From IMG/VR virus record IMGVR_UViG_3300049911_000129, positions 1 to 64,000 of that record: 64,000 nt of DNA. One strand, written 5' to 3'. Of the stretch, positions 1-64,000 are shown piece after piece (the stretch's first letter is position 1; each line of letters opens with the position of its first letter). A program made the position numbers and the translations under genes. The notes beneath the pieces were generated by a model. It was not told where the DNA came from, did no database searches, and saw nothing but the letters and a program-made list of their open reading frames with translations. Origin of the DNA: a virus.

Positions 1-3000
1 GCCGCGAAGGCGCTCGAGGCGGCCGGCTTCAAGCGGGCGACGTTCGACCCGGAGAGCATGGGCGGGCAGTACCGGGGAGGCACCTACAGGATATACTCGG
101 GCGGCAAGGGCTCGGACTACTTCCACGCGGACATCGCCAGGAGGGGGGCGGACGAGGCCAGGTTCAGGGAGGCGCTCGAGGGGGCGGGCTTCAGGGCGAG
201 GCCGATGGGGTCGGGCTTCCAGGTGGAGGAGTCCAGGAACAGCAAGGCCGACAAGGCCGAGATCATGGAGAGCCCCGTCTACGTCAAGCCGGGCCAGCCG
301 GTGCCGAAGGGGGTCGAGGTGCAGCACGGGCCGCGCGGGGGGACGTTCTACGACCCGCAGGTGAGCCCGTCGCAGGCCGGGCACCGGGTGCACATCCCGA
401 GGGACCTGCGAGACGTGGTCCTGGGCGAGACGCCCGTCTGCGCCTACTGCGGCACGTCGAGGGGGCCGTTCCACGCCGACCACATAGTGCCGGTGAAGGT
501 CGGGGGCAGGAACGTGAGGATCAACCTCCAGCCGGCCTGCGCGGCGTGCAACGAGGCAAGGGGCGCGAAGGACCCGTCCCGCAAGCTGGAGTGGATAAGG
601 TACGGCCAGAAGCAGATGCGCGACATCATGGGCCAGGTGCTGGCCAGGCCGCGCGTCGCGAACATGGTGAAGAAGGTCTGGGGGGACGAGCTGTGGCTGT
701 CCTCCCCGTCGCCGTACGCTTCGGCCCTGCTGAAGGGCGCGAGGCCTATCCACCTCGGCCCGGGCGACCCGGTCCCGGAGGGCGCGAGGGAAGTGCGCGG
801 CCCGAGGGGGGGCAGGTACTACGTTCCGGCCAGGGGGGATGCTGGGTCCGAACATGATAGCCGGGACACCAACAACGTCAAGGAACCGACGCAAGCGGAC
901 ACCGCCGAGTGGGCGAGGCAGGACGACGAGCGGGTGGCGCAGGTAAGGCGCAGGGCGCAGGAGCTGGACGACCTCGTGCAGCGCGTCTGGGTCGGGGACT
1001 GGACGAGGGGCAGGTTCGCCGAGACGGTCGCCGGGCTGCCGGACGACGAGCTCAGCAGCCTCAAGGGCTACGTGATCCCGAGGGCCATGCAGATGGTCGA
1101 GGGCAGGAAGGCCAAGGCCGCGCTCAGGGGCGCCCTCGAGACGGTCGAGAGCGAGCTCGGGTCCAGGGAGAAGTCGCTCATACACGGCACGCCGATCGGG
1201 AACCTTAAGGCCATCCTAAAGGTTGGGCTGCTAACCGACAAGGGAGCGTCCAACTTCAGCCTCTCGGCCCCGGGGGTGGTCTACCTTAGCCCGGAGACGA
1301 GGGACGGCAGGCAGCTGTCGCTCACCGTCGCCGCCGCGGCCGCCCTGGTGCACGGGGAGGACAGCTTCGCCGTGCTGCGCATCAGGATGCCGCGCAGGGG
1401 GCTCGAGACCGACCCGAAGTCCTTCGCCAGCGGCGGGATGCTCACGAAGCACGACGTGCCGCCGACTGCGGTCGTGGGCTACGAGGTCTACGACGCCAGG
1501 GACCTCAAGCAGATGTACGAGGACGCGGTCGCGGAGAGGGACGCCCTGTGCTCGCAGCACAACGACGACCCGAAGTACTGCGGGGACGGCCCGTGGGTCA
1601 GCCTCTTCGTCAACCGGTTCGACGACTACGTGCAGGAGAGGGGGATGCCCGAGCCGGTCCGCGAGGTCGACCTGACCGGCAGGCGGAAGGCCGCGGCCGG
1701 GGACATCTTCCTGGCCCCCGCGACAGGGGACACGATCAGGACGCTGCTGGGCTGCTTGCGCAACGAGGGCGGCGGAAGCGGCGATCTTGCGCAAGTCGGC
1801 GGGCTACGGAAGCAGGGGTTCACCCATGAGCACGATGGCTGGCCTAGGCACCCGATAGGCGTCAAGTACCACGACAAGTACTTCCAGGAGCACGGCGGGT
1901 GGAAGATCGGCATGCCGTCCGATGAGCCGGATAGCCCGTACGGCGACGAGAGCGCGGAGGACGAGCTCGACCGCAAGGTCGCGGGCTTCATAGAGGAGAT
2001 AGCCGCCGGCAGGTGGGACAAGGGCGCGACCTTCGCCATGGGCGACGACACGCTCAAGGCCCTGTGGCTGCGGCTCGACCTGGACCTCAAGACCGGCCGC
2101 GTCCAGTTCACCCTCGACACCAGGCGCGCGCGGGACCAGCTGAAGGACCAGGTCATGCGCAGGGGTCTGCTCCCGGGCACGCTGTCGGGTGAGTTCTACC
2201 GCGCCAAGAAGGCCGTCACGGACGGCACGGACTGGGCGATGGACAAGCGCGAGGCGCAGAAGGCCAGGCTCGCGGACGACCTCGGCAAGGCGGCGTTCGG
2301 CGGCAAGTCCCAGTTCGACCGCGCGGCGGACGTGGCCATAGCGGAGGCGATCGCCGCCGGGGTGCTGGAGCGGACCGCCCACGCGGGCTACCACCTGTAC
2401 AAGTATGTCAGCTACGCCGCGGTGGAGCCAGACGAGTCGGGCGCACCGTCATCGCCACCACATAGCAGGCCGATTGGCGGCCGGTGGGGGGTCATCCGGT
2501 GGATGATGGACAACAGCGAGGGGAGCGTCGACAAGCAGCGGTGGGTGTTCGAGATGGAGAAGGCGGCGGAGGGCGACAAGACGTACGCCCTGCTCGCCGA
2601 CATGATGCAGCTCAGCAAGACCGGGGCGACCGGGCTGAGGCAGGACCTGAGCGGCCTGTCGTACTGGCTGCACGCTGGCGGCGAGACGGCGATGTCCGAG
2701 ACGCTCGGCGCGGCCGCTGCTGGCATGATAGTGAAGACGTGGGCCAGGTCCGCTTCTGACCACCAGCCGCTCAGCATAGCCGTGCAGAAGGCGGCCGCCG
2801 CGGAGTTCGGCATGGCGACCGACATAGACGAGTGGACGGGGGTCGCCGCGAGGGACGAGGCGAGGGCGTTCCTGAAGGCGCACGGCGACGAGCTGAGGGG
2901 GTTCACCAGGAAGGTCTACGACCACACCCAGAGGTTCCTCAAGAAGCGCGGGGTGGAGGAGCTGACGCTGGCGCGCGGGTGGGGATGGGACCCGCACGAA

Positions 3001-5622
3001 ACGCCCGAGTGGTTCGTCGACATGGTCCGCGAGGTGCGGCACGACGCGTACTGGAACGGGGAGCCGCCCGCCAAGCCCCTGGGCGTCAGGAAGGCCGTAC
3101 AGCTCAACCCGATGTCGTCCTTCTCGACCGAGTACGAGCAGGCGCAGGCGTTCGCCACCGGGAGGAACGGGATCGTGACCATGGCGAGGGTGCCGATCTC
3201 GAGGGTCCTGTCCACGTTCATGACGGGCTTCGGGTGCGCGACCGAGAACGAGGTCATCGTCCTCGGGGGCGAGCTCGACGCGGTCCACCTCGCCGGAAGC
3301 TCGGAGTCGCTCCCCAAGGACCCGGACGACGCTGAGGACGTGCTGGCGGAGGGCGGGCTGAGGATAGGTGACGCGCAGGAGTGGCCGCCGCAGTCGCCGC
3401 TCTTCAACGCCGCTGAGGGCCCGCAGGCGGTCCCGCTGGACGCGGACGCGTACGACTGGCCCAAGCGGACCAGGGACTACGATCTGCATCAGGGCGATGC
3501 GAATGATAGTATCGCGGGGCTCGATAAGCACCTTCCCGGCCGGCACGACCAGGAGGACCACGGGAACGAGCACAGGCTGTCCGACGCGCACCCGGCGCTG
3601 GGCAAGATGACGGTCGGCTACGGGGGCGATAAGAGGGCGGCCACGGCGAAGGACTGGGAGAAGTACGAGGGGGAGGCCAAGACCAGGGTCGAGGAGTGGG
3701 CGGCCGGCGGCAAGTACGACAGGAAGATGGAGCCGGACGAGATCTGCTACGAGGGTTACCGGCTGAGGGCGAGCGCGAGGGGGAGGAGCGACGCCTGGAG
3801 CTGGGCGCTCTGGGAGGCCGTGCAGAGGTTCGCCGCGTCGAGGGGCTTCTCGTACATGGACGAGGTGACGGAGGACGACGTCTTCGCCGACCCGAGGATG
3901 CCGGAGCCCGAGAGCATCATAGACGACGACAAGGTCAGGGAGCGGTGGCAGGTGGCCGCGCACACGGCCGACAGCAGGCTGACGGACTACCGCAACTCCA
4001 ACAGCGCGAAGACGCTGCTCGACTTCATCAGGACGGAGAGCGGGGGGATGTGGCAGAGGCATTGCCAGCGCGACCTCTGGAACCTGGCCCGCGGGGCGGG
4101 GGGAGAGACGGTCCCGGTCGGCAAGAGGGGGTTCGGCGCCGAGAGGCACTTCGAGGAGTACAGGCCGTTCGCGGAGCCGGGCGGGCTCAAGGGCGCCAAG
4201 ACCTGGGAGGAGGCGCTGGACGCGGAGTTCACGGTCTACCGCGGCGTGGTCAAGGGGGACGAGGCGGAGAACGCCAGGCGCAAGCCGGTCGTCTCGTACA
4301 CGACCTCGCCCGAGATAGCCAGGCTCTTCGCCGAGGGATACTACCACAGCTACAACGTGCCGGGTCAGGGCAAGGTCTACCAGAGGACCTGCAGGCTGCG
4401 CGACGTGCTCAGCTACCTCAACCCGGACGGCGAGCTCGAGGTCCTGCTGAAGCCGCCGGGGAGCAAGGCCGAGAAGGCCTACGGCGGGTATTATACGAAT
4501 GGCGGGATCGCGTTCACGCACGAACATGGCGGGTTGCCGCGGCATCCTGCTGTCCTGAAGGACCACGCGGTTCTGGACAAGCGGTCGGGTGGCCGCGGGG
4601 GGAAGGTCTTCCTGGGCCCGGGCGAGAAGGCTCCGGAGGGCGTGGAGGTGCACGAGGGTCCGCGCGGCGGAAGGTGGTACCAGGGCGGCAAGGCCAAGGA
4701 GCCGGAGCCTGAGCCGAAGAGATCCACCACGTCGAGGCGCGTGCTGGAGGGCAAGACCCCGGAGCGGACGGAACTGGAGGGCGAGACGACCTTCGCGCAG
4801 GCCGGGCTGAGGGGAGGCATCTGGGGTTCGCAGACGGCCATCGCCGAGTGCAAGCCGGGCGTGCTTCCACACGTCGACGGGTTGTCAGACACGAGGCTCC
4901 TGCACAAGATGGTCCCGCAGGACGCTATAACCGAGTTCACGGTGTTCAGGGTCTTCGAGGCGCTCAGGCCGGGCTTCTGCCCGCCGGTCATGCTGGACGA
5001 CCTTCCCGAAAAGGACGACGTGGTGGACTCGTACTACTCGGATCGCCCGAAGGGGCACTCCATGAGGTGGGTGGACGAGGCCGGATTCGGCGGGACAGCC
5101 ATGACGTATGCGCAGTACCTGGCGCACCACGAGGGTCATGACGCCATGACCCCGGCGCAGGCCATGGACGCGGGGTTCATGAACACGGTTGACTGGCTGG
5201 TCTCCAACCAGGACAGGCACACCGGCAACATCATAATCGACGGCGACCGGCTCTGGCCGATCGACCACGGCATATGCTCCGTCGAGTCGATACCCTCCGG
5301 CAACTACGGCGTGGACTACTCGTTCAAGAGCCACCTCAAGGGGCCGAAGACGCTGCGCGCGTTCAGGGACTCGGCGCTCGCCGCGCTCAAGCAGATATAC
5401 GACGACGCGGACGAGGTCGCGTGGGTCATGGTGAGCAGGGGCGATACGCAGAAGAGCGAACGGGTGAAGGGTGTGGATCTCCTCCCGAAGAGTGCGGAGG
5501 TGATGGCCAGGTCGCTCAGGGCCGCGACCGGCAGGGCGGCGGAAGACCTGAACAGGTGGTACAGGGACGAGCTTAAGTACAGGAGGGAGATGCGCCAGGA
5601 GCGGGAGGCTAGGCGGCGATGA
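1..5622 (+). CDS. Giant multi-effector (polyvalent) head-region protein, 5'-partial: HNH, three ART-like domains, HipA/PI3-4K-like kinase, 3 copies of the GxRGG motif
   Basis: Frame is open from base 1 (AAKALEAAGF...). Motifs: CAYC..DHIVP..NLQPACAACN (HNH); HGT..NL..IL..GL..VYLS; RG..SSFST..A..FA..ENEVIVL; VYRG..SYTTS..A..FA..ELEVLL; NQDRHTGN..IDHG. Confidence 0.8.
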   Translation, partial: AAKALEAAGFKRATFDPESMGGQYRGGTYRIYSGGKGSDYFHADIARRGADEARFREALEGAGFRARPMGSGFQVEESRNSKADKAEIMESPVYVKPGQPVPKGVEVQHGPRGGTFYDPQVSPSQAGHRVHIPRDLRDVVLGETPVCAYCGTSRGPFHADHIVPVKVGGRNVRINLQPACAACNEARGAKDPSRKLEWIRYGQKQMRDIMGQVLARPRVANMVKKVWGDELWLSSPSPYASALLKGARPIHLGPGDPVPEGAREVRGPRGGRYYVPARGDAGSEHDSRDTNNVKEPTQADTAEWARQDDERVAQVRRRAQELDDLVQRVWVGDWTRGRFAETVAGLPDDELSSLKGYVIPRAMQMVEGRKAKAALRGALETVESELGSREKSLIHGTPIGNLKAILKVGLLTDKGASNFSLSAPGVVYLSPETRDGRQLSLTVAAAAALVHGEDSFAVLRIRMPRRGLETDPKSFASGGMLTKHDVPPTAVVGYEVYDARDLKQMYEDAVAERDALCSQHNDDPKYCGDGPWVSLFVNRFDDYVQERGMPEPVREVDLTGRRKAAAGDIFLAPATGDTIRTLLGCLRNEGGGSGDLAQVGGLRKQGFTHEHDGWPRHPIGVKYHDKYFQEHGGWKIGMPSDEPDSPYGDESAEDELDRKVAGFIEEIAAGRWDKGATFAMGDDTLKALWLRLDLDLKTGRVQFTLDTRRARDQLKDQVMRRGLLPGTLSGEFYRAKKAVTDGTDWAMDKREAQKARLADDLGKAAFGGKSQFDRAADVAIAEAIAAGVLERTAHAGYHLYKYVSYAAVEPDESGAPSSPPHSRPIGGRWGVIRWMMDNSEGSVDKQRWVFEMEKAAEGDKTYALLADMMQLSKTGATGLRQDLSGLSYWLHAGGETAMSETLGAAAAGMIVKTWARSASDHQPLSIAVQKAAAAEFGMATDIDEWTGVAARDEARAFLKAHGDELRGFTRKVYDHTQRFLKKRGVEELTLARGWGWDPHETPEWFVDMVREVRHDAYWNGEPPAKPLGVRKAVQLNPMSSFSTEYEQAQAFATGRNGIVTMARVPISRVLSTFMTGFGCATENEVIVLGGELDAVHLAGSSESLPKDPDDAEDVLAEGGLRIGDAQEWPPQSPLFNAAEGPQAVPLDADAYDWPKRTRDYDLHQGDANDSIAGLDKHLPGRHDQEDHGNEHRLSDAHPALGKMTVGYGGDKRAATAKDWEKYEGEAKTRVEEWAAGGKYDRKMEPDEICYEGYRLRASARGRSDAWSWALWEAVQRFAASRGFSYMDEVTEDDVFADPRMPEPESIIDDDKVRERWQVAAHTADSRLTDYRNSNSAKTLLDFIRTESGGMWQRHCQRDLWNLARGAGGETVPVGKRGFGAERHFEEYRPFAEPGGLKGAKTWEEALDAEFTVYRGVVKGDEAENARRKPVVSYTTSPEIARLFAEGYYHSYNVPGQGKVYQRTCRLRDVLSYLNPDGELEVLLKPPGSKAEKAYGGYYTNGGIAFTHEHGGLPRHPAVLKDHAVLDKRSGGRGGKVFLGPGEKAPEGVEVHEGPRGGRWYQGGKAKEPEPEPKRSTTSRRVLEGKTPERTELEGETTFAQAGLRGGIWGSQTAIAECKPGVLPHVDGLSDTRLLHKMVPQDAITEFTVFRVFEALRPGFCPPVMLDDLPEKDDVVDSYYSDRPKGHSMRWVDEAGFGGTAMTYAQYLAHHEGHDAMTPAQAMDAGFMNTVDWLVSNQDRHTGNIIIDGDRLWPIDHGICSVESIPSGNYGVDYSFKSHLKGPKTLRAFRDSALAALKQIYDDADEVAWVMVSRGDTQKSERVKGVDLLPKSAEVMARSLRAATGRAAEDLNRWYRDELKYRREMRQEREARRR
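274..351 (+). repeat. Protein motif copy 1 (PVYVKPGQPVPKGVEVQHGPRGGTFY)
   Basis: Read from the translation; follows SKADK-A. Confidence 0.85.
733..822 (+). repeat. Protein motif copy 2 (KGARPIHLGPGDPVPEGAREVRGPRGGRYY)
   Basis: Read from the translation; follows LLK. Confidence 0.85.
4579..4680 (+). repeat. Protein motif copy 3 (KRSGGRGGKVFLGPGEKAPEGVEVHEGPRGGRWY)
   Basis: Read from the translation; follows LDK. Confidence 0.9.
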
Positions 5623-6686
5623 GAGCGGTAGTGTATGCCCTGAAGGACGGCCGGCTGGAGCAGGTCGCGGAGGTGTTCGTGGACGGGCAGGTCAAGGGCC
5701 CGTTCGCCGGCGAGATCCGCGCGTGGATAGGGCACCATGGGTTGGACGGCGAGAAGATGCTGAGGGTCCTGGCCAGGCGGTGGACGACCGGCTACACGGC
5801 GGTCGAGCTGCTGGACGGAGACAGCAAGGAGGACAAGAGGTCCGGAGGCCGGGGCGGGAGGACGTACCTCGGGCCGAAGGAGGAGGCCCCTGCGGGAGTC
5901 GAGGTGCACCAGGGGACGAGGGGCGGGCGGTGGTACGAGGGCGGCAAGAAGGATCCGACCAAGGACTGGAAGATCCACCAGGACTACCCCAAGAGGGAGC
6001 CGAACCCGTACGAGGACTACGCGGTGAAGCCGAAGACGCACGAGGAGATCTTCGACCAGAAGTGGCACACCGAGCGGCTGGGCCAGTGGAAGAGCTTGGT
6101 CGAGGGGGTTGTCCTCGGCCTGCCGTTCGAGCACGCGGAGCTGGTGTCGGACGTGACCGTCACGAAGTACGGCAACAACGGGATAAGCGGGACCTTCGAG
6201 TCGGCGCTGGCCGGGGCGTTCGGCGTCCGGGTGCCGCGCGGGAGGATACTGCTGCGGTTCAAGGGCGCCCCGTTCAATGACACATTCCTTATGGAGACGG
6301 TCGCGCACGAGGTCGGGCACGCGGCGTGCAGGCTCGTCTTCTTCAGCGGGACGGACCACGACACGGAGCTCAAGAAGCGGGTCCTCAGGGCCTACCACAC
6401 CGCCTACAGGGCGGCCGGCAACGAGGCGCTGACGGAGATACACCACAGGCGCTACTTCGCCCCGGCCGCGGTAGCCGGCGCGAGGCAGGCCAGGGCCGTG
6501 TCGCCGTACTCGCTCAAGAACCCGGACGAGTTCTTCGCCGAGCACTACGCCTGGTACCGGATGCACCCGACGTCGCTGCAGGCGCTAAACGAGGAGATGT
6601 ACTCCATCATGAAGGGCGTGTACGGCGGGAGGGAGAACTTCGAGGTGCACCCGCAGGGCGGGCTGAAGAGGGGGCGATATGGATAG
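5619..6686 (+). CDS. Zincin metallopeptidase (lethal-factor/MPTase-like) carrying the GxRGG motif
   Basis: HEVGH (HExxH) at 6306-6320 and downstream SPYSLKNPDEFFAE motif. Start overlaps the upstream stop (ATGA). Confidence 0.75.
   Translation: MRAVVYALKDGRLEQVAEVFVDGQVKGPFAGEIRAWIGHHGLDGEKMLRVLARRWTTGYTAVELLDGDSKEDKRSGGRGGRTYLGPKEEAPAGVEVHQGTRGGRWYEGGKKDPTKDWKIHQDYPKREPNPYEDYAVKPKTHEEIFDQKWHTERLGQWKSLVEGVVLGLPFEHAELVSDVTVTKYGNNGISGTFESALAGAFGVRVPRGRILLRFKGAPFNDTFLMETVAHEVGHAACRLVFFSGTDHDTELKKRVLRAYHTAYRAAGNEALTEIHHRRYFAPAAVAGARQARAVSPYSLKNPDEFFAEHYAWYRMHPTSLQALNEEMYSIMKGVYGGRENFEVHPQGGLKRGRYG
5835..5936 (+). repeat. Protein motif copy 4 (KRSGGRGGRTYLGPKEEAPAGVEVHQGTRGGRWY)
   Basis: Read from the translation. 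Confidence 0.9.
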
Positions 6687-7101
6687 GATAGTGGTGAGGT
6701 CGCCGACGGGCAAGGTGGTCGGGGTCGCGAACGCGCGGCGCCTGACGCTGTTCGACAGGGAGCTGAAGGCGCACCTCGAGGAGGTCATGGCCTCCGGGCT
6801 GCCGATCGGCCCTGACGGCGGGCTGGCGAGGCCGTCCGTGTTCGCGCTGCTGGACTACCTCGGGCGGAGCGGCTACGAGGTGGTGTGGCCAAAGGGCAAG
6901 GTCGAGAAGGCGCCGGGGATCTCCGAGGACGGGAGCGAGTCGGCCGACCCGGGGCACGTGGTGGGCGACGGGAGCCCGGAGCTCGAGAAGGACTTCGGCG
7001 GGGCGGGCGCGCCGATGACGGGCGGCATGGTGAGCACCCCGGTCGCGGGCTCGGGCAGGAAGCGTCCGGGATGGTCAAGGGGGTTAAGACGTGGAAGATA
7101 G
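6679..7101 (+). CDS. Hypothetical head-region protein
   Basis: Coupled ORF; contains VEK-A and LEK-D sites like its neighbours. Confidence 0.6.
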   Translation: MDRIVVRSPTGKVVGVANARRLTLFDRELKAHLEEVMASGLPIGPDGGLARPSVFALLDYLGRSGYEVVWPKGKVEKAPGISEDGSESADPGHVVGDGSPELEKDFGGAGAPMTGGMVSTPVAGSGRKRPGWSRGLRRGR

Positions 7102-7288
7102 GATAAAGGCCCTCACGTGCCCGGTGTGCGGATCGACGGACTACACGTCGTTCGGCTGGTCGGTGACGTTCGACGGGATGATGGAGGCGCTGCTGAGGCA
7201 CGCGCGGGAGGAGCACCCGGGTCATGTCCGCGACGTGGGCGGCATCACCTACATCGACAGGATCCCGATGGTGGGGGACTGCGAGTAG
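7091..7288 (+). CDS. Small zinc-finger-like protein
   Basis: CPVC...HAREEH (C2H2-like). Confidence 0.5.
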   Translation: MEDRIKALTCPVCGSTDYTSFGWSVTFDGMMEALLRHAREEHPGHVRDVGGITYIDRIPMVGDCE

Positions 7289-7330
7289 GGGCTTCCAGCT
7301 AATGCGCCCGCGCGCAATAATGGAGACAGC

Positions 7331-7528
7331 ATGACGAGCAAGACCCATACGCGGAAGGTGAACAGGAAGTGCCCCAGGTGCGGGGAGGCCGTATGGACCG
7401 ACGACGGACCGTGCGGGGATGGGCTCTACTACTGCTACGAGTGCATATTGGGGGACCACTGCGGCTGCGAGCGACACGGGCCGCGCAGGCTCCTGAGGAG
7501 GCTCTGGGATGCCATTCGCAGGGTATAA
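7331..7528 (+). CDS. Small Cys-rich protein
   Basis: CPRC, CYEC and HCGC motifs; GGAG RBS upstream. Confidence 0.55.
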   Translation: MTSKTHTRKVNRKCPRCGEAVWTDDGPCGDGLYYCYECILGDHCGCERHGPRRLLRRLWDAIRRV

Positions 7529-10181
7529 GGACTTCGCGGACTGCACGAGCCGCAACCGGGACAAGGGCGACCCAGACGCCTACTGCGGGGCCATAAAGCG
7601 CGACACGGAGGACAAGGCCATGAATGAGGTGGTAGACCACGGCGGCATGATGGCGACCGTCGGTAAGGCCACGGCGGCTGCGCTGTCGCTGGCCACCGCA
7701 ATCTTCAGGGCCGGTCACCAGCCGCCCACGAGTTGGTCGGGCAGGCATGCCAACCGGGATAAGACATACCTGGCCCCGGGCGAGGAGCCGCCAGAGGGCG
7801 TGGACGTCAAGCAGGGCAAGCGCGGGGGTCGGTACTACGTCGGCCCGAAGCGCGGTCCGGGCACCGAGCACCCGTCGCCGGCGGGGGGCGGAGAGGACGA
7901 GACGCACGGCCCGGCGCGCGGGAAGACGCCGGTCAACCTCCCGGACGCGCGGGACGTGATGGACCAGGTCTGGGACCACTTCGGTCCGCAGTCCATTGCG
8001 ATGGCTGGCCACGCCGCGCTGGTGCAGGAGATCAAGCGCCGGGATCCGGGGCTGTCCAACGACGAGGTCATGAGGGCGGCTGACTCGCTGGCCAACATGG
8101 CGCGAACGCACGTCGAGGGGCACAGGGAGGAGGGGGAGGACATGGGCCCGGAGGAGGAGGTCGGCGGTCCGGCGATGGAGGAGCCGGAAGAGCCGGATGC
8201 TGAGGCGGAGGATCCGAATGAGCTCGAGGAGGAGGTCGGAGAGCTGACCAACCAGCTGACTGACATCCGCGACAAGCTGAAGGACATGGCCAGCATGTAC
8301 CCGTCGCTGCAGGCGACCATCGAGGCGTACATCATACCGGGCTTCGACGACCTGATCGGCGAGGGCCCGAACAGGAACCCGTACAACCAGAGCCTGACCG
8401 GACTGGTCGAGTCGCTGCGCGAGCGCCAGGAGGAGAAGCGCCAAAGCGAGGACGAGGAGCGCTACAGGAGCGAGACGCCGGAGTCCCGCAGGCGGCTGAG
8501 CATGTCGGTCGCGAAGGCGGGCGCCGAGGCGTTGTCGCTGGCGGCTGGCAATCAGGCTGCTGCGGATTCGCTCCACGGCGGGAATGGTCCACCACCGAGG
8601 GGCAAGCGCAAGCCGGGCGACAGCGAGTACGAGAGGCCGTACGGGCCGGGTGTTGGCAGGCGCGGCAGGGAGCCGAAGCAGGAGCCGAGCACACCGGCGG
8701 ACGAGGGCAACATCGCCGGAAGGCGCGAGGCGCAGGGCAGGCTGACGGGCGACGAGGGCAGGGGCAGGGCAGGCGGGCATGACCCAGGAGACGCGAAGAA
8801 CACGCGGACTCGCCGAGCCCGAGGCGGGCCGGACGAGCGTGCCCGCGAGAGGGCGAACGATCCGCACCCGGAGGATATGAAGGGCGGCAGGACCTACCTG
8901 GCGCCAGGCGAGCAGCCTCCGCCGGGGGTCGACATCAAGCAGGGCGAGCGCGGCGGGAGGTACTACGAGGGCGGCAAGCGAGGAGGTGGTAAGCCGCAGC
9001 CAGCGCCGTCGCAGAAGCCGCCGGTCAAGAACTACGGGGAAGGCGGGCCTGCGTTCACGCACGCGCCGACCGATCCGAGGCAGGCAGGCGGGAAGCCACA
9101 ACAGGGTCCGCAGGGCGGCAAGGAGCCGTGGTCCGACTTCGAGCCGGACACGTCCTCGTTCTCCACGGCAGCGATCAAGTTCGTCAAGGACTCGATAGCG
9201 GCCGGCAGGGGACTGGACGAGATCCACGCCCAGCTGCACGAGGCTGGCATGAGCCCGCAGGAGGCGCACGAGCTGGTCGGGATGGGGCTCAAGGGCGCGA
9301 AGCAGACGCCGGGCGAGTACGACCAGGGCAAGAGGCAGGACGCGAAGCCGCAGGGCGCGGGCAAGCCGAAGCCGTTCAATCGCGAGCTCGCTCGCCGGAC
9401 CAAGTTCTTCGTGGACGACATCGTCGGCCGGCTGGACGACAGGGACATGCTCGACGAGTATGACACCGGGATGATCGTCGACGAGGTCATGAACGAGGTG
9501 GAGTCCCAGGCGGGCGCCAAGACGCTCTCGCAGGATGAGTATGTCGCCGCCGGAAGGTACGCGGAGAAGCTGGTGCGCGCGAGGACGGGCGACCCGGACG
9601 ACGACCCGTGGGAGCCGAGCACGGGGGATGAGCAGCCGCAGGAGTACGGGCAGCCTCCCAAGCCGAAGTTCAAGAACGCCCCAGGGAGCAGGTTCAGCGA
9701 GCACGGTGACGCTCCGGACGGCAGGCACGTGAGCGAGTTCGAGGACGAGGACCTCAACCCGGCCGAGCTGTGGCAGAAGGTGGCGGGGCTAACCGAGGAC
9801 CACGATGACGAGGGCGCCAGGCGTACGGCAGGCAACATGGTCGGGAAGCTGGCCGCGGAGCTGGACGCCGCAAACAGGGTGTCGGCCGACCACGTGGAGG
9901 TGCTGGCGCGGAAGCTGGCATCTGCGTACCAGGGCGTGCCGAAGGAGTACATCGATGCTGCGCTCAAGCGGGTGCAGTCCGGGAAGGGGCAGGCGGGCGG
10001 CAACCGGGAGGCGGTCCGACGCTACGAGAACACCCGTCCCGAGGGCGCACCAGCGGGCGGCGGATACGCCATAGCGTACGACCCGAGGACGAAGCGGCAC
10101 AAGGTCATCCAGCACCCCAAGGGCGAGATGACCAGGGAAGAGGCCCAGCAGGACATGAAGGCGCGGAGGCGCCAGCGATAG
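7509..10181 (+). CDS. Large mosaic head-region protein with 2 GxRGG motifs
   Basis: 890 aa. N-terminal PFAGYKDFADC..DPDAYC mini-domain, low-complexity linkers, and a domain shared with the protease polyprotein. Confidence 0.75.
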   Translation: MPFAGYKDFADCTSRNRDKGDPDAYCGAIKRDTEDKAMNEVVDHGGMMATVGKATAAALSLATAIFRAGHQPPTSWSGRHANRDKTYLAPGEEPPEGVDVKQGKRGGRYYVGPKRGPGTEHPSPAGGGEDETHGPARGKTPVNLPDARDVMDQVWDHFGPQSIAMAGHAALVQEIKRRDPGLSNDEVMRAADSLANMARTHVEGHREEGEDMGPEEEVGGPAMEEPEEPDAEAEDPNELEEEVGELTNQLTDIRDKLKDMASMYPSLQATIEAYIIPGFDDLIGEGPNRNPYNQSLTGLVESLRERQEEKRQSEDEERYRSETPESRRRLSMSVAKAGAEALSLAAGNQAAADSLHGGNGPPPRGKRKPGDSEYERPYGPGVGRRGREPKQEPSTPADEGNIAGRREAQGRLTGDEGRGRAGGHDPGDAKNTRTRRARGGPDERARERANDPHPEDMKGGRTYLAPGEQPPPGVDIKQGERGGRYYEGGKRGGGKPQPAPSQKPPVKNYGEGGPAFTHAPTDPRQAGGKPQQGPQGGKEPWSDFEPDTSSFSTAAIKFVKDSIAAGRGLDEIHAQLHEAGMSPQEAHELVGMGLKGAKQTPGEYDQGKRQDAKPQGAGKPKPFNRELARRTKFFVDDIVGRLDDRDMLDEYDTGMIVDEVMNEVESQAGAKTLSQDEYVAAGRYAEKLVRARTGDPDDDPWEPSTGDEQPQEYGQPPKPKFKNAPGSRFSEHGDAPDGRHVSEFEDEDLNPAELWQKVAGLTEDHDDEGARRTAGNMVGKLAAELDAANRVSADHVEVLARKLASAYQGVPKEYIDAALKRVQSGKGQAGGNREAVRRYENTRPEGAPAGGGYAIAYDPRTKRHKVIQHPKGEMTREEAQQDMKARRRQR
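7761..7838 (+). repeat. Protein motif copy 5 (KTYLAPGEEPPEGVDVKQGKRGGRYY)
   Basis: Read from the translation. Confidence 0.9.
8880..8966 (+). repeat. Protein motif copy 6 (KGGRTYLAPGEQPPPGVDIKQGERGGRYY)
   Basis: Read from the translation. Confidence 0.9.
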
Positions 10182-10182
10182 C

Positions 10183-13100
10183 ATGAGGATAGACAAGTCG
10201 GTCGCGCACGACTGGTCGACCGTCCTGATAGACACGGTCCCGCAGGGGTCCGTGTCCGAGTACGGCCGAGTCAGGATCCTGTACAAGCAGGGGGGGCTGG
10301 CGGAGGACTACGAGCTGGTCATCGCCGGCTACGCGTCGCCGCAGGTCGTGGACCGCGAGAAGCACCTGATCACCAAGGAGGCCATGCAGGCCGACCTGCC
10401 GAGGTTCCTGGCGCACCCGCACTACCGGAACGCCATGATCGTCCACTCCAATATACAGGTCGGGGAGGTGCTCCCGACGTGGACCAACCCAGAGACTAAG
10501 GAGGAGTTCGCGACCAAGGTGGACGACCTCGGGCTCTTCTGCGTCATAAAGCTGCGGACCGACAAGTACCGCCCGGAGATCTGCTCCAAGGTCGAGAAGG
10601 ACGTGCGCGAGGGCAAGCTCGCGTCGTTCAGCATCTCCGGGGACGCCCCGTTCGACAGCAGGCGCCACGTCTGCAGCAGCGGGACGTGCTTCTGGATCAT
10701 CGACAAGATAGAGTTCTACGAGATAACTATCTGCGAGCAGGGCGTGAACCAGGACGCCAAGTTCGCGGTCCTGAGCAAGGCGGCGCACTGCGAGGACGGC
10801 TCGTGCGCGCTGCAGCTCCCGACGCCGTTGACCAGGTCCGCGCTTGCGTCTGCCATCTCCAAGGGCCGGACATACCTCGCACCAGGCGAGGACGCACCGG
10901 AGGGTGTGAACGTCGAACAGGGTCCGAGGGGTGGGCGCTACTACGAGGGCGGGGAAGAGGGCGGAATCGAGCCCGAGGGACTGGAGTGGCGCAACCTACA
11001 TCGGACAGGCGACACGGTGCAGGCCGAGGTAAAGGTGCGCGGCGTCGAGGGCGAGAGTCTGATGGTGCACCAGGAGAAGCGCCCGGCGGGACGCCGTTAC
11101 TGGGGCATGGGCGCCGAGACGTCAGGCTGGTCCGCCGGAAGGCCAGGGTCCTGGCACACGGGGATGACAAATATCAAGACCGCCAAGGAAATGGTTAAGG
11201 CGGCACCGCTGATTCAGGAGGCCGTCAACAAGCATCCGGGGGCGAACAGCGTGCGCGTGAGGGTCGAGCAGCAGGAAAACGGGTTGCTCAAGGTCTCGGA
11301 GTACGACCGCAATAAGTGGACCGAGCTCGTCGGTTCGCAGGCTAAGCCTGGAGCGGAGCCGACACAGGAGGGAGGCGGAAGTCCACTATCCTCCGAGGTC
11401 CACGATCTGGCGGTCAAGCTCGGTCGGCACGCCGCCGAGGCGGGCTGGACGCGCGAGGAGGCGCTGCAGTGGGCGCAAGGCGTGGCGGTCGACAACCGCG
11501 TCAAGGCGAGCGACGTCATGGCAGTAGCGGCCAAGGAGTGGGCCAGGGCGAGCACGGAGGCCAGGAAGCCGGCCAAGGCGCCGACGCGGTTCAACCAGCG
11601 CGGCCAGTCGGACCACGGCAACGTGACGGAGTTCGATGACGAGGAGCTCGAGCCGTTCGAGCTGATGCAGAAGATAAACGAGATCGACGATCCGGCGGTC
11701 GTGGCGGCGTCCGAGAAGGTCATGGTGGACAAGCTCGCCGAGGAGATATACATCGGCGCGCACGCCTCCGGCAGCTTCCAGAGCGCGGCGCGGAAGGTGG
11801 AGCAGAAGTACGGCCGGTTCGGCATGCCCGACGAGTACCTGGACGCGGCGGCGGATCAGGCGCGAAAGCGGAAGACCAAGCCGGAGCGCCAGCAGTGGCC
11901 GAGGCGCGGCGCGAGGCCGCAGGACGTCTTCGGGCTGCCGAGGCGCGGGTACGGGAAGTTCGGGAAGGCGGCGGTCGGCGGAGCGGGCGGCGCGATAACG
12001 CCGATCACGCCGATGCAGGGACCGGAGGCGGCCAAGGACCCGTCGAAGGCCGACATCGTGGGCGAGAAGGCGGGCGGCTCGGCGATGGGCCACGGCAGCG
12101 TGGGGGCGGTTGCGAAGGAGGGCCCGAGCGGTCCGGATAGCCCGCTGACCGAGGGCGAGGTCACGGTCGCGGAGGACTTCGCGGCGAGGATGTGGGAGAG
12201 CATGGGGCGGCCCCACGACTTCGGGCAGTTCAGGCGTGGCCTGGGCGTCGAGTGGGAGCACGCAGACGTCCTGGGCGGGGACTGGCTGAAGGTCGCGCAG
12301 GTCGTGCTGGACCACCTGGCGGAGGATGAGGCGTACTACACCAAGCTGGCGACCATCGAGAAGGGCATGGGCGTGCTTGGCCGGGCGGTTGCCAGGGCTA
12401 TCGAGAAGAGGTCGGGCGGGCGCGGCGGGCGCGTCTACCTGAAGCCCGACGAGAAGGCGCCGGAGGGCGTGGAGGTCCAGACGGGCCCGAGCGGCGGTCG
12501 CTACTATGACAGGAAGGGCGGTGGCGAGAAGCCGAAGGAGTCCGAGGCCGGGGAGAAGCCGCGCACGGGCGAGGGGAAGGGACCGGAGGGATCTGGTGTC
12601 GGTGGTGTCCCGCCGAAGGTTCAGAAGAAGATAGACATAATGAAGGGCAACCTCGAGGACTACGTCTATCGTCTCAAGCACGCCAACGAGAGGCGCGTGG
12701 AGATGGGCAACGAGTATTGGCACGAGCCGAAGTCATACGCCGCCAGGCAGGCGCACAAGGACATCGCGGAGTATCAGCGGAGGGTGTACGACCTGCAGAC
12801 TAAGCTGGAGGATTGGGAGGGCCTGACCGCTGCTCCTGATGACGTGGCGAGGGCCATCGAGAAGGGCGCACACTTCCAGAGGAGCCACTGGCACGCCAGC
12901 AAGATGGTTCGTGGGTACAGTTCGCGCTCGACCGGCTACGAGGTCGAGCCGCATAAGGGTCAGCTGCAGGTTAGATACTACATGGGCAACAGCGACTGGC
13001 GCAAGGAGGTGAGCCTCAAGCGGCTGGGTACCATGAAGGAGGCGCTCGAGGACGCCGGATATAACGTCAAGATGGAGGAGGACTACCTGGTGGTCGGTTC

Positions 13101-15453
13101 GGGCGGCAGGATCAAGAAGGCCGGGTTCGCCGGAGGCGGCGGGGCGGACGTGGGGAGCGGCTGGGCCGTGGAGGTACACGACCCGACGACGGCAGGCAAG
13201 AAGGGCGGCGTGATGAGCGACAGGAAGTTCGACGGGGTGGCCGAGCCGCACAGCCCGGGGCTGGTCGTGTCTCCGCCCGCGGGTCCGCTCGAGCAGAAGT
13301 GCCAGCACGGGTTCGAGAAGGGCGACCAGACGTGGGGCCCGGGAGACTTCGATTGGGCCGGGGACCAGGACGACGACGGGGATGTGGACGCGGACGACGA
13401 CGCGGTCGGGGCCGAGAAGGAGGACCGCGCGCAGATAGGCCAGGTCGCGAGGATCCCGCCGGTCCCGCAGATACGCAGGCCGAAGGCGCCGAAGCCGGCC
13501 GGGGTGACGTACAAGGCCGCGATTGACCCTAGCGAGACCACGCAGTTCAGTCCGACGTACGCGCGGGATGACGCGGCGGGCGGCGAGGAGTCCGAGGAGT
13601 ACTACCTGAACAAGCGATGCCCGCTGTGCGCGGCGCGCGACATCATAGAGGACGCGCTGGACGACCGGGGGATCTATGGCGCCATGTCCGAGGAGTTCCG
13701 CGGCGTGCTCAGGCACAGCCTCGCGGTCCTGCAGGCCGGGACGGGCGGGCTTGACTGGGTGCAGGGCGGAGGCTTCGTGGCCTTGTCCGACGACCACGCG
13801 TACGCCGGCTTCACGAGGCCCGGCTATGCGATCCCGATCGCGGGCGTCGCGGCGGCGATAGGCATGGCGGCGTTCGACCTGGGCGACGTGCGGATGGTCC
13901 GCAAGGCTGTAAAGGTCGGCAACCTGATACTCGAGACGCATCCGGTGGAGGAGCGCGAGTTCGCAGAGGGTCTGGCCGACATTCAGGAGAGGATGGCGCG
14001 CGAGCTCAACATCCAGATGGAGGGGGCCGAGGGAGGCCAGGAGCTGCGCAAGGGCTACCACGTCGGCTGGCTCGGGGACGCGCAGAGGACGCTGGAGAGC
14101 GTGAGGGCCGCGCTCGGCGGGATCAACCGGGACGCCATAGGCGACGAGCTCAAGGTCGCGTTGGACGCCATATCGGCGGACATGGACCACCTGGTTGGCT
14201 CGATCGGCGTGACGGAGCAGATGAAGGGCCAGGTGAAGGGCGTCGAGCCGGCCGCGCTGGACGTGGTGCGGACGGTCGCGAAGGACACCGAGGGCGACGT
14301 CAAGGCGGCCGACAGCGCGCTCGAGGTCGTGGACCCGGAGCGCATAGAGGCGAGGGCCGACGGCGAGAAGGACGAGATGAGCGACCCCGACCAGGTCGCG
14401 CACCCCTCCGAGGTGGCGGTGATGACAGGCGCGCCTCCGGGCGTCCCGACCGGCAACCAGGGCGCGAGCGTGGTGCACAGGGGCGAGGACGTCAAGTTCG
14501 GCGACTTCATAACGAGCAGGCTGCACAGGGTCTACTCCCAGACGGCCGACGACGTGATGGCGCTCGGGCACTTCGAGGACGACGTCGAGCGCAAGAAGGT
14601 CGGGGAGGCTATAGGCGAGGCATTGACCACGTTCAAGGAGGCGCTGACCAGGGACGGGCTGTTCGACCTGGTGCTGCCGTCCGAGGACGCCGAGCGGCTG
14701 CTCAAGGCGGTGATGCCTCCGCCGCGCGGGATAGCGAAGACCGACGAGGACTCGGACCTTTGGGGTGGGCAGAACAGGGGAGCCGGGGTCAGTCCGCTCG
14801 GTCCGACGACCGAGGCGCTGGACACGCTCGATCAGGGCCAGCACCCGGCGTACGGGTACAACAGGGACACCAAGCCGGAGGGGCTGACGAAGGACGTGGG
14901 TGCGCCGACCGCCGGCATGCCAGAGGCCGACGTGGCAGTGAACAGGGGCGTGGCGGTTGACAAGGAGCCGGAGGATCCGCTGGCGGTGGAGGCGTTCGAG
15001 ATGGAGCCGAGCGCGCCGAGGCAGCCAGACCCGGACTCCACGGCCGGGCATGTCGAGGAGAAGGACACGGGAGCGCGTAACGACCGATTCGTGGGCGAGC
15101 CGGATAGGGTGAGCAACAGCCGCCTGAGGAAGGATCCTGCGACCGACGAGCCGATGAACGTCAAGGGCGCCGGGGTCGGCAGGCGCAGCCAGTTCGAGGA
15201 CCAGGGTCCGCCGGGCGAGGTCGAGAGTCCGCAGCCGGTTCGCGAGCGCGAGTATGACAACAGGGGCGCACTGGTGCCGCAGTTGAACATGGGCGCGGAG
15301 GACGCGAAGGCGCTGTTCAAGCTCCACGCGTCGCTCTGGTCGCGGTACGTGAGCGACCCGCGGTTCGGGTTGGCCGTCATCGAGCTGGACGACGGGGGCA
15401 ACCCGGTGCAGATAGTGGACATAGCGAAGAGGACCGGCCATGGGCGCAGATAA
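10183..15453 (+). CDS. HK97-type prohead (capsid maturation) protease fused to a ~1550-aa mosaic extension (2 GxRGG motifs, DUF5661-like domain)
   Basis: IAGYAS..VD..MIVHSN.QVG..GKLASFSISG..EITICEQGVN..AKF at ~10309-10779. GVEWEH..DHLAE..YYTKL at ~12220-12363 matches the DUF5661 pattern. Confidence 0.85.
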   Translation: MRIDKSVAHDWSTVLIDTVPQGSVSEYGRVRILYKQGGLAEDYELVIAGYASPQVVDREKHLITKEAMQADLPRFLAHPHYRNAMIVHSNIQVGEVLPTWTNPETKEEFATKVDDLGLFCVIKLRTDKYRPEICSKVEKDVREGKLASFSISGDAPFDSRRHVCSSGTCFWIIDKIEFYEITICEQGVNQDAKFAVLSKAAHCEDGSCALQLPTPLTRSALASAISKGRTYLAPGEDAPEGVNVEQGPRGGRYYEGGEEGGIEPEGLEWRNLHRTGDTVQAEVKVRGVEGESLMVHQEKRPAGRRYWGMGAETSGWSAGRPGSWHTGMTNIKTAKEMVKAAPLIQEAVNKHPGANSVRVRVEQQENGLLKVSEYDRNKWTELVGSQAKPGAEPTQEGGGSPLSSEVHDLAVKLGRHAAEAGWTREEALQWAQGVAVDNRVKASDVMAVAAKEWARASTEARKPAKAPTRFNQRGQSDHGNVTEFDDEELEPFELMQKINEIDDPAVVAASEKVMVDKLAEEIYIGAHASGSFQSAARKVEQKYGRFGMPDEYLDAAADQARKRKTKPERQQWPRRGARPQDVFGLPRRGYGKFGKAAVGGAGGAITPITPMQGPEAAKDPSKADIVGEKAGGSAMGHGSVGAVAKEGPSGPDSPLTEGEVTVAEDFAARMWESMGRPHDFGQFRRGLGVEWEHADVLGGDWLKVAQVVLDHLAEDEAYYTKLATIEKGMGVLGRAVARAIEKRSGGRGGRVYLKPDEKAPEGVEVQTGPSGGRYYDRKGGGEKPKESEAGEKPRTGEGKGPEGSGVGGVPPKVQKKIDIMKGNLEDYVYRLKHANERRVEMGNEYWHEPKSYAARQAHKDIAEYQRRVYDLQTKLEDWEGLTAAPDDVARAIEKGAHFQRSHWHASKMVRGYSSRSTGYEVEPHKGQLQVRYYMGNSDWRKEVSLKRLGTMKEALEDAGYNVKMEEDYLVVGSGGRIKKAGFAGGGGADVGSGWAVEVHDPTTAGKKGGVMSDRKFDGVAEPHSPGLVVSPPAGPLEQKCQHGFEKGDQTWGPGDFDWAGDQDDDGDVDADDDAVGAEKEDRAQIGQVARIPPVPQIRRPKAPKPAGVTYKAAIDPSETTQFSPTYARDDAAGGEESEEYYLNKRCPLCAARDIIEDALDDRGIYGAMSEEFRGVLRHSLAVLQAGTGGLDWVQGGGFVALSDDHAYAGFTRPGYAIPIAGVAAAIGMAAFDLGDVRMVRKAVKVGNLILETHPVEEREFAEGLADIQERMARELNIQMEGAEGGQELRKGYHVGWLGDAQRTLESVRAALGGINRDAIGDELKVALDAISADMDHLVGSIGVTEQMKGQVKGVEPAALDVVRTVAKDTEGDVKAADSALEVVDPERIEARADGEKDEMSDPDQVAHPSEVAVMTGAPPGVPTGNQGASVVHRGEDVKFGDFITSRLHRVYSQTADDVMALGHFEDDVERKKVGEAIGEALTTFKEALTRDGLFDLVLPSEDAERLLKAVMPPPRGIAKTDEDSDLWGGQNRGAGVSPLGPTTEALDTLDQGQHPAYGYNRDTKPEGLTKDVGAPTAGMPEADVAVNRGVAVDKEPEDPLAVEAFEMEPSAPRQPDPDSTAGHVEEKDTGARNDRFVGEPDRVSNSRLRKDPATDEPMNVKGAGVGRRSQFEDQGPPGEVESPQPVREREYDNRGALVPQLNMGAEDAKALFKLHASLWSRYVSDPRFGLAVIELDDGGNPVQIVDIAKRTGHGRR
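10861..10944 (+). repeat. Protein motif copy 7 (KGRTYLAPGEDAPEGVNVEQGPRGGRYY)
   Basis: Read from the translation; follows ISK. Confidence 0.9.
12406..12507 (+). repeat. Protein motif copy 8 (KRSGGRGGRVYLKPDEKAPEGVEVQTGPSGGRYY)
   Basis: Read from the translation; follows IEK. Confidence 0.9.
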
Positions 15454-15580
15454 GCCGACCAAGGGTGAGCTCCGCGATGGGCGGCGCAGGAACGCCCGCA
15501 AGATGCGGGTCGATGGCGCGGGGGTCAAGCGTGTGTACCCGGCCGCGGTGCTGAAGCGCACGAAGGAGGCGAAGGAGTAG
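15440..15580 (+). CDS. Small basic hypothetical protein (46 aa, MGADKPTKGELRDG...)
   Basis: Fills the intergenic gap, with AGAGGA upstream. Below the ORF-track size cutoff. Confidence 0.45.
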   Translation: MGADKPTKGELRDGRRRNARKMRVDGAGVKRVYPAAVLKRTKEAKE

Positions 15581-15582
15581 CG

Positions 15583-15777
15583 ATGTATACAGGGGTCGTG
15601 CAACAGCGCCCGGTGATGTCGTGGGACGAGCTGCGCATGCAGTTGGAGCTGCTCCTGGTCGAGGACGTGCAGGAAGGCGCGGACGGCCAGCCGAATGCAA
15701 GCGAGCTGCGCAAGGCGACGCATCGGTCGGATAGCATCATGGAGCTGTTCCAGCAGTTCCTCATGGGGAGGGGCTAG
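15583..15777 (+). CDS. Hypothetical protein
   Basis: AAGGAG RBS and tight packing. Confidence 0.55.
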   Translation: MYTGVVQQRPVMSWDELRMQLELLLVEDVQEGADGQPNASELRKATHRSDSIMELFQQFLMGRG

Positions 15778-15780
15778 GCG

Positions 15781-16128
15781 GTGGCTTCCGGGACGTACCA
15801 GCTCGAGCTGACGGTTGCCGACGCGTGGGCGATCCAGCAGAGCATCAAGCATGACATGATTGTCAGGCTGTGGAGCGGGCAGGAGGAGCCGGCCGGACAG
15901 TCGCTGCGTCAGAAGGTCAATGGGCTGATCGTGCAGTTCGTCGACGAGAGCGCCGGGCCCGAGTCGTCGGCGGTGATCAACGCGACAGAGGAAGAGCTCT
16001 GGCTTATCGACAAGCAGCTGCCGCTGTCGTACGCGGGGGCGAGGGAGCTGCTCGTCAGGGTGTTCAGGGGACTGCTGGCGCTGGCCGCCGACGGCATATG
16101 GGGCGATCAGAGGCAGGAGGTTTCGTAA
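15781..16128 (+). CDS. Hypothetical protein
   Basis: GGAGG RBS and tight packing. Confidence 0.6.
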   Translation: MASGTYQLELTVADAWAIQQSIKHDMIVRLWSGQEEPAGQSLRQKVNGLIVQFVDESAGPESSAVINATEEELWLIDKQLPLSYAGARELLVRVFRGLLALAADGIWGDQRQEVS

Positions 16129-16175
16129 ACCGCGCGGCGTGCGATACAATTGCGTTGCGCTAACAGATTCGGGCC

Positions 16176-16511
16176 ATGCGCCCGCAGGAGGACGGAATGA
16201 AGGGTAACGAAGGGCAGATCGACTACTGCATACTGTGCGACGGTGTGCAGGGGCCGGACCATGTGCACATCTGCGCCTACTGCGGCGCGGTGGTAGATCC
16301 CGCCCACCTGCGCTCGGTCGGCAACGACGAGGAGCCGAGGCGGGTCTACTGTGGCCCCTATTGCCACATCATGGCTGAGCCCGATGGCGAGCACGCGCGG
16401 GGCATCCCGGCGGACAAGAAGGACAAGATGGTGCGGCGCGAAGAGCTGCTGCATGCACAGAAGGTGCTGAAGCGCCAGTGCATCGAGGAGGGCGTACCGT
16501 GGATCCACTAA
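16176..16511 (+). CDS. Cys-rich (Zn-binding) hypothetical protein
   Basis: CILC, CAYC and YCGPYC motifs. Confidence 0.55.
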   Translation: MRPQEDGMKGNEGQIDYCILCDGVQGPDHVHICAYCGAVVDPAHLRSVGNDEEPRRVYCGPYCHIMAEPDGEHARGIPADKKDKMVRREELLHAQKVLKRQCIEEGVPWIH

Positions 16512-17065
16512 ACGAGGGAGTCGGAGCGACCGACAGGCTGGGCATCATGGCCGGCGTGTGCGAGGCGATAACCCGGCGGACGTCCTGGCGGCTCGAGAAG
16601 CGCCACGGCGACGGCGCCACGTACGAGGGCGGCATCGAGGCCTTCAAGCGCGACGTCGACCCGTACGAGGTGCTCGAGTTCGAGGGCAACCTGCTGACCA
16701 ACGTCGGCGGCGGGGCCATCTGGGACCTCGTGACCGGCGCGGGCGTGGTCACCGCGTTCGACAACGGCAACGCCTACCTGGGCGTCGGCGACTCGGCGAC
16801 GGCGGCGGACCCGGCGCAGACGGACCTGCAGGCGGGCGGCAACAAGGTCAGGGTGGCCATGAACGCCACGTACCCGCAGTTCACGGACGGGGTGATCATC
16901 TTCCAGGCCGACTTCACCGGCGCGGTGGCCACGTGGACCTGGGCCGAGGTCGCGACGTTCAACGCTGCGGCCGCGGGCGAGATGCTGAACCGCAAGGTCC
17001 AGGCGCTCGGAGTCAAGGGAGCCGGCGCGACTTGGACGCTGACGGAGACCATAACCCTGTCGTAA
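16478..17065 (+). CDS. Virion structural protein (tail-fibre/baseplate-associated type)
   Basis: NLLTNVG..AYLGVGDS.TAA...QTDL..EVATFNA..GEMLNR pattern seen in phage structural proteins. Start uncertain. Confidence 0.6.
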   Translation: MHRGGRTVDPLNEGVGATDRLGIMAGVCEAITRRTSWRLEKRHGDGATYEGGIEAFKRDVDPYEVLEFEGNLLTNVGGGAIWDLVTGAGVVTAFDNGNAYLGVGDSATAADPAQTDLQAGGNKVRVAMNATYPQFTDGVIIFQADFTGAVATWTWAEVATFNAAAAGEMLNRKVQALGVKGAGATWTLTETITLS

Positions 17066-17138
17066 GCAACGCCGGCCGGCACGACCCGGGGTCACCCGGG
17101 CACGGCCGGGATCCCGGCGGGCTAAGGCCTGTAGACTC

Positions 17139-17166
17139 GGGGGCGGCCTGCGCGGTCGCCCCCTTG
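17139..17166 (+). terminator. GC-rich hairpin (possible terminator or processing site)
   Basis: GGGGGCGGCC-TGCGC-GGTCGCCCCC then TTG; U-tract is weak. Confidence 0.35.
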
Positions 17167-17189
17167 AGTGCTAGAGGAAGGGGATCAGC

Positions 17190-19157
17190 ATGGTAGACGT
17201 TCCTGTTGCCGACGGCGTCCAGCTGGACGACGGCATAAACCCGTACTGGGACGTCTTCAGGTGGACGGAGCTCGGGGTCTCGAGCTTGGCCAATGCGCTC
17301 GGGTACCCAGGCGGGGTCCCGGTCATCGTCAAGGACGAGCCCGGCGCCGCGGGGATCTTCGTCGCCTACCAGACAGGCACGAAGGGCGCGGGTGGTCTTG
17401 TCTACCAGCAGAGCGACGACCGCGGCGGGACGTGGCTCGGCGAGGTAGTGATCGACGTGGATATAGATAAGCTCGCGGCGGCGGTCATCGACCCTATCTC
17501 GTACGACATCCACCTGATCTACTTCCAGATCGGCGAGCCGACGCTGAGCACGGCGTCGAACCTCTGGTACAGGGTCCTGGCGTGGAGCGGCGGCGTGTGG
17601 GTGATAGGCGCCGAGAAGCAGATCATACTCGCCAGCGCCTCGCACGGCTACAGCAACGCGTCGCTGGAGGTCAGGTCCGGGTACCTGATGGCGATGCTAT
17701 ACGACAAGACATCGACCACCGTGCGGAACCTGTACAGCGCGAAGGCTGCCGGCACGTGGGACCTGTTCACGAACGTCAACCTCGACGTCGAGCAGGTCAT
17801 GATCCCGAGCACGGCGGTTCATGTTGACCTGACGCGCGACAACGTGGGCGACAAGTGGTACATCACCACCGAGCAGGGTGGCACGTTCACCATCTGGAGC
17901 CCGTCGGAGACGCTGCGGCCGCCTGGCGAGATAACGCCCGTCAACCTCGCGTCCTGGTATGGGGCGACGACGGAGCAGTTCGACACGGTCTACAACCCGT
18001 CGACAGCCATGGTCGGCATCGTCCAGGAGAATGGCGGCGCGCTGCAGTTCCGGACCTTCGACCCGGCGACGAGCCTGGTGAGCGCGCCGACGGTCATAGA
18101 GGCAAGCGGGGCGTTCTGGCCCTGCATCACGGTCGACCAGGGCGGGCGGTTCGTCGTGGCGTACACCAAGACGGCGTCGGGCGACGGGCGCCACCTGATG
18201 GTCGTGCGATCGGACGACTGGACGGCAACGCACGCGCTGGCGACAGACAGCGGGGTCGAGGGTTGGGGCGGGACCCACATTGCGAGGATCAGCACAGGCG
18301 TCGACGGGTTGGTCATAGCGTGGTGCGAGACCATAGACGGGGACGCTGACGGCGAGTACAAGGTGTTCTGCGGGGTCCTCGACCAGCAGGTGTTCAAGGC
18401 CGTGGCGGAGTCGGTCGACGCGCTCGAGTTCATAACGTCGGTGCACGGCCTGGCGGACGCCGCCGCGTTCGTGGAGCTGCTGCACGCGTCGGAGCCGAAG
18501 AGCGCCACCGATGCCGCGGCGCTGGTCGAAGCGCTGGCGACCTGGCAGAACGTGGCTGAGGCGGCGGCGATCGCGGAGGCATTCCTGGTCAACTACCGGG
18601 TGACCGAGGGGATCTCTTTCACGGACATATTCCGGCTTAAGATGCCGGTCTCTGACACGGGAACGGCCACCGACATCTTCAGCTTCGTGTGGAAGATAGT
18701 CGTCAGCGACGTCATCGCGGCGACCGACGCGGTCGCCCGCCTGAAGGTGGCGATGGCTGACGCGATGTCGGCCGATGACCAGCTGGCGCCGTTCGGACTC
18801 TCGGTCGCCGAGGCGATCGCGGTCGGGGACGCCGAGGTCATATGGGTCGAGGTGGCCGAGACGGCTGCGGCGGGGGACATGCCCGTCATATGCCATACGA
18901 TCCTGGATGGGGCGTCCGTCGACGAGATCATCGACATGACGTACGGGATCATAGAGTCGGCGGTCGCATCCGAAGGGGTCTGGATGAACGGCGGCGTCAT
19001 CGAGTCGGTGACGGCGACTGACGCGGTACTCAGGATGGAGGTGCACTCGGACAGCACCATTCAAGCCGCCGACAGTTGGGCTAAGCTGATTGTCATCCGC
19101 ATAGGGGTCCGCCTGCACCTGCACAGTGGGCAGGCGCGGCTCCGGATGGAGAGATAG
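17190..19157 (+). CDS. Virion protein with Asp-box beta-propeller-like N-terminus and C-terminal short acidic repeats
   Basis: SDDRGGTW Asp-box; C-terminal [AV]xD/Ex3[AT]D/E-type repeats. Confidence 0.6.
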   Translation: MVDVPVADGVQLDDGINPYWDVFRWTELGVSSLANALGYPGGVPVIVKDEPGAAGIFVAYQTGTKGAGGLVYQQSDDRGGTWLGEVVIDVDIDKLAAAVIDPISYDIHLIYFQIGEPTLSTASNLWYRVLAWSGGVWVIGAEKQIILASASHGYSNASLEVRSGYLMAMLYDKTSTTVRNLYSAKAAGTWDLFTNVNLDVEQVMIPSTAVHVDLTRDNVGDKWYITTEQGGTFTIWSPSETLRPPGEITPVNLASWYGATTEQFDTVYNPSTAMVGIVQENGGALQFRTFDPATSLVSAPTVIEASGAFWPCITVDQGGRFVVAYTKTASGDGRHLMVVRSDDWTATHALATDSGVEGWGGTHIARISTGVDGLVIAWCETIDGDADGEYKVFCGVLDQQVFKAVAESVDALEFITSVHGLADAAAFVELLHASEPKSATDAAALVEALATWQNVAEAAAIAEAFLVNYRVTEGISFTDIFRLKMPVSDTGTATDIFSFVWKIVVSDVIAATDAVARLKVAMADAMSADDQLAPFGLSVAEAIAVGDAEVIWVEVAETAAAGDMPVICHTILDGASVDEIIDMTYGIIESAVASEGVWMNGGVIESVTATDAVLRMEVHSDSTIQAADSWAKLIVIRIGVRLHLHSGQARLRMER

Positions 19158-19174
19158 GACAGGAGGGAACGGTC

Positions 19175-19384
19175 ATGAAGAAGTTGTTTGGTTTTCTGCC
19201 GTCGCTGTGGCCACCGTTGGCCCGCTTCCTGCGGGTCGTCGGCGCCGCGGCTCTCGCGGCTGGCATCGCTGCCGCTATCGTGGCTGTCAAGGACCTGCCC
19301 GTCGATAACGTTCAGGTACTGGCGCTGCTGACCGCTGGTTTGATGGCGCTCGACAAGTATTGCCGCGACCACGGCATCTACTAG
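19175..19384 (+). CDS. Putative holin
   Basis: 69 aa with two hydrophobic segments, just upstream of the endolysin; strong RBS. Confidence 0.6.
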   Translation: MKKLFGFLPSLWPPLARFLRVVGAAALAAGIAAAIVAVKDLPVDNVQVLALLTAGLMALDKYCRDHGIY

Positions 19385-19388
19385 CACC

Positions 19389-19598
19389 GTGTGGCGCGGG
19401 CTGAGGAGCAGGCTGCTGCGCAGGCTCGATAGGGACGCGATCGAGTACACCGGATCGACGCTGGTCGGCCACGTCATACTCGCGTGTGATCAGTGCGGCG
19501 CGCTTGTGGACTACCTCGAGCAGTCGGCAAAGGAGCCGTTCGGGTGGTTGTGCGGGCCATGCAAGGCTAGGGAGCAGGAGTGCCAGGAGACGACGTAG
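19389..19598 (+). CDS. Small Zn-finger-like protein
   Basis: CDQC...CGPC. Confidence 0.45.
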   Translation: MWRGLRSRLLRRLDRDAIEYTGSTLVGHVILACDQCGALVDYLEQSAKEPFGWLCGPCKAREQECQETT

Positions 19599-20347
19599 TA
19601 GACATCAGCGGCTGGGGCGGCGAACTCGACGTAGAGACCGTCCGCTGCTGGGCCAGGCAGGGGAAGCGGAAGGTCGTCGTCGGCGTGGGGCCGGATGTCG
19701 CGCTGGCGCGCAGACAGATGCTGGCGGTGCTCGCCGGCGGCCTGCTTCTGGAGGTGTACGTCTACCCGTACTACGAGGCCGACCCGGCGCGCTACCTCGA
19801 CCGCGTGGACGCGGCGACGGCTGGGCTGCAGGTCGGCTTCAGGTGGCTGGACTTCGAGGACACGGAGACGCTGCCTGGCGGGTACTCGTGGCAGTCGCTA
19901 GTGGTCCTGTGGGTCCACCAGTGCATGGGCGAGGCCACGGCGAGGTGGGGCGCAGAGAACATAGGCCTATACACCGGGGCGTGGTGGTGGCGGGAGTACA
20001 CCGACGACAGCGTGGATCTCGCCGGCTGGCCGCTGTGGGCCGCGGACTACGACCACGAGGCGAACGCGTCGTTCACGCCGTTCGGCGGCTGGATGGCATG
20101 TAGGCTGAAGCAGTACAGCGGGACCACCGAGCTCTGCAGGTTCTCGGTGGACCTGGACTTCGAGGGGGGATACGAGATGGACGTGGAGACGGAGAAGCAG
20201 CTGAAGCGGAGCATGGCGTTCCAGCGCTGGGGCGCGTTGATCACGACCGGGGAGGACGCCCAGGTCGAGCAGGCCCTGCGCGAGCTGATATACGTCAGGC
20301 TGCTTGCGGGCCTGCCGGCGATCCCGCCGGTGCCGGAGGACAAGTAG
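19580..20347 (+). CDS. Endolysin, GH25 muramidase
   Basis: VDISGW, WLDFED (DxE), GLYTGAWWW, PLWAADY, KQYS, VDLD. Confidence 0.85.
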   Translation: MPGDDVVDISGWGGELDVETVRCWARQGKRKVVVGVGPDVALARRQMLAVLAGGLLLEVYVYPYYEADPARYLDRVDAATAGLQVGFRWLDFEDTETLPGGYSWQSLVVLWVHQCMGEATARWGAENIGLYTGAWWWREYTDDSVDLAGWPLWAADYDHEANASFTPFGGWMACRLKQYSGTTELCRFSVDLDFEGGYEMDVETEKQLKRSMAFQRWGALITTGEDAQVEQALRELIYVRLLAGLPAIPPVPEDK

Positions 20348-20348
20348 C

Positions 20349-21038
20349 ATGCAGATAGTAGCGACGCCGGTAGTCATCGGCCCGTTCTTCACGGGCAATA
20401 CGGCCCCAGACGTCGAGGGGTTCCTTGCATGGGACACGGGCGGCCTCGTGGACCTAACCGGGGCGTCCGTGCAGTTCGCCGTCCGGAAGTGGGACCCGAT
20501 GCGCCACAAGGGGTTCGGCCCCGTCGTGACCGGAGGCGCCTGCTCGCTCGGCTCGGCCAAGGCCGGGGAGGCAATCTACAGTTGGACGACGTCCCCGCTC
20601 CCGGTGGACACGGGATGGTACGCCGGACGGTTCATCGTCACGTTCCCCGGCGTCAAGCCCCAGGACAGCCAGGACTGCGTCTTCGAGGTCCAGGAGGGGT
20701 CTCCGACCGCTCTGGGGCCCACGGTGGTGATCGTCGACCATGCGGATCCGTCGCCGAAGACGCTTTTGGCCGCGGATGCGACCACCGATAGGGTAGTGAT
20801 CGTGCAGGCCACGGCGACCGAGGCGGCCGCCGGCGGACCGGAGTTTGATGTCGGCTCGGAGATAACCGACCCGAACGCCGTGTTCGATGACGTGGGCGCG
20901 GGCGTATGGGCGCTAGGCGCCAGCTACCTCGGTACCTGCGTGCTGCCTAAGACCGAGAAGCTCGTCTGCACCATCGTCGGCGCTGGGACAGCCGGGAAGA
21001 TCTCGATGCGCTGCACCGCGCTGCCGCCCCCGCCATAG
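20349..21038 (+). CDS. BppU-like N-terminal domain virion protein
   Basis: VDLTGASVQF..AIYSW..DTGWY.GRF.VTFP. C-terminal domain is shared with the collagen-like protein. Confidence 0.6.
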   Translation: MQIVATPVVIGPFFTGNTAPDVEGFLAWDTGGLVDLTGASVQFAVRKWDPMRHKGFGPVVTGGACSLGSAKAGEAIYSWTTSPLPVDTGWYAGRFIVTFPGVKPQDSQDCVFEVQEGSPTALGPTVVIVDHADPSPKTLLAADATTDRVVIVQATATEAAAGGPEFDVGSEITDPNAVFDDVGAGVWALGASYLGTCVLPKTEKLVCTIVGAGTAGKISMRCTALPPPP

Positions 21039-21270
21039 GTTTCAGAATACAGGTGCTTGAGATATACTGTAGGTAGCGGTCCCAGGAGGCCAGATCTCTT
21101 CAACCTCTGCGCATACGCCGGGATCTTGGACCTGCCTCTGGACCGCTTCCATATGCTCGTGTGCGCGCGCAGGGGCTTCTTTTTTGTTACGGTTGCTATA
21201 CAATTAGGACTGCAGTGTGTTAGGGGCGGGCTATGCTCGCGACTTCAACTACAGGAGGCACAGGGAAAGC

Positions 21271-22164
21271 ATGAGGAAGAGCAGGAGTCTCATCCGCCTG
21301 GCCGACAATCCGTTCGGGGACGAGGAGCTAGCGCCGCCAGAGGCCGGGGCCGAGGACGAGTTCGGCGAGGACCTAGGTGGTGGCATGCCCGAGGATCCGT
21401 TTGCGGAGGGCGGCGAGGACGAGATGGGCGAGGACAGCATGTACCAGATGAGGAAGGGCCGCAAGCTGCGGGGACCGCGCGTGAAGCTGTCCCTCGAGCA
21501 GCGCCAGGCCAACCTCGAGAAGGGCGTGGCTGACCTCGCTGAGACCGTAGCGTCGCTCGCCAAGTCGACGTCGTTCCTCGGGAAGGCTGTGCTTGCACGG
21601 CTCGAGAAGGACGAGGACGACGACGAGGACGACGCGAAGGAGGACAAGGCCAAGGTCCGCAAGGGCGTGGCCAAGGTCCGCAAGCAGTACGAGTCCGACA
21701 CCGGAGTGGGTGCGACCAAGGACGTCGGCGACGACCGTACCTCCCAGGAGGAGACGGAGAACGAGACCGGCATCACCGAGGGCGAGCTCACGCTGGGGCA
21801 GGTCCGCAAGGACGACGCCGCCGGCAACTTCGGCGAGAAGGACGACGACATGCCCGGTAACGCGCCGGCCGACATCGACGAGAAGGACAAGAGCCCCGAG
21901 GACTACCTGCTTCAGGGTGACCCGGGCGACGGTCCAGGTCCACAGGTCAGCGCCGCCGTTAAGGCCGAGCTCGAGAAGGCGGTCAGCGCGGTGTACGCTC
22001 GACACGGCATCATCCGAAAGGCCCAGGGCCCTCGGACGGGAACCGGTTCCGGTACCGCAGCGCAGGGCGACGAGGCCGCATTCTCGAAGATCAAGAGCTT
22101 GAGCTTCAAGCAGATCAACCAGATGCGGACCGACCTCGGGCTACTCCCGAACGGGCTGATCTAG
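21271..22164 (+). CDS. Putative capsid scaffolding protein
   Basis: Acidic and coiled-coil, directly upstream of the MCP, with many xxK-[AGSD] sites. Alternative GTG start at 21217. Confidence 0.65.
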   Translation: MRKSRSLIRLADNPFGDEELAPPEAGAEDEFGEDLGGGMPEDPFAEGGEDEMGEDSMYQMRKGRKLRGPRVKLSLEQRQANLEKGVADLAETVASLAKSTSFLGKAVLARLEKDEDDDEDDAKEDKAKVRKGVAKVRKQYESDTGVGATKDVGDDRTSQEETENETGITEGELTLGQVRKDDAAGNFGEKDDDMPGNAPADIDEKDKSPEDYLLQGDPGDGPGPQVSAAVKAELEKAVSAVYARHGIIRKAQGPRTGTGSGTAAQGDEAAFSKIKSLSFKQINQMRTDLGLLPNGLI

Positions 22165-22176
22165 GAGGTAGCGAGA

Positions 22177-23574
22177 GTGGACTACGGATCGATCCTCAAC
22201 AAGAGTGGACAGGTATGGAGCCCGAGGAACCTGGCGGACTGGCTGATGCGGGTCCCCGGTGGCGCCTCGCCTCGCGAGATGCGCTACGGCTACTTCGGTT
22301 CCAGCAATGGGCTGCTGCAGAAGGACATCACCGCGGTCGGTGACTCCTTCGTCAGCACCGACTTCTTCGTTAACACCTTCGGCGCGAAGGTGTGGGACTC
22401 GCTCAACTCCCAGACCAGGTTCTTCAACCTGCTCCGGAAGGTGGCGTGGGGTCCAACCACAGGTTACAGGATCCGGTCCGGTCGTAACCTGAGCACGCAG
22501 CCTGTCTCCGAGACTGGCGCGCTGCCCACGATCGACAGCCCGGATCTCGAGACGGTGTACATCCAGCCGAAGTTCATCGTTACGTCCGTGGGCGTGACGG
22601 CCCTGGCGCAGTTCCTCGGCACCCTCGAGGGTGGCATTGGGGACGCCCTGGCCGTGGCCCAGGAGACGGCGATGATCGACCACACGAAGCGGCTGAACCA
22701 GATGCTTCTGGCGTCCGGTTCGCAGCGCGTCGTGGCCGGCGGTGGCACACCCGACACCCTGATCGATGCAAGCTGGCTGAGCGTCGGCGACGTGCTGAAC
22801 GGCACGACGGTCGCCGGTGACGTGACAATCACCGCGATCACCCTGCCGAACATCGTGGCCTACGGCGGCAACGCCCTCGCGACGGACGAGATCGTGTTCA
22901 TCGCGTCCAGGGCGGGCTTCGCGAGCATCGACGACATCGTCGAGATGACGAACCGCACCGTCAACGGAGTCGCGCTGGGAGCCGCGAAGGCGCCGAACTA
23001 CGGCAGCCTGGTGATGGCCGACCGCGACCTCGACTTCTGGAGCGCTTCGGGTATCTACGATAATGCGGGTGACCTGAGGCACTTGACGACCGGCCTGGTG
23101 GACCAGGCGATCGACGGGTCCAGGCGGAAGGGCGGCGAGCCCGACCTCATTCTGACCGGCGTGGAGCAGGTCACGAGGCTGGGCACCATCCTGCAGGCCA
23201 ACCAGCACTTCATCGGCGAGGGGACCTTCCAGGTCAAGCTCGGCGGTGAGGGCACGCTGAAGGGCTACCCGACGGGCTTCCAGGTGGCTACGTACAAGGG
23301 CATCCCAGTCTTCCACGACTTCGACTGCCCGGGTTCGTACCAGAAGGCGGCCAACGGCGACTCCAAGCGCGGCGCGAACGTGTACGTGCTGGACACCCGG
23401 TTCCTCGAGGTCCCTGTGCTGTTCACAACGCAGTACATGGAGTCGAGGGACTACCTCCAGAACAACATGCTCGGCGTGAAGGCCATCTACCTGACCGCCG
23501 GGAACCTGCGCTGCCTAGACTTCGTCAAGCAGTCCAAGGTCTGCGACCTGAGCGACGGTATCAACCTGACCTAG
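22177..23574 (+). CDS. Major capsid protein (HK97 fold)
   Basis: FGAKVWDSLN..FNLLRKVAW, VSETGALP, QPKFI, ATYKGIPV, YVLDT; strong AGGAGG RBS; position in the head module. Confidence 0.85.
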   Translation: MDYGSILNKSGQVWSPRNLADWLMRVPGGASPREMRYGYFGSSNGLLQKDITAVGDSFVSTDFFVNTFGAKVWDSLNSQTRFFNLLRKVAWGPTTGYRIRSGRNLSTQPVSETGALPTIDSPDLETVYIQPKFIVTSVGVTALAQFLGTLEGGIGDALAVAQETAMIDHTKRLNQMLLASGSQRVVAGGGTPDTLIDASWLSVGDVLNGTTVAGDVTITAITLPNIVAYGGNALATDEIVFIASRAGFASIDDIVEMTNRTVNGVALGAAKAPNYGSLVMADRDLDFWSASGIYDNAGDLRHLTTGLVDQAIDGSRRKGGEPDLILTGVEQVTRLGTILQANQHFIGEGTFQVKLGGEGTLKGYPTGFQVATYKGIPVFHDFDCPGSYQKAANGDSKRGANVYVLDTRFLEVPVLFTTQYMESRDYLQNNMLGVKAIYLTAGNLRCLDFVKQSKVCDLSDGINLT

Positions 23575-23600
23575 GCCGCGGAGCGAGACAGAGTGTATTA

Positions 23601-23634
23601 GTCGGGGGGCCGGCAGCGATACCGGCCTCCCGGC
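23601..23634 (+). terminator. Hairpin downstream of the MCP
   Basis: GTCGGGGGGCCGG / CCGGCCTCCCGGC, a 13-bp stem with G-U pairs; no U-tract. Confidence 0.35.
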
Positions 23635-23705
23635 ACCTGAAGGGGAGTCCCATGGCCCCGCCGCCTCCCACGGCGGCGAAAGAAACTATGGTGTAAAGGA
23701 GGTTC

Positions 23706-24155
23706 ATGGTGGGACGCGTGACGATTCGCCAGGAGCTGGGCAAGGGGATGGAGGTCGCGCGGCAGTTCTGCGCCACCGCCCTCGAGCGCGCGGCTTCGAC
23801 ACAGTATCTACTTCTCTGCTGCCCCAAGTTCCGCTACAACGTCGACAAGCTGGAGTTCCAGTCGGTCGTCGCGACTGCGGCCGGGGCCAACACCGTCGAC
23901 GTCGTCAAGGACGAGGCCGCACCTGTCGTCATCATGACGCAGTTCGACCCCGCTGACATCGTTGCGGGCGCCGCGCCGGTCGCGAAGACCGTCCTGGCCG
24001 CCGGCAAGGGTATTCCCGCGGGGACGCCTCTGTACATGAAGCTCGTATGCGCCGCTGGTGACGGGGGCGACCCGCCCGACGTGACCTGCATCGCGCACAT
24101 CTCTCCCGACATCCGGGGATACGACGGCGAGCTGACTGTCGGAACCTACGAGTAG
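23706..24155 (+). CDS. Putative head decoration/structural protein
   Basis: Follows the MCP; paralog of the next gene. Confidence 0.55.
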   Translation: MVGRVTIRQELGKGMEVARQFCATALERAASTQYLLLCCPKFRYNVDKLEFQSVVATAAGANTVDVVKDEAAPVVIMTQFDPADIVAGAAPVAKTVLAAGKGIPAGTPLYMKLVCAAGDGGDPPDVTCIAHISPDIRGYDGELTVGTYE

Positions 24156-24158
24156 GGG

Positions 24159-24932
24159 GTGCCGACGATGCTGAGGATACGCACCGAGGTCGGGAAGGGC
24201 CTCGAGATGGATCGCTGCGGGGTCGCGGCTTTTGTCTGCGGCAACAACGGCGTCAACGACCTGTACAAGCTGGTGGCCAGGCCGCGGGTGCGCTTCGACA
24301 TATCCAAGGTCGAGGTGTACTCCGTGGTAAAGGTCGCGGCTGGCACCAACACGCTCGGCGTCTACATCGGGGCGTCCGGCGACGCCGACCTCGTGGTCGC
24401 GTCCGACGACCCGAACGCCATAGTGGCGGCGGGGTTCGCGACGATAGCGGCGCAGCCTGACATCCCGCGCACAATGAGGATGACGCTGGACGACAACGCC
24501 GGCGTCGACCTAATCGTCTCCGCGACGGTTGTTGGGGTGGACGCGTGGGGCAAGCCGCTCACGGAGGTCATCACCAACACGGTCGCCGGATCCGGGTACA
24601 AGGACGGCGTTCAGAGGTTCAGGGAGGTCAAGTCTGTCACGCTCGTGATAGACGCGGGCGACGGTGACGCGGCCGACGCGTTCTATCTCGGCACGTCTAC
24701 CGATTCGGTCATCGCCGTGTTCGACCCCGATACGATCACCGCCGGGGCCGCTCCTGTGTCGAAGGCGCTGCTCGGCTCGGCGTACAACATCCCGGCGAAC
24801 ACGCCGGTGTGGGTCGGGCTCAACACGGACAACGGCGCCGTGGCCGCTCCGCCGGACGTCGGCGTGGTGGTGCACTGGCAGCCATACATTGGCGCATACG
24901 ACGGCGAGGTCGCTTACGGCGGCTACGAGTAG
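24159..24932 (+). CDS. Putative head decoration/structural protein (paralog with inserted domain)
   Basis: Shares IRxExGKGxE, VAAGxNT, FDPxxIxAGAAPV, PPDV and YDGE..GxYE with 23706-24155. Confidence 0.55.
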   Translation: MPTMLRIRTEVGKGLEMDRCGVAAFVCGNNGVNDLYKLVARPRVRFDISKVEVYSVVKVAAGTNTLGVYIGASGDADLVVASDDPNAIVAAGFATIAAQPDIPRTMRMTLDDNAGVDLIVSATVVGVDAWGKPLTEVITNTVAGSGYKDGVQRFREVKSVTLVIDAGDGDAADAFYLGTSTDSVIAVFDPDTITAGAAPVSKALLGSAYNIPANTPVWVGLNTDNGAVAAPPDVGVVVHWQPYIGAYDGEVAYGGYE

Positions 24933-24942
24933 GGGGTAGGAG

Positions 24943-26655
24943 ATGGGCATCCCGATCAGGACAAGGGACGCGGTCTCGCAGCTGCCCTCGGCGACATCGG
25001 GGCTGCACGTCGAGTGGTTCTCCGACCCGTCCGACACCAATCCGTTTTTCTACATCGTCAACGAGTACGGCGTGTATGAGGCGTTCGGTATCAACGTCAC
25101 CGCGCTGCTTGGCCCTACGGGGCTCATTGACGACATCGACCCGGGCATCTCGGTTGTCGGACCGACCGGCACCGCAGGCCCACAGGGAAGCATCGGACCC
25201 ACCGGTACGGCCGGACCGCAGGGGAGTCTGGGACCGACCGGGACCGCAGGCCCGCAGGGATCGATCGGCCCGACCGGGACGGCCGGCCCCCAGGGCAGCG
25301 TCGGACCGACGGGCACGGCTGGCCCTCAGGGATCCATAGGCCCGACCGGGACCGCGGGACTGCAGGGGAGCCTGGGCCCGACCGGAACAGCTGGGGCACA
25401 GGGATCCATAGGACCGACCGGGACGGCCGGCCCCCAGGGGAGCCTGGGACCGACAGGCACAGCCGGACCGCAGGGGAGTATCGGACCGACCGGGACGGCC
25501 GGCCCTCAGGGCAGCGTAGGTCCTACGGGACCTGGCGTTGGCTCGATGGGCCCGACCGGGACCGCGGGACCGCAGGGATCCATAGGCCCGACCGGCACGG
25601 CCGGCCCCCAGGGCAGCATAGGGCCGACCGGAACCGCGGGTCCCCAGGGGAGCTTGGGCCCGACCGGGACCGCGGGGCCACAGGGCAGCGTCGGACCGAC
25701 CGGACCGCAGGGCACCATAGGCCCGAGCGGTGGTCCCCAGGGTTCCATGGGCCCGACTGGCACGGCCGGTCCGCAAGGATCGGTTGGACCTCAGGGCAGC
25801 GTTGGTCCGACCGGGACGGCGGGTCCCCAGGGCAGCGTCGGACCGACCGGGACCGCAGGCCCGCAGGGATCGATCGGCCCGACCGGGACGGCCGGCCCCC
25901 AGGGCAGCGTCGGACCGACGGGCACAGCCGGACCGCAGGGCAGCATAGGTCCTACAGGTCAGGGCACCGTTGGACCGACCGGAACCGCGGGTCCACAGGG
26001 TTCCATAGGCCCGACCGGGACCGCGGGTCCCCAGGGCAGCATCGGACCGACCGGGACCGCGGGACCGCAGGGCAGCGTAGGTCCTACGGGTAAGGGCGAT
26101 CCAGGACCGACCGGGACCGCGGGACCGCAGGGATCCATAGGCCCGACAGGGACCGCGGGGCCTCAGGGCACCATCGGCCCTACCGGCACGGCCGGGCCCC
26201 AGGGAAGCGTAGGCCCCACCGGCACGGCGGGTCCTCAGGGATCTGTCGGCCCGACCGGGACCGTAGGCCCGCAGGGCACCATAGGCCCAACAGGACCAGC
26301 AATCGGGCTCGGCGCCCAGGTGGACGTGGAGTTTGACGACGGAACGACGCAGCTTGCTGCGGCCGATGACCAGAACAACAGGGCGGTGGTCGTGGTTGCG
26401 GAGTGCATCGTGTCGTGCTCCGGCACGAACGACCACGCGACGTTCGAGGTCGGATGGCCGGCGGATTCGGACGCGGTCCTGTCCGCTGCTCAGATGGAAG
26501 CGGCAGGCGTCGGGGACATACTCATCGGGGCTGGTATGCTGCCAGCGACGGCGGTGCTCAGCGCGACTGTCACGGACGGCGGGACGCCCGACCAGGACGA
26601 CGGCGGGGAGTTCCTGTTCACCGTGCTGATCATGCCGCAGCTGCAGCTGAACTAG
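24943..26655 (+). CDS. Collagen-like fibre protein
   Basis: About 380 aa of G-X-Y repeats ([11 protein letters not shown][IVL]). Confidence 0.9.
25159..26298 (+). repeat. 36-bp (12-aa) tandem coding repeat
   Basis: [11 protein letters not shown][I/V/L] units with synonymous variation. Confidence 0.95.
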
Positions 26656-26770
26656 CGGACAACAGAATAGACGGTCGCGGGGAGGAAAACGGCCCCGGAC
26701 CCGGAACGTAACCTCGAGGGGGACGGACCTGGACCGGGTCGTCCCCCTTGCGCTTTGCGGGAAGTGAGAC

Positions 26771-27319
26771 ATGAGCGACGACGAGGACCAGCAGGGACAG
26801 GCGTCCAACAACAAGCTGTGGCGCGCGAGCGCGGAGAGCAGGGCCGAGACCGAGCGCCAGGACATAGACGACGCCAACGCCCATGACCAGGCGGTGATCG
26901 ATGCCAAGGACCGGGCGGATGACGTTGCTCAGGAGGAGCCGAGCGGACGGGTCTCGAACAGGGATCTGTGGCGGCTGAGCGCGGTCATGAACGACCGGTG
27001 CAGCGCCATTGATCACGGCCTGCAGTCTATGCTGGACCACGTCGACTCTGGGTTCGATGACCTGCGGGCCAATATGCGCGACCTGCGTGGGGTCGTGAAC
27101 GAGCAGCTGCACGCGCAGGATCAGCGGATCGCCGAGGGCCATGCGGAGGTCGACAAGCTGCGAGAGGTGATAGAGCCGATGCGCCGCGGGTGGGACATCA
27201 GGGTCGCGCTGCTGAAGGGCAGTTGGAAGCTTACCGGTGCGATGATCGGCGCGGCTGCCGTGATCAGTGGGCTAATTGTGCGGTTCGGGCCGCCCTGGTT
27301 TTGGCACTTCGGGATATAG
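26771..27319 (+). CDS. Coiled-coil protein with C-terminal TM helix
   Basis: Heptad-like middle region and hydrophobic C-terminus. Confidence 0.6.
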   Translation: MSDDEDQQGQASNNKLWRASAESRAETERQDIDDANAHDQAVIDAKDRADDVAQEEPSGRVSNRDLWRLSAVMNDRCSAIDHGLQSMLDHVDSGFDDLRANMRDLRGVVNEQLHAQDQRIAEGHAEVDKLREVIEPMRRGWDIRVALLKGSWKLTGAMIGAAAVISGLIVRFGPPWFWHFGI

Positions 27320-27723
27320 TCGCGGCGCTGCCCGATAGGGTCACGGGGATCATAGGCTCGTGGCGCTTCGTGTTGGGCGAGATCGGCCTTTTGATCATCT
27401 GGGCCGCGGTGAACGTCATCATGGTCGAGGGGCACAAGTGGGACCCGTACCCGTTTGTCCTCCTGAACCTGGTGTTCGGGTTGCAGGCCGCGCTCATTGG
27501 GCCGATTATCATGATGAGCCAGGCCAGGCAGGAGGCGAGGGACAAGCGGATCGCGAGCCTGGAGCTGCAGCTGACCAGGGACTTCGAGACGTTGACTACG
27601 CGGCTGCTCGACAAGCTCGAGGGCAACGAGGTCAAGCAGTCGATGATGGTGGGGCGCATGGAGGCGCTCCTCGTAGAGCTCGAGCTGAGACAGCGGGCAA
27701 TGGAGGAATCGGATGAGCGATAA
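27190..27723 (+). CDS. DUF1003-family membrane protein
   Basis: GSWRF..W..N..DPYPFVLLNL..QAA..PIIMMSQ.RQ..RD. True start is probably further downstream. Confidence 0.8.
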   Translation: MGHQGRAAEGQLEAYRCDDRRGCRDQWANCAVRAALVLALRDIVAALPDRVTGIIGSWRFVLGEIGLLIIWAAVNVIMVEGHKWDPYPFVLLNLVFGLQAALIGPIIMMSQARQEARDKRIASLELQLTRDFETLTTRLLDKLEGNEVKQSMMVGRMEALLVELELRQRAMEESDER

Positions 27724-28219
27724 GCCGACACAGGTCATCTACAGTACCCAGGACAGGACGGTCCGCGAGTGCGTGCAGGCGCTGCTCGGGCTCAAGGACA
27801 TCGAGATCCTGTCGAGCGCTGCGCGGGCGACCGTGGTTGCGCTGGCGGTCGAGGGCAACATTGTCCAGCTGGAGCACGCCGGCTTCGGGCAGCTGGAGCT
27901 GCTGCTTGACGTCACAAACGCCGACACGGACGCTGGCGATACGCTGGACGTCTTCGTTGACAGCTCGATAGACGGCGTCACGTGGGTGAACATCTGCCAC
28001 TTCACGCAGGTCGTCGGCACCGATGCCGCGACCAAGCTCGTGGCGATCATCCCGCGGACTGGCACTGGCGCGGTAGCTAACGTGACGTCGAACTTGGCGG
28101 CCGGCAACGTGCGGAACTTCATCGGATCCTGGCTGCGCTCCCGCGCGACGCGTGTGGAGGCCGCGGGTCTGGGCGCCATGTCGTTCACGTACTCGCTCAA
28201 GGCGTGCTTGAAGCCGTAG
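27713..28219 (+). CDS. Virion structural protein (beta-rich)
   Basis: LDV..TLDVFVDSSIDGVTW..FTQV..GSWLR pattern; structural context. Confidence 0.5.
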   Translation: MSDKPTQVIYSTQDRTVRECVQALLGLKDIEILSSAARATVVALAVEGNIVQLEHAGFGQLELLLDVTNADTDAGDTLDVFVDSSIDGVTWVNICHFTQVVGTDAATKLVAIIPRTGTGAVANVTSNLAAGNVRNFIGSWLRSRATRVEAAGLGAMSFTYSLKACLKP

Positions 28220-28230
28220 GGGGACGAGAG

Positions 28231-28488
28231 ATGCCTAAGCGCAGGCTGACGATACGCAGGGGCGGCGACGTCATCGCCGTCCTGACTGGTGAGCGCCTCG
28301 AGGTGACGGACATCGGGACGCTCGACGGCTCGATGGTGTACCAGCTCGTGTCGCTGGGCGTGCCGGTGTCGAGGGAGGACCCGGGCGTCCGGTACGAGTT
28401 CTGGCGCGTGCAGGTGGGCGACATGGACTTCGCCACGGCGCTGGCCGAGTACATCGGGCAGTACGGGTTGGAAGTGGAGGCAAGCTAG
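28231..28488 (+). CDS. Hypothetical protein
   Basis: ATG preceded by GGGGGACGAGAG, the same leader as at 30215. Confidence 0.55.
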   Translation: MPKRRLTIRRGGDVIAVLTGERLEVTDIGTLDGSMVYQLVSLGVPVSREDPGVRYEFWRVQVGDMDFATALAEYIGQYGLEVEAS

Positions 28489-29607
28489 GTGCAGAGGTTC
28501 GACTGCGTCTGGAAGTTCAACAGCACGACGGGGGTCTTCACCGACTACTCGGCGGTCGCAGGCCGCGGCGGCGCGGCAATCTCTGTGCAGGGGACGGACA
28601 AGCTGTACTTCGGGCACGGCGACTGGCTGAGCGGCATCCTCGCCATGGTGGACTCCTACGTCGCAGGCGTGCAGTACGTGGTGGAGCAGTGGGCCGGGGA
28701 CGGGTGGAAGGAGCTGCCGACGGCCGAGTCGTACACGGATCTCCCGATCGGCTTCGACGTCATCGAGCAGGCGTTCGACTTCACCGGCCACGGGGTCATG
28801 GAGTGGGGGCGCAGCAGGTTCAACTGGTTCGAGAAGGTGCCGGTGGACGACACGTGGCCCGAGGTCGGGCCGCCTCCGGCTCCGCCGGGCGCCGTGGTGC
28901 CGGACACGGAGTCGAGGTTCTGGGTGCGCATCCGGTTCCTGAGCGGCGGGCCGGTCGTGATAGACAGGCTCCTGCCGCTGCTGTTCAACACGTACGCGAC
29001 GTACTCCGGGCTCGCGTCGTTCATGAGCCTGCCGGAGTTCGACGAGCAGGTCCAGCCGACGGCCACCGAGGTACGGAAGATCATCCGCCGGCACGAGGAC
29101 TGGCTCGATTCCTACACGCGGCGCGCGTGGAGGCCGAGGTATGTCCGGAACGAGACGCAGGACTTCAACGCGTACGGGATACCGCTGAACCGCAGGCCCA
29201 TCCTGTTCGTGACGAGCGTCGGACTGTGGAACGGGTCGTCGTTCGTGCCGATGGTTCTGGGGCGGGACCAGGAGGCGTACGTCGACCGGTACCTGTCGAT
29301 GGTCTACCCGAACACGCCCAGCTTCCGGCTGCGCTACTACAGCTACCTGCTGTCGAAGTACCTGCGCCAGCCGCGGAGCTTCCAGGTGAGCTACGTCTAC
29401 GGCGAGGACTTCGAGCTGTCTGACACTGGGTCCACGGCCGAGGGCATCGTGCTGAGGCGCGCGGCGGCCGACCTGGTGACGAACGGCGACTGGTCGAAGT
29501 TCCTGACCAGCGGGTTGGATGTGCTACCGAAGCCGGAGAAGGTCAGGGAGTGGAGCGAGAAGGCGCAGGACGCGGCCGACAACCTGAGGGCCCTCTACAC
29601 GGCGTAA
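28489..29607 (+). CDS. Head-tail adaptor/connector with N-terminal extra domain
   Basis: C-terminal half TYAT..EVRKII..EDWLDSYT.RAW..VSYVYG resembles gp6/gp15-like adaptors; position fits. Confidence 0.6.
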   Translation: MQRFDCVWKFNSTTGVFTDYSAVAGRGGAAISVQGTDKLYFGHGDWLSGILAMVDSYVAGVQYVVEQWAGDGWKELPTAESYTDLPIGFDVIEQAFDFTGHGVMEWGRSRFNWFEKVPVDDTWPEVGPPPAPPGAVVPDTESRFWVRIRFLSGGPVVIDRLLPLLFNTYATYSGLASFMSLPEFDEQVQPTATEVRKIIRRHEDWLDSYTRRAWRPRYVRNETQDFNAYGIPLNRRPILFVTSVGLWNGSSFVPMVLGRDQEAYVDRYLSMVYPNTPSFRLRYYSYLLSKYLRQPRSFQVSYVYGEDFELSDTGSTAEGIVLRRAAADLVTNGDWSKFLTSGLDVLPKPEKVREWSEKAQDAADNLRALYTA

Positions 29608-29644
29608 GGGCTTCGCACGGGTGCAGAACGGGATAGGATAGAAG

Positions 29645-30202
29645 ATGATCGACAGGTATGGCCCGCCGGACCAGCAGATCCGCGGTGGGACCGTCACGAC
29701 CCATACGCCGTCGCTCGAGGGGTACGGCAACGAGCCGATACCCGACGAGATCGTGCGCGACCTACTCATGGATCAGTGGATAGAGTCCGAGGGGGCGCCG
29801 CGTCCCGTCATCGTTGTGCAGAACGACCAGATGCAGCAGGACATGCGGCGCAGCGACATCATCGCTGTCCACGTCGCGGACTATCGGACTGAGTTCGTCG
29901 GCCACAGGCACGAGCACGTCAGCCTCGAGATACCGGTCGACATCGAGATCAAGACGGTCAAGGATCGACAGCGCCTGTGGAACCTGTTCGCAGAGGTGCG
30001 GCGCATCATCTTCAAGAATATACTCGCGGTACGGCCCTACCAGTCCATCTACTTCGACGGGTTTAAGCCGGACTACGAGGGGCTGGCTAAGTTTCACACC
30101 GGAACCGTAAGCATCAGGTTGACGGCGGATATGCTGCCGTGGCACTCGATGGTGGTCGAGGACATGGAGAGCCCCAACGTCGACCCGGATGTGGTGCCAT
30201 AG
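29645..30202 (+). CDS. Putative tail terminator/completion protein
   Basis: Lies between adaptor and tail tube. Confidence 0.5.
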   Translation: MIDRYGPPDQQIRGGTVTTHTPSLEGYGNEPIPDEIVRDLLMDQWIESEGAPRPVIVVQNDQMQQDMRRSDIIAVHVADYRTEFVGHRHEHVSLEIPVDIEIKTVKDRQRLWNLFAEVRRIIFKNILAVRPYQSIYFDGFKPDYEGLAKFHTGTVSIRLTADMLPWHSMVVEDMESPNVDPDVVP

Positions 30203-30214
30203 GGGGGACGAGAG

Positions 30215-31258
30215 ATGACTACTATCTACAGGACCGAGCATTGCCTGGTACTGTTCTCGACCGAGGGTACGTGGGGCACGCGGGCGCAGCCCTCCAAGCG
30301 GTTCGGGATCCATGAGGCGGTAACCGTGCCGGACATGGAGAACGAGTGGTACCCGTTCTTCGGAGTGGCGTCCGGGAGGTCGCGGGACACTATCCTGCGC
30401 GGCCGGCTCGCCTTCCGCGGTGGGGTGCCGGACATCCGGCTCCAGTCCACTACCGACCTGAAGGCCCTGCTGGCGCTCATGCTCGGGCGCGTGTCCGGGA
30501 CCACGGTTCTCGAGGGGGTCGGGGCGAGCGACGAGCGCGTCCCGTCGATGACGCTGCAGGTCGCCATGCGCGACACGTCCGGCAACTACTCGTTCATCCG
30601 CGAGTTCTACGGCGGCAAGGTCGGGAGGGCGTCGCTAAAGGCGGCCGAGGGCGAGGAGCTGCGGCTCAGCCTCGACGACGTCATCTTCAAGGACATGGCG
30701 CACAACCGCTCGGGCGTCTCGAAGTACAACGCCGCGGTCATGCTCGGCACCGATCCGGGGGCGTCCGGGGCGCCGAGGTTCCTGTTCGCCGGCGCGACGA
30801 TACAGGCGGCCGGCGTGACGCTCGCGAAGGTCAAGCGGTTCAACCTGACCGTCGACAACCAGCTGGAGGCCAAGTACTACTTGAGCAAGGCCGCGGGCGA
30901 CCCGACCAACCTCACGCAGGTGCCCAACGACATCGTCGAGGGAAGGCGCGCCTACACGTTGGAGGTCGAGCTCGACGTGTCCAACATGGCCGACCTCGAG
31001 CTGTTCGACCTGCTGGTGAACCAGGGTGCGGCGGCTCCCGGCGGCGCCACGATCGGGTTCTCCGTGGTGATGCAGTTCCAGCTCTCCGAGGGCACGTCCG
31101 GGACGCTGACCATCGTATGCTCGACGGGCGCGACGTCTGCGCATCCGGGGGCCGTGATCAGGAGCGGCAAGATCAACGTCCCGCCACCGCCGACCGGGTA
31201 CTTCCCGAGCGTCTGGGCGATGGACGTGGACCACGTCATCATCACCACGCCGATATAG
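30215..31258 (+). CDS. Major tail tube protein
   Basis: STEGTWGT N-terminus, PSMTLQ, YGGKV, FNLTVDNQLE, EGRRAYT; precedes the chaperone and TMP. Confidence 0.7.
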   Translation: MTTIYRTEHCLVLFSTEGTWGTRAQPSKRFGIHEAVTVPDMENEWYPFFGVASGRSRDTILRGRLAFRGGVPDIRLQSTTDLKALLALMLGRVSGTTVLEGVGASDERVPSMTLQVAMRDTSGNYSFIREFYGGKVGRASLKAAEGEELRLSLDDVIFKDMAHNRSGVSKYNAAVMLGTDPGASGAPRFLFAGATIQAAGVTLAKVKRFNLTVDNQLEAKYYLSKAAGDPTNLTQVPNDIVEGRRAYTLEVELDVSNMADLELFDLLVNQGAAAPGGATIGFSVVMQFQLSEGTSGTLTIVCSTGATSAHPGAVIRSGKINVPPPPTGYFPSVWAMDVDHVIITTPI

Positions 31259-31270
31259 CGGGGAGGCGAC

Positions 31271-31414
31271 ATGCCGACGCCGACATTGACACCAACGCGG
31301 ACGCCCACGCTGGCGCCCGGGCAGGAACCCGACAGGGAGCCCTACTACCAGCCCGAGCGGCTCTGCCCGGCGCAGAAGCAGGAGGGCGGGTGGAGGGCCC
31401 GACCGCGCGGGTAG
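31271..31414 (+). CDS. Small hypothetical protein (47 aa, MPTPTLTPTRTPTLAPGQEP...)
   Basis: GGGAGG RBS; fills the gap. Confidence 0.45.
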   Translation: MPTPTLTPTRTPTLAPGQEPDREPYYQPERLCPAQKQEGGWRARPRG

Positions 31415-31488
31415 AATCACCCGCGCATTCCGACAAGTGTAGGTAAGTCCCGGCGCACTCCGTAGGCGCGGGGGAAAGGAGGCACACG

Positions 31489-31893
31489 GTGCCCACAACG
31501 AAGAAGGATAGGATAGCAGCGACGCTGGCGGTCCTAGAGGCCGGCCAGCTGACGAAGGAGCTCGAGATCAGGATCACCGATGACCCTGACGAGGAGCCGC
31601 TGGTATTCCGCTACAAGCCACTCGGGTGGCTGGCGAAGTCCAGGGCCGTCTCCGCGGCGTCGGAGTTCGCGGCCAGGCAGAAGGGGGACAGCGGGGAGTA
31701 CGAGGTCAGCACGATCTTCCACCTCGACATCTACAAGGTGGTCGCGCTGCGGGCGATGCTCGTGGACCCGCCGATCCCGCTGGACGACAAGGTCCTCGAG
31801 AACATGCCGCCCGAGATCGGCGAGCAGTTCGACACGATCATACCGGACCCGTTCACGGTCCCGGCGAAGGCGGCCGCCATAAAAAAAGGGTAA
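31489..31893 (+). CDS. Tail assembly chaperone (gpG-like)
   Basis: Between tail tube and TMP; ends in ATA AAA AAA GGG TAA. Confidence 0.75.
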   Translation: MPTTKKDRIAATLAVLEAGQLTKELEIRITDDPDEEPLVFRYKPLGWLAKSRAVSAASEFAARQKGDSGEYEVSTIFHLDIYKVVALRAMLVDPPIPLDDKVLENMPPEIGEQFDTIIPDPFTVPAKAAAIKKG

Positions 31894-32090
31894 GCGGGCT
31901 CCTCCGCGGGGTGCGGACGCAGGAGCGTAGCGACGAGGACCTCGTGCGGGCCCACGTCGAGTTCACCCTCTTGAAGGCCGGCCTCCCATGGGAGGTGCTC
32001 GCGGCAGTCGACGAGGTCCGTCTGCTTGAGTACTACGCGATAGCGCTCACGGAGCGCGAGCTCGAGCGGGAGGCGGTACTCGGGGGATAG
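31881..32090 (+). other. -1 programmed frameshift site and gpGT-like extension
   Basis: A7G slippery run at 31881-31888. The -1 frame stays open to 32090 (KKRVSGLL...AVLGG*). Confidence 0.75.
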
Positions 32091-32099
32091 GGAAGTAGT

Positions 32100-33299
32100 G
32101 TGACTACCGGGAACCAGGAAGTAGTCTTCCGAATGGTGCTGGACGCGTCCGACCTGCAGCGGGTCATGGCTGCGGGCGGCGTTGCCATGCCAGGCGGCGG
32201 GGTCGGTGGGCATCCTGCAGGCGGCGGCGGGACTGGCGTGATGGTTCGGCCGGACCCGTCGTTCATGTCCATCTTCAAGCCGCTCGCCGCGATGGAGATC
32301 ATAAAGGTCGGCATCAGCGAGCTGGTCCGGAGCAGCCAGGTCGTCGGGTCGTACGTGGACGCCTACCGCCGCATCTTCGGCGCGTTCGCCGACCTCATCA
32401 TGGCGGCGCTGTCGCCGTTCCTCAACGTCGGCATGCTCTTCATGACGACCATCTTGCAGTCGCTGATCCAGAGCGGCCTCTTCCAGAAGCTGCTGCTGTG
32501 GAGCCAGAGCCTGGCCAAGGACATGTCCAAGTGGATCAATGACCATGCGCCGCAGATCGAGGCGTTCGTCAAGAACGTGGTCGAGAGGACGGGCGACGTC
32601 TTCCGCATCATCGGCGACGTGGGCGGGTGGATCATCGACAAGTTCACCGACGTGACGGGCTGGCTCGACAACCACCTCGGCGGGTTCGGCAGCTTCGCCG
32701 CGGACGCGCTGCGGATCCTCGCGGTGATCGCCGCCGCGGTCGTCATCGGCAAGGGCATAAGCGCGGTGGTCCCGGGCATGGGCATGCTCGGTATGGGATG
32801 GGGCGCAGGGGGCGCAGGGCTGAGCCTCGGCAAGGGGCTGATGAGCATGGCGACCATGGGCCCCGGCGGCGTCGGTCCGCTCGGCGCACTCGGAACGGCC
32901 GGCCTCGGCATCGGGGGCGGCCTCCTGGCTGGCTACGGGCTGGAGAAGGCGGGGGCGCCTAACTGGGCACAGAACGCGGCGCGGGCAGGCCTGATGGGCG
33001 CCGGCATCGGCGGGATGTTCGGCCCGGAAGGCGCGCTGATCGGCGGCGGCCTAGGCCTGGGCATGGCCGGGCTGGAGGCGGCCGGCGTCCCGATCGACAA
33101 GATCCCCGGCTTGGGCAAGCTGTTCAAGCCGCCCGGCGGCGGGGGTGGCGGCGGGGGCGGCGACACGAACGTCCAGAACTCGGGCAACATCGTGAACCTG
33201 AACGTCGACGTCAGCGGCATGAAGGACCCGGAGGGCGCCGCCAAGCAGATGATCGAGGAAGCGAACAGGAACCTTGGATACCAGATGGGTCGCGGATAG
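32100..33299 (+). CDS. Tape measure protein (short, 399 aa)
   Basis: Follows the G/GT pair; helical Trp-periodic segment then Gly/Ala/Leu-rich hydrophobic region. Confidence 0.65.
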   Translation: MTTGNQEVVFRMVLDASDLQRVMAAGGVAMPGGGVGGHPAGGGGTGVMVRPDPSFMSIFKPLAAMEIIKVGISELVRSSQVVGSYVDAYRRIFGAFADLIMAALSPFLNVGMLFMTTILQSLIQSGLFQKLLLWSQSLAKDMSKWINDHAPQIEAFVKNVVERTGDVFRIIGDVGGWIIDKFTDVTGWLDNHLGGFGSFAADALRILAVIAAAVVIGKGISAVVPGMGMLGMGWGAGGAGLSLGKGLMSMATMGPGGVGPLGALGTAGLGIGGGLLAGYGLEKAGAPNWAQNAARAGLMGAGIGGMFGPEGALIGGGLGLGMAGLEAAGVPIDKIPGLGKLFKPPGGGGGGGGGDTNVQNSGNIVNLNVDVSGMKDPEGAAKQMIEEANRNLGYQMGRG

Positions 33300-33864
33300 G
33301 CTCGTCGGCATCGACGAAGTCGGGCGCGGCTCGCTCGCGGGGCCGGTTGTGGCCGCCGCGGTACTGTACGATCCCCTTGTCGAGGGGCTGCCGTGGAGCT
33401 CCGGGATCCGGGACTCGAAGACCCTGACACGGAAGGCCATAGAGCGCGCGGGCGCGAAGATAGTCGAGGCCATGCCGTACGGGATAGGCCAGTCAAGCGC
33501 GGCGGAGATTGACCAGTTCGGCATCACGCGCGCCACGGTGCTCGCCATGGAGCGTGCGCTGGAGAGGCTATACGAGCGTGCGCCGGAGGCCAGGAGGGTC
33601 ACAGTCGTGGTCGATGGCAACTCGCAGATGGGTCACGCGTGGCTGGCGGTTGTCAAGGGCGACGCCAGGGTCAGGGGCGTGTCGGCGGCGTCCATCGTCG
33701 CCAAGGACGCCAGGGATCGGCTGATGCGCGGACCGGTGGCGGCGCGGTTTCCGCTCTACGGGTTCGAGAGCCACGTCGGGTACGGCACCAGGCGGCATAT
33801 GGCGGCCATCAGGGAGCACGGGCCATGCGAGGAGCACAGGACGACGTTCAAGGGGGTGAGGTAG
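33274..33864 (+). CDS. rnhB: Ribonuclease HII
   Basis: GIDEVGRGSLAGPVVAAAV, DSK, VDGN, VKGD, AASIVAK, YGF..H.GYGT..H, GP..HR.TF. Confidence 0.95.
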   Translation: MDTRWVADRLVGIDEVGRGSLAGPVVAAAVLYDPLVEGLPWSSGIRDSKTLTRKAIERAGAKIVEAMPYGIGQSSAAEIDQFGITRATVLAMERALERLYERAPEARRVTVVVDGNSQMGHAWLAVVKGDARVRGVSAASIVAKDARDRLMRGPVAARFPLYGFESHVGYGTRRHMAAIREHGPCEEHRTTFKGVR

Positions 33865-33865
33865 C

Positions 33866-34372
33866 GTGACCGACATCGACGGGGTCTATATCAAGCTCGT
33901 GAACACGGGCAAGTCGGAGGTCGAGGGCTTTTCGCTCGCGGTCGACACGGTGCAGCACACTATCACGCGTAACCCGATCGTCTTCCCGATCCCGGGCGTG
34001 AACTTCGGGACGACGGGGCAGCCCATGATCTTCGGCCTCGACTTCGGGATGATGAGCGAGACCATCACCTTCAGCGGCGTCCTCAAGGACAACGACGACG
34101 CGCCGGACCGTCCGAACCATCAGGAGCTGGCGGCGGCCGCGCGGACATGGTGGCGCTACCTGAACGTGACGTGCGGCGACGCGCAATCGACGAACGTGAA
34201 CAAGATCCTCGTGAAGGAGGGTCCGGGCCACGGGACCTGGATATACGGTGGCATCATACAGTCGGCGACATTCACGCGCGAGGGCGGCAAGACCTACTGG
34301 ACGTACAGGCTGACGTTCCAGATCGTGCAGCCGCCGTCGGTGGATCCGGCCTGGGAGGGGCCGAGCTGGTAG
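33866..34372 (+). CDS. Putative distal tail (Dit-like) protein
   Basis: Position after the TMP; LDFGMMSETITFSG and terminal YRLTF strand pattern. Confidence 0.5.
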   Translation: MTDIDGVYIKLVNTGKSEVEGFSLAVDTVQHTITRNPIVFPIPGVNFGTTGQPMIFGLDFGMMSETITFSGVLKDNDDAPDRPNHQELAAAARTWWRYLNVTCGDAQSTNVNKILVKEGPGHGTWIYGGIIQSATFTREGGKTYWTYRLTFQIVQPPSVDPAWEGPSW

Positions 34373-34373
34373 C

Positions 34374-36308
34374 ATGGGCTACGTACTGGAACTCAGCGAC
34401 ATGGTCGGGTATGGCGCCGGGCTCGGCAACGAGACCTGGACGCAGGTCGGCGGCCTCCTCGAGTTCGAGGTAACGCGGACCGGGCTCGCCAGGCCAGGCA
34501 CGCTGGAGGCCGTCTTCGCGGCGCCGGATCTCTCGCTGTGCGGCAAGACGGTCTACGCGAGGCAGCGGTTCCAGCTGCGCGACAACTCGCTTCCGACGGA
34601 CCAGAACAAGGACATCATCCTGGTCGGGCGCCTGGACGACGTCGAGCCGGTGCAGGACGCGCGGTATGGCCGCGTCTACCGGGTCAAGGGACGGGACTAC
34701 CTGGGCGCGCTGGCGGACAACCACATCGACAGCGGCTTCGACAACTGGGACTCCTTCTACGCGTGCGCCGGGCAGAGTACGGATCCCTGGATACCGAACT
34801 GGGTCGGCAACAACAACGGCCTCTTCGACCCGAGCGGCGCGTCGTACGGCCCCGGCGAGATGCGCAGCGTCATCATCGCGCAGCTGGCGCAGAACATCCT
34901 CGAGTACAGGCAGGGCATCCTGTTCGTTTCGTACCCGTACAACTGGCTCAACTCGAAGCCGATCGAGGTGAACTACGAGGACGCGACGGGCTACACGATC
35001 CTGGACGCCATCAGGAATCTGGCGCGCGAGGACCCGTGGGGTATCGGGTTCGGCTCGACGCATCCGCTCGTCGATGCGTATGACATAGTCATGGGCGTGG
35101 CGCCGCCGCCTCCGCCGCTCGGGCCCGCTCCGCCGCCGGTGCCGTTCCCGGACGCCGGCATAGGGGGCGAGTTCCAGATAGACTACTACAGCGGCGCCCA
35201 ATGCGGACCGCCCCCGCCCGCGCCGCCGCCACTCGGTCCGGCGCCACTGTCGTGCGGGCCGGTGAACCAGCGGCGTGGCCACCAGGCTATGTACTTCAAG
35301 CGCGGGGACGAGGCATGGGATCCGGCCATCATCCTGCAGTACGGGACTGTGCAGCTGGCCGGGACCAAGTTCGCGGTTGTCCCCATTATCAGCTACAGCA
35401 TGCCGGAGCTCGGGTCGGACATCTTCAGCCGCAGCCGGGTCGTGGGCACCGGCGAGGCGAAGTACACGCCGCCGGCGCCGGCCGGGAGCTCGGGGACTGG
35501 TAACGTGCTGCAGTCGGCCGAAGACACGTGGGACCCGGTGAACGGGCTGTACGCGTCGCGGCGCGAGATCGTCGACTATGACGAGGCGCTTACTGGCGAC
35601 TGGACCCACGAGTTCCTCCCGGACTCGGAGAACTATATGTCGAGGGCCTTGCGCGACCGCGCGTACGCCAACCTCTACACTGGGAACCCGGCGCTGGCCC
35701 GCTACCGCGGCGCCATGGCCGGCTCCGTCGTGATACCGTACTTCCCCCGCAACCTGGCGGGCTTCCCGATCGTGCCCGGCCAGCTGGTGTCGGTCCAGAT
35801 AGATCACCTCGGCATCCAGAAGAGCTTCGTCGTCGACAGCTGGAAGTACTCGTGGCCGGCGAACCAGATGACGCTCCAGCTCGCGCGCAACCCGCTTCGG
35901 TCGTTCGGCGAGCAGGTGGTCAAGGGCGTGCGCCGGCAGGAGCAGCTCATAGCGGCTCAGTCGAACCACAAGGACCTCGGGTGGTGGCAGACGGACGGCA
36001 CCGGATCGCACCGGTGGACGCACAATAAGGGGGTCATCCCGAAGAAGATCTCCGTGCAGGTCGCGCAGGACTCGGGCAACGTCGATGCCCTCAACCGGCC
36101 GGTCCCGAAGCTGGGGACCGTCGTCGCGATGACGATGGCGCTGGTACTCAGTCCGGCCGACGGGCAGTGGGCGGGCTGGTACCCGACCGAGTTGACGGCG
36201 ACGGACGTCACTATCCGCTACAGCGTGAATATAACGTACGACGAGGGCCTCTCGTGCGGGTGGATGACGGACGGCAACTCCCTGTTGCGCGTGATCATCG
36301 AGGGTTAG
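34374..36308 (+). CDS. Putative baseplate hub/tail tip protein
   Basis: VGRLDDV..VKGRDYL..L.D, TILDAIRNLA, PGQLVSV pattern; position fits. Confidence 0.55.
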   Translation: MGYVLELSDMVGYGAGLGNETWTQVGGLLEFEVTRTGLARPGTLEAVFAAPDLSLCGKTVYARQRFQLRDNSLPTDQNKDIILVGRLDDVEPVQDARYGRVYRVKGRDYLGALADNHIDSGFDNWDSFYACAGQSTDPWIPNWVGNNNGLFDPSGASYGPGEMRSVIIAQLAQNILEYRQGILFVSYPYNWLNSKPIEVNYEDATGYTILDAIRNLAREDPWGIGFGSTHPLVDAYDIVMGVAPPPPPLGPAPPPVPFPDAGIGGEFQIDYYSGAQCGPPPPAPPPLGPAPLSCGPVNQRRGHQAMYFKRGDEAWDPAIILQYGTVQLAGTKFAVVPIISYSMPELGSDIFSRSRVVGTGEAKYTPPAPAGSSGTGNVLQSAEDTWDPVNGLYASRREIVDYDEALTGDWTHEFLPDSENYMSRALRDRAYANLYTGNPALARYRGAMAGSVVIPYFPRNLAGFPIVPGQLVSVQIDHLGIQKSFVVDSWKYSWPANQMTLQLARNPLRSFGEQVVKGVRRQEQLIAAQSNHKDLGWWQTDGTGSHRWTHNKGVIPKKISVQVAQDSGNVDALNRPVPKLGTVVAMTMALVLSPADGQWAGWYPTELTATDVTIRYSVNITYDEGLSCGWMTDGNSLLRVIIEG

Positions 36309-36312
36309 GGCC

Positions 36313-38886
36313 ATGCCCGCCGTACCGGTGCTCAGGGACAGGGTCACGCCGGGCAAGTACGCGCTGGTGCGGACCGCGCTGTCGGCATCCGCCGCCGACT
36401 ATGCCGGGCGGGCGCAGGCATGCGGGCTCACCGGCCTAGTGTTCAAGCTGAACGACAAGGATAGGCCGATGTCCGAGTGGCTCCCGGACCCGGCCGGCGA
36501 GGACTGGCAGAGGCTGCAGTACATGCTGGGGCCGGCCGGAGGGCTAGATGACCTGATCGGCTACGGCCTGAAGGTCGGCGTCGTGTTCGACGCCGGCAGG
36601 GGCGCCTACGAGGTCCCGACGGCGGAGGGCTCGAGCTGGGCCGGCATCATGAGGCTGCTCGACCCCTTGGGGACGAAGATCGACTTCTACATGGCCGACA
36701 TCACCATCGAGCCACGATGGGCGGTTGCTTCGAACGTACAGGCGTACTTCTCCCCCTGGGTCGGTACTCACGCTACGCCGGCGCGCGCGCTTTCGGCGCT
36801 GATAACCTCGTCCCGTGTTGCGCAGGCGGGTCGTTTGCGGCCGATCTACCTCATAACCCCGGCTGAGCCGCTGGCTGACTGGTTGGGGCTCTATAACAAC
36901 CTGACGTCGGGTCATGACGGCTTCGGCGTACTGGCGTCGACGGATAATGTCTTCTGCAATGCGGTCCTCAACCTAGCGCATCGCGTCGACCCGGCCAACG
37001 GGACATCTGACATCTCGACGGCCTGGCTTTGGCATCAGACCGTCTATGGGACCCAGACCATGGTCCGGGGAGAGTTCGTCTTCGACCTCCGCACGACGTC
37101 CGCCGATGCGGAGACGCTCAAGGGCATGGTCCAGTACGTGGTGGACGGCTTCGACGTCACTACGTCGGACCTGGGCGCCGGATGCGATTGTACGTGGCAT
37201 CCGACGGCGGGCCTGGTCATGTTCGACGATCTCGACGCGATAGAGTCCAAGGGCCTCTACACGGCCGTCGGGGAGGCGATCACCCCGACCGACTTCTGGG
37301 ACCTGGACATCTACGAGGGCGGACCGTGCCTCCTGGGTCCAGTGGGCGAACTGGTCTGGTGGTCGCTCGGGCAGGTCCCGGCGCTGGTCGCCGGCCAGCC
37401 GTGGGAGATGCGCCTGGCGGTCGAGAGCTGGCGACTCGGCAGACTACCCAACTGGATCTTCCTGTATGGTCTGCGCCCGTGCGCATCATACGAGGACCCC
37501 AGCTTTCCGTGGTTCTACCCAGGCTGGATTAGCGTCGGATCTTCGTTGATCCTGTTGAATGCCGGCGCGGGCTTCAGCACGCGTGTCGAGGACGAGCTCG
37601 AGGACTACGTCGACCCAGCCACGGGGCTGTCGCACAAGGTCTTCCGCCTGAGTGGGACGCCCAGCGCGGCCGACGCCGACGCTTACACTTTGCAGCTCAC
37701 CTTCTATGGTGGGTTCTTGGCCATGAACGAGTGCGGAAGATTCCTACTGGTCGTTACGCCGGCGTCGACCATACTCCCGTCCATCGGATCGGGGGGCGCT
37801 GCATCGGATATGCTGCACCCGATACTGCCGTCCATGGGTGCGCTCGTCTCGCCCTGCATGCCGATACCGACCGGCCCGGGACCGGGACCAGTTACACCAC
37901 CGGGCCCCGGTGGCGTCGGGGACTGCGGGCAGACGACTACGCTCAGCTGCCCGGATGGGACATACGAGGTGTGCAACGCCATACTGAACCTCGTCTGGGT
38001 GGTGGCGGGTCAGACATCTGATTGGGAGGAGATGGCGTTCTACATCGCGGTCATGGTGCGCGAGTCGGCCGGCTACGCGGACGCCGCGGGGGACTGCTGC
38101 CCCAACCCGGCCCTGAACTGCGCGCTGTGCGCGACGTGCACCCAGAGCGACCACCCGACGACGTGCTGCTGCTCGTTCGGCCTGTTCATGCTCAACAGGT
38201 GCGGCGGCCAGGGCGCGGGGATGACCTGCGCGCAGCTGCTCGACCCGGCGACCAACGCGAGCGTCGCCATGGCCTCTATGAAGCCGGCTTGGGACGCAAA
38301 CAAGGCGGCCGGGTTGACCGGTATCGCATTGTACAAGGCCGTCGCGGCAGATAGCGGGCACCCAGGCAGTAGCGCCAGCGGCGAGCTGTCGAGGCAGTGG
38401 ATCGCCCGCTTCACGCAGTGCCTGGTGGCTATGGGCTCGCTCTCGTTCCCGCTGCCGTCGTTCTGGCTGTCTTGGCCGATGCGGGCGCCGCTTACGGCCG
38501 ACTGCGCGTGGCACATGGCGTCGCCTGAGGCCCTTTCGGCCATCGACATCGGCTGCACCCCGGGCGTCGGGGGAGAGACGATCAAGGCGGCGCATGACGG
38601 GTATGTGACGTTCGCCGGGCTAGACCCGACGACGGTGGACAACCCGGCCACGGGCTACGGCTACATGGTCGAGATCAGGGACAAGGCGTTCGGCGAGTAC
38701 GTTACGAGGTACGGCCACATGAAGGCAGGCTCGCTCATGGTCAGCACCGGCGACGAGGTCGCGCGCGGCGATGGGATCGGGCTTTGCGGAAACACAGGGC
38801 ACTCGACGGGATACCACCTGCACTTCGAGCTGCGGCACAGCGGGGTAACGGTGTGCCCGTGCACATACTTGGAGGGGGGTTGCTAA
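36313..38886 (+). CDS. Tail-associated lysin: lytic-transglycosylase-like plus M23 peptidase domains
   Basis: AVMVRESAG..SFGLFMLN..LLDPATN; IKAAHDG..GYGYMVEI..YGHM..GNTGHSTGYHLHFE. Confidence 0.8.
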   Translation: MPAVPVLRDRVTPGKYALVRTALSASAADYAGRAQACGLTGLVFKLNDKDRPMSEWLPDPAGEDWQRLQYMLGPAGGLDDLIGYGLKVGVVFDAGRGAYEVPTAEGSSWAGIMRLLDPLGTKIDFYMADITIEPRWAVASNVQAYFSPWVGTHATPARALSALITSSRVAQAGRLRPIYLITPAEPLADWLGLYNNLTSGHDGFGVLASTDNVFCNAVLNLAHRVDPANGTSDISTAWLWHQTVYGTQTMVRGEFVFDLRTTSADAETLKGMVQYVVDGFDVTTSDLGAGCDCTWHPTAGLVMFDDLDAIESKGLYTAVGEAITPTDFWDLDIYEGGPCLLGPVGELVWWSLGQVPALVAGQPWEMRLAVESWRLGRLPNWIFLYGLRPCASYEDPSFPWFYPGWISVGSSLILLNAGAGFSTRVEDELEDYVDPATGLSHKVFRLSGTPSAADADAYTLQLTFYGGFLAMNECGRFLLVVTPASTILPSIGSGGAASDMLHPILPSMGALVSPCMPIPTGPGPGPVTPPGPGGVGDCGQTTTLSCPDGTYEVCNAILNLVWVVAGQTSDWEEMAFYIAVMVRESAGYADAAGDCCPNPALNCALCATCTQSDHPTTCCCSFGLFMLNRCGGQGAGMTCAQLLDPATNASVAMASMKPAWDANKAAGLTGIALYKAVAADSGHPGSSASGELSRQWIARFTQCLVAMGSLSFPLPSFWLSWPMRAPLTADCAWHMASPEALSAIDIGCTPGVGGETIKAAHDGYVTFAGLDPTTVDNPATGYGYMVEIRDKAFGEYVTRYGHMKAGSLMVSTGDEVARGDGIGLCGNTGHSTGYHLHFELRHSGVTVCPCTYLEGGC

Positions 38887-39263
38887 TGCAGCACTACGAC
38901 GCCTGGATTCAGAACGACTACCCGACGCTGGAGGCCGCGTTCGAGCAGGTGCAGGGCATCATCTGCCGCTCGCTGCTGCTCTGCGCGAGCATCGGCTGCC
39001 GGTGCGTCATGGGCAAGGGCGAGCAGCACTGCAGCGAGGTCTACCACGGCAAGGTTCTCCGGGTCTCGGTCAGCGAGGGCCCGACGTGGCTGGTCATCGC
39101 GTACCTGCTCCGCGAGTCGCTGCACGTGCAGATATACCTGGACAGCCTGCCGGGCCTGGACCAGCGCAAGGAGCTGGAGCGCGCCCTACGTGCCCTCGGC
39201 GGCCTGCTGTACTGGACGCAGGACAGCAAGGCGATAACGATGGAGGAGCGCCTTGGACGCTAG
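38886..39263 (+). CDS. Hypothetical protein
   Basis: TAATG coupling to the upstream stop. Confidence 0.55.
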   Translation: MQHYDAWIQNDYPTLEAAFEQVQGIICRSLLLCASIGCRCVMGKGEQHCSEVYHGKVLRVSVSEGPTWLVIAYLLRESLHVQIYLDSLPGLDQRKELERALRALGGLLYWTQDSKAITMEERLGR

Positions 39264-39936
39264 CCTGGCACGGCCATTCGACGCCCACGCTGCACGGGAG
39301 GCGTGGCTTACAGCCGCCTGGAAGCATGGCGACAAGAAGTCGCAGCGCGTCGCCCAGATGTGCTGCTGGAACAATATCGTAGAGGACATGCGTCGGCTGC
39401 CGGAGAAGCAGCGGCTGGCGATGCTCAGGGACTTCTTCTCCGCCTACCCGGCGGGCGGCGAGCAGATCGCGCGCGCCATCGACACCCTCGGGACTGCGGA
39501 GCTCTTCGTCCCGAACAAGCCGCTCGCGAGCGTGGCCGGGCCGATCACGGCGTGGGCCGAGAAGCAGGGCATGGAGCTGGAGGGGGTCGACGTGGTGCCG
39601 TGGGGGCCACCGAGGGTGCTCGGTGGGGCATGGCAGGCGCGGCACGTGCAGGCGCGACAGTCGATGGGCGCCCAGGCCGAGGGCAACACATACCTTCAGC
39701 GGCTCGATGACATCCTCACGGCTGTGGTCGCCCTGCAGCGCGCGGCCATGGACAGGGTTGGCCGGCTGGCGCTTCAGGACGTGAGGCTCATAGCGCAGCG
39801 TGCGCTGTGGGACATGGCGGTCGAGGAGGACTCCGGCTGGGGGAACCTCCTGGACGTGGTGTTCATGGGGTTCTGGCCGTGCGGGGTCACACCGGAGAAC
39901 GTGTTCGTAGTGGCGCACAGGCCGGCGCAGGAGTAG
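39253..39936 (+). CDS. Hypothetical protein (C-terminus paralogous to next gene)
   Basis: GGAGG RBS; W.NLL....GFWPCG motif. Confidence 0.6.
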   Translation: MDASLARPFDAHAAREAWLTAAWKHGDKKSQRVAQMCCWNNIVEDMRRLPEKQRLAMLRDFFSAYPAGGEQIARAIDTLGTAELFVPNKPLASVAGPITAWAEKQGMELEGVDVVPWGPPRVLGGAWQARHVQARQSMGAQAEGNTYLQRLDDILTAVVALQRAAMDRVGRLALQDVRLIAQRALWDMAVEEDSGWGNLLDVVFMGFWPCGVTPENVFVVAHRPAQE

Positions 39937-39945
39937 GGGGGCGGG

Positions 39946-40668
39946 ATGGCATTCGAGGTCGAGAGGGGACACCTGATCTCCGTGGCGCGGGACCTGGGAG
40001 TGGAGCTGCGCCTGTCCAGCCTGCAGGTCTGGACGCAGACGTGCTTCGCTCAGATCCTCAAGGAGACCGAGACGTATCCGGACGGGACCATGCGGAACGT
40101 CCTTTGGAAGTGGCTCGAGGCGGTGAGCCGGGACGAGGGGATAGGCGAGTGGCCGGCGCGCGCGACCGCGCAGGCGTTCTGGAGGGTGTGGTCGGCCAGG
40201 ATGTTCTACCCGGTCGAGTCGCCGCTCAAGGCATGCTCTGCGGCCGTGAGGGAGCACCTCAAGCGCATGGCGGAGACGTCGCCGATCCCGCAGTCGGCCA
40301 TCGAGCAGGAGCCGATCGGCGGGCGCGTGGCGTGGACGTCGCTCGACAGGTGGTTCGAGAAGCCGCTCAACCCGGTGTGGCGCGCCAAGTACGACGACGC
40401 GAACAGGCAGCTGAGGGAGCACTCCGACGACCGGTATGACATGCTGCGGCAGCTGGCGTTCGGGCACCTACAGAACGTCTCGGAGCCGGCGCACGCGTCG
40501 GCGTACAAGTGGCTGAGGCCGGTGTGGGTCATGGGGCTGTGGGAGGCGTGGGACGAGGCCCCCGCGGTGTGGCTCCCGCTGCTCAGCATCATCGAGCGGG
40601 GGTACCTACCGGTCGGACTGTCGGCGGACGGGCGGTCGTTCCTGGTCGCGTCGCAGGTGCTGCCGTGA
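39946..40668 (+). CDS. Hypothetical protein
   Basis: WLPLL....GYLPVG motif. Confidence 0.6.
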   Translation: MAFEVERGHLISVARDLGVELRLSSLQVWTQTCFAQILKETETYPDGTMRNVLWKWLEAVSRDEGIGEWPARATAQAFWRVWSARMFYPVESPLKACSAAVREHLKRMAETSPIPQSAIEQEPIGGRVAWTSLDRWFEKPLNPVWRAKYDDANRQLREHSDDRYDMLRQLAFGHLQNVSEPAHASAYKWLRPVWVMGLWEAWDEAPAVWLPLLSIIERGYLPVGLSADGRSFLVASQVLP

Positions 40669-40895
40669 CGGCCCCGCGGTACCGGTACAGGATCATCTCG
40701 TTCGACAATGAGCGGATGCGAATCGAGAAGTTCGAGGACTCGTCGGTGCGCGACAGGCGCGCGGCGGCACTCGCGGCCGAGGGTAAGGCGGTCCTGGTGT
40801 GCGAGGTCCTGGACGTGATAGGCGGCGGCGACGAGGGAGCTCCGGGCCCTCTTCCGGGTCCTCTTCCGAGGCGCCAGATACGGCATCGGCGATAA
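40665..40895 (+). CDS. Hypothetical protein
   Basis: GTGA overlap with the upstream stop. Confidence 0.45.
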   Translation: MTAPRYRYRIISFDNERMRIEKFEDSSVRDRRAAALAAEGKAVLVCEVLDVIGGGDEGAPGPLPGPLPRRQIRHRR

Positions 40896-40936
40896 TTCTG
40901 CGATCTTTTTGTGCTTTCGGCCGTTCGGGCTGCTCT

Positions 40937-40968
40937 CGTTTGACCCGTTCGGCCGATTATTATAATGA
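40937..40968 (+). promoter_or_regulatory. Putative early promoter (GTTT-N15-TTAT class; also TTGACC..TATAAT)
   Basis: tcgtttgacccgttcggccgattattataatg, an AT-rich island in intergenic DNA. Confidence 0.6.
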
Positions 40969-41006
40969 AGGGCCGGACATGACGGCCACGGTCGAGAGGT
41001 GAGGAT

Positions 41007-41168
41007 ATGGTGCACATCTACGAGACAGGCAGGCACTACGGCAAGAGCAGGCGCGAGAGCGCGCGGCAGGCACTCAGGGGCGAGGCGTCCCTGTTCTGGG
41101 GCCGCGACGAGCGGCTCGCCTTCCTGGCCGGTTACGGTCGCGGGAGGCAGGAGCGGTCGGCGTCGTAG
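41007..41168 (+). CDS. Small early protein (53 aa, MVHIYETGRHYGK...)
   Basis: GAGGTGAGGA RBS; lies between two promoter motifs. Confidence 0.55.
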   Translation: MVHIYETGRHYGKSRRESARQALRGEASLFWGRDERLAFLAGYGRGRQERSAS

Positions 41169-41198
41169 CGTTTCGAGCCTTCGTGCGTTATAGTATGT
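41164..41198 (+). promoter_or_regulatory. Putative early promoter
   Basis: cgtagcgtttcgagccttcgtgcgttatagtatgt, a near-repeat of 43579-43613. Confidence 0.6.
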
Positions 41199-41243
41199 AG
41201 AGGGCCGCCGATGGCGGTCGCGGTTACGGAAGGGACAAGGCAG

Positions 41244-41588
41244 ATGGCAGACAACGGGCTGTTCGGATATAAGAATGAAGGCGAGCTGCATGCGGCGTTC
41301 GACGCGCGCAAGGCGAGGCGCCTCGGGAAGATGGGCAGGACTGTGGTGATTGACCGCGAGTCGGCGAAGGCCGCGCGGGTGGACGGTCTGCATCCGGACC
41401 GCAAGCCGCTTACGGATACGGAGCTTGTCGGCTTCGACTTGAGCGACCTGAACAACACCACGGAGTTCTGGTGCACATGCGACGACGGGGGACTCGAGCC
41501 GCGTTACGTCCCCGACGGCGAGCACACGCACTGCGGCAAGCACCACTGGGACTGCGCCCGCTGCGGCAGGGTGGTCCAGGTAGGCTAG
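41244..41588 (+). CDS. Hypothetical protein with C-terminal Zn-ribbon
   Basis: WCTC..HCGKHHWDCARCG. Confidence 0.55.
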   Translation: MADNGLFGYKNEGELHAAFDARKARRLGKMGRTVVIDRESAKAARVDGLHPDRKPLTDTELVGFDLSDLNNTTEFWCTCDDGGLEPRYVPDGEHTHCGKHHWDCARCGRVVQVG

Positions 41589-41611
41589 ACGGTTATTGAG
41601 GAGGCACGGTC

Positions 41612-41854
41612 ATGAAGGCACCAACCATCATTGGCAAGAGAATCACGGCACTCCGCCCCATGACCCCGCAGGAGCAGTCTTCGTGGGGTTGGTATGGGGA
41701 CCCGACGGCAGTCGTCATCGAGCTCGAGGGCGGACTACGGTTCGTCCCGCTGCGTGACGAGGAAGGCAATGGTCCGGGGGCGCTCCTCCTTGAGGACGAC
41801 CGCGGCAATGACTACGCCTGCTTCGAGAAGGACGGCAAGGTGCAGATTGCGTAG
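41612..41854 (+). CDS. Hypothetical protein
   Basis: GAGGAGG RBS; RDEEGNGPGAL motif. Confidence 0.7.
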   Translation: MKAPTIIGKRITALRPMTPQEQSSWGWYGDPTAVVIELEGGLRFVPLRDEEGNGPGALLLEDDRGNDYACFEKDGKVQIA

Positions 41855-41860
41855 GACCAG

Positions 41861-41920
41861 GGGGCTTCCGCCCCTTGACACGGTGACCGGGCTTCGGCCG
41901 CCGGGTGAATGGGCAGAAGG
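41861..41920 (+). ncRNA. Conserved leader stem-loop, copy A
   Basis: CTTCCGCCC...GGGCAGAAG outer stem enclosing an inner hairpin, just before the RBS. Confidence 0.6.
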
Positions 41921-41939
41921 TATCTGAGGAGGTACAAGA

Positions 41940-42977
41940 ATGGCACACAAGGTCGAATCGGCAGCGTACGCTGACGAACCGGCGTGGCACGGTCTAGGCA
42001 CGGTAGTCAAGGGCGCGATGTCCTCAGCTGAGGTATGCGCGCTGTCTGGCACCGACTGGACGGTGGGCATCCGGAAGGCGTACACAAGGGGATTGGGCGG
42101 CAGGTTCGTCGAGATGCCCGGGCGCTTCGCGGTCGTTCGTGAGACCGATGGCGCGGTCCTCGGCAACGTCGGGCGCGCGTACCGACCCATCCAGAACGCG
42201 GATGGCATCAGCTTCCTGGACCACCTGGTGGCGACCGAGGAGCTCGGCTACGAGGCGGCTGGTTCGCTCCGCGGCGGTCAGACGTTCTGGGCGCTGTGCC
42301 GGGTCCCAGAGGACATGATCATCGGCAAGCGCGGCGACGTCAGCAAGAGGTTCATCCTCTTCACGACGACGCACGACGGGCTGTCGGCGGCCAGGGCCAT
42401 CCCGACGAGTGAGCGGGTCGTCTGCTGGAACACCCTGCAGGCTGCGCTCTGGCACGGCGAGAAGGAGCTCACGGTCCACATCCCCCACACTGGCGACATC
42501 AACCGCAAGATCGCGGTCGCCCGCCAGATCATGGGGATCAGCGTCGACACGTTCAAGCTCTACGGCATCGCCATGAACCAGCTCGCCGACACGGACGGGC
42601 TGCCGATGATCGAGCCGCTGCTGAACGCCCTCTTCCCCCAGAAGGAAGACCTGCCAGGCGAGGAGAACACGCGCCGGCAGGAGAAGGTCGACGCCATCGT
42701 CAGCCTCTACAAGAGCGACGGCGAGGAGTCGGCCTGGGGGCTGCTGAACGCGGTCACCGCCTGGGTCGACCACAAGTACGTCCCGACGGCTACCAAGGAC
42801 GGGTTCCACCGTCCGAAGATCGACGGGCAGTTCCTCTCCACGCTCGCGGGCGCCGGCGCGGACATCAAGTCGCAGGCGGCGAGCATGCTGCTTACGACGG
42901 CCGGCATCTACGAGAGGATGCAGTCCGACCTCGACGCCCTCAAGGTGCGGGCGGTCAGCATCAGGCAGGGGGGCTAA
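41940..42977 (+). CDS. DUF932 (TIGR03299-like) phage/plasmid protein
   Basis: MAH..E..PAWHGLG, Y.PIQN, EAAGSLRGG, HDG, RVVCWNTL, SAWGLLNAVT. Confidence 0.9.
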   Translation: MAHKVESAAYADEPAWHGLGTVVKGAMSSAEVCALSGTDWTVGIRKAYTRGLGGRFVEMPGRFAVVRETDGAVLGNVGRAYRPIQNADGISFLDHLVATEELGYEAAGSLRGGQTFWALCRVPEDMIIGKRGDVSKRFILFTTTHDGLSAARAIPTSERVVCWNTLQAALWHGEKELTVHIPHTGDINRKIAVARQIMGISVDTFKLYGIAMNQLADTDGLPMIEPLLNALFPQKEDLPGEENTRRQEKVDAIVSLYKSDGEESAWGLLNAVTAWVDHKYVPTATKDGFHRPKIDGQFLSTLAGAGADIKSQAASMLLTTAGIYERMQSDLDALKVRAVSIRQGG

Positions 42978-42994
42978 TTGAGACACAACGGAGC

Positions 42995-43051
42995 GGGCTT
43001 ACTGCCCCTCCGCGTGCCCACCGCCTGGTGGGCGCACGATAGGGCAGAAGG
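42995..43051 (+). ncRNA. Conserved leader stem-loop, copy B
   Basis: CTT(A)CTGCCC...GGGCAGAAG with a different inner 12-bp hairpin. Confidence 0.55.
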
Positions 43052-43066
43052 CAGAGGAGACAGCAG

Positions 43067-43576
43067 ATGGCTAGGGCAACGAGACGGGAGTTCACGGTAG
43101 GGCAGGAGGTCATGGTGTGCAATGGGCGGCCGTCGCGCTACTCGCCTCAGGGCTACTGGCAGTTCGCGGTGGTCGCGGAGCCGGACGTCTTCGAGGGTCG
43201 ACGCAGCTTCTACGGCAGCCGTGCCAAGCGCCACTACGTCAGGGTCCAGTACGTCAACCACGACGGGACGGTGGAGTCCTGGGTTCACGGCGTCCTCAAC
43301 GCCAGGAACGCGATCCTCAGCATGGAGGACTACGAACCGATCAAGGCGGCCCGGCTGGCCAGGGAGCAGAGGGAGCGCGAGCAGCCGGCGCGCGAGGCGG
43401 CCGAGAGGATGCGCGAGTGCGGGTTCTACGCCCGCGAGATCATCGGGTGCGTCCAGGACTACAAGCCGGACGGAGGCCCAGGCTTGGTCGAGGTGATCAC
43501 CCAGTACCTCGTCGAGACGTTCGAGAAGACGAAATGGGACGCTGACGCGCGGAGCCGGTACATCGCGACTAGGTAG
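43067..43576 (+). CDS. Hypothetical protein
   Basis: GAGGAG RBS. Confidence 0.65.
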   Translation: MARATRREFTVGQEVMVCNGRPSRYSPQGYWQFAVVAEPDVFEGRRSFYGSRAKRHYVRVQYVNHDGTVESWVHGVLNARNAILSMEDYEPIKAARLAREQREREQPAREAAERMRECGFYAREIIGCVQDYKPDGGPGLVEVITQYLVETFEKTKWDADARSRYIATR

Positions 43577-43578
43577 GC

Positions 43579-43613
43579 CGTAGCGTTTGGCTAGTTCGCG
43601 CATTATTATATGT
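43579..43613 (+). promoter_or_regulatory. Putative early promoter
   Basis: cgtagcgtttggctagttcgcgcattattatatgt. Confidence 0.6.
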
Positions 43614-43636
43614 GAACGGCCTGTCATGAGGCGTTC

Positions 43637-43668
43637 GTGTTTCGGCGGATGTGCCGATTATAATAGTG
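43637..43668 (+). promoter_or_regulatory. Putative early promoter
   Basis: gtgtttcggcggatgtgccgattataatagtg; shares gccgattat..ta.tgaagg with the 40937 copy. Confidence 0.55.
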
Positions 43669-43722
43669 AAGGCACACGGACTTTAACAATCGTATAGGTG
43701 CCCTAGCAGAAAGGAACTGGTC

Positions 43723-44031
43723 ATGGCAAATGGTTGGGACACAGTCAAGTTCGACAAGGACGGCACGATCAAGCTAGAGGAGCGCGGGACGGCCACAGTC
43801 GAGGAGCTCAGGCGTCTGGACGCGGACGACGTCGAGTTTTACGTCGACCGCTTGGTGGACATAAAGCGGGCCCGGGAGCTCGGGGTTCTGGACCTCATCC
43901 GGTGCGCGACGTGCATTCGGCGACTGAGCGCGTATGGCGACGAGCCCGTATGCCTGTGTGAGACGTCGTCTGACGACGAGACGCCAGAAGATCGCAACCT
44001 CACTGAGCTGGCGCACATCCAGCACGGCTAG
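43723..44031 (+). CDS. Hypothetical protein
   Basis: AAAGGA RBS; CATC..CLC. Confidence 0.6.
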   Translation: MANGWDTVKFDKDGTIKLEERGTATVEELRRLDADDVEFYVDRLVDIKRARELGVLDLIRCATCIRRLSAYGDEPVCLCETSSDDETPEDRNLTELAHIQHG

Positions 44032-44040
44032 CGGAACCAA

Positions 44041-44099
44041 GGGGCTTCTGCCCCTTGACCCGGCGACCGGCTTCGGCCGTCGGATGAACGGGCAGAAGG
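44041..44099 (+). ncRNA. Conserved leader stem-loop, copy C
   Basis: CTTCTGCCC...GGGCAGAAG perfect 9-bp outer stem; near-repeat of copy A. Confidence 0.6.
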
Positions 44100-44119
44100 T
44101 AGCGAAGGAGACGACGATT

Positions 44120-44272
44120 ATGGTTGACCCGAATGCGGTGCCGGTATGGCTGAGGCAGCTGCGCGAGGAGCAGAACGCGAAGCTGGAGGCCAGGATACCG
44201 CCAGAGAAGCGCGGGAGATTCCGCCTGGTCATGGCGGTCCTCCAGGCGCTGGACGAGCAGCAGAGGAGCTAG
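44120..44272 (+). CDS. Small hypothetical protein (50 aa)
   Basis: AAGGAG RBS after the stem-loop. Confidence 0.6.
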   Translation: MVDPNAVPVWLRQLREEQNAKLEARIPPEKRGRFRLVMAVLQALDEQQRS

Positions 44273-44274
44273 AC

Positions 44275-44673
44275 ATGGGCGACGAGGACGGCAAGGCAGA
44301 GGAGCAGGCGGTAGGGACGGCCGACGTCGGGCTCGCCAACGGGCGGTGCCCGTTCAGGGGCATAGTGCTAGGCGGAGGCGGCGACGCCCACACGTTCATG
44401 GTCGACGAGCGGTGCCCACCTGGCATCCCGGCCATGAGGGTTCGGGTGTATCTCGACAAGAACAAGCCGGACGAGGAGGTCCCCGGCGCGATGTTGGTGC
44501 CGGTACTGCGCGAGGGCACGCCGTGCTACGAGTGCATGGATACGCTTAGGCGCGAGGAGGAGGCGGGGTTCGGCAAGAGCAGGCACAAGATCAGCGACTT
44601 CAAGCCGGCGAGGCGGCGGGCATCCGGGCGGCGCAAGCCGCGGAGGAAGTATGGCTGGCAAGCGAGCCGATAA
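44275..44673 (+). CDS. Hypothetical protein
   Basis: GAGGAG RBS; basic C-terminus. Confidence 0.55.
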   Translation: MGDEDGKAEEQAVGTADVGLANGRCPFRGIVLGGGGDAHTFMVDERCPPGIPAMRVRVYLDKNKPDEEVPGAMLVPVLREGTPCYECMDTLRREEEAGFGKSRHKISDFKPARRRASGRRKPRRKYGWQASR

Positions 44674-44920
44674 GTCGAAGGTCTTCGGGACCTTCATGGT
44701 CAACCCGACGACGCAGCTCCGGGTCTCGACGCAGACGAACCCGAAGACCGGGGTGCGTTCGGTCAGCATCAGGAAGTATTGGCTTCCGGCCAGCGGGGAC
44801 CGGTTCCTGCCGACGAGGATAGGGGTCGAGATCTACCGCGAGCACGCGACGGGCGTGCTGGACGCCATCGTCGAGGCCGTCAGGGACCTGATGGCGGCGC
44901 CAGTCAAGGGAGGCATATGA
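44651..44920 (+). CDS. PC4/YdbC-like ssDNA-binding protein
   Basis: LRVS...VSIRKYW....FLPTRIGVEI pattern. Confidence 0.7.
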   Translation: MAGKRADKSKVFGTFMVNPTTQLRVSTQTNPKTGVRSVSIRKYWLPASGDRFLPTRIGVEIYREHATGVLDAIVEAVRDLMAAPVKGGI

Positions 44921-45114
44921 TGAGCAAGTGCGCATGCGGCGGGAACATGGTCAAGGTCTGGGACACGGAGCAGGACCTGCCGAGGGTGAAGTGCGACAAC
45001 CCAATGCACAGCCCGGCGCGCCGCTGGGAGGGTGAGGACGATCCCCTGATCCAGCTGCTGAAGACCCCGGGCGCGTTCGTCATGGACATGACAGATCCGG
45101 AAGGGATCCGATAG
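44917..45114 (+). CDS. Small Cys/His protein
   Basis: GGAGG RBS; CACG..CDNPMH. Confidence 0.5.
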   Translation: MMSKCACGGNMVKVWDTEQDLPRVKCDNPMHSPARRWEGEDDPLIQLLKTPGAFVMDMTDPEGIR

Positions 45115-45130
45115 CGAAAGGAGAATCGCC

Positions 45131-45760
45131 GTGGTGGCGATGCAAGCGATAGGCAAGAGTAGGGTCGGACGCGTGGGGTGTGGACACCCGGCGCCGTGCG
45201 GGTGCCCATACGGCGGCGCCTGCTGCGAGGACTGCGTACTGCCAGATTGTGTGCTGCCCGACGAGGTCGAGCTCCGCGGCGCTGCCAGGGCGCGCCCGTC
45301 GGTCGACAAGGTCATGATGATACTGGCGGGCATGCTAGCCGGTGGGCCACGGCCGCTGCCGGAGATACGGATGGCCGTGGAGGGCATAGGGTTCGGCGAA
45401 CGAACCCTGTACGCGGCGAAGGACACGCTCGGCATCGTCGGCCAGATGTCCCGCGCGGGCGGGCATCCGACGTGCCTGTGGGCGTTGCCGCCGCGGGCGA
45501 CCGAACCACTGGTGGAGGACGAGCCGGCCAAGCCGGCCGCCCCCGCGAGGACGGGGCGTATATTGAAGGTAGGGGACCCGTGTCCGCGCTGCCGCGGGCG
45601 GCTATTCAGCGAGCGGGGCGACCTCTACTGTCTGAACTGCGGGTACAGGGAGTCGGACGGCATCGATGCGGCGCTCGCGATGATCACGACTGAGCGTGCA
45701 CTTATCCGTCCCGTACCACTTCCTCTGGTTGCTAGAGGTGAGGAGGTCAGCGATGACTAG
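45131..45760 (+). CDS. Zn-ribbon and wHTH-like protein
   Basis: CPY..CCEDC; GPRP..EI..GFGERTLYAAK; CPRC..CLNCG. Confidence 0.55.
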   Translation: MVAMQAIGKSRVGRVGCGHPAPCGCPYGGACCEDCVLPDCVLPDEVELRGAARARPSVDKVMMILAGMLAGGPRPLPEIRMAVEGIGFGERTLYAAKDTLGIVGQMSRAGGHPTCLWALPPRATEPLVEDEPAKPAAPARTGRILKVGDPCPRCRGRLFSERGDLYCLNCGYRESDGIDAALAMITTERALIRPVPLPLVARGEEVSDD

Positions 45761-46217
45761 GATAGCCATCGTAGGCCCGAAGTCGGGCGTCAACTCGATG
45801 CGTGTGGTCAGCTACGTGCGCGACCTCCCGGTCGGGACGGTAGTGGTCTCGACGGGGGCGAAGGGCGTAGAGGAAACCGCGGCGTGGGCGGCCGAGGCAC
45901 GCAGCCTCGAGACGGTCGTCTGCCGACCCGACTGGGACCGCTTCGTCCTCGTCGGCGGCAGGGGCACCGACAAATGGGCCGCGCTCGACGCCATGAACAA
46001 CGACATCGTGGACAAGTGCGACGAGGTGCATGCGTTCCTGCACTGGGGCTCGAGGGACGGCCATGTGCTGTCGGTGGCGGCCAAGGCCCGGCGGCTCGGC
46101 AAGACGGTCATCGTCCGCTGGGACAACGGCAACGAGGCCATAGTCCCACGTCTGCCGCCCCCGCTGCGCGCGTCGCTCGCGCGATTCCTATTCCCATGGG
46201 AGGACGCGTCGCGATGA
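45753..46217 (+). CDS. SLOG-family (DUF2493/YspA-like) protein
   Basis: RIAIVG, VVSTGAKGV, PDW, N.DIVD.CD.V.AF, ARRLGK. Confidence 0.75.
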   Translation: MTRIAIVGPKSGVNSMRVVSYVRDLPVGTVVVSTGAKGVEETAAWAAEARSLETVVCRPDWDRFVLVGGRGTDKWAALDAMNNDIVDKCDEVHAFLHWGSRDGHVLSVAAKARRLGKTVIVRWDNGNEAIVPRLPPPLRASLARFLFPWEDASR

Positions 46218-46489
46218 AGGTAGGGGACTACATCCGGCCCAGGGACCGGAAGCGGCAGGACGAGGTCTTCCTGGTCGCGAGCATCGAGCTCGAGATAGAC
46301 GAGGGGTACCTCGCGAGGGGCGGCAACAGGCAGCTGGCGGCGATGCCGATACTGCAGCTGACGGCCCCGCCGGGGTCGCCGTATGGGGACCAGGTCCTGC
46401 GGTCGCCGTGGGACTTCGAGGTCATGACGGACCGGTCACCCAGGACGATGGGGAGGCTCAAGGCGGCTTGGCGCAAGCACGGGGTATAA
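46214..46489 (+). CDS. Hypothetical protein (tandem paralog 1)
   Basis: MKVGDYI..DEVFLV.SIEL.IDE..MP..L.AP. Confidence 0.65.
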   Translation: MKVGDYIRPRDRKRQDEVFLVASIELEIDEGYLARGGNRQLAAMPILQLTAPPGSPYGDQVLRSPWDFEVMTDRSPRTMGRLKAAWRKHGV

Positions 46490-46507
46490 TATGATCGGAG
46501 GCACGAG

Positions 46508-46786
46508 GTGAGGGTAGGGGACTGGATTCAGAATAGGGAGCGGCCGGACGAGGTATTCTTGGTCGAGGGCATCGAGCTCACGATCGACGAGACCCTGGTG
46601 CACGAGGCCGGCACGGGTCGGGGCTCGAGGCTACTGAGGCAGAGGGCGGTTATGCCGCTCATCGGGCTGAGGGCACCTACGGAGTCTTCGTACCCGGGCG
46701 GGTTCACGCAGTACCCGGCGGACTTCAGGGTCATATCGGTACAGGAGATGGAGGAGGTCAAGGCATCATGGCGAACGAGAAGCTGA
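46508..46786 (+). CDS. Hypothetical protein (tandem paralog 2)
   Basis: MRVGDWI..DEVFLV.GIEL.IDE..MP..L.AP. Confidence 0.65.
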   Translation: MRVGDWIQNRERPDEVFLVEGIELTIDETLVHEAGTGRGSRLLRQRAVMPLIGLRAPTESSYPGGFTQYPADFRVISVQEMEEVKASWRTRS

Positions 46787-47229
46787 GCCTACCGCCGGCG
46801 GTCATCCGCGCGCTGGCGGCGAGGGCGGTGGAGGTGGACTCGCTGGACGCGGAGATCAAGGCGAAGTCTGCCCGCATGGCGCTGCTGCGCGGCGAGATAC
46901 GGGAGACCGTCGAGAAGTACGTCGACCTGGTGCCGCTCGTCGGGGCCAGCAGGATCATCCCGCTGTCCACGGTCGGACGGCAGATCCGCGTGACGTACAC
47001 GACCGGGACGCCCGGCATGGACTACGGCGCGCTCCAGTCGAAGATCGGCGACCGGGTCTTCGCGCGAATCACCAAGGCGACCGCGTGGGAGCTGGACGTT
47101 GACAGGGTGAACAAGGCCATCGAGCGCGAGGAGCTCAAGGAGTCCGACCTCGTGGCCTGCGTTACGGAGGCACCGGCGCGCAAGCCGTCAGTCTACGTGG
47201 ACGACCTGAAGGGGGCAGAGGTATTATGA
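46768..47229 (+). CDS. Hypothetical protein
   Basis: GGAGG RBS; coiled-coil N-terminus. Confidence 0.6.
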   Translation: MANEKLSLPPAVIRALAARAVEVDSLDAEIKAKSARMALLRGEIRETVEKYVDLVPLVGASRIIPLSTVGRQIRVTYTTGTPGMDYGALQSKIGDRVFARITKATAWELDVDRVNKAIEREELKESDLVACVTEAPARKPSVYVDDLKGAEVL

Positions 47230-47516
47230 GCGATGACATCGATGGCACGGTCATAGTCGAGGTCTCGGTGCATACCGTTGGCCGCCCGCTGGTGGCCAAG
47301 GTCCGCGACTTCTCCAACTTCACGACGCTGGAGATCCTGGTCAGTGGGGGGCCAACACGCCCGGACCAGAAGATCGCGTTCTTCATCGGGCACCACGACG
47401 ACGCACAGCTCGAGGCCGTGGTCAACGGCATCCTCGAGGCCAGGCCGGAGCTCAGGGAGAAGCTGGTGCGAGAGGACACGGGTCCGGAGGAGGCGGTAGG
47501 CGATGGGCAGGCGTAG
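47226..47516 (+). CDS. Hypothetical protein
   Basis: ATGA coupling. Confidence 0.55.
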   Translation: MSDDIDGTVIVEVSVHTVGRPLVAKVRDFSNFTTLEILVSGGPTRPDQKIAFFIGHHDDAQLEAVVNGILEARPELREKLVREDTGPEEAVGDGQA

Positions 47517-47946
47517 GCGCATAGCGGACGGCGACCCGCTGCCGACCAAGGTGACGGTAGACGTCTGCCAGTGGTGCGCGGCGCGCGGCCTGCCGTGCGA
47601 GAAGTATGACATCCCCGAGCTCGGGCTGTCGCAGCTAAGCTGGGAGGTCGCGGCGAGGATCGCCCTCGCCTGGAACGACGGCAACGACCTCAGCCTCATA
47701 CTCCGGCGGATCCAAGGGGCGATGGCGTCGAGGGGCAACCTCTCGGACAAGCAGGTGCTCAGCGAGATCCAGTCGGCGCTCATGGCCGGCCTCGGGCCGG
47801 CGGCGGAGGGGTCGCTCTACGGGCGGCCGCTGTCCGAGTGGCTGGCGGTCGGGCGCGCGATGCAGGAGTTCGACATCCACGACGCGGACGAGCTGCGCCG
47901 GCGGATGATCTACCTGAAGGGCGTGATTGCGATGGTGGCGAAGTGA
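47503..47946 (+). CDS. Hypothetical protein
   Basis: GGAGG RBS. Confidence 0.55.
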   Translation: MGRRRRIADGDPLPTKVTVDVCQWCAARGLPCEKYDIPELGLSQLSWEVAARIALAWNDGNDLSLILRRIQGAMASRGNLSDKQVLSEIQSALMAGLGPAAEGSLYGRPLSEWLAVGRAMQEFDIHDADELRRRMIYLKGVIAMVAK

Positions 47947-48350
47947 GGCTGATCAGTTGGCTGCAGGACAGGTGGTACGCCGCGAGGTGCTTCGTGCAGC
48001 GCGGCCGCCGCGGCTGGTCGGACGGCGACTGGTGGGTGGGGTACTCATACTTCGGGCGCGTCATGGTCGGTATGCTGACGGAACTGCGGGACAAGGGCCA
48101 CGGCTATTGGTGCCCGGACATGCCGTTCCCCAGCAGCTTCTCCCAGGGCGTCGCGTGCGACGATGACGACGCCGACAACGAGTGTCGCCGCTGGTGGCGG
48201 GAGACGCTGACGACGATGATCGAGGGCTTCGAGCGGATGGCCACCGCCGAGGATCTGCTCGGCGACGCCTGGGCGAACCCGGAGACCGATCCGCAGATCA
48301 TCGAGGCGCTCAGGCTGTTCGCGCTGTACTGGCCGGCGCTGTGGGACTGA
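47943..48350 (+). CDS. Hypothetical phage protein
   Basis: QRGRRGWSD.D.W...EALRLFA.Y..ALWD pattern. Confidence 0.65.
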   Translation: MRLISWLQDRWYAARCFVQRGRRGWSDGDWWVGYSYFGRVMVGMLTELRDKGHGYWCPDMPFPSSFSQGVACDDDDADNECRRWWRETLTTMIEGFERMATAEDLLGDAWANPETDPQIIEALRLFALYWPALWD

Positions 48351-48353
48351 ACG

Positions 48354-49007
48354 ATGCACACGAGCATTAGGCTAGATGCGCTGAGGCTGCCGCTGGCAGA
48401 CGAGAGCGTCGACACCATCATCACGGACCCGCCGTGGCACTTCGACCGGCGCGTTAGCGCGAGGGCGAAGGCCGTCAAGGCGACGGACTACCCCATCCTG
48501 GAGGACCACCAGATGCGGGAGGCGATCGCCGAGGCGTGCAGGGTCCTCAAGCCCGGCGCGCACCTCTATGTGTTCTGCCCCGAGCAGAAGCTCGGCTGGC
48601 TGCTTGGCAACTACCCCCTGATGCTGGAGCACTTCCATACGCTCGTCTGGGTGAAGACGCGCAAGGATGGGACAGACTTGAGGATCGGGCTTGGGCATTC
48701 GTATCGCGTCGCGCATGAGTTCATCGTGTGCTTCTGGCGGCGGTCGTATGACGACGTCAGCGCCGAGATGGCAGGTAAGCCGGTGAAGTTGCGCCGGCGG
48801 CCGCTCATGACTAAGTCTGTTCCGACTGTGTTCTTCGCCCCGCCGATCGGCGGGTCGCGCAAGCCGCCGGAGATCTACGCCGCGCTGGCCCGGGCGAGCA
48901 CGCCGCCGGGTGCTGTCATCCTGGACATGTTCGCGGGGCTTGACCCCCTCGGGCAGGCCGGGTTGGACGGGTATGTTACTGTCAGCGGAGACATCAGAGC
49001 ATGGTGA
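48354..49007 (+). CDS. DNA amino-methyltransferase (N6-A/N4-C, beta class)
   Basis: SVDTIITDPPW, RVLKPG, LVWVK, HEF, KP..., ILDMFAG. Confidence 0.8.
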   Translation: MHTSIRLDALRLPLADESVDTIITDPPWHFDRRVSARAKAVKATDYPILEDHQMREAIAEACRVLKPGAHLYVFCPEQKLGWLLGNYPLMLEHFHTLVWVKTRKDGTDLRIGLGHSYRVAHEFIVCFWRRSYDDVSAEMAGKPVKLRRRPLMTKSVPTVFFAPPIGGSRKPPEIYAALARASTPPGAVILDMFAGLDPLGQAGLDGYVTVSGDIRAW

Positions 49008-51637
49008 ATGACGGTGAGGCTCCGCGCTACAAGCCGCGGACCGACAGGCAGCTGAACGACGTCCGGAACCTGGAGGCGGAGGATGTGCCGCCCCTGACTC
49101 CGGGCGCTACCGCGTTGCGGCGGGACGTGCGCAACCCGCGGTGCGAGGCGTGCCCGCTGTCGCAGGGGGTTCTCAACGTCTGCATGATGGGCGACGGGCC
49201 GGTCCCCGCCGACGGGATGATCATCGGTTCGGCCCCGGGACTGGTGGACGACAGGGTCGGGAGCCCGCTGCGCAATGAGCCCGGGATCTACCTGGACGAG
49301 ATACTCGCCGACGCCGGGGTGGCGCGAGACGACGTCTATGTGACGAGCGCGGTCAAGTGCGCTCCGCCGGCCGCCGGCAACAGGGACGCGGACATTAAGA
49401 AGGCGATCAAGCCGTGCGGCGTCTACCTCAGGCGGGAGATCGAGGCAGTGAAGCCGAAGGTCATCCTCCTCATGGGCGCACCGGCGCTCAAGGCCATCAC
49501 CGGCAAGGAGGCAGTGACATCGGCCAGGGGGCAGGAGTACTTCGACGAGGACCTCAAGGCGTGGGTCATCGTATCGATGCACCCGTCGTGGGTCCTAGAG
49601 CACCCCAACGGCCACGACAACTTCTATGGCGACGTCGGGAGGTTCGTGCGCAGGCTCCGCGGGGAGGCGCCACCGGCCGACCCGGAGGTCAGGATCTGCA
49701 TGACGCGCGAGGAGGTGGATCTCTGCCTCGCGAGGTTCGAGAAGGCCGGCCCGTTCAGCTGCGACCTCGAGACCCAAGGCTTCTTCGACTTCAGGACCGG
49801 CGCCAAGATATGGATGCTCGCGCTGTCGGACGACCCGCAACTGGGCTTCGTCATCCCGCTCGAGCACCCTGAGTCGCCGTGGGTTGGGCACGAGTCATAC
49901 CTGCGAGACCTGTGGACCCGCATCGGCGCGCTGCTCGAGGGCGGCAAGACGGTGTGGCACAACGCCAAGTTCGACTCGCGGTGGACATACCGCCGCGGCA
50001 TCACACCGAACGTCTGGTTCGACACGGCCACCGCGGCCCACCTGCTGGACGAGAACAGGCCGATAAACCTCGAGGACCTGGCGGTCTCCGAGCTCGGCGC
50101 GTCGCGCTGGGGCAAGGGCAAGATCAAGTTCGATCCGCCCGATCCGCTCGAGAAGATGGCCATCTACTCCGGCGTCGACGTCGCGCATACGCACGGGCTC
50201 TACATGAAGTTCCGCGAGAAGCTAGGGGCGGACCAGCAGCTCGCCAGGCTGTACAAGTACGCCTGCCTACCGGGGGCGGCCGCGCTCTGCAAGGCAGAGG
50301 TGCACGGCATATGGCTCGACCAGAAGCGGCTGGAGACGCGCGAGGGCGAGACAAAGGTACTCGTGGCGGAGACGGTCGAGAAGCTGTACAACTTCGTCCC
50401 GCCGGCGATGCTCGGCGACGCGGAGGCCCAGGCGGCGAAGTCGAAGCTCGGGCACCCGTTCGGGTCGAGCTCGACATTCCTCCTGGAGTGGCTGTTCGGG
50501 GAGGCGGGCCTCGGGGTCAAGGCGCACAGGCTGACGCCGAAGAAGAAGGCGCCGGCGACCGACAAGAGCGCCCTCGACGAGCTCGCGGGCCAGCACCCGG
50601 CGATCGACCTCGTGCTGATGCTCAGGCACGCCGAGAAGCAGATCACCTTCTTCAACCAGTGGAAGGAGTTCTTAGGACCCGACGGCAGGCTGCACCCGTT
50701 CTTCAACATGGTCGGCACCGTGACCGGCCGGAGGAGCTGCGCCACGCCGAACCTGCACCAGGTGCCGCGTGAGGTCTACTTGAAGTCCATCTTCGGCGCG
50801 CCTCCTGGGTGGCGGTTCATCGACGCTGACTACTCGCAGGTCGAGCTGCGCATCGCGGCGTTCCTGTCCGGCGACCCGATCATGCTGCTGGCGTTCCAGT
50901 TGGGGCGGGACATCCACTCCCTGACGGCGGCGCAGGTGACCGGCAAGTTCGGGAAGCTGGTAGACCGGTTCGGCCTCGCCGGGCAGGGCATAGAGGACCT
51001 GCTCCACCACGATGACTTCATGGCCGCTATAGAGTCGGCGGTCACCAAGGTCGAGAGGGATATGGCCAAGGCGGTCAACTTCGGGTTCCTCTTCGGCATG
51101 GGCGCCCGCGGGTTCCAGGTGTACGCGAAGGAGAAGTACGGGCTGACCGTCTCGCTCGAGGAGGCGACGGCGTTCCGGGCCATGTTCTTCGGCCTGTACC
51201 GCGAGCTCCTGTCGTGGCACGCGCGGCAGAAGGCGATCCTGCGGAAGTCGCTGGAGGTCAGGGACCCGGCCGGTCGGCTGCGGCACCTGGCGACCATCAT
51301 GTCGGTCGACGAGGGGCTACGCGCAGAGGCCGAGCGGCAGTCCATCAACTCCCCGGTGCAGGGGTTCGGCGGCGACTTGACGCTGACGTCAGAGGGCATC
51401 TTCGGGCTCGAGCTGGACTGGGACGAGTGCAGGATGGTCGGCGAGGTCCATGACTCGATACTGTTCGAGGTCAGGGAGGACCTGGTTGACAAGTGGGTAC
51501 CCGTCATAAAGAAGGTCATGGAGTACCCCGAGCTGCGTGAGCGATTCGGACTGGAGTTCACCGTCCCGCTGGTCGCCGACGTCAAGGTCGGCCAGCATTG
51601 GGGCGAGTGCGAGCTGTGGCGGGAGAAGGCCGCATAG
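49001..51637 (+). CDS. polA: Family A DNA polymerase with N-terminal family-4 uracil-DNA glycosylase domain and 3'-5' exonuclease
   Basis: CEACPL, KC.P, MHPS (UDG); DLET, HNAKFD (exo); TGRRS, DYSQVELR, AKAVNFG, NSPVQG, VHDSI (polymerase). Confidence 0.95.
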   Translation: MVNDGEAPRYKPRTDRQLNDVRNLEAEDVPPLTPGATALRRDVRNPRCEACPLSQGVLNVCMMGDGPVPADGMIIGSAPGLVDDRVGSPLRNEPGIYLDEILADAGVARDDVYVTSAVKCAPPAAGNRDADIKKAIKPCGVYLRREIEAVKPKVILLMGAPALKAITGKEAVTSARGQEYFDEDLKAWVIVSMHPSWVLEHPNGHDNFYGDVGRFVRRLRGEAPPADPEVRICMTREEVDLCLARFEKAGPFSCDLETQGFFDFRTGAKIWMLALSDDPQLGFVIPLEHPESPWVGHESYLRDLWTRIGALLEGGKTVWHNAKFDSRWTYRRGITPNVWFDTATAAHLLDENRPINLEDLAVSELGASRWGKGKIKFDPPDPLEKMAIYSGVDVAHTHGLYMKFREKLGADQQLARLYKYACLPGAAALCKAEVHGIWLDQKRLETREGETKVLVAETVEKLYNFVPPAMLGDAEAQAAKSKLGHPFGSSSTFLLEWLFGEAGLGVKAHRLTPKKKAPATDKSALDELAGQHPAIDLVLMLRHAEKQITFFNQWKEFLGPDGRLHPFFNMVGTVTGRRSCATPNLHQVPREVYLKSIFGAPPGWRFIDADYSQVELRIAAFLSGDPIMLLAFQLGRDIHSLTAAQVTGKFGKLVDRFGLAGQGIEDLLHHDDFMAAIESAVTKVERDMAKAVNFGFLFGMGARGFQVYAKEKYGLTVSLEEATAFRAMFFGLYRELLSWHARQKAILRKSLEVRDPAGRLRHLATIMSVDEGLRAEAERQSINSPVQGFGGDLTLTSEGIFGLELDWDECRMVGEVHDSILFEVREDLVDKWVPVIKKVMEYPELRERFGLEFTVPLVADVKVGQHWGECELWREKAA

Positions 51638-51722
51638 CCGCCCGCTGACGGCGCGGCCGCCGGCGATCGCGGTATGATAATGAAGGCGCGGGCGTGCGAG
51701 ACGCTGGAAGGGAAATGGTACG

Positions 51723-51938
51723 ATGGACATACCAGTCAGGCTAGCCCGGAAGGGCGGCAACGCCGGTGAAAAGCAGGCCGGGGTCTACTACGGTCGGCTC
51801 GTCGGCATCGTGTACGCACCACCGGAGGACGACGTCTTCGGGGTGGTGATCATAGAAGATGGGATCTTCAGGCTGGTCCAGCTTGACCAGCTGAGGGCGG
51901 TTGACATGTCCGATCCCCCCGACGGTACGGAAGTATAG
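51723..51938 (+). CDS. Hypothetical protein
   Basis: Follows the AT-rich motif at 51670. Confidence 0.5.
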   Translation: MDIPVRLARKGGNAGEKQAGVYYGRLVGIVYAPPEDDVFGVVIIEDGIFRLVQLDQLRAVDMSDPPDGTEV

Positions 51939-51941
51939 AGG

Positions 51942-52175
51942 ATGACGAATGTCGATCTGGTCATGGCGCCCAGGTACCAGCGTGTACGCGCCATTGACAG
52001 CCCCGACAACAGGGAGCGCGGCTTCGCAGGCAAGTGCGGTGAGATCCGGCACTACTCGTTTGGCGCGCAATCCTGGATGACCCCTGACGTACCACCAAAG
52101 TCGTACGTCGACGTCGCGTTCGACGACGGGGCGTATGGGGTCAACATCTACGGTACAGAGCTGGAGGTCGAGTGA
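51942..52175 (+). CDS. Hypothetical protein
   Basis: Tight packing. Confidence 0.5.
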   Translation: MTNVDLVMAPRYQRVRAIDSPDNRERGFAGKCGEIRHYSFGAQSWMTPDVPPKSYVDVAFDDGAYGVNIYGTELEVE

Positions 52176-52897
52176 TGGACGCACCGGAGTACCCGAAGAT
52201 CAAGACGCTGTGGGTCCGCGGCGAGGACCACAAGGTCATACCGTGGGGCTGGAGCCAGCCGGAGTTCGGGTACCTCCGCGACTGCCAGTGGGAGTTGACC
52301 GAGAAGGTCGACGGGACGAATATCCGCGTGGCGCTGGAGCCGTTCCCGGAGTCGGGTGGGAATCCGTTTGACGACTGGTTCCTCGGCCTCTACGGGCGCA
52401 CGAACGCCGCGGATATCCCGCCGTTTCTGGCGGACAAGCTCATGAGGCTGTTCACGGCAGACAATCTGAAGGCGCTCTGGCGCGGTCAGAAGGACTGCAA
52501 GGAGTGCGGCGGCTTCGGTCGCGTCGGTCCGGCGACCTGCGGGTGCGTCGTGCCGTACCCGATCACCCTCTACGGCGAGGGGTTCGGGGAGCGGATACAG
52601 AAGGTCGGCCACAAGTACATCCCCGACGGCGTCGACTTTACGCTGTTCGACGTCAGGGTCGGCGACGTGTGGCTGAAGCGCGAGGACGTCTACGAGGTAG
52701 CCGATAGGCTGGGGATCTCGCGCGTGCCGGTCGTGAAGGTGGCGACGCTGCATGAGGCGGCCGTCATGGTGCGCAATGGGATCCGATCGGCCTGGGGCGA
52801 CTTCGAGGCCGAGGGCGTGGTGGCGCGGCCGACGGTCGAGCTGCAGACGCGGTTCGGCCGGCGGGTCATAGGCAAGCTGAAGACGAAGGACTTCTAG
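52172..52897 (+). CDS. RNA ligase (Rnl2-like nucleotidyltransferase)
   Basis: YPKI, TEKVDGTN (motif I), LYGE, LFDV, EGVV, KLK. Confidence 0.85.
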   Translation: MMDAPEYPKIKTLWVRGEDHKVIPWGWSQPEFGYLRDCQWELTEKVDGTNIRVALEPFPESGGNPFDDWFLGLYGRTNAADIPPFLADKLMRLFTADNLKALWRGQKDCKECGGFGRVGPATCGCVVPYPITLYGEGFGERIQKVGHKYIPDGVDFTLFDVRVGDVWLKREDVYEVADRLGISRVPVVKVATLHEAAVMVRNGIRSAWGDFEAEGVVARPTVELQTRFGRRVIGKLKTKDF

Positions 52898-52913
52898 GAA
52901 AGGCAGGCACGGG

Positions 52914-53963
52914 ATGTTCGGTAGAGGCGGTAAGGGCTATCCGGACGACAAGGGCTACCCGGGAGATATTCACGGGCGCGACATAGACATAGAGGCGACC
53001 CGAGAGAGGCTTGGCGAGGAGGTTGATCGCGCCAACGATGGGCGGGTGCTGCAGATCGCGCACCACCTGGGCATAGCCCCGGCGTACGTGGAGCCGCCAT
53101 GCTATTGTCATACACGCAGTTGCGCTTGCTGCTGCCACCCGCAGTGTGGGCGGTGTTGCGCCTGCAGCAACGACAAGCGCCCGGACTTCGGGAAGAAGCA
53201 GGTCCGGTGCCTCTGCCAGGTGGTGAGGGGCCAGCAGTATCGGCTGATGCACATCAAGTACGGCGATCACGGTGTTGTGACCGCGACGAGCGGTCCGTAC
53301 ATACGCAGCGGGTCGTGGTGGTTTGACGTGGTGACCTCAAGCGGGTACCACGACCGCCACTCGCTAGTGGACCACAGCGTCGTCCCGATCGTGCGGGGCC
53401 GTTGGAACGAGTCCAACTGGTTGGAGTTCGTCCAGCATGAGACACCCGACGACAAGGGTCGGGCAACCCCGGGCACGCTCTGGCTGTACAAAAAGTACGC
53501 AGAGGCGTTGGCACGGCTCAATGACTGTTGCCGGCGATGTGGGTGCGAGTGCCTGCCGTGCGGGTGCTGTGGCGACCGCTGCTGCCTGTGCTACGTGCGG
53601 CATGACCGCTGCTATGGCGAGTGCTGCAACGGGCCGAACCAGGCAGCGCGCACGAACTACGGGCCGTGCCACGTTCGGTGCCTCTGCCAGGTGGTGAGGG
53701 GCCAGCGCTACCGGCTGCACTTCCAAGGTCTGGGGACCAAGTTGGTGACCGCGACGAGCGGTCCCTACGAGCGCGACGGGTCGCTGTGGTTCGATGCCTG
53801 GTACAACGACTGCGGATTCAAGCGTGAGTGCAAGTACTCGCTCGCGGACCTCGGGGTCGTCCGGAGCAGGTGTGGCGCGAACAGCGGGTGGGGAGGTTGG
53901 GCGCAGGGCGACTGGATGGAACACATAGATCCGGCGCACAGCGGCTACCAACTGGACTACTAG
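52914..53963 (+). CDS. Cys-rich protein with internally duplicated domain
   Basis: Two Cys clusters, each followed by VRCLCQVVRGQ..VTATSGPY..WFD. Confidence 0.6.
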   Translation: MFGRGGKGYPDDKGYPGDIHGRDIDIEATRERLGEEVDRANDGRVLQIAHHLGIAPAYVEPPCYCHTRSCACCCHPQCGRCCACSNDKRPDFGKKQVRCLCQVVRGQQYRLMHIKYGDHGVVTATSGPYIRSGSWWFDVVTSSGYHDRHSLVDHSVVPIVRGRWNESNWLEFVQHETPDDKGRATPGTLWLYKKYAEALARLNDCCRRCGCECLPCGCCGDRCCLCYVRHDRCYGECCNGPNQAARTNYGPCHVRCLCQVVRGQRYRLHFQGLGTKLVTATSGPYERDGSLWFDAWYNDCGFKRECKYSLADLGVVRSRCGANSGWGGWAQGDWMEHIDPAHSGYQLDY

Positions 53964-53970
53964 GATACGG

Positions 53971-54417
53971 TTGATGGTCAAGAGCAGGGTCGAGCTCGGG
54001 GGCGATCTGGCCGAGCCGGTCTACGCGAGGTTGAAGGAGATCTTCGGCGGGCAGTACGGCGACTACGTCGTGCTGCGGCGTCGGATGCACGACCTGGCGG
54101 GGGACTTCGGCGACGCGGACATGGTCGTGGCCGTCGCGCTCGAGATAGTCGAGGTCGATGGCGCGAGGTTCTCCCCCATATCGTCCCTCGCGTTCGTGCA
54201 CTTCGCGTACGTGAGGGAGAAGCTGGGCTGGCCCGACGGGTCCTGGCGCTACGTGAGGTGGCTCTCCGAAGGGGCGGGCGACGAGCGCACGGCGTCCTCC
54301 GTGGACCACTGGCTGTCGAGGTGGCGCGGCGCGTACGAGGACGGCGACCTAGATGCGCAGCTGGGGTGCGCTGCGGCGCTCGAGGGGCTGTGGTCCGAGA
54401 GGGGAGCGGTGATGTGA
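53971..54417 (+). CDS. Hypothetical protein
   Basis: Tight packing. Confidence 0.55.
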   Translation: MMVKSRVELGGDLAEPVYARLKEIFGGQYGDYVVLRRRMHDLAGDFGDADMVVAVALEIVEVDGARFSPISSLAFVHFAYVREKLGWPDGSWRYVRWLSEGAGDERTASSVDHWLSRWRGAYEDGDLDAQLGCAAALEGLWSERGAVM

Positions 54418-54836
54418 GCGAGCTGAGGGTCGGCTACCACTACACCCCATGCGCGATGTGGCCGCAGATAGAGCGCGACGGGCTGGTCCCGCAGCGGGTC
54501 GTCCACCCGGACATCATCAGGCAGTTCCCGAAGCTGCGGGCGACCTGGCTCTGGCCGGAGATGGAGGTTGGCGACGCCCATCTGGGGAACCTCATGCGGC
54601 AGGTCGCGGTCCACTGCTCCACGCGCACGGTCCTCCTCGAAGTGCGATACCGATCAATTGACGTGTTCAGGCCCGACCTCATATTTGATCACAGCGCTGC
54701 GGTCGGCGCCTGGGTCTACCACGTGGCCGAACCGGGTATTCTAATAATGCGGCGGGTACCGCCGTCTCGGCTTAAGGTGCTCGGCGTATACGACCTGGCG
54801 CTACTGTTGACGCCGTTGGAGGGGATCAGTGCCTGA
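54414..54836 (+). CDS. ADP-ribosyltransferase-fold-like protein
   Basis: YHYT....QIERDGLVP..WL..VLLEV..RRVPPSRL. Confidence 0.5.
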   Translation: MSELRVGYHYTPCAMWPQIERDGLVPQRVVHPDIIRQFPKLRATWLWPEMEVGDAHLGNLMRQVAVHCSTRTVLLEVRYRSIDVFRPDLIFDHSAAVGAWVYHVAEPGILIMRRVPPSRLKVLGVYDLALLLTPLEGISA

Positions 54837-56103
54837 CCTGACGCCCGCGGAAGTGGAGCGCCTCGCGCTGTCTGCAATGAGGACGGCTGACGCCGTCCAG
54901 TGGGCGCTCAAGCGCGGACTTGCCGTAGAGGCTTTCCAGACGGAGGCGGGTGCGGCCGTGTGGTCGCTGCTCAGGGAGCGGGCGCTCTCCGGCTCGCCGC
55001 TGCCGGGACCCGATGACTTGAGGGCCCTCGGGCTGGAGCCGGCCGAGGGGGCGAGGGACTTCCAGACGTACGTCGAGGAGTTGGTCCGCGCCGGCGTGGC
55101 GAGCCAGGCGCGCGCGTCGCTGATGTCGCGGGTCCAGAAGCTGGACGAGGATCCGGAGGGTACCGTCAGGGCCATTGCGGCCGACATGGCGGGACTGTCC
55201 CTCGGGACCGACCTCCACGTCGGCATGTCCGACAGGGACGCCGCCGACCGCCTCGTGCTGATCCGCGAGCGGGTGGAGGCGAAGTCGGCCGGGCGCTCGC
55301 TGGGCATACCGACCGGACTGCCGGTGTTCGACGACATAGGAGGCGAGTGGCGGCCGGGCGAGGTGGCGACCGTCATGGGCGCGACCGGGTCTGGAAAGAG
55401 CTTCATGCTCGTGTACTGGTGCTGCGTAGCGTACGCGGCCGGGAGGCGGGTCCTCCTGCTGTCGCCCGAGAACACGAAGACCGACATGGAGTGGCGCGTC
55501 GATGTCATTCTGTCCAGGCTCGACTCCGAGGACTGGGGGCTGACGCTGGACGACCTCAGGATGGGCACAGTGGACGTCGCGGCGTATGAGAAGTGGCTCG
55601 ACAGGTTCGGGATCCGGGACGACTGGATCACTGTCGACTCCGGGGAGGGCGGCGGGGCGTTCACCGCGGACGACGTGGTGGCCCTCGCGCGCGAGCACAG
55701 GCCGGACATCCTGGCGTTGGACGGCTTCCACCTGCTGGCCGGCAAGGGCAAGAGCTGGGAGGTCATGTTCGACGCCGGCAAGAGGATCAAGGGGCTCGCC
55801 CAGGGGCTGGGGATCCCGATACTCTGCGCGACCCAGGCGACGAGGGAGGCGTCGGTCATACAGGAGGACACTCCGGAGCTGAGCCAGGCGGCCTACGGCT
55901 ACGCCATCATGGAGGACTCCAACAGGGTCGTCGGCATGGCGCGCCAGCGCGGCAACAAGGGCAGGCGCATCTTCAGGGTAACCAAGTGGAGGGATGGCCC
56001 CGATGTCACGCAGAGGCAGTACCTGAGTTTCGACGTCAACAGGGGGATGATCAGGCAGGTTACGGCGAGGGAGGGGGCGGACGGGCAGGTTGACTTCGTA
56101 TGA
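54829..56103 (+). CDS. dnaB: Replicative DNA helicase, DnaB-like
   Basis: GIPTG, GATGSGKS (Walker A), LSPE, LDGFHL, TQA.R, ED, KWRDG. Confidence 0.9.
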   Translation: MPDLTPAEVERLALSAMRTADAVQWALKRGLAVEAFQTEAGAAVWSLLRERALSGSPLPGPDDLRALGLEPAEGARDFQTYVEELVRAGVASQARASLMSRVQKLDEDPEGTVRAIAADMAGLSLGTDLHVGMSDRDAADRLVLIRERVEAKSAGRSLGIPTGLPVFDDIGGEWRPGEVATVMGATGSGKSFMLVYWCCVAYAAGRRVLLLSPENTKTDMEWRVDVILSRLDSEDWGLTLDDLRMGTVDVAAYEKWLDRFGIRDDWITVDSGEGGGAFTADDVVALAREHRPDILALDGFHLLAGKGKSWEVMFDAGKRIKGLAQGLGIPILCATQATREASVIQEDTPELSQAAYGYAIMEDSNRVVGMARQRGNKGRRIFRVTKWRDGPDVTQRQYLSFDVNRGMIRQVTAREGADGQVDFV

Positions 56104-56167
56104 TGATTGCGGAAGACCGATCGAAGAATACCCGCGGGGGACGCGCGGATGACGAGGGAGGCATGAG

Positions 56168-56500
56168 ATGATGGGACCGTGTACCGGGGCGACCGGGGCG
56201 AAGGCGCCCTCATGGGAGGAGCAGCGGGAGAAGGCGGCCCTGACCGGTGAGGTGCTGCTATGCAAGGCGAAGATGCTGGTCGAGGAGGCCGGGATACCGG
56301 GGCTCCAGATCTACACGATCACGGAGGGGCTCGAGTCGCCCGTGCTGCACAGGCGCAGCATACTGGGGCTTGTCGTAGACCAGCGGTACGGGGACTGGGT
56401 CCTGCAGACGCTGCACGACGACGACGGCGAGGAGCGCGCGACGACCATCTCCGAGCACGAGGCGGCGGACGTCCTCCAGCAGCTACTGGAGCTGGTGTGA
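56168..56500 (+). CDS. Hypothetical protein
   Basis: GGGAGG RBS. Confidence 0.55.
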   Translation: MMGPCTGATGAKAPSWEEQREKAALTGEVLLCKAKMLVEEAGIPGLQIYTITEGLESPVLHRRSILGLVVDQRYGDWVLQTLHDDDGEERATTISEHEAADVLQQLLELV

Positions 56501-56715
56501 TGGCCGACCCGACGGTCGAGGACGACGTCCTCCAGCTCGGAGACGTGGAGACGAGGCGCGGGCTCTACGAGGCGATGACTACGTCGTTCGAGGCCGTGTT
56601 GGCCGCCATGCCGCACATCGGGTGCGACGCGTGCAAGGCGCCGAGGGAGGTCAAGCGGTGCAGGTGCCAGTGCCACATCGACTACTACGTGGAGGACCTG
56701 CCGCTCTATGGCTGA
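56500..56715 (+). CDS. Small Cys-rich protein
   Basis: TGATG coupling; CDAC..CRCQCH. Confidence 0.5.
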   Translation: MADPTVEDDVLQLGDVETRRGLYEAMTTSFEAVLAAMPHIGCDACKAPREVKRCRCQCHIDYYVEDLPLYG

Positions 56716-56905
56716 TCTGATAAGGGTAAAGCTAGTGAGATACGTGGACCGGAGCGCCAGGGAGTTCGTGGCCATCGTGGTGGACGAGGACCTGAGCGAG
56801 TTCGAGGGCGGCGGGTACGCCCTGGCCGGTATCGTCGAGTTCGACGTCGACGGGGACTCCATCAGGGATTTCCCGATAGACCGGACACTGGTCGAGGAGC
56901 GCTGA
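56708..56905 (+). CDS. Hypothetical protein
   Basis: GGAGG RBS. Confidence 0.55.
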   Translation: MADLIRVKLVRYVDRSAREFVAIVVDEDLSEFEGGGYALAGIVEFDVDGDSIRDFPIDRTLVEER

Positions 56906-56907
56906 CA

Positions 56908-57333
56908 GTGGCGGATCGGGTCAGCCAGGAGGTGAGGAGCAGGATGATGTCGCGCATACGCGGGCGAGACACCGGCCCGGAGCTGGCGGTCAGGCGTGCG
57001 CTGCACGCGTGGGGCTACCGCTTCCGGGTGTGCTGCGCCGACCTTCCGGGCAAGCCCGACATCTGCTTCCACGCCAGGAGGCACGCGGTCTTCGTGCACG
57101 GCGACTTTTGGCACAGGTGCCCAATTCATACGCATAAGAAGAGGGTCGCGTCCAACGTCAGGTTTTGGGAGGAGAAGTTCGAGAGGAACGTCGAGCGCGA
57201 CGCGCGGGTCGCGGCCGAGCTCAGGGCGCTCGGCTGGACGGTGCACGTGATCTGGGAGTGCGAGGTGAAGGACAGGGGCAAGCTGCTGAAGCTGGCGGCG
57301 GCGCTGGGTCCGCCGAGGTTGCGACATGGCTAG
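56908..57333 (+). CDS. vsr: Very short patch repair endonuclease
   Basis: RSRMMSRIRG.DT.PE, LPGKPD, FVHGDFWH, FWEEK..RNVERD, GW.V..IWEC. Confidence 0.95.
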   Translation: MADRVSQEVRSRMMSRIRGRDTGPELAVRRALHAWGYRFRVCCADLPGKPDICFHARRHAVFVHGDFWHRCPIHTHKKRVASNVRFWEEKFERNVERDARVAAELRALGWTVHVIWECEVKDRGKLLKLAAALGPPRLRHG

Positions 57334-58288
57334 CGGGGCCGACAGGCTGCGCAAGCTGGTGGCGGCGTCGTCCGGGCCTGACGTCCTCGCGGTCCTAGAG
57401 ACGCTCGGCATCGAGGTCGTGCGCGTGGAGCAGAAGAAGCGCGACCCATGGGCGATGTGCCTCTGCCCGTTCCACGACGATCATGACCCATCGTTCGCCA
57501 TCGCCATCGAGAACGGTTACTGGGTGTGCTACGCCAGCTGCGGGGTAGGTCGCCTCGCCGAGCTCGTGGCGAGGGTCAAGGGGATAACGGAGGCTGAGGC
57601 CGACATCTGGCTCGGGTCGGTCAAGGCGCCGGACCCCGGCAATGAAGCGTTGAGGAAGGCCATAGTCGGAACGGGCATCGCGGTGGCGGAAGGTCCGCCG
57701 GTGATGCCGGAGTACGAGCATGGGCAGACGTACAAGTACATGGAGGGGCGTGGTTTCGAGCCTGCGACGCTGAGGGCATGGGACGTGGGGATGGACAAGG
57801 TGCGGGCCGCTGTCGTGATGCCGATCACGTTCCGCGGCAGGATAGAGGGATTGGTGTACAGGTACGTCAACCCGCTCACGTCGCCCAAGTACGTCTACAC
57901 GGCCGGCCTCAAGGCGGGTGAGGTGCTGTTCGGCTGGGACATGATACCGGACGCACCAGACGAGATAGTACTCGTCGAGGGGCCACTGGATGCCATGTGG
58001 CTGTGGCAGTGCGGGATACCGGGGGTCGCACTGCTCGGGGCGCAGATCTCGAGGGCGCAGGCGTCGCTCATCGCCGGCCGCACGAGGGGGGCCGTGCTTG
58101 CGCTCGACATGGACGAGGCGGGTCAGAGGGGCGTGGCGCAGGCTGCGAGGCTCCTCGGCCACAGGATGCGCGTCAGGGCGGCCATCCTGCCGCCCGGCAA
58201 GAAGGATGTCCAGGAGTGCGGGTGCATAGAGCTGAAGGTCGTGGTGTCCCAGGCGGTCGACGTGGCCACAATCGGGTTCCCGAAATGA
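57326..58288 (+). CDS. dnaG: DNA primase (CHC2 Zn finger plus TOPRIM)
   Basis: CPFHDD..PSF..CYASC; PKY; LVEGPLD; LDMDEAG; KKD. Confidence 0.9.
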   Translation: MASGADRLRKLVAASSGPDVLAVLETLGIEVVRVEQKKRDPWAMCLCPFHDDHDPSFAIAIENGYWVCYASCGVGRLAELVARVKGITEAEADIWLGSVKAPDPGNEALRKAIVGTGIAVAEGPPVMPEYEHGQTYKYMEGRGFEPATLRAWDVGMDKVRAAVVMPITFRGRIEGLVYRYVNPLTSPKYVYTAGLKAGEVLFGWDMIPDAPDEIVLVEGPLDAMWLWQCGIPGVALLGAQISRAQASLIAGRTRGAVLALDMDEAGQRGVAQAARLLGHRMRVRAAILPPGKKDVQECGCIELKVVVSQAVDVATIGFPK

Positions 58289-58320
58289 TGCCGCCATGTA
58301 GGCCCCCATCGCCCCCCGAC

Positions 58321-58337
58321 TGTGGTATAATATGATA
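58321..58337 (+). promoter_or_regulatory. Extended -10 promoter (TGnTATAAT)
   Basis: tgtggtataatatgata; related motifs at 46482, 51670 and 63388. Confidence 0.6.
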
Positions 58338-58356
58338 AGGAAAGGTTGGCAAGGCA

Positions 58357-59097
58357 GTGGATCTTGAAGGGAGTGGTCATGTGAGCATCCAGGTAGGCGA
58401 TAAGCACAGCAACTTGCTGGGCGAGTACACGGCCGTCAAGATCGACGGGGACGATCTCTTCGTCGAGTACACCAGCAGGCCCGGCATCAGGGTCAAGACG
58501 AGCCTCGTCGTGCAGGAGCGGATAGTCGAGAACCTCGCTCGCAAGGAGATGCTGAGGACGAGGCCACCGGAGCCGTCGAGGCGGTCGCGCCGCAGTTCGA
58601 CGTTCCAGCCGTTCCGCCCGGCCAAGGCCGATTGGGCGCGGACACCGCTCTACTACCGGACAGTGGGGCTCCTCGCGGCCAACGCGAGCAACTTCACGTG
58701 CGCCGTACCCCACAAGGACATCGACCGGTTCCAGGCGACGTACCGCTCGCTGACCGGAGAGACCGCCGGTTACGACACGCCGGGTATCTCTGAACGAGAC
58801 GTGACGGACATGCGCCGGGACTGGTTGAGGTACGTCTGGTTGAGCTGGAAGATCTCGTTCAACGCCGACGACCACACGGTATTCCGCATACACCTCATGA
58901 GCCAGGAGATACGCGTCGCCAACCCAGATGACGGGTACCCGACGCGGCGCCTCATATCCAACAACGCGCTGTGCTGGGAGCTGGTCGACCTGGGGTTCAG
59001 GCCGGGGCTCAAGCATCAGGACGTGGACGCGATAAGGGCGCTGGTGCCGGCGACGCAGCGGGCGGAGTTCGACCGGGGGTTGGCGGGGTACGTGTGA
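58357..59097 (+). CDS. Hypothetical protein
   Basis: Follows the promoter and AAGGAAAGG. Confidence 0.6.
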   Translation: MDLEGSGHVSIQVGDKHSNLLGEYTAVKIDGDDLFVEYTSRPGIRVKTSLVVQERIVENLARKEMLRTRPPEPSRRSRRSSTFQPFRPAKADWARTPLYYRTVGLLAANASNFTCAVPHKDIDRFQATYRSLTGETAGYDTPGISERDVTDMRRDWLRYVWLSWKISFNADDHTVFRIHLMSQEIRVANPDDGYPTRRLISNNALCWELVDLGFRPGLKHQDVDAIRALVPATQRAEFDRGLAGYV

Positions 59098-59098
59098 T

Positions 59099-59725
59099 AT
59101 GGACCCCACGGAGTTCGCCCAGCAGTACGAGCCGTTCATAGCAGCGACGGTCAGACGGTGGGGCATCCCCGGCTGCGACGACGACGACAAGCGCAGCGAG
59201 ATATACCACGTGCTCGTCAAGTGCGCCAAGGGGTACGACCAGGCGTCCGGCGTCCCGTTCTTCTTCTACTTCAGGTCGGCGGTGGCCAACCACCTCGGGA
59301 AGGTGTTGACGAGGGGACTCGCCAGGCGCGGGCTGTTGGCTGAGTACAGCTCGCTGTTTCTCTGCGGCATGGGCGAGTTCTACGACGACGACCCAGAGCT
59401 CCGGCAGATCCCGGACCCCAGCCCCGGGCCGGACAGGCTCGCCGAGTCGTCAGAGTTCATGGAGAGGCTCAATAGGCTCAGCCCGGTCGCGCGCGCCTAC
59501 ATCAGTTGGCGCAGGCTGGGTCCACACTGCGAGCTGCGCGACCCGGTCGACATTAGACTGACTGCGGCGCAGCGCCGGACCGCCAGGGCAGAGCTCAAGA
59601 GGGAGTTGGCCGAGGAACTGCGCGAGTGGCGCAACAGCCTCAGGGTTCCGGTGGACCGCGACGGGAAGCCGGTGCGGAACGTGGCTTCGGCGGTGCGCTG
59701 GGTGCGAGCCGAGCAGATAACGTAG
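59099..59725 (+). CDS. Sigma-70-like factor (region 2)
   Basis: QYEPFI..VRR..DDDD..SE..LVKCAKGYD..GVPF..YF...V.N. Confidence 0.65.
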   Translation: MDPTEFAQQYEPFIAATVRRWGIPGCDDDDKRSEIYHVLVKCAKGYDQASGVPFFFYFRSAVANHLGKVLTRGLARRGLLAEYSSLFLCGMGEFYDDDPELRQIPDPSPGPDRLAESSEFMERLNRLSPVARAYISWRRLGPHCELRDPVDIRLTAAQRRTARAELKRELAEELREWRNSLRVPVDRDGKPVRNVASAVRWVRAEQIT

Positions 59726-59754
59726 AGACGGAATGGCATATAGGAGGTATCGAC

Positions 59755-60498
59755 ATGGGTGACAGGGGACTCAACTACCTGATGGGGATGCGCGACAGGT
59801 TCGCGTACCAGGGCGGGAAGATCCGGAAGCTGTGGCTGACCGGCGACGGCGACGTGGCCAAGTTCCGGGTGCTGACCGAGGGGGACGCGATGTTCAGTCA
59901 CGTCTTCCACGAAGTGAAGGTCCAGTCTACCAGGAAGGACTTCACGAAGGACGTGATCTGCTCGCGCAGGCTGGACGATGACTGGAACTTCATCGACCCG
60001 ATCGAGTCGTGCGCGCAGTGCGTCGCCGGCCTGTACGTGAAGCCCAAGGCCGTGCTTTGGGTCTTCGTCGAGGCGATAGCGCACAACAGCCCGGCGCAGG
60101 ACGGGAGCTGGCCGCTCGGCAAGCGCGGACTGCTGAACGTCTACATCGAGACGGTCAACGAGCTGCGCCTGTGGCTGCTTCGCGACCGGATGATAGACAC
60201 CGTCGTCAAGCGGTACGGTGAGAACGGGTCGCTCGTAGACCGCGACTGGGAGCTCGAGCGGCAGGGCGTGACTGGCAAGGGCCCGGTCTCGTACACGCTC
60301 ATCGGAAAGGACGCGGCACCGCCGAGCGCGGCGTGCCAGAAGGCGATAGCGGAGCTGAGGCCGCTCGAGGAGGTTGTCCTCGAGGAGTTCGGAGACCGCA
60401 AGCCGGGCGCGCCACAGCAGGCAGTCGTCGAGCCGATCGTGGGGCCGACAAACTCCTCGGGCGGCGGGACGGGCCTCGACGAGGTTACGACGTTCTGA
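59755..60498 (+). CDS. Single-stranded DNA-binding protein (gp32-like)
   Basis: L..DGD..KFR.L..H..C..C..C, DRDW.L.RQG..Y, acidic-aromatic tail (LDEVTTF); AGGAGG RBS. Confidence 0.65.
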   Translation: MGDRGLNYLMGMRDRFAYQGGKIRKLWLTGDGDVAKFRVLTEGDAMFSHVFHEVKVQSTRKDFTKDVICSRRLDDDWNFIDPIESCAQCVAGLYVKPKAVLWVFVEAIAHNSPAQDGSWPLGKRGLLNVYIETVNELRLWLLRDRMIDTVVKRYGENGSLVDRDWELERQGVTGKGPVSYTLIGKDAAPPSAACQKAIAELRPLEEVVLEEFGDRKPGAPQQAVVEPIVGPTNSSGGGTGLDEVTTF

Positions 60499-60944
60499 TG
60501 GCCGAGGAGCCGCTGATGGTCTCGGTCTCGCTCGGGGCCACAATCCCGACCGGCGACTACGGCAACCTGAAGCCGCAGCTGGAGATCCACAACGTGCGGC
60601 TGGACCAGCCGCTGGAGCCCCAGCTGGAGCAGGCGCTCGCGGCCGGCCGGGCGGCGTGGCTCGCCATCGATAGTGAGATAGAGGTCCGCATCACGGAGAT
60701 GCTGTCAGTCAGCGCGGGCGGGCAGGCAGGGGTCGGCGTTCGCGAGCGGCTCGCGGCTCTGGAGGCGTTCATGTCCGTGGTCGGCCCGAGCGTCAAGAAC
60801 ATCGCGGAGGAGGTGCGCAAGCACAAGGCCGCGCTGGAGAAGCCGAAGAAGGCGAAGAAGGCGAAGGTGAAGAAGGGGGTGGCAGTTGAGCACGGTCAGG
60901 ATAGTGGAGATAGCGCACGGGAGGCCGGTGATGGACAGAGCTAA
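60498..60944 (+). CDS. Hypothetical protein
   Basis: SVSLGATIPTGDYGNL motif; TGATG coupling. Confidence 0.6.
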   Translation: MAEEPLMVSVSLGATIPTGDYGNLKPQLEIHNVRLDQPLEPQLEQALAAGRAAWLAIDSEIEVRITEMLSVSAGGQAGVGVRERLAALEAFMSVVGPSVKNIAEEVRKHKAALEKPKKAKKAKVKKGVAVEHGQDSGDSAREAGDGQS

Positions 60945-61191
60945 GATAGTGGGCTACAGCGACAAGGTCGGCATGGTTGGCCTGCTCGCGTTCTACGCGT
61001 TCCACTTGTGGAACCTGCTGTGGACCAGGGAGACGGCCGGGCTGTCGCTACCGGCGTTCTCTTGCCTGCTGGTCGGGTGCGTCGCGTTCACGGTCCTCGG
61101 GGCCGCGACCGGCAAGGTCGGGCTGCTCGTGGCGAACGGCCTGGCCACGATCGTGACGACGATAACGCTGGGGTTCATTCTGTGGGCCTGA
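60931..61191 (+). CDS. Small 3-TM membrane protein, SemiSWEET/PQ-loop-like
   Basis: Three hydrophobic helices; TRETAGLS..F....G....VANG pattern. No PQ motif. Confidence 0.5.
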   Translation: MDRAKIVGYSDKVGMVGLLAFYAFHLWNLLWTRETAGLSLPAFSCLLVGCVAFTVLGAATGKVGLLVANGLATIVTTITLGFILWA

Positions 61192-61391
61192 CGCCGTTCA
61201 AGTCGCGCTGCCACTCCGACAAGTGCGACGGGCGAGAGCGGGAGTTCGAGAGGCCGCGCAAGATCATGCGCCTGTCGGACGCCGCGGTGGAGGCGCTCAA
61301 GGTCAGGTTCGCCTGCAAGGTGTGCCACGTCGACCAGGATTTCGTCATGACGCCGGCCAACGCGCTGAAGGCCGGACTGAAGAGCGTATGA
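61182..61391 (+). CDS. Small Zn-finger protein
   Basis: CHSDKC...CKVC. Confidence 0.45.
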   Translation: MGLTPFKSRCHSDKCDGREREFERPRKIMRLSDAAVEALKVRFACKVCHVDQDFVMTPANALKAGLKSV

Positions 61392-62383
61392 GCGACGAGA
61401 AGGTGCTGGACAGGGCCGGGCTGGAGATCCTGAGGGCCGAGCTGTCGAAGGACAAGTCCGTCGGCGGCATGCTCTTCTGGGGCAGCGACGAGCGCCTGGT
61501 GATCGAGTGGCTGCCGACCGGGATCGCGCCGTTCGACGCGGCCATGGGCGGAGGCTTCGCCTTCGGCCGGATAACCGAGCTGATCGGCGCGTTCTCCTCC
61601 GGCAAGACGCTGCTCGCGTACATGGCCGTCGTCCAGGCGCAGGCCCGCGGGCTGACAGCGTGCTTCGTGGACGTGGAGAAGTCATACGACCCCGAGTGGG
61701 CGAAGACCCTCGGGGTGAACACCGACGACCTATTGGTCGCGCGGCCGCGGTCCGGCGAGCAGGCCTGGGACATGGTCGAGCAGATGTGCCTCGCCGGCGT
61801 CGGGGTCGTCGTCATGGACAGCATCGCGCAGCTCGTGCCGACGGCGGAGGCCGAGGGCGGGATGGACGATCTCCAGGTCGGCGCCCAGGCGCGCCTCGTC
61901 AACAAGGGGCTGCGCAAGGTCACGCTCGCCAACGAGAAGACCATCGTCATCCTCATAAACCAGCTGCGGTCGGCCGTAGGCGTCAGGTACGGGAACCCGG
62001 AGGTCCTGCCCGGCGGCAAGGGCCAGGGATTCGTCGCGAGCCAGCTCGTGCGCGTGAGGCGCGGGGACTGGATCGAGGAGGGTACCGGCGACCACAAGCG
62101 GCGCATCGGATACATACTCATGATACGGGTAGAGAAGTCGAAGCTGGGCGAGCCGTGGCGGGAGGGGAGCGTCCCGTTCTTCTTCACCGGCCAGATGGAC
62201 GAGGCCGCCGCGATGGCCCCGCTGGCCGTGGAGCTCGGGATCGTCACCAAGAGGGGCGCGACATACACGCTGCCCAACGGCGACCGGATCATCGGGATGG
62301 CGAAGCTCAGGGAGGCCATATCGGCCGACGAGGGGCTGCAGGCCGAACTGCGGCAGAAGATAGCGGAGGTTCCGGAGTTCTGA
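61388..62383 (+). CDS. recA: RecA recombinase
   Basis: GRITELIG..SSGKT, FVDVE, VMDSIA, VGAQARL, INQLR, PGG. Confidence 0.95.
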   Translation: MSDEKVLDRAGLEILRAELSKDKSVGGMLFWGSDERLVIEWLPTGIAPFDAAMGGGFAFGRITELIGAFSSGKTLLAYMAVVQAQARGLTACFVDVEKSYDPEWAKTLGVNTDDLLVARPRSGEQAWDMVEQMCLAGVGVVVMDSIAQLVPTAEAEGGMDDLQVGAQARLVNKGLRKVTLANEKTIVILINQLRSAVGVRYGNPEVLPGGKGQGFVASQLVRVRRGDWIEEGTGDHKRRIGYILMIRVEKSKLGEPWREGSVPFFFTGQMDEAAAMAPLAVELGIVTKRGATYTLPNGDRIIGMAKLREAISADEGLQAELRQKIAEVPEF

Positions 62384-62556
62384 TGCGCCAGAGACTGACA
62401 ATCATCCTGAAGCGCGAGGGCGGGCGCGGCGACCACGTGGAGCGCGGCGAGTGCCTCCTCTACGTGGACGAGACCCCGCGCATCCTGACGCGCGGCAAGA
62501 ACAAGGCCGGCAAGCGGCGACAGGGAAAGCAGCGCCCGAAGGTAGTGGATGCCTGA
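62383..62556 (+). CDS. Small basic protein
   Basis: TGATG coupling. Confidence 0.4.
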   Translation: MRQRLTIILKREGGRGDHVERGECLLYVDETPRILTRGKNKAGKRRQGKQRPKVVDA

Positions 62557-62935
62557 GTGGGACCGTGAGCCGCCGCAGACGGCGCTGACGCGGCCGCACA
62601 GGCGCCTCATGGACCTGCTGAGGGGCATGGGACTGGAGGTGCGGGCCGAGGTCAGGGTCGGGCGGTACGTGCTCGACATCCTGGTGGACGAGCTCTGGGT
62701 CGGCCTGGAGGCCGACGGCCGGGCAGCGCACGCCGGGCCGCGGAAGCGGAAGCGCGACGCCGAACGGGACGTCTGGATACTGGTCAATGCCGGGATCCCA
62801 ATCCTGCGGGTCAGCGAGTGGGAGCTCAAGACGGCCAATAGACCCGCTTTGAACATGCGGATACACGAGTTCGTTGACTCGCATTCGGAGGACACGGAGG
62901 AGAGGAGGGCGCGCGGCAGATGGGTGGTCGACTGA
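62549..62935 (+). CDS. DUF559/Vsr-like endonuclease
   Basis: GRYVLDI..LEADG..H..RDAERD..L..GIPILR. Confidence 0.8.
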   Translation: MPEWDREPPQTALTRPHRRLMDLLRGMGLEVRAEVRVGRYVLDILVDELWVGLEADGRAAHAGPRKRKRDAERDVWILVNAGIPILRVSEWELKTANRPALNMRIHEFVDSHSEDTEERRARGRWVVD

Positions 62936-63378
62936 GGGAGGTCCACGGGGAGCTGGACTACGACGGTGGGCTGACGCGGCTCAAGCACAAGCTGCAGGGC
63001 GCGCACGCCACGTGGCCACCGAGGGACGGGGTTCTGCAGATCATGCTCGACGAGCAGCAGAGCGTTCTCGACGCGATACAGGAGCGGCTGGGCGAGTCGG
63101 ATCTACCGGCGTCGCTGCGGCTCGTCGAGATGGCCGACGCGATTGTTATGGAGGCGGCGGAGCTGAAGGCGTGGCTGCCGTGGAAGCGGTGGAAGGGCGA
63201 CTACGGCCGCGAGCTCACCGACGAGGAGGAGGCCGGCGTCATCGAGGAGCTGGTCGACATCCTGCACTTCCTGATGGAGGCGCTCCTGATGGCCGGCGTG
63301 GAGTCGGAGTACGACCTGGGCGCGCTCTATCTCGCGAAGGCCGCCGTCAACAAGAAGCGGCAGGAGGACGGGTACTGA
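62920..63378 (+). CDS. Dimeric (all-alpha) dUTPase
   Basis: EAAEL..LPWKRWK..EELVDILHFL..Y..K..VN..RQ..GY. Confidence 0.85.
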   Translation: MGGRLREVHGELDYDGGLTRLKHKLQGAHATWPPRDGVLQIMLDEQQSVLDAIQERLGESDLPASLRLVEMADAIVMEAAELKAWLPWKRWKGDYGRELTDEEEAGVIEELVDILHFLMEALLMAGVESEYDLGALYLAKAAVNKKRQEDGY

Positions 63379-63412
63379 TGCCGCGAGGGTATCATATTAT
63401 AGGAGGGGACGC

Positions 63413-64000
63413 GTGAGATACGGGCCCTACATCGTATTCGAGGGGGCGGACGGGACCGGCAAGACGACGCTGGCCGAGGAGGTCGCCAGGCGGACCGGCG
63501 TCGGCTACATACACTGCGGACCGCCGGACAAGCCAGCGCTCGAATACTACCTGCAGAAGCTGCGCTCGGTCGAGGGGCCGGCCGTGGTCGACAGGCTGCA
63601 CCTCGGGAGCTACTGCTACGGGCTGCCGTTCCGCAACACGGCGGACCTCACGGAGTTCGAGGAGTGGCTGATTGAGGGGTTCCTCTGGGCGCACGGTGCG
63701 CTCCTCGTCTACTGCACGATCCCACCGGACGTCGTGGACCGCAACCTAGCGCGCGGGCCAGACAACGCGGACGCGGTGATCTACGAGGACCCCGGGAAGC
63801 GGGCGGAGGTTAGGCGCCTCTACGAGGAGAGGATGCTGACGACCGAACTGCTGTCCGTACGGTACGACTACACGAGCTGCGATCACGTCTTCGATGCCGC
63901 CGCGGCCTACGCCGAGTCCATGATCTACAGCATGTACCGGAGGCGATCCGGCCTCCCGGAGTTCGACGCCATAGGCAACACGGTCGACCCGCACTGGGTG
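63413..64000 (+). CDS. Thymidylate/deoxynucleoside monophosphate kinase-like protein, 3'-partial
   Basis: GTG start after AGGAGG; YIVFEGADGTGKTT (P-loop) and VVDR motif. Runs off the window end. Confidence 0.8.
   Translation, partial: MRYGPYIVFEGADGTGKTTLAEEVARRTGVGYIHCGPPDKPALEYYLQKLRSVEGPAVVDRLHLGSYCYGLPFRNTADLTEFEEWLIEGFLWAHGALLVYCTIPPDVVDRNLARGPDNADAVIYEDPGKRAEVRRLYEERMLTTELLSVRYDYTSCDHVFDAAAAYAESMIYSMYRRRSGLPEFDAIGNTVDPHWV

Follow-up and report, generated by a model that had tools for sequence, protein, structure and literature searches.

A repeated, predicted β-stranded mini-domain in polyvalent head-gene products of uncultured viruses: a candidate tag for head cargo

The stretch of viral DNA analyzed here (64,000 nucleotides, positions 1 to 64,000 of the IMG/VR record IMGVR_UViG_3300049911_000129; hereafter, the window) begins with four plus-strand ORFs, named A to D, that share a short motif placed in front of very different payloads. 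What is this motif, and what does it do for the proteins that carry it? The question bears on how tailed viruses without a T4-like core choose their head cargo, and the initial annotation of the locus had read the motif as a portable capsid-loading or DNA-binding tag.

The motif and its carriers in the window

The motif comprises 29 to 31 residues with the consensus [LI]xK[AGS][RK][VI]YLxPGExxPxGVxVxxGxRGGxYYE, and eight copies are distributed over ORFs A to D (nucleotides 1 to 15453; Table 1). An HMM built from the copies found by regular expression was run against the six-frame translation of the whole window and gave exactly eight strong matches, with i-Evalues of 1e-13 to 1e-17. No ninth copy was found in this translation (all remaining matches had E > 1), and the whole 99,994-bp record contains the same eight copies only, with none in its remaining 84 kb. 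The ORF boundaries and the eight copies of the initial annotation were reproduced, the HMM matches starting within ~18 nt of its coordinates, and the Lys it had described is present 2 to 10 residues upstream of every copy. Ahead of three copies, KRSGGRGG replaces K-[SAG]. The DNA identity between the copies is 53 to 75%, and identical residues are encoded by different codons in 48% of cases, which indicates conservation at the protein level and no recent DNA duplication.

In the AlphaFold2 prediction, ~24 residues with pLDDT ≥ 90 form a three-stranded β mini-domain between disordered linkers, and the same three strands recur in the model of ORF B. Conservation is highest at Gly, Pro, and aromatic residues. 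The motif is predicted to be an autonomous unit of ~30 residues, with three β-strands, Gly/Pro turns, and an aromatic YY core. In net charge, the 29-residue core varies between -5 and +10, in correlation with the charge of the protein that carries it (r = 0.57).

Table 1. Coordinates of ORFs A to D, the mini-domain copies, and other features of the window (↓, putative cleavage position)
Feature	Position (nt)	Strand	Location and remarks
ORF A	1..5622	+	1873 aa; 5'-truncated at contig start; polyvalent; three mini-domain copies
Mini-domain copy 1	268..354	+	ORF A aa 90-118; HNH domain next
HNH endonuclease domain	439..567	+	ORF A aa 147-189; Pfam PF01844 2e-8 and many PHROGs
Mini-domain copy 2	739..825 (HMM match from 742)	+	ORF A aa 247-275; LLK↓G upstream
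DRAT-like (ADP-ribosyltransferase-like) stretch	3088..3276	+	ORF A aa 1030-1092; Pfam 21.9 bits, cut-off 25
Second junction motif K-HLPGRHDQEDHG	3526..3564	+	ORF A aa 1176-1188
Mini-domain copy 3	4597..4683	+	ORF A aa 1533-1561; DKRSGGRGG before, kinase-like C-terminus after
ORF B	5619..6686	+	355 aa; N-terminal alpha/beta domain, linker, mini-domain, linker, HEVGH zincin
Mini-domain copy 4	5853..5939	+	ORF B aa 79-107
Zincin-like metallopeptidase domain	6024..6629	+	ORF B aa 136-337; HEVGH nt 6306-6320
ORF C	7509..10181	+	890 aa; two mini-domain copies
Mini-domain copy 5	7755..7841	+	ORF C aa 83-111
Mini-domain copy 6	8883..8969	+	ORF C aa 459-487; MK↓G upstream
ORF D	10183..15453	+	1756 aa; prohead protease, mini-domain, ~300-aa domain common with ORF C, DUF5661, mini-domain, ~980 aa without assigned function
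S78-type prohead serine protease domain	10303..10785	+	ORF D aa 41-201
LSK↓A, putative self-cleavage site	10771..10782	+	ORF D aa 197-200; C-terminal edge of protease domain
Mini-domain copy 7	10861..10947	+	ORF D aa 227-255; ISK↓G upstream
DUF5661	12217..12363	+	ORF D aa 679-727; Pfam 5.9e-9
Mini-domain copy 8	12424..12510	+	ORF D aa 748-776
GH25 muramidase	19580..20347	+	Context gene
Candidate scaffolding protein	21217..22164	+	Acidic low-complexity ORF just upstream of capsid gene; from position and composition
Major capsid protein	22177..23574	+	LNK↓S at N-terminus (nt 22195-22206)

ORF A contains a DUF5661-like segment and HNH, ART-like, and kinase-like regions. Among the payloads named in the initial annotation, the HNH nuclease and the prohead protease are solid and the metallopeptidase is supported, but the ART-like stretch (1.2e-4) and the PI3/4-kinase-like match in the C-terminus of ORF A (7e-3) fall below the Pfam cut-offs. 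The zincin reading of ORF B is based on an invariant HExGH...E(F/W)(F/W)AE pattern and a weak fold likeness. No family match was found for ORF C in Pfam and PHROGs, and its residues 460 to 826 are homologous to residues 228 to 564 of ORF D. A phmmer search of the PDB with ORFs A, C, and D returned nothing beyond HNH. In ORF D, the N-terminal domain matches phrog_23555 (2.6e-12) and the proteases annotated in HVTV-1 and HCTV (tblastn, 4e-11), and its HS(N/D) and S(F/Y)SISG motifs fall on those of HVTV-1 gp119 in an alignment; the match to Pfam Peptidase_S78 (0.0072) is below the family cut-off. Judged by the catalytic-domain match and the His and Ser motifs, the N-terminus of ORF D is a Caudovirus prohead serine protease, and the head protease itself can be retained among the motif carriers.

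Giant multi-enzyme proteins whose genes neighbor virion genes, and for which packaging and injection have been predicted, are known as polyvalent proteins (Iyer, Burroughs, Anand, de Souza, Aravind 2017, PMC5512222). ORFs A to D lie beside virion structural genes on a viral contig: the scaffold candidate, the capsid protein, the tail tube, and tail genes follow downstream, and the portal is encoded at 72078-74054 of the record. ORFs A and D each combine at least two disparate activities in one polypeptide (HNH, DRAT-like, and kinase-like in A; protease, DUF5661, and domains without assigned function in D), and processing peptidases are at hand in the HExGH zincin of ORF B and the S78-type domain of ORF D. 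The GH25 muramidase gene points to a bacterial host.

Spread of the mini-domain among viruses

The eight-copy HMM matched 455 protein clusters (50% identity level) at E ≤ 1e-3 among 1.84 billion representatives. The carriers belong to viruses of which hundreds are uncultured and a single one, the haloarchaeal HVTV-1, is in culture; in HVTV-1, gp115 and gp116 bear the motif; a clear copy was not found in its protease, gp119. The haloviral copies are strongly acidic. About half of the proteins among the matches listed have several copies, spaced by a median of 315 aa. In 46 of the 66 single-copy proteins, the motif lies no more than 110 aa from the start; the tail beyond the last copy has a median length of 238 aa. 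Some proteins have the motif at their very start (M-SKARVYL and the like), and on one Pacearchaeota-binned contig, five consecutive ORFs each have an N-terminal copy. The payloads behind the motif include HNH, DRAT/ART-like, zeta toxin/kinase with glutaredoxin, GNAT, zincin, TopoIB, and, in one family member, rubrerythrin/EncFtn-like domains. A mini-domain following DUF5661 is a recurrent pair. The motif is strongly conserved across viruses of 30 to 69% GC whose capsid proteins share just 24 to 27% identity.

In cellular genomes (185,579 species, searched with a degenerate DNA pattern), two of the 44 pattern matches carried the motif, both on short DPANN-binned contigs. Among the PHROGs, it is present in phrog_24083 only, which is annotated as function unknown. 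Searches with 40-aa pieces gave no Pfam match at E ≤ 10, LPD and WW families included, and no match to the motif was found in NCBIfam, among PDB chains (E ≤ 10), or in the ESM Atlas; with Foldseek, the best E value for the mini-domain was only 4.6. A 35-aa copy and the family proteins P0005 and P0001 gave no motif match by tblastn against 50,697 phage records, and P0049 retrieved only Streptomyces phage protease domains from the same records, again with no motif match. A literature search for exact motif strings brought up antibody sequences only. The PxGxE...G.xYY spacing, which we take to be WW-like, had suggested a WW-domain-like reading, but the Pfam profiles gave it no support. As the initial annotation had supposed, the mini-domain is a real and portable module that had not been described previously. 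It is almost exclusively viral.

The expectation that matches would be confined to head modules, N-terminal to diverse payloads, was largely borne out in the genomes whose gene context was examined. The motif genes lie between the portal or MuF gene and the capsid gene in five uncultured viruses (L014, G001, G004, G005, and G007) and in HVTV-1, but in two genomes of 165 to 172 kb (G010 and G014), part of them are found outside this interval. In ORF D, L014, and P0049, the motif directly follows the protease domain. A phrog_24667 capsid protein is encoded in eight of the 13 motif-bearing IMG/VR records; the other five are 5 to 62% complete (two of them >40%), and two of the five, L019 and L027, are not confirmed motif carriers. 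Every motif-bearing virus that is reasonably complete has this capsid family. Conversely, the motif is present in four of 14 other viruses of the same capsid-protein clade, and in two of the seven that are ≥90% complete. Since many viruses with this capsid family do without the motif, it is an accessory that the capsid does not require.

The lysine pattern and the role of the mini-domain

In a logo of 234 instances, [LI]xK[AGS] is found directly N-terminal to the mini-domain fold, and the Lys is missing in about one-third of them. No conserved site was seen C-terminal to the mini-domain in the same logo, so the tag apparently stays on its payload. The related pattern [LIV]xK[SAG] occurs at the N-termini of capsid proteins throughout the clade and also precedes the second junction motif, and nine divergent proteins, HVTV-1 gp119 among them, have [VL]xK↓[SA] behind the protease domain. 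Since capsid proteins carry it at their N-termini and the head protease domain at its C-terminal edge, [LIV]-x-K↓[SAG] is probably the site of the protease. The pattern is short, and its enrichment is only about two-fold (eight occurrences against 4.7 expected in ORF A, and 11 against 5.5 in ORF D). With one Lys pattern common to the motif, the capsid N-termini, and the end of the protease domain, cutting into tag-plus-payload units is plausible.

The reading we prefer, with some reserve, is that an uncultured high-GC bacteriophage encodes ORFs A to D as polyvalent proteins or polyproteins of its virion module, in which the new mini-domain serves as a loading tag and the head protease does the cutting. 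The specificity of the protease, the binding to the capsid, packaging, and ejection are inferred. In the first step, the precursors, including the one that bears the protease, would co-assemble into the procapsid through the mini-domain, whose partner may be a conserved interior component such as the capsid protein, scaffold, or portal. The [LIV]-x-K↓[SAG] sites that directly precede each mini-domain, together with those at the capsid N-terminus and at the protease domain's own end, would then be cut by the S78-type protease. The freed units would consist of tag, flexible linker, and enzyme, be kept in the head, and exit with the DNA at infection.

Cutting may also be all that the mini-domain is for. 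As an exosite or marker, it would present the Lys site to the prohead protease or the zincin, and its sole role would be to define the cuts in the polyprotein. The conserved [LI]xK[AGS] directly before the fold, the position of the motif at module junctions, and the presence of both protease and zincin in the same block agree with this explanation, and Iyer et al. have proposed peptidase processing of polyvalent proteins (PMC5512222). We nevertheless consider it unlikely. The Lys pattern occurs without a mini-domain at the capsid N-termini and after the protease domain, so cutting seemingly proceeds independently of the mini-domain; moreover, proteins that open with the motif have nothing upstream to be removed, and a substantial minority of instances have no Lys.

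Two further explanations seem less probable still. The invariant RGG-YY and the frequent Lys and Arg residues of many copies would suit a small RGG/aromatic module that works on nucleic acid or once delivery is complete, tethering the cargo either to packaged DNA or to a universal target in the host, and the occurrence of the family in viruses of archaea and in one that probably infects bacteria would fit a universal ligand such as DNA. However, the core charge follows the carrier and spans both signs, down to the acidic haloviral copies; the conserved Gly, Pro, and aromatic residues would be expected in the core of a fold rather than on a basic surface; and no known nucleic-acid-binding family in Pfam or NCBIfam matches. 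Thus the portable module of the initial annotation stands, and its "basic DNA-binding" part is weakened to something we hold improbable. Least probable in our estimate is a lineage-specific spacer or oligomerization bead without an addressing role, on carriers that may work as late enzymes in the cytoplasm and not be virion cargo. The absence of the motif from many members of the capsid clade and the partial scattering of motif genes in large genomes would be expected of such a bead, but its very strong conservation across distant genomes, N-terminal bias, repeated adjacency to the head protease domain, and near absence from cellular genomes argue against it.

Returning to the loading tag, a wider version is possible, though somewhat less probable. 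The mini-domain may be a self-contained, transferable cargo-loading handle for one widespread HK97-fold capsid family, common to archaeal and bacterial viruses, and thus a viral counterpart of encapsulin targeting peptides; together with a Lys-specific head protease, it would allow arbitrary enzymes to be loaded as beads on a string. If this holds, any protein fused to these 30 residues would enter such capsids, and a portable mini-domain could be used to load proteins into phage capsids. The 30-residue element, which is predicted to fold, would be a concrete candidate for an address label of head cargo in at least 455 protein clusters, and anything downstream of it in metagenomes is a candidate injected effector. 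For this protease lineage, the cleavage rule given above is suggested. The loading idea is directly testable, because the cultured HVTV-1 bears the motif in two of its proteins.

Comparison with known cargo-loading systems

The T4 capsid-targeting sequence of IPI-III and Alt is a short linear peptide that binds the scaffolding core and is removed at L/I-x-E by the gp21 protease. As read here, the present system would resemble T4 in placing its address N-terminal to unrelated cargo, in processing this cargo with a head protease, and in injecting an ADP-ribosyltransferase. Unlike the linear T4 signal, the mini-domain is predicted to be a folded β unit of ~30 residues, is repeated inside polyproteins, and has its Lys site upstream, and the protease is of the HK97/S78 type and not of the gp21 type. 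With its predicted β fold, Lys-based site, and phrog_23555/S78 protease, the mini-domain does not appear to be a T4-type capsid-targeting sequence. Besides targeting by propeptides in T4, protease-processed ejection proteins are known from SPN3US (PMC10052503): in SPN3US and phiKZ, the prohead protease processes many proteins of the head interior at A-x-E, and these are then ejected. Their N-terminal propeptides have no common folded motif, and the proteins are encoded in separate genes (PMC10052503), whereas the carriers here are putative tagged polyproteins. In the Dar system of phage P1, DarB, a polyvalent anti-restriction enzyme of ~2000 aa in the head, is loaded through DarA/Hdf, and its partners are trimmed by the head protease (PMC12810830). 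P1 uses dedicated adaptors on the capsid interior (PMC12810830) instead of a repeated intrinsic tag, and there is no sequence relation between the two.

The polyvalent proteins are similar in combining nuclease, ART, kinase, GNAT, and zincin domains and in their association with a zincin or assemblin-like peptidase (PMC5512222). A mini-domain repeated at junctions is not described in the survey of these proteins, and the motif has no match among the LPD families that Pfam took from it. Assemblin-like peptidases were located at C-termini only in that survey, whereas the protease domain is N-terminal in ORF D and internal in P0069, P0082, and P0119. The survey also noted a paucity of polyvalent proteins in archaea, whereas the mini-domain family includes a haloarchaeal virus. 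Encapsulin cargo-loading peptides are unstructured, usually C-terminal, and not known to be coupled to a protease. They have no sequence similarity to the mini-domain. The likeness would lie in the principle that a short portable element sends diverse enzymes, ferritin-like ones included, inside an HK97-fold shell.

The repeated unit, its family and its predicted fold

The parent of the window is a 99,994-bp IMG/VR viral record, of which the window (65–69% GC) is the first 64 kb; nt 1–15453 are occupied by four plus-strand ORFs (A–D). An HMM of the motif copies searched against the six-frame window gave eight matches (i-Evalues 1e-13 to 1e-17), and no other match scored below E = 1; the full 100-kb record contained the same eight copies, with none added. 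Their starts agree with the copy number and positions in the initial annotation. Between copies, 38–72% of residues but only 53–75% of bases are shared, and codons differ at 48% of the identical residues, indicating that the repeat is kept by protein-level selection and not by recent DNA duplication. Three copies have K-RSGGRGG instead of K-[SAG].

Motif pieces of 40 or 73 residues gave no match in Pfam at E ≤ 10, and motif pieces gave none in NCBIfam. The motif profile matched nothing among all PDB chain sequences at E ≤ 10, the ESM Atlas held no usable neighbor, and a literature search with exact motif strings returned antibody sequences only. The view that the motif is not a described signal or domain thus held up. 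The only PHROG containing it is phrog_24083 ("unknown function"), built on gp115 of HCTV-1-like haloarchaeal siphoviruses. Against 1.84 billion representative proteins, the HMM of the eight copies found 455 clusters at E ≤ 1e-3 and 61 at E ≤ 1e-10.

In 149 listed proteins, 234 instances were located, leaving out one obvious repeat artefact. Their logo reads [LI]-[EK]-K-[AGS]-[RK]-[VI]-Y-L-K-P-G-E-x-[AP]-P-x-G-[VA]-x-V-Q-x-G-P-R-G-G-x-[YF]-Y-E, with Gly, Pro, and aromatic residues at the invariant positions, and a Gly/Glu/Pro/Lys/Ser-rich stretch resembling disordered linkers lies C-terminal to it. Of the 149, 72 have two to four copies, a median of 315 residues apart. Among the 66 single-copy proteins with a Met start and a length of at least 150 aa, the motif is within the first 110 residues in 46; in several listed proteins, it is at the very start.

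For AlphaFold2, 35 motif units drawn from the window, from IMG/VR loci, and from short database proteins were aligned; the prediction has three short strands (TYLA, VNV, and GRYY in copy 7), with pLDDT ≥ 90 for ~24 mini-domain residues and disordered flanks on both sides. An independently made model of the whole of ORF B has the same three strands, the unit lying between two low-confidence linkers. Foldseek found no significant structural neighbor for the mini-domain model. The ORF B model showed a weak likeness to M34/PPEP-type zincins (E about 0.02), which agrees with the HExGH and E(F/W)(F/W)AE motifs, invariant in a seven-member ORF B alignment.

Coordinates of the features (window nt unless stated)
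Feature	Location	Strand	Basis or remark
Motif copy starts	268, 739/742, 4597, 5853, 7755, 8883, 10861, 12424	+	HMM
ORF B layout	alpha/beta domain aa 1-65; mini-domain; helical HEVGH domain aa 136-337	+	predicted model
HLPGxHDQxxHG	A, 3526-3564; L013 1673-aa ORF, aa 598 and 1103; L022 799-aa ORF, aa 46 and 296; P0150 N-terminus		
DUF5661-mini-domain unit	52-354; 12217-12510		A aa 18-118 vs D aa 672-776, 29% identity
C/D shared stretch	C aa 460-826 (8886-9986); D aa 228-564 (10864-11874)		28% over 388 aa
655-aa ORF	17190-19157		no family match
GH25 muramidase	19580-20347		
RNase HII domain	33274-33864		Pfam 2.3e-29
878-aa DNA polymerase ORF	49001-51637		
Portal gene	G000 (full record) contig 72078-74054		outside window
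Collagen-like repeat ORF	G000 contig 99347-99994		contains contig end
HNH endonuclease gene	HVTV-1 (L009/L162), gp116 locus at 72556-73512	opposite to gp116	directly after gp116

Genomic context, payloads and host

A scan of IMG/VR with a degenerate DNA pattern for GPRGGxYYE gave 15 stretches, 13 of which (14 contigs) were confirmed by HMM. Motif-bearing stretches range from 30 to 69% GC and often contain two to five adjacent ORFs, each with the motif. At one locus (L014), the order is portal–MuF fusion, ORF of unassigned function, motif-carrying protease, and capsid gene. Confinement to the head module holds in part: the portal-to-capsid interval houses the motif ORFs in G001, G004, G005, and G007, but some copies lie outside it in the large records G010 (165 kb) and G014 (172 kb). 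G007, a close relative (capsid protein 86% identical), has only four copies, in ORFs built differently from those of the window, so turnover of the motif block is rapid. The gene order in HVTV-1 is terminase, gp112, gp113, the "head assembly" protein gp114, gp115, gp116, the protease gp119, and the capsid protein gp120. The annotated zeta toxin gp115 has the motif at residues 17–46, and gp116 has two C-terminal copies, its gene being followed by that of an HNH endonuclease. The single phrog_24083 profile runs through both gp115 and gp116 as if they were one protein, so HVTV-1 may carry a split gene.

The window's own capsid family (phrog_24667) was found in 8 of 13 motif-bearing records; the five without it are 5–62% complete, and two of these (L019 and L027) are not confirmed carriers. 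Only 4 of 14 further records (at least 30 kb) of the capsid clade have the motif, including only 2 of the 7 that are at least 90% complete. In 185,579 prokaryote species (one genome each), only two of 44 pattern matches were real, both on short contigs in DPANN archaea bins. One of them (L131; 7.7 kb, Pacearchaeota bin) has five consecutive ORFs with the mini-domain within the first 100 residues of each and payloads including zeta toxin plus glutaredoxin and a DRAT-like domain; it is probably a viral fragment. From its context and these counts, the motif is a viral, accessory element tied to a single capsid lineage.

Among the domains named by the initial annotation, the HNH and the prohead protease of D (phrog_23555, 2.6e-12; ~30% identical to the annotated proteases of HVTV-1, HCTV-1, and HCTV-5) are solid, but the ART-like (DRAT) and kinase (PI3/4-like) matches are both below their cut-offs. 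DUF5661 exceeds its own. That the motif is portable ahead of diverse payloads was borne out in relatives, where it precedes GNAT, DRAT-like ART, HEAT repeats, topoisomerase IB, a rubrerythrin/EncFtn-like domain, and zeta toxin plus glutaredoxin, domain types listed for polyvalent proteins by Iyer et al. (PMC5512222). The D-type protease domain is also present, mid-protein or at the end, in four giant motif-bearing proteins (P0069, P0082, P0119, and P0125). A two-part unit, DUF5661 and then the mini-domain, recurs in A, D, P0087, P0092, P0018, and P0056; in P0092 it comes after the protease domain. Another stretch, the mini-domain with a ~300-aa domain of no assigned function, is duplicated between C and D.

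The host is probably a bacterium, given the GH25 muramidase, a tail-region protein with an M23 peptidase, and proteins that are not acid-rich, whereas that of HVTV-1 is a haloarchaeon. Haloviruses and marine archaeal viruses are known to fall together in the capsid clade (bioRxiv 10.1101/2021.05.26.445827). The muramidase and a 655-aa ORF lie between the protease polyprotein and the candidate scaffold and capsid genes, an unusual placement for a lysis-type enzyme. The portal gene is ~26 kb before the contig end, which puts the portal-to-capsid interval of this lineage at no less than about 50 kb (58 kb in G007), the usual head module being far shorter. A full RNase HII domain is present among the tail genes, and the 878-aa ORF combines family A DNA polymerase, an N-terminal uracil-DNA glycosylase-superfamily domain, and 3′–5′ exonuclease.

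Putative Lys site and candidate role of the mini-domain

The pattern [LIV]-x-K-[AGS] lies directly N-terminal to the fold (of 234 instances, 149 have the Lys and 134 have a small residue at the next position). It recurs in the capsid proteins of the clade, 8–35 residues from the start and before a conserved PRTLADWL block (ILNK|S in the window), and at the end of the protease domain in nine divergent proteins, as VLSK|A (D), VVSK|A (HVTV-1 gp119), KLAK|S (P0049, P0054, and P0092), or VLK|S (L017). In L014 and P0049, this is followed, within six residues, by a second Lys site and the motif. The same pattern, as [IVL]-[ED]-K, always precedes a second junction motif, HLPGxHDQxxHG. This second motif occurs inside the same giant ORFs as the mini-domain and once at the very start of a protein; it may serve as an alternative tag or bind metal. 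In HK97, the protease cleaves the capsid protein between Lys103 and Ser104. From this and the recurrence of the pattern, we infer [LIV]-x-K|[SAG] as the putative cleavage site of this protease lineage; it is kept as putative because the pattern comprises few residues and is enriched only about two-fold within A and D. No conserved site appeared C-terminal to the motif in the logo, so that any cutting would leave the mini-domain as the N-terminal part of the fragment set free.

The Lys sites of the capsid protein and protease have no mini-domain; its fold thus seems unnecessary for the putative cutting and should serve a separate function. The initial annotation offered a basic DNA-binding tag as an alternative to a capsid-loading one, but the net charge of the core ranges from −5 to +10 and follows that of the carrier protein (r = 0.57), which weakens this idea and makes a conserved DNA-binding role less likely. 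The mini-domain fits better as a candidate address label for procapsid incorporation, given its N-terminal bias, one-per-payload spacing, position directly after the protease domain, restriction to one capsid lineage, and near absence from cellular genomes. The HK97 protease has a capsid-targeting tail at this same place.

Comparison with known systems

The general scheme, in which polyvalent enzymes are packed in the head and processed by the head protease, is already known. The internal proteins and Alt of T4 are packed and processed in this way. The same scheme applies to the P1 Dar system (PMC12810830), to the ejection proteins of SPN3US and phiKZ (PMC10052503), and, by prediction, to polyvalent proteins (PMC5512222). 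Three features are new here: a repeated, strongly conserved 30-residue unit, predicted to be folded, whose large family lacks annotation; the link of this unit to a putative Lys-type site; and its spread over an archaeal virus and a likely bacterial one.
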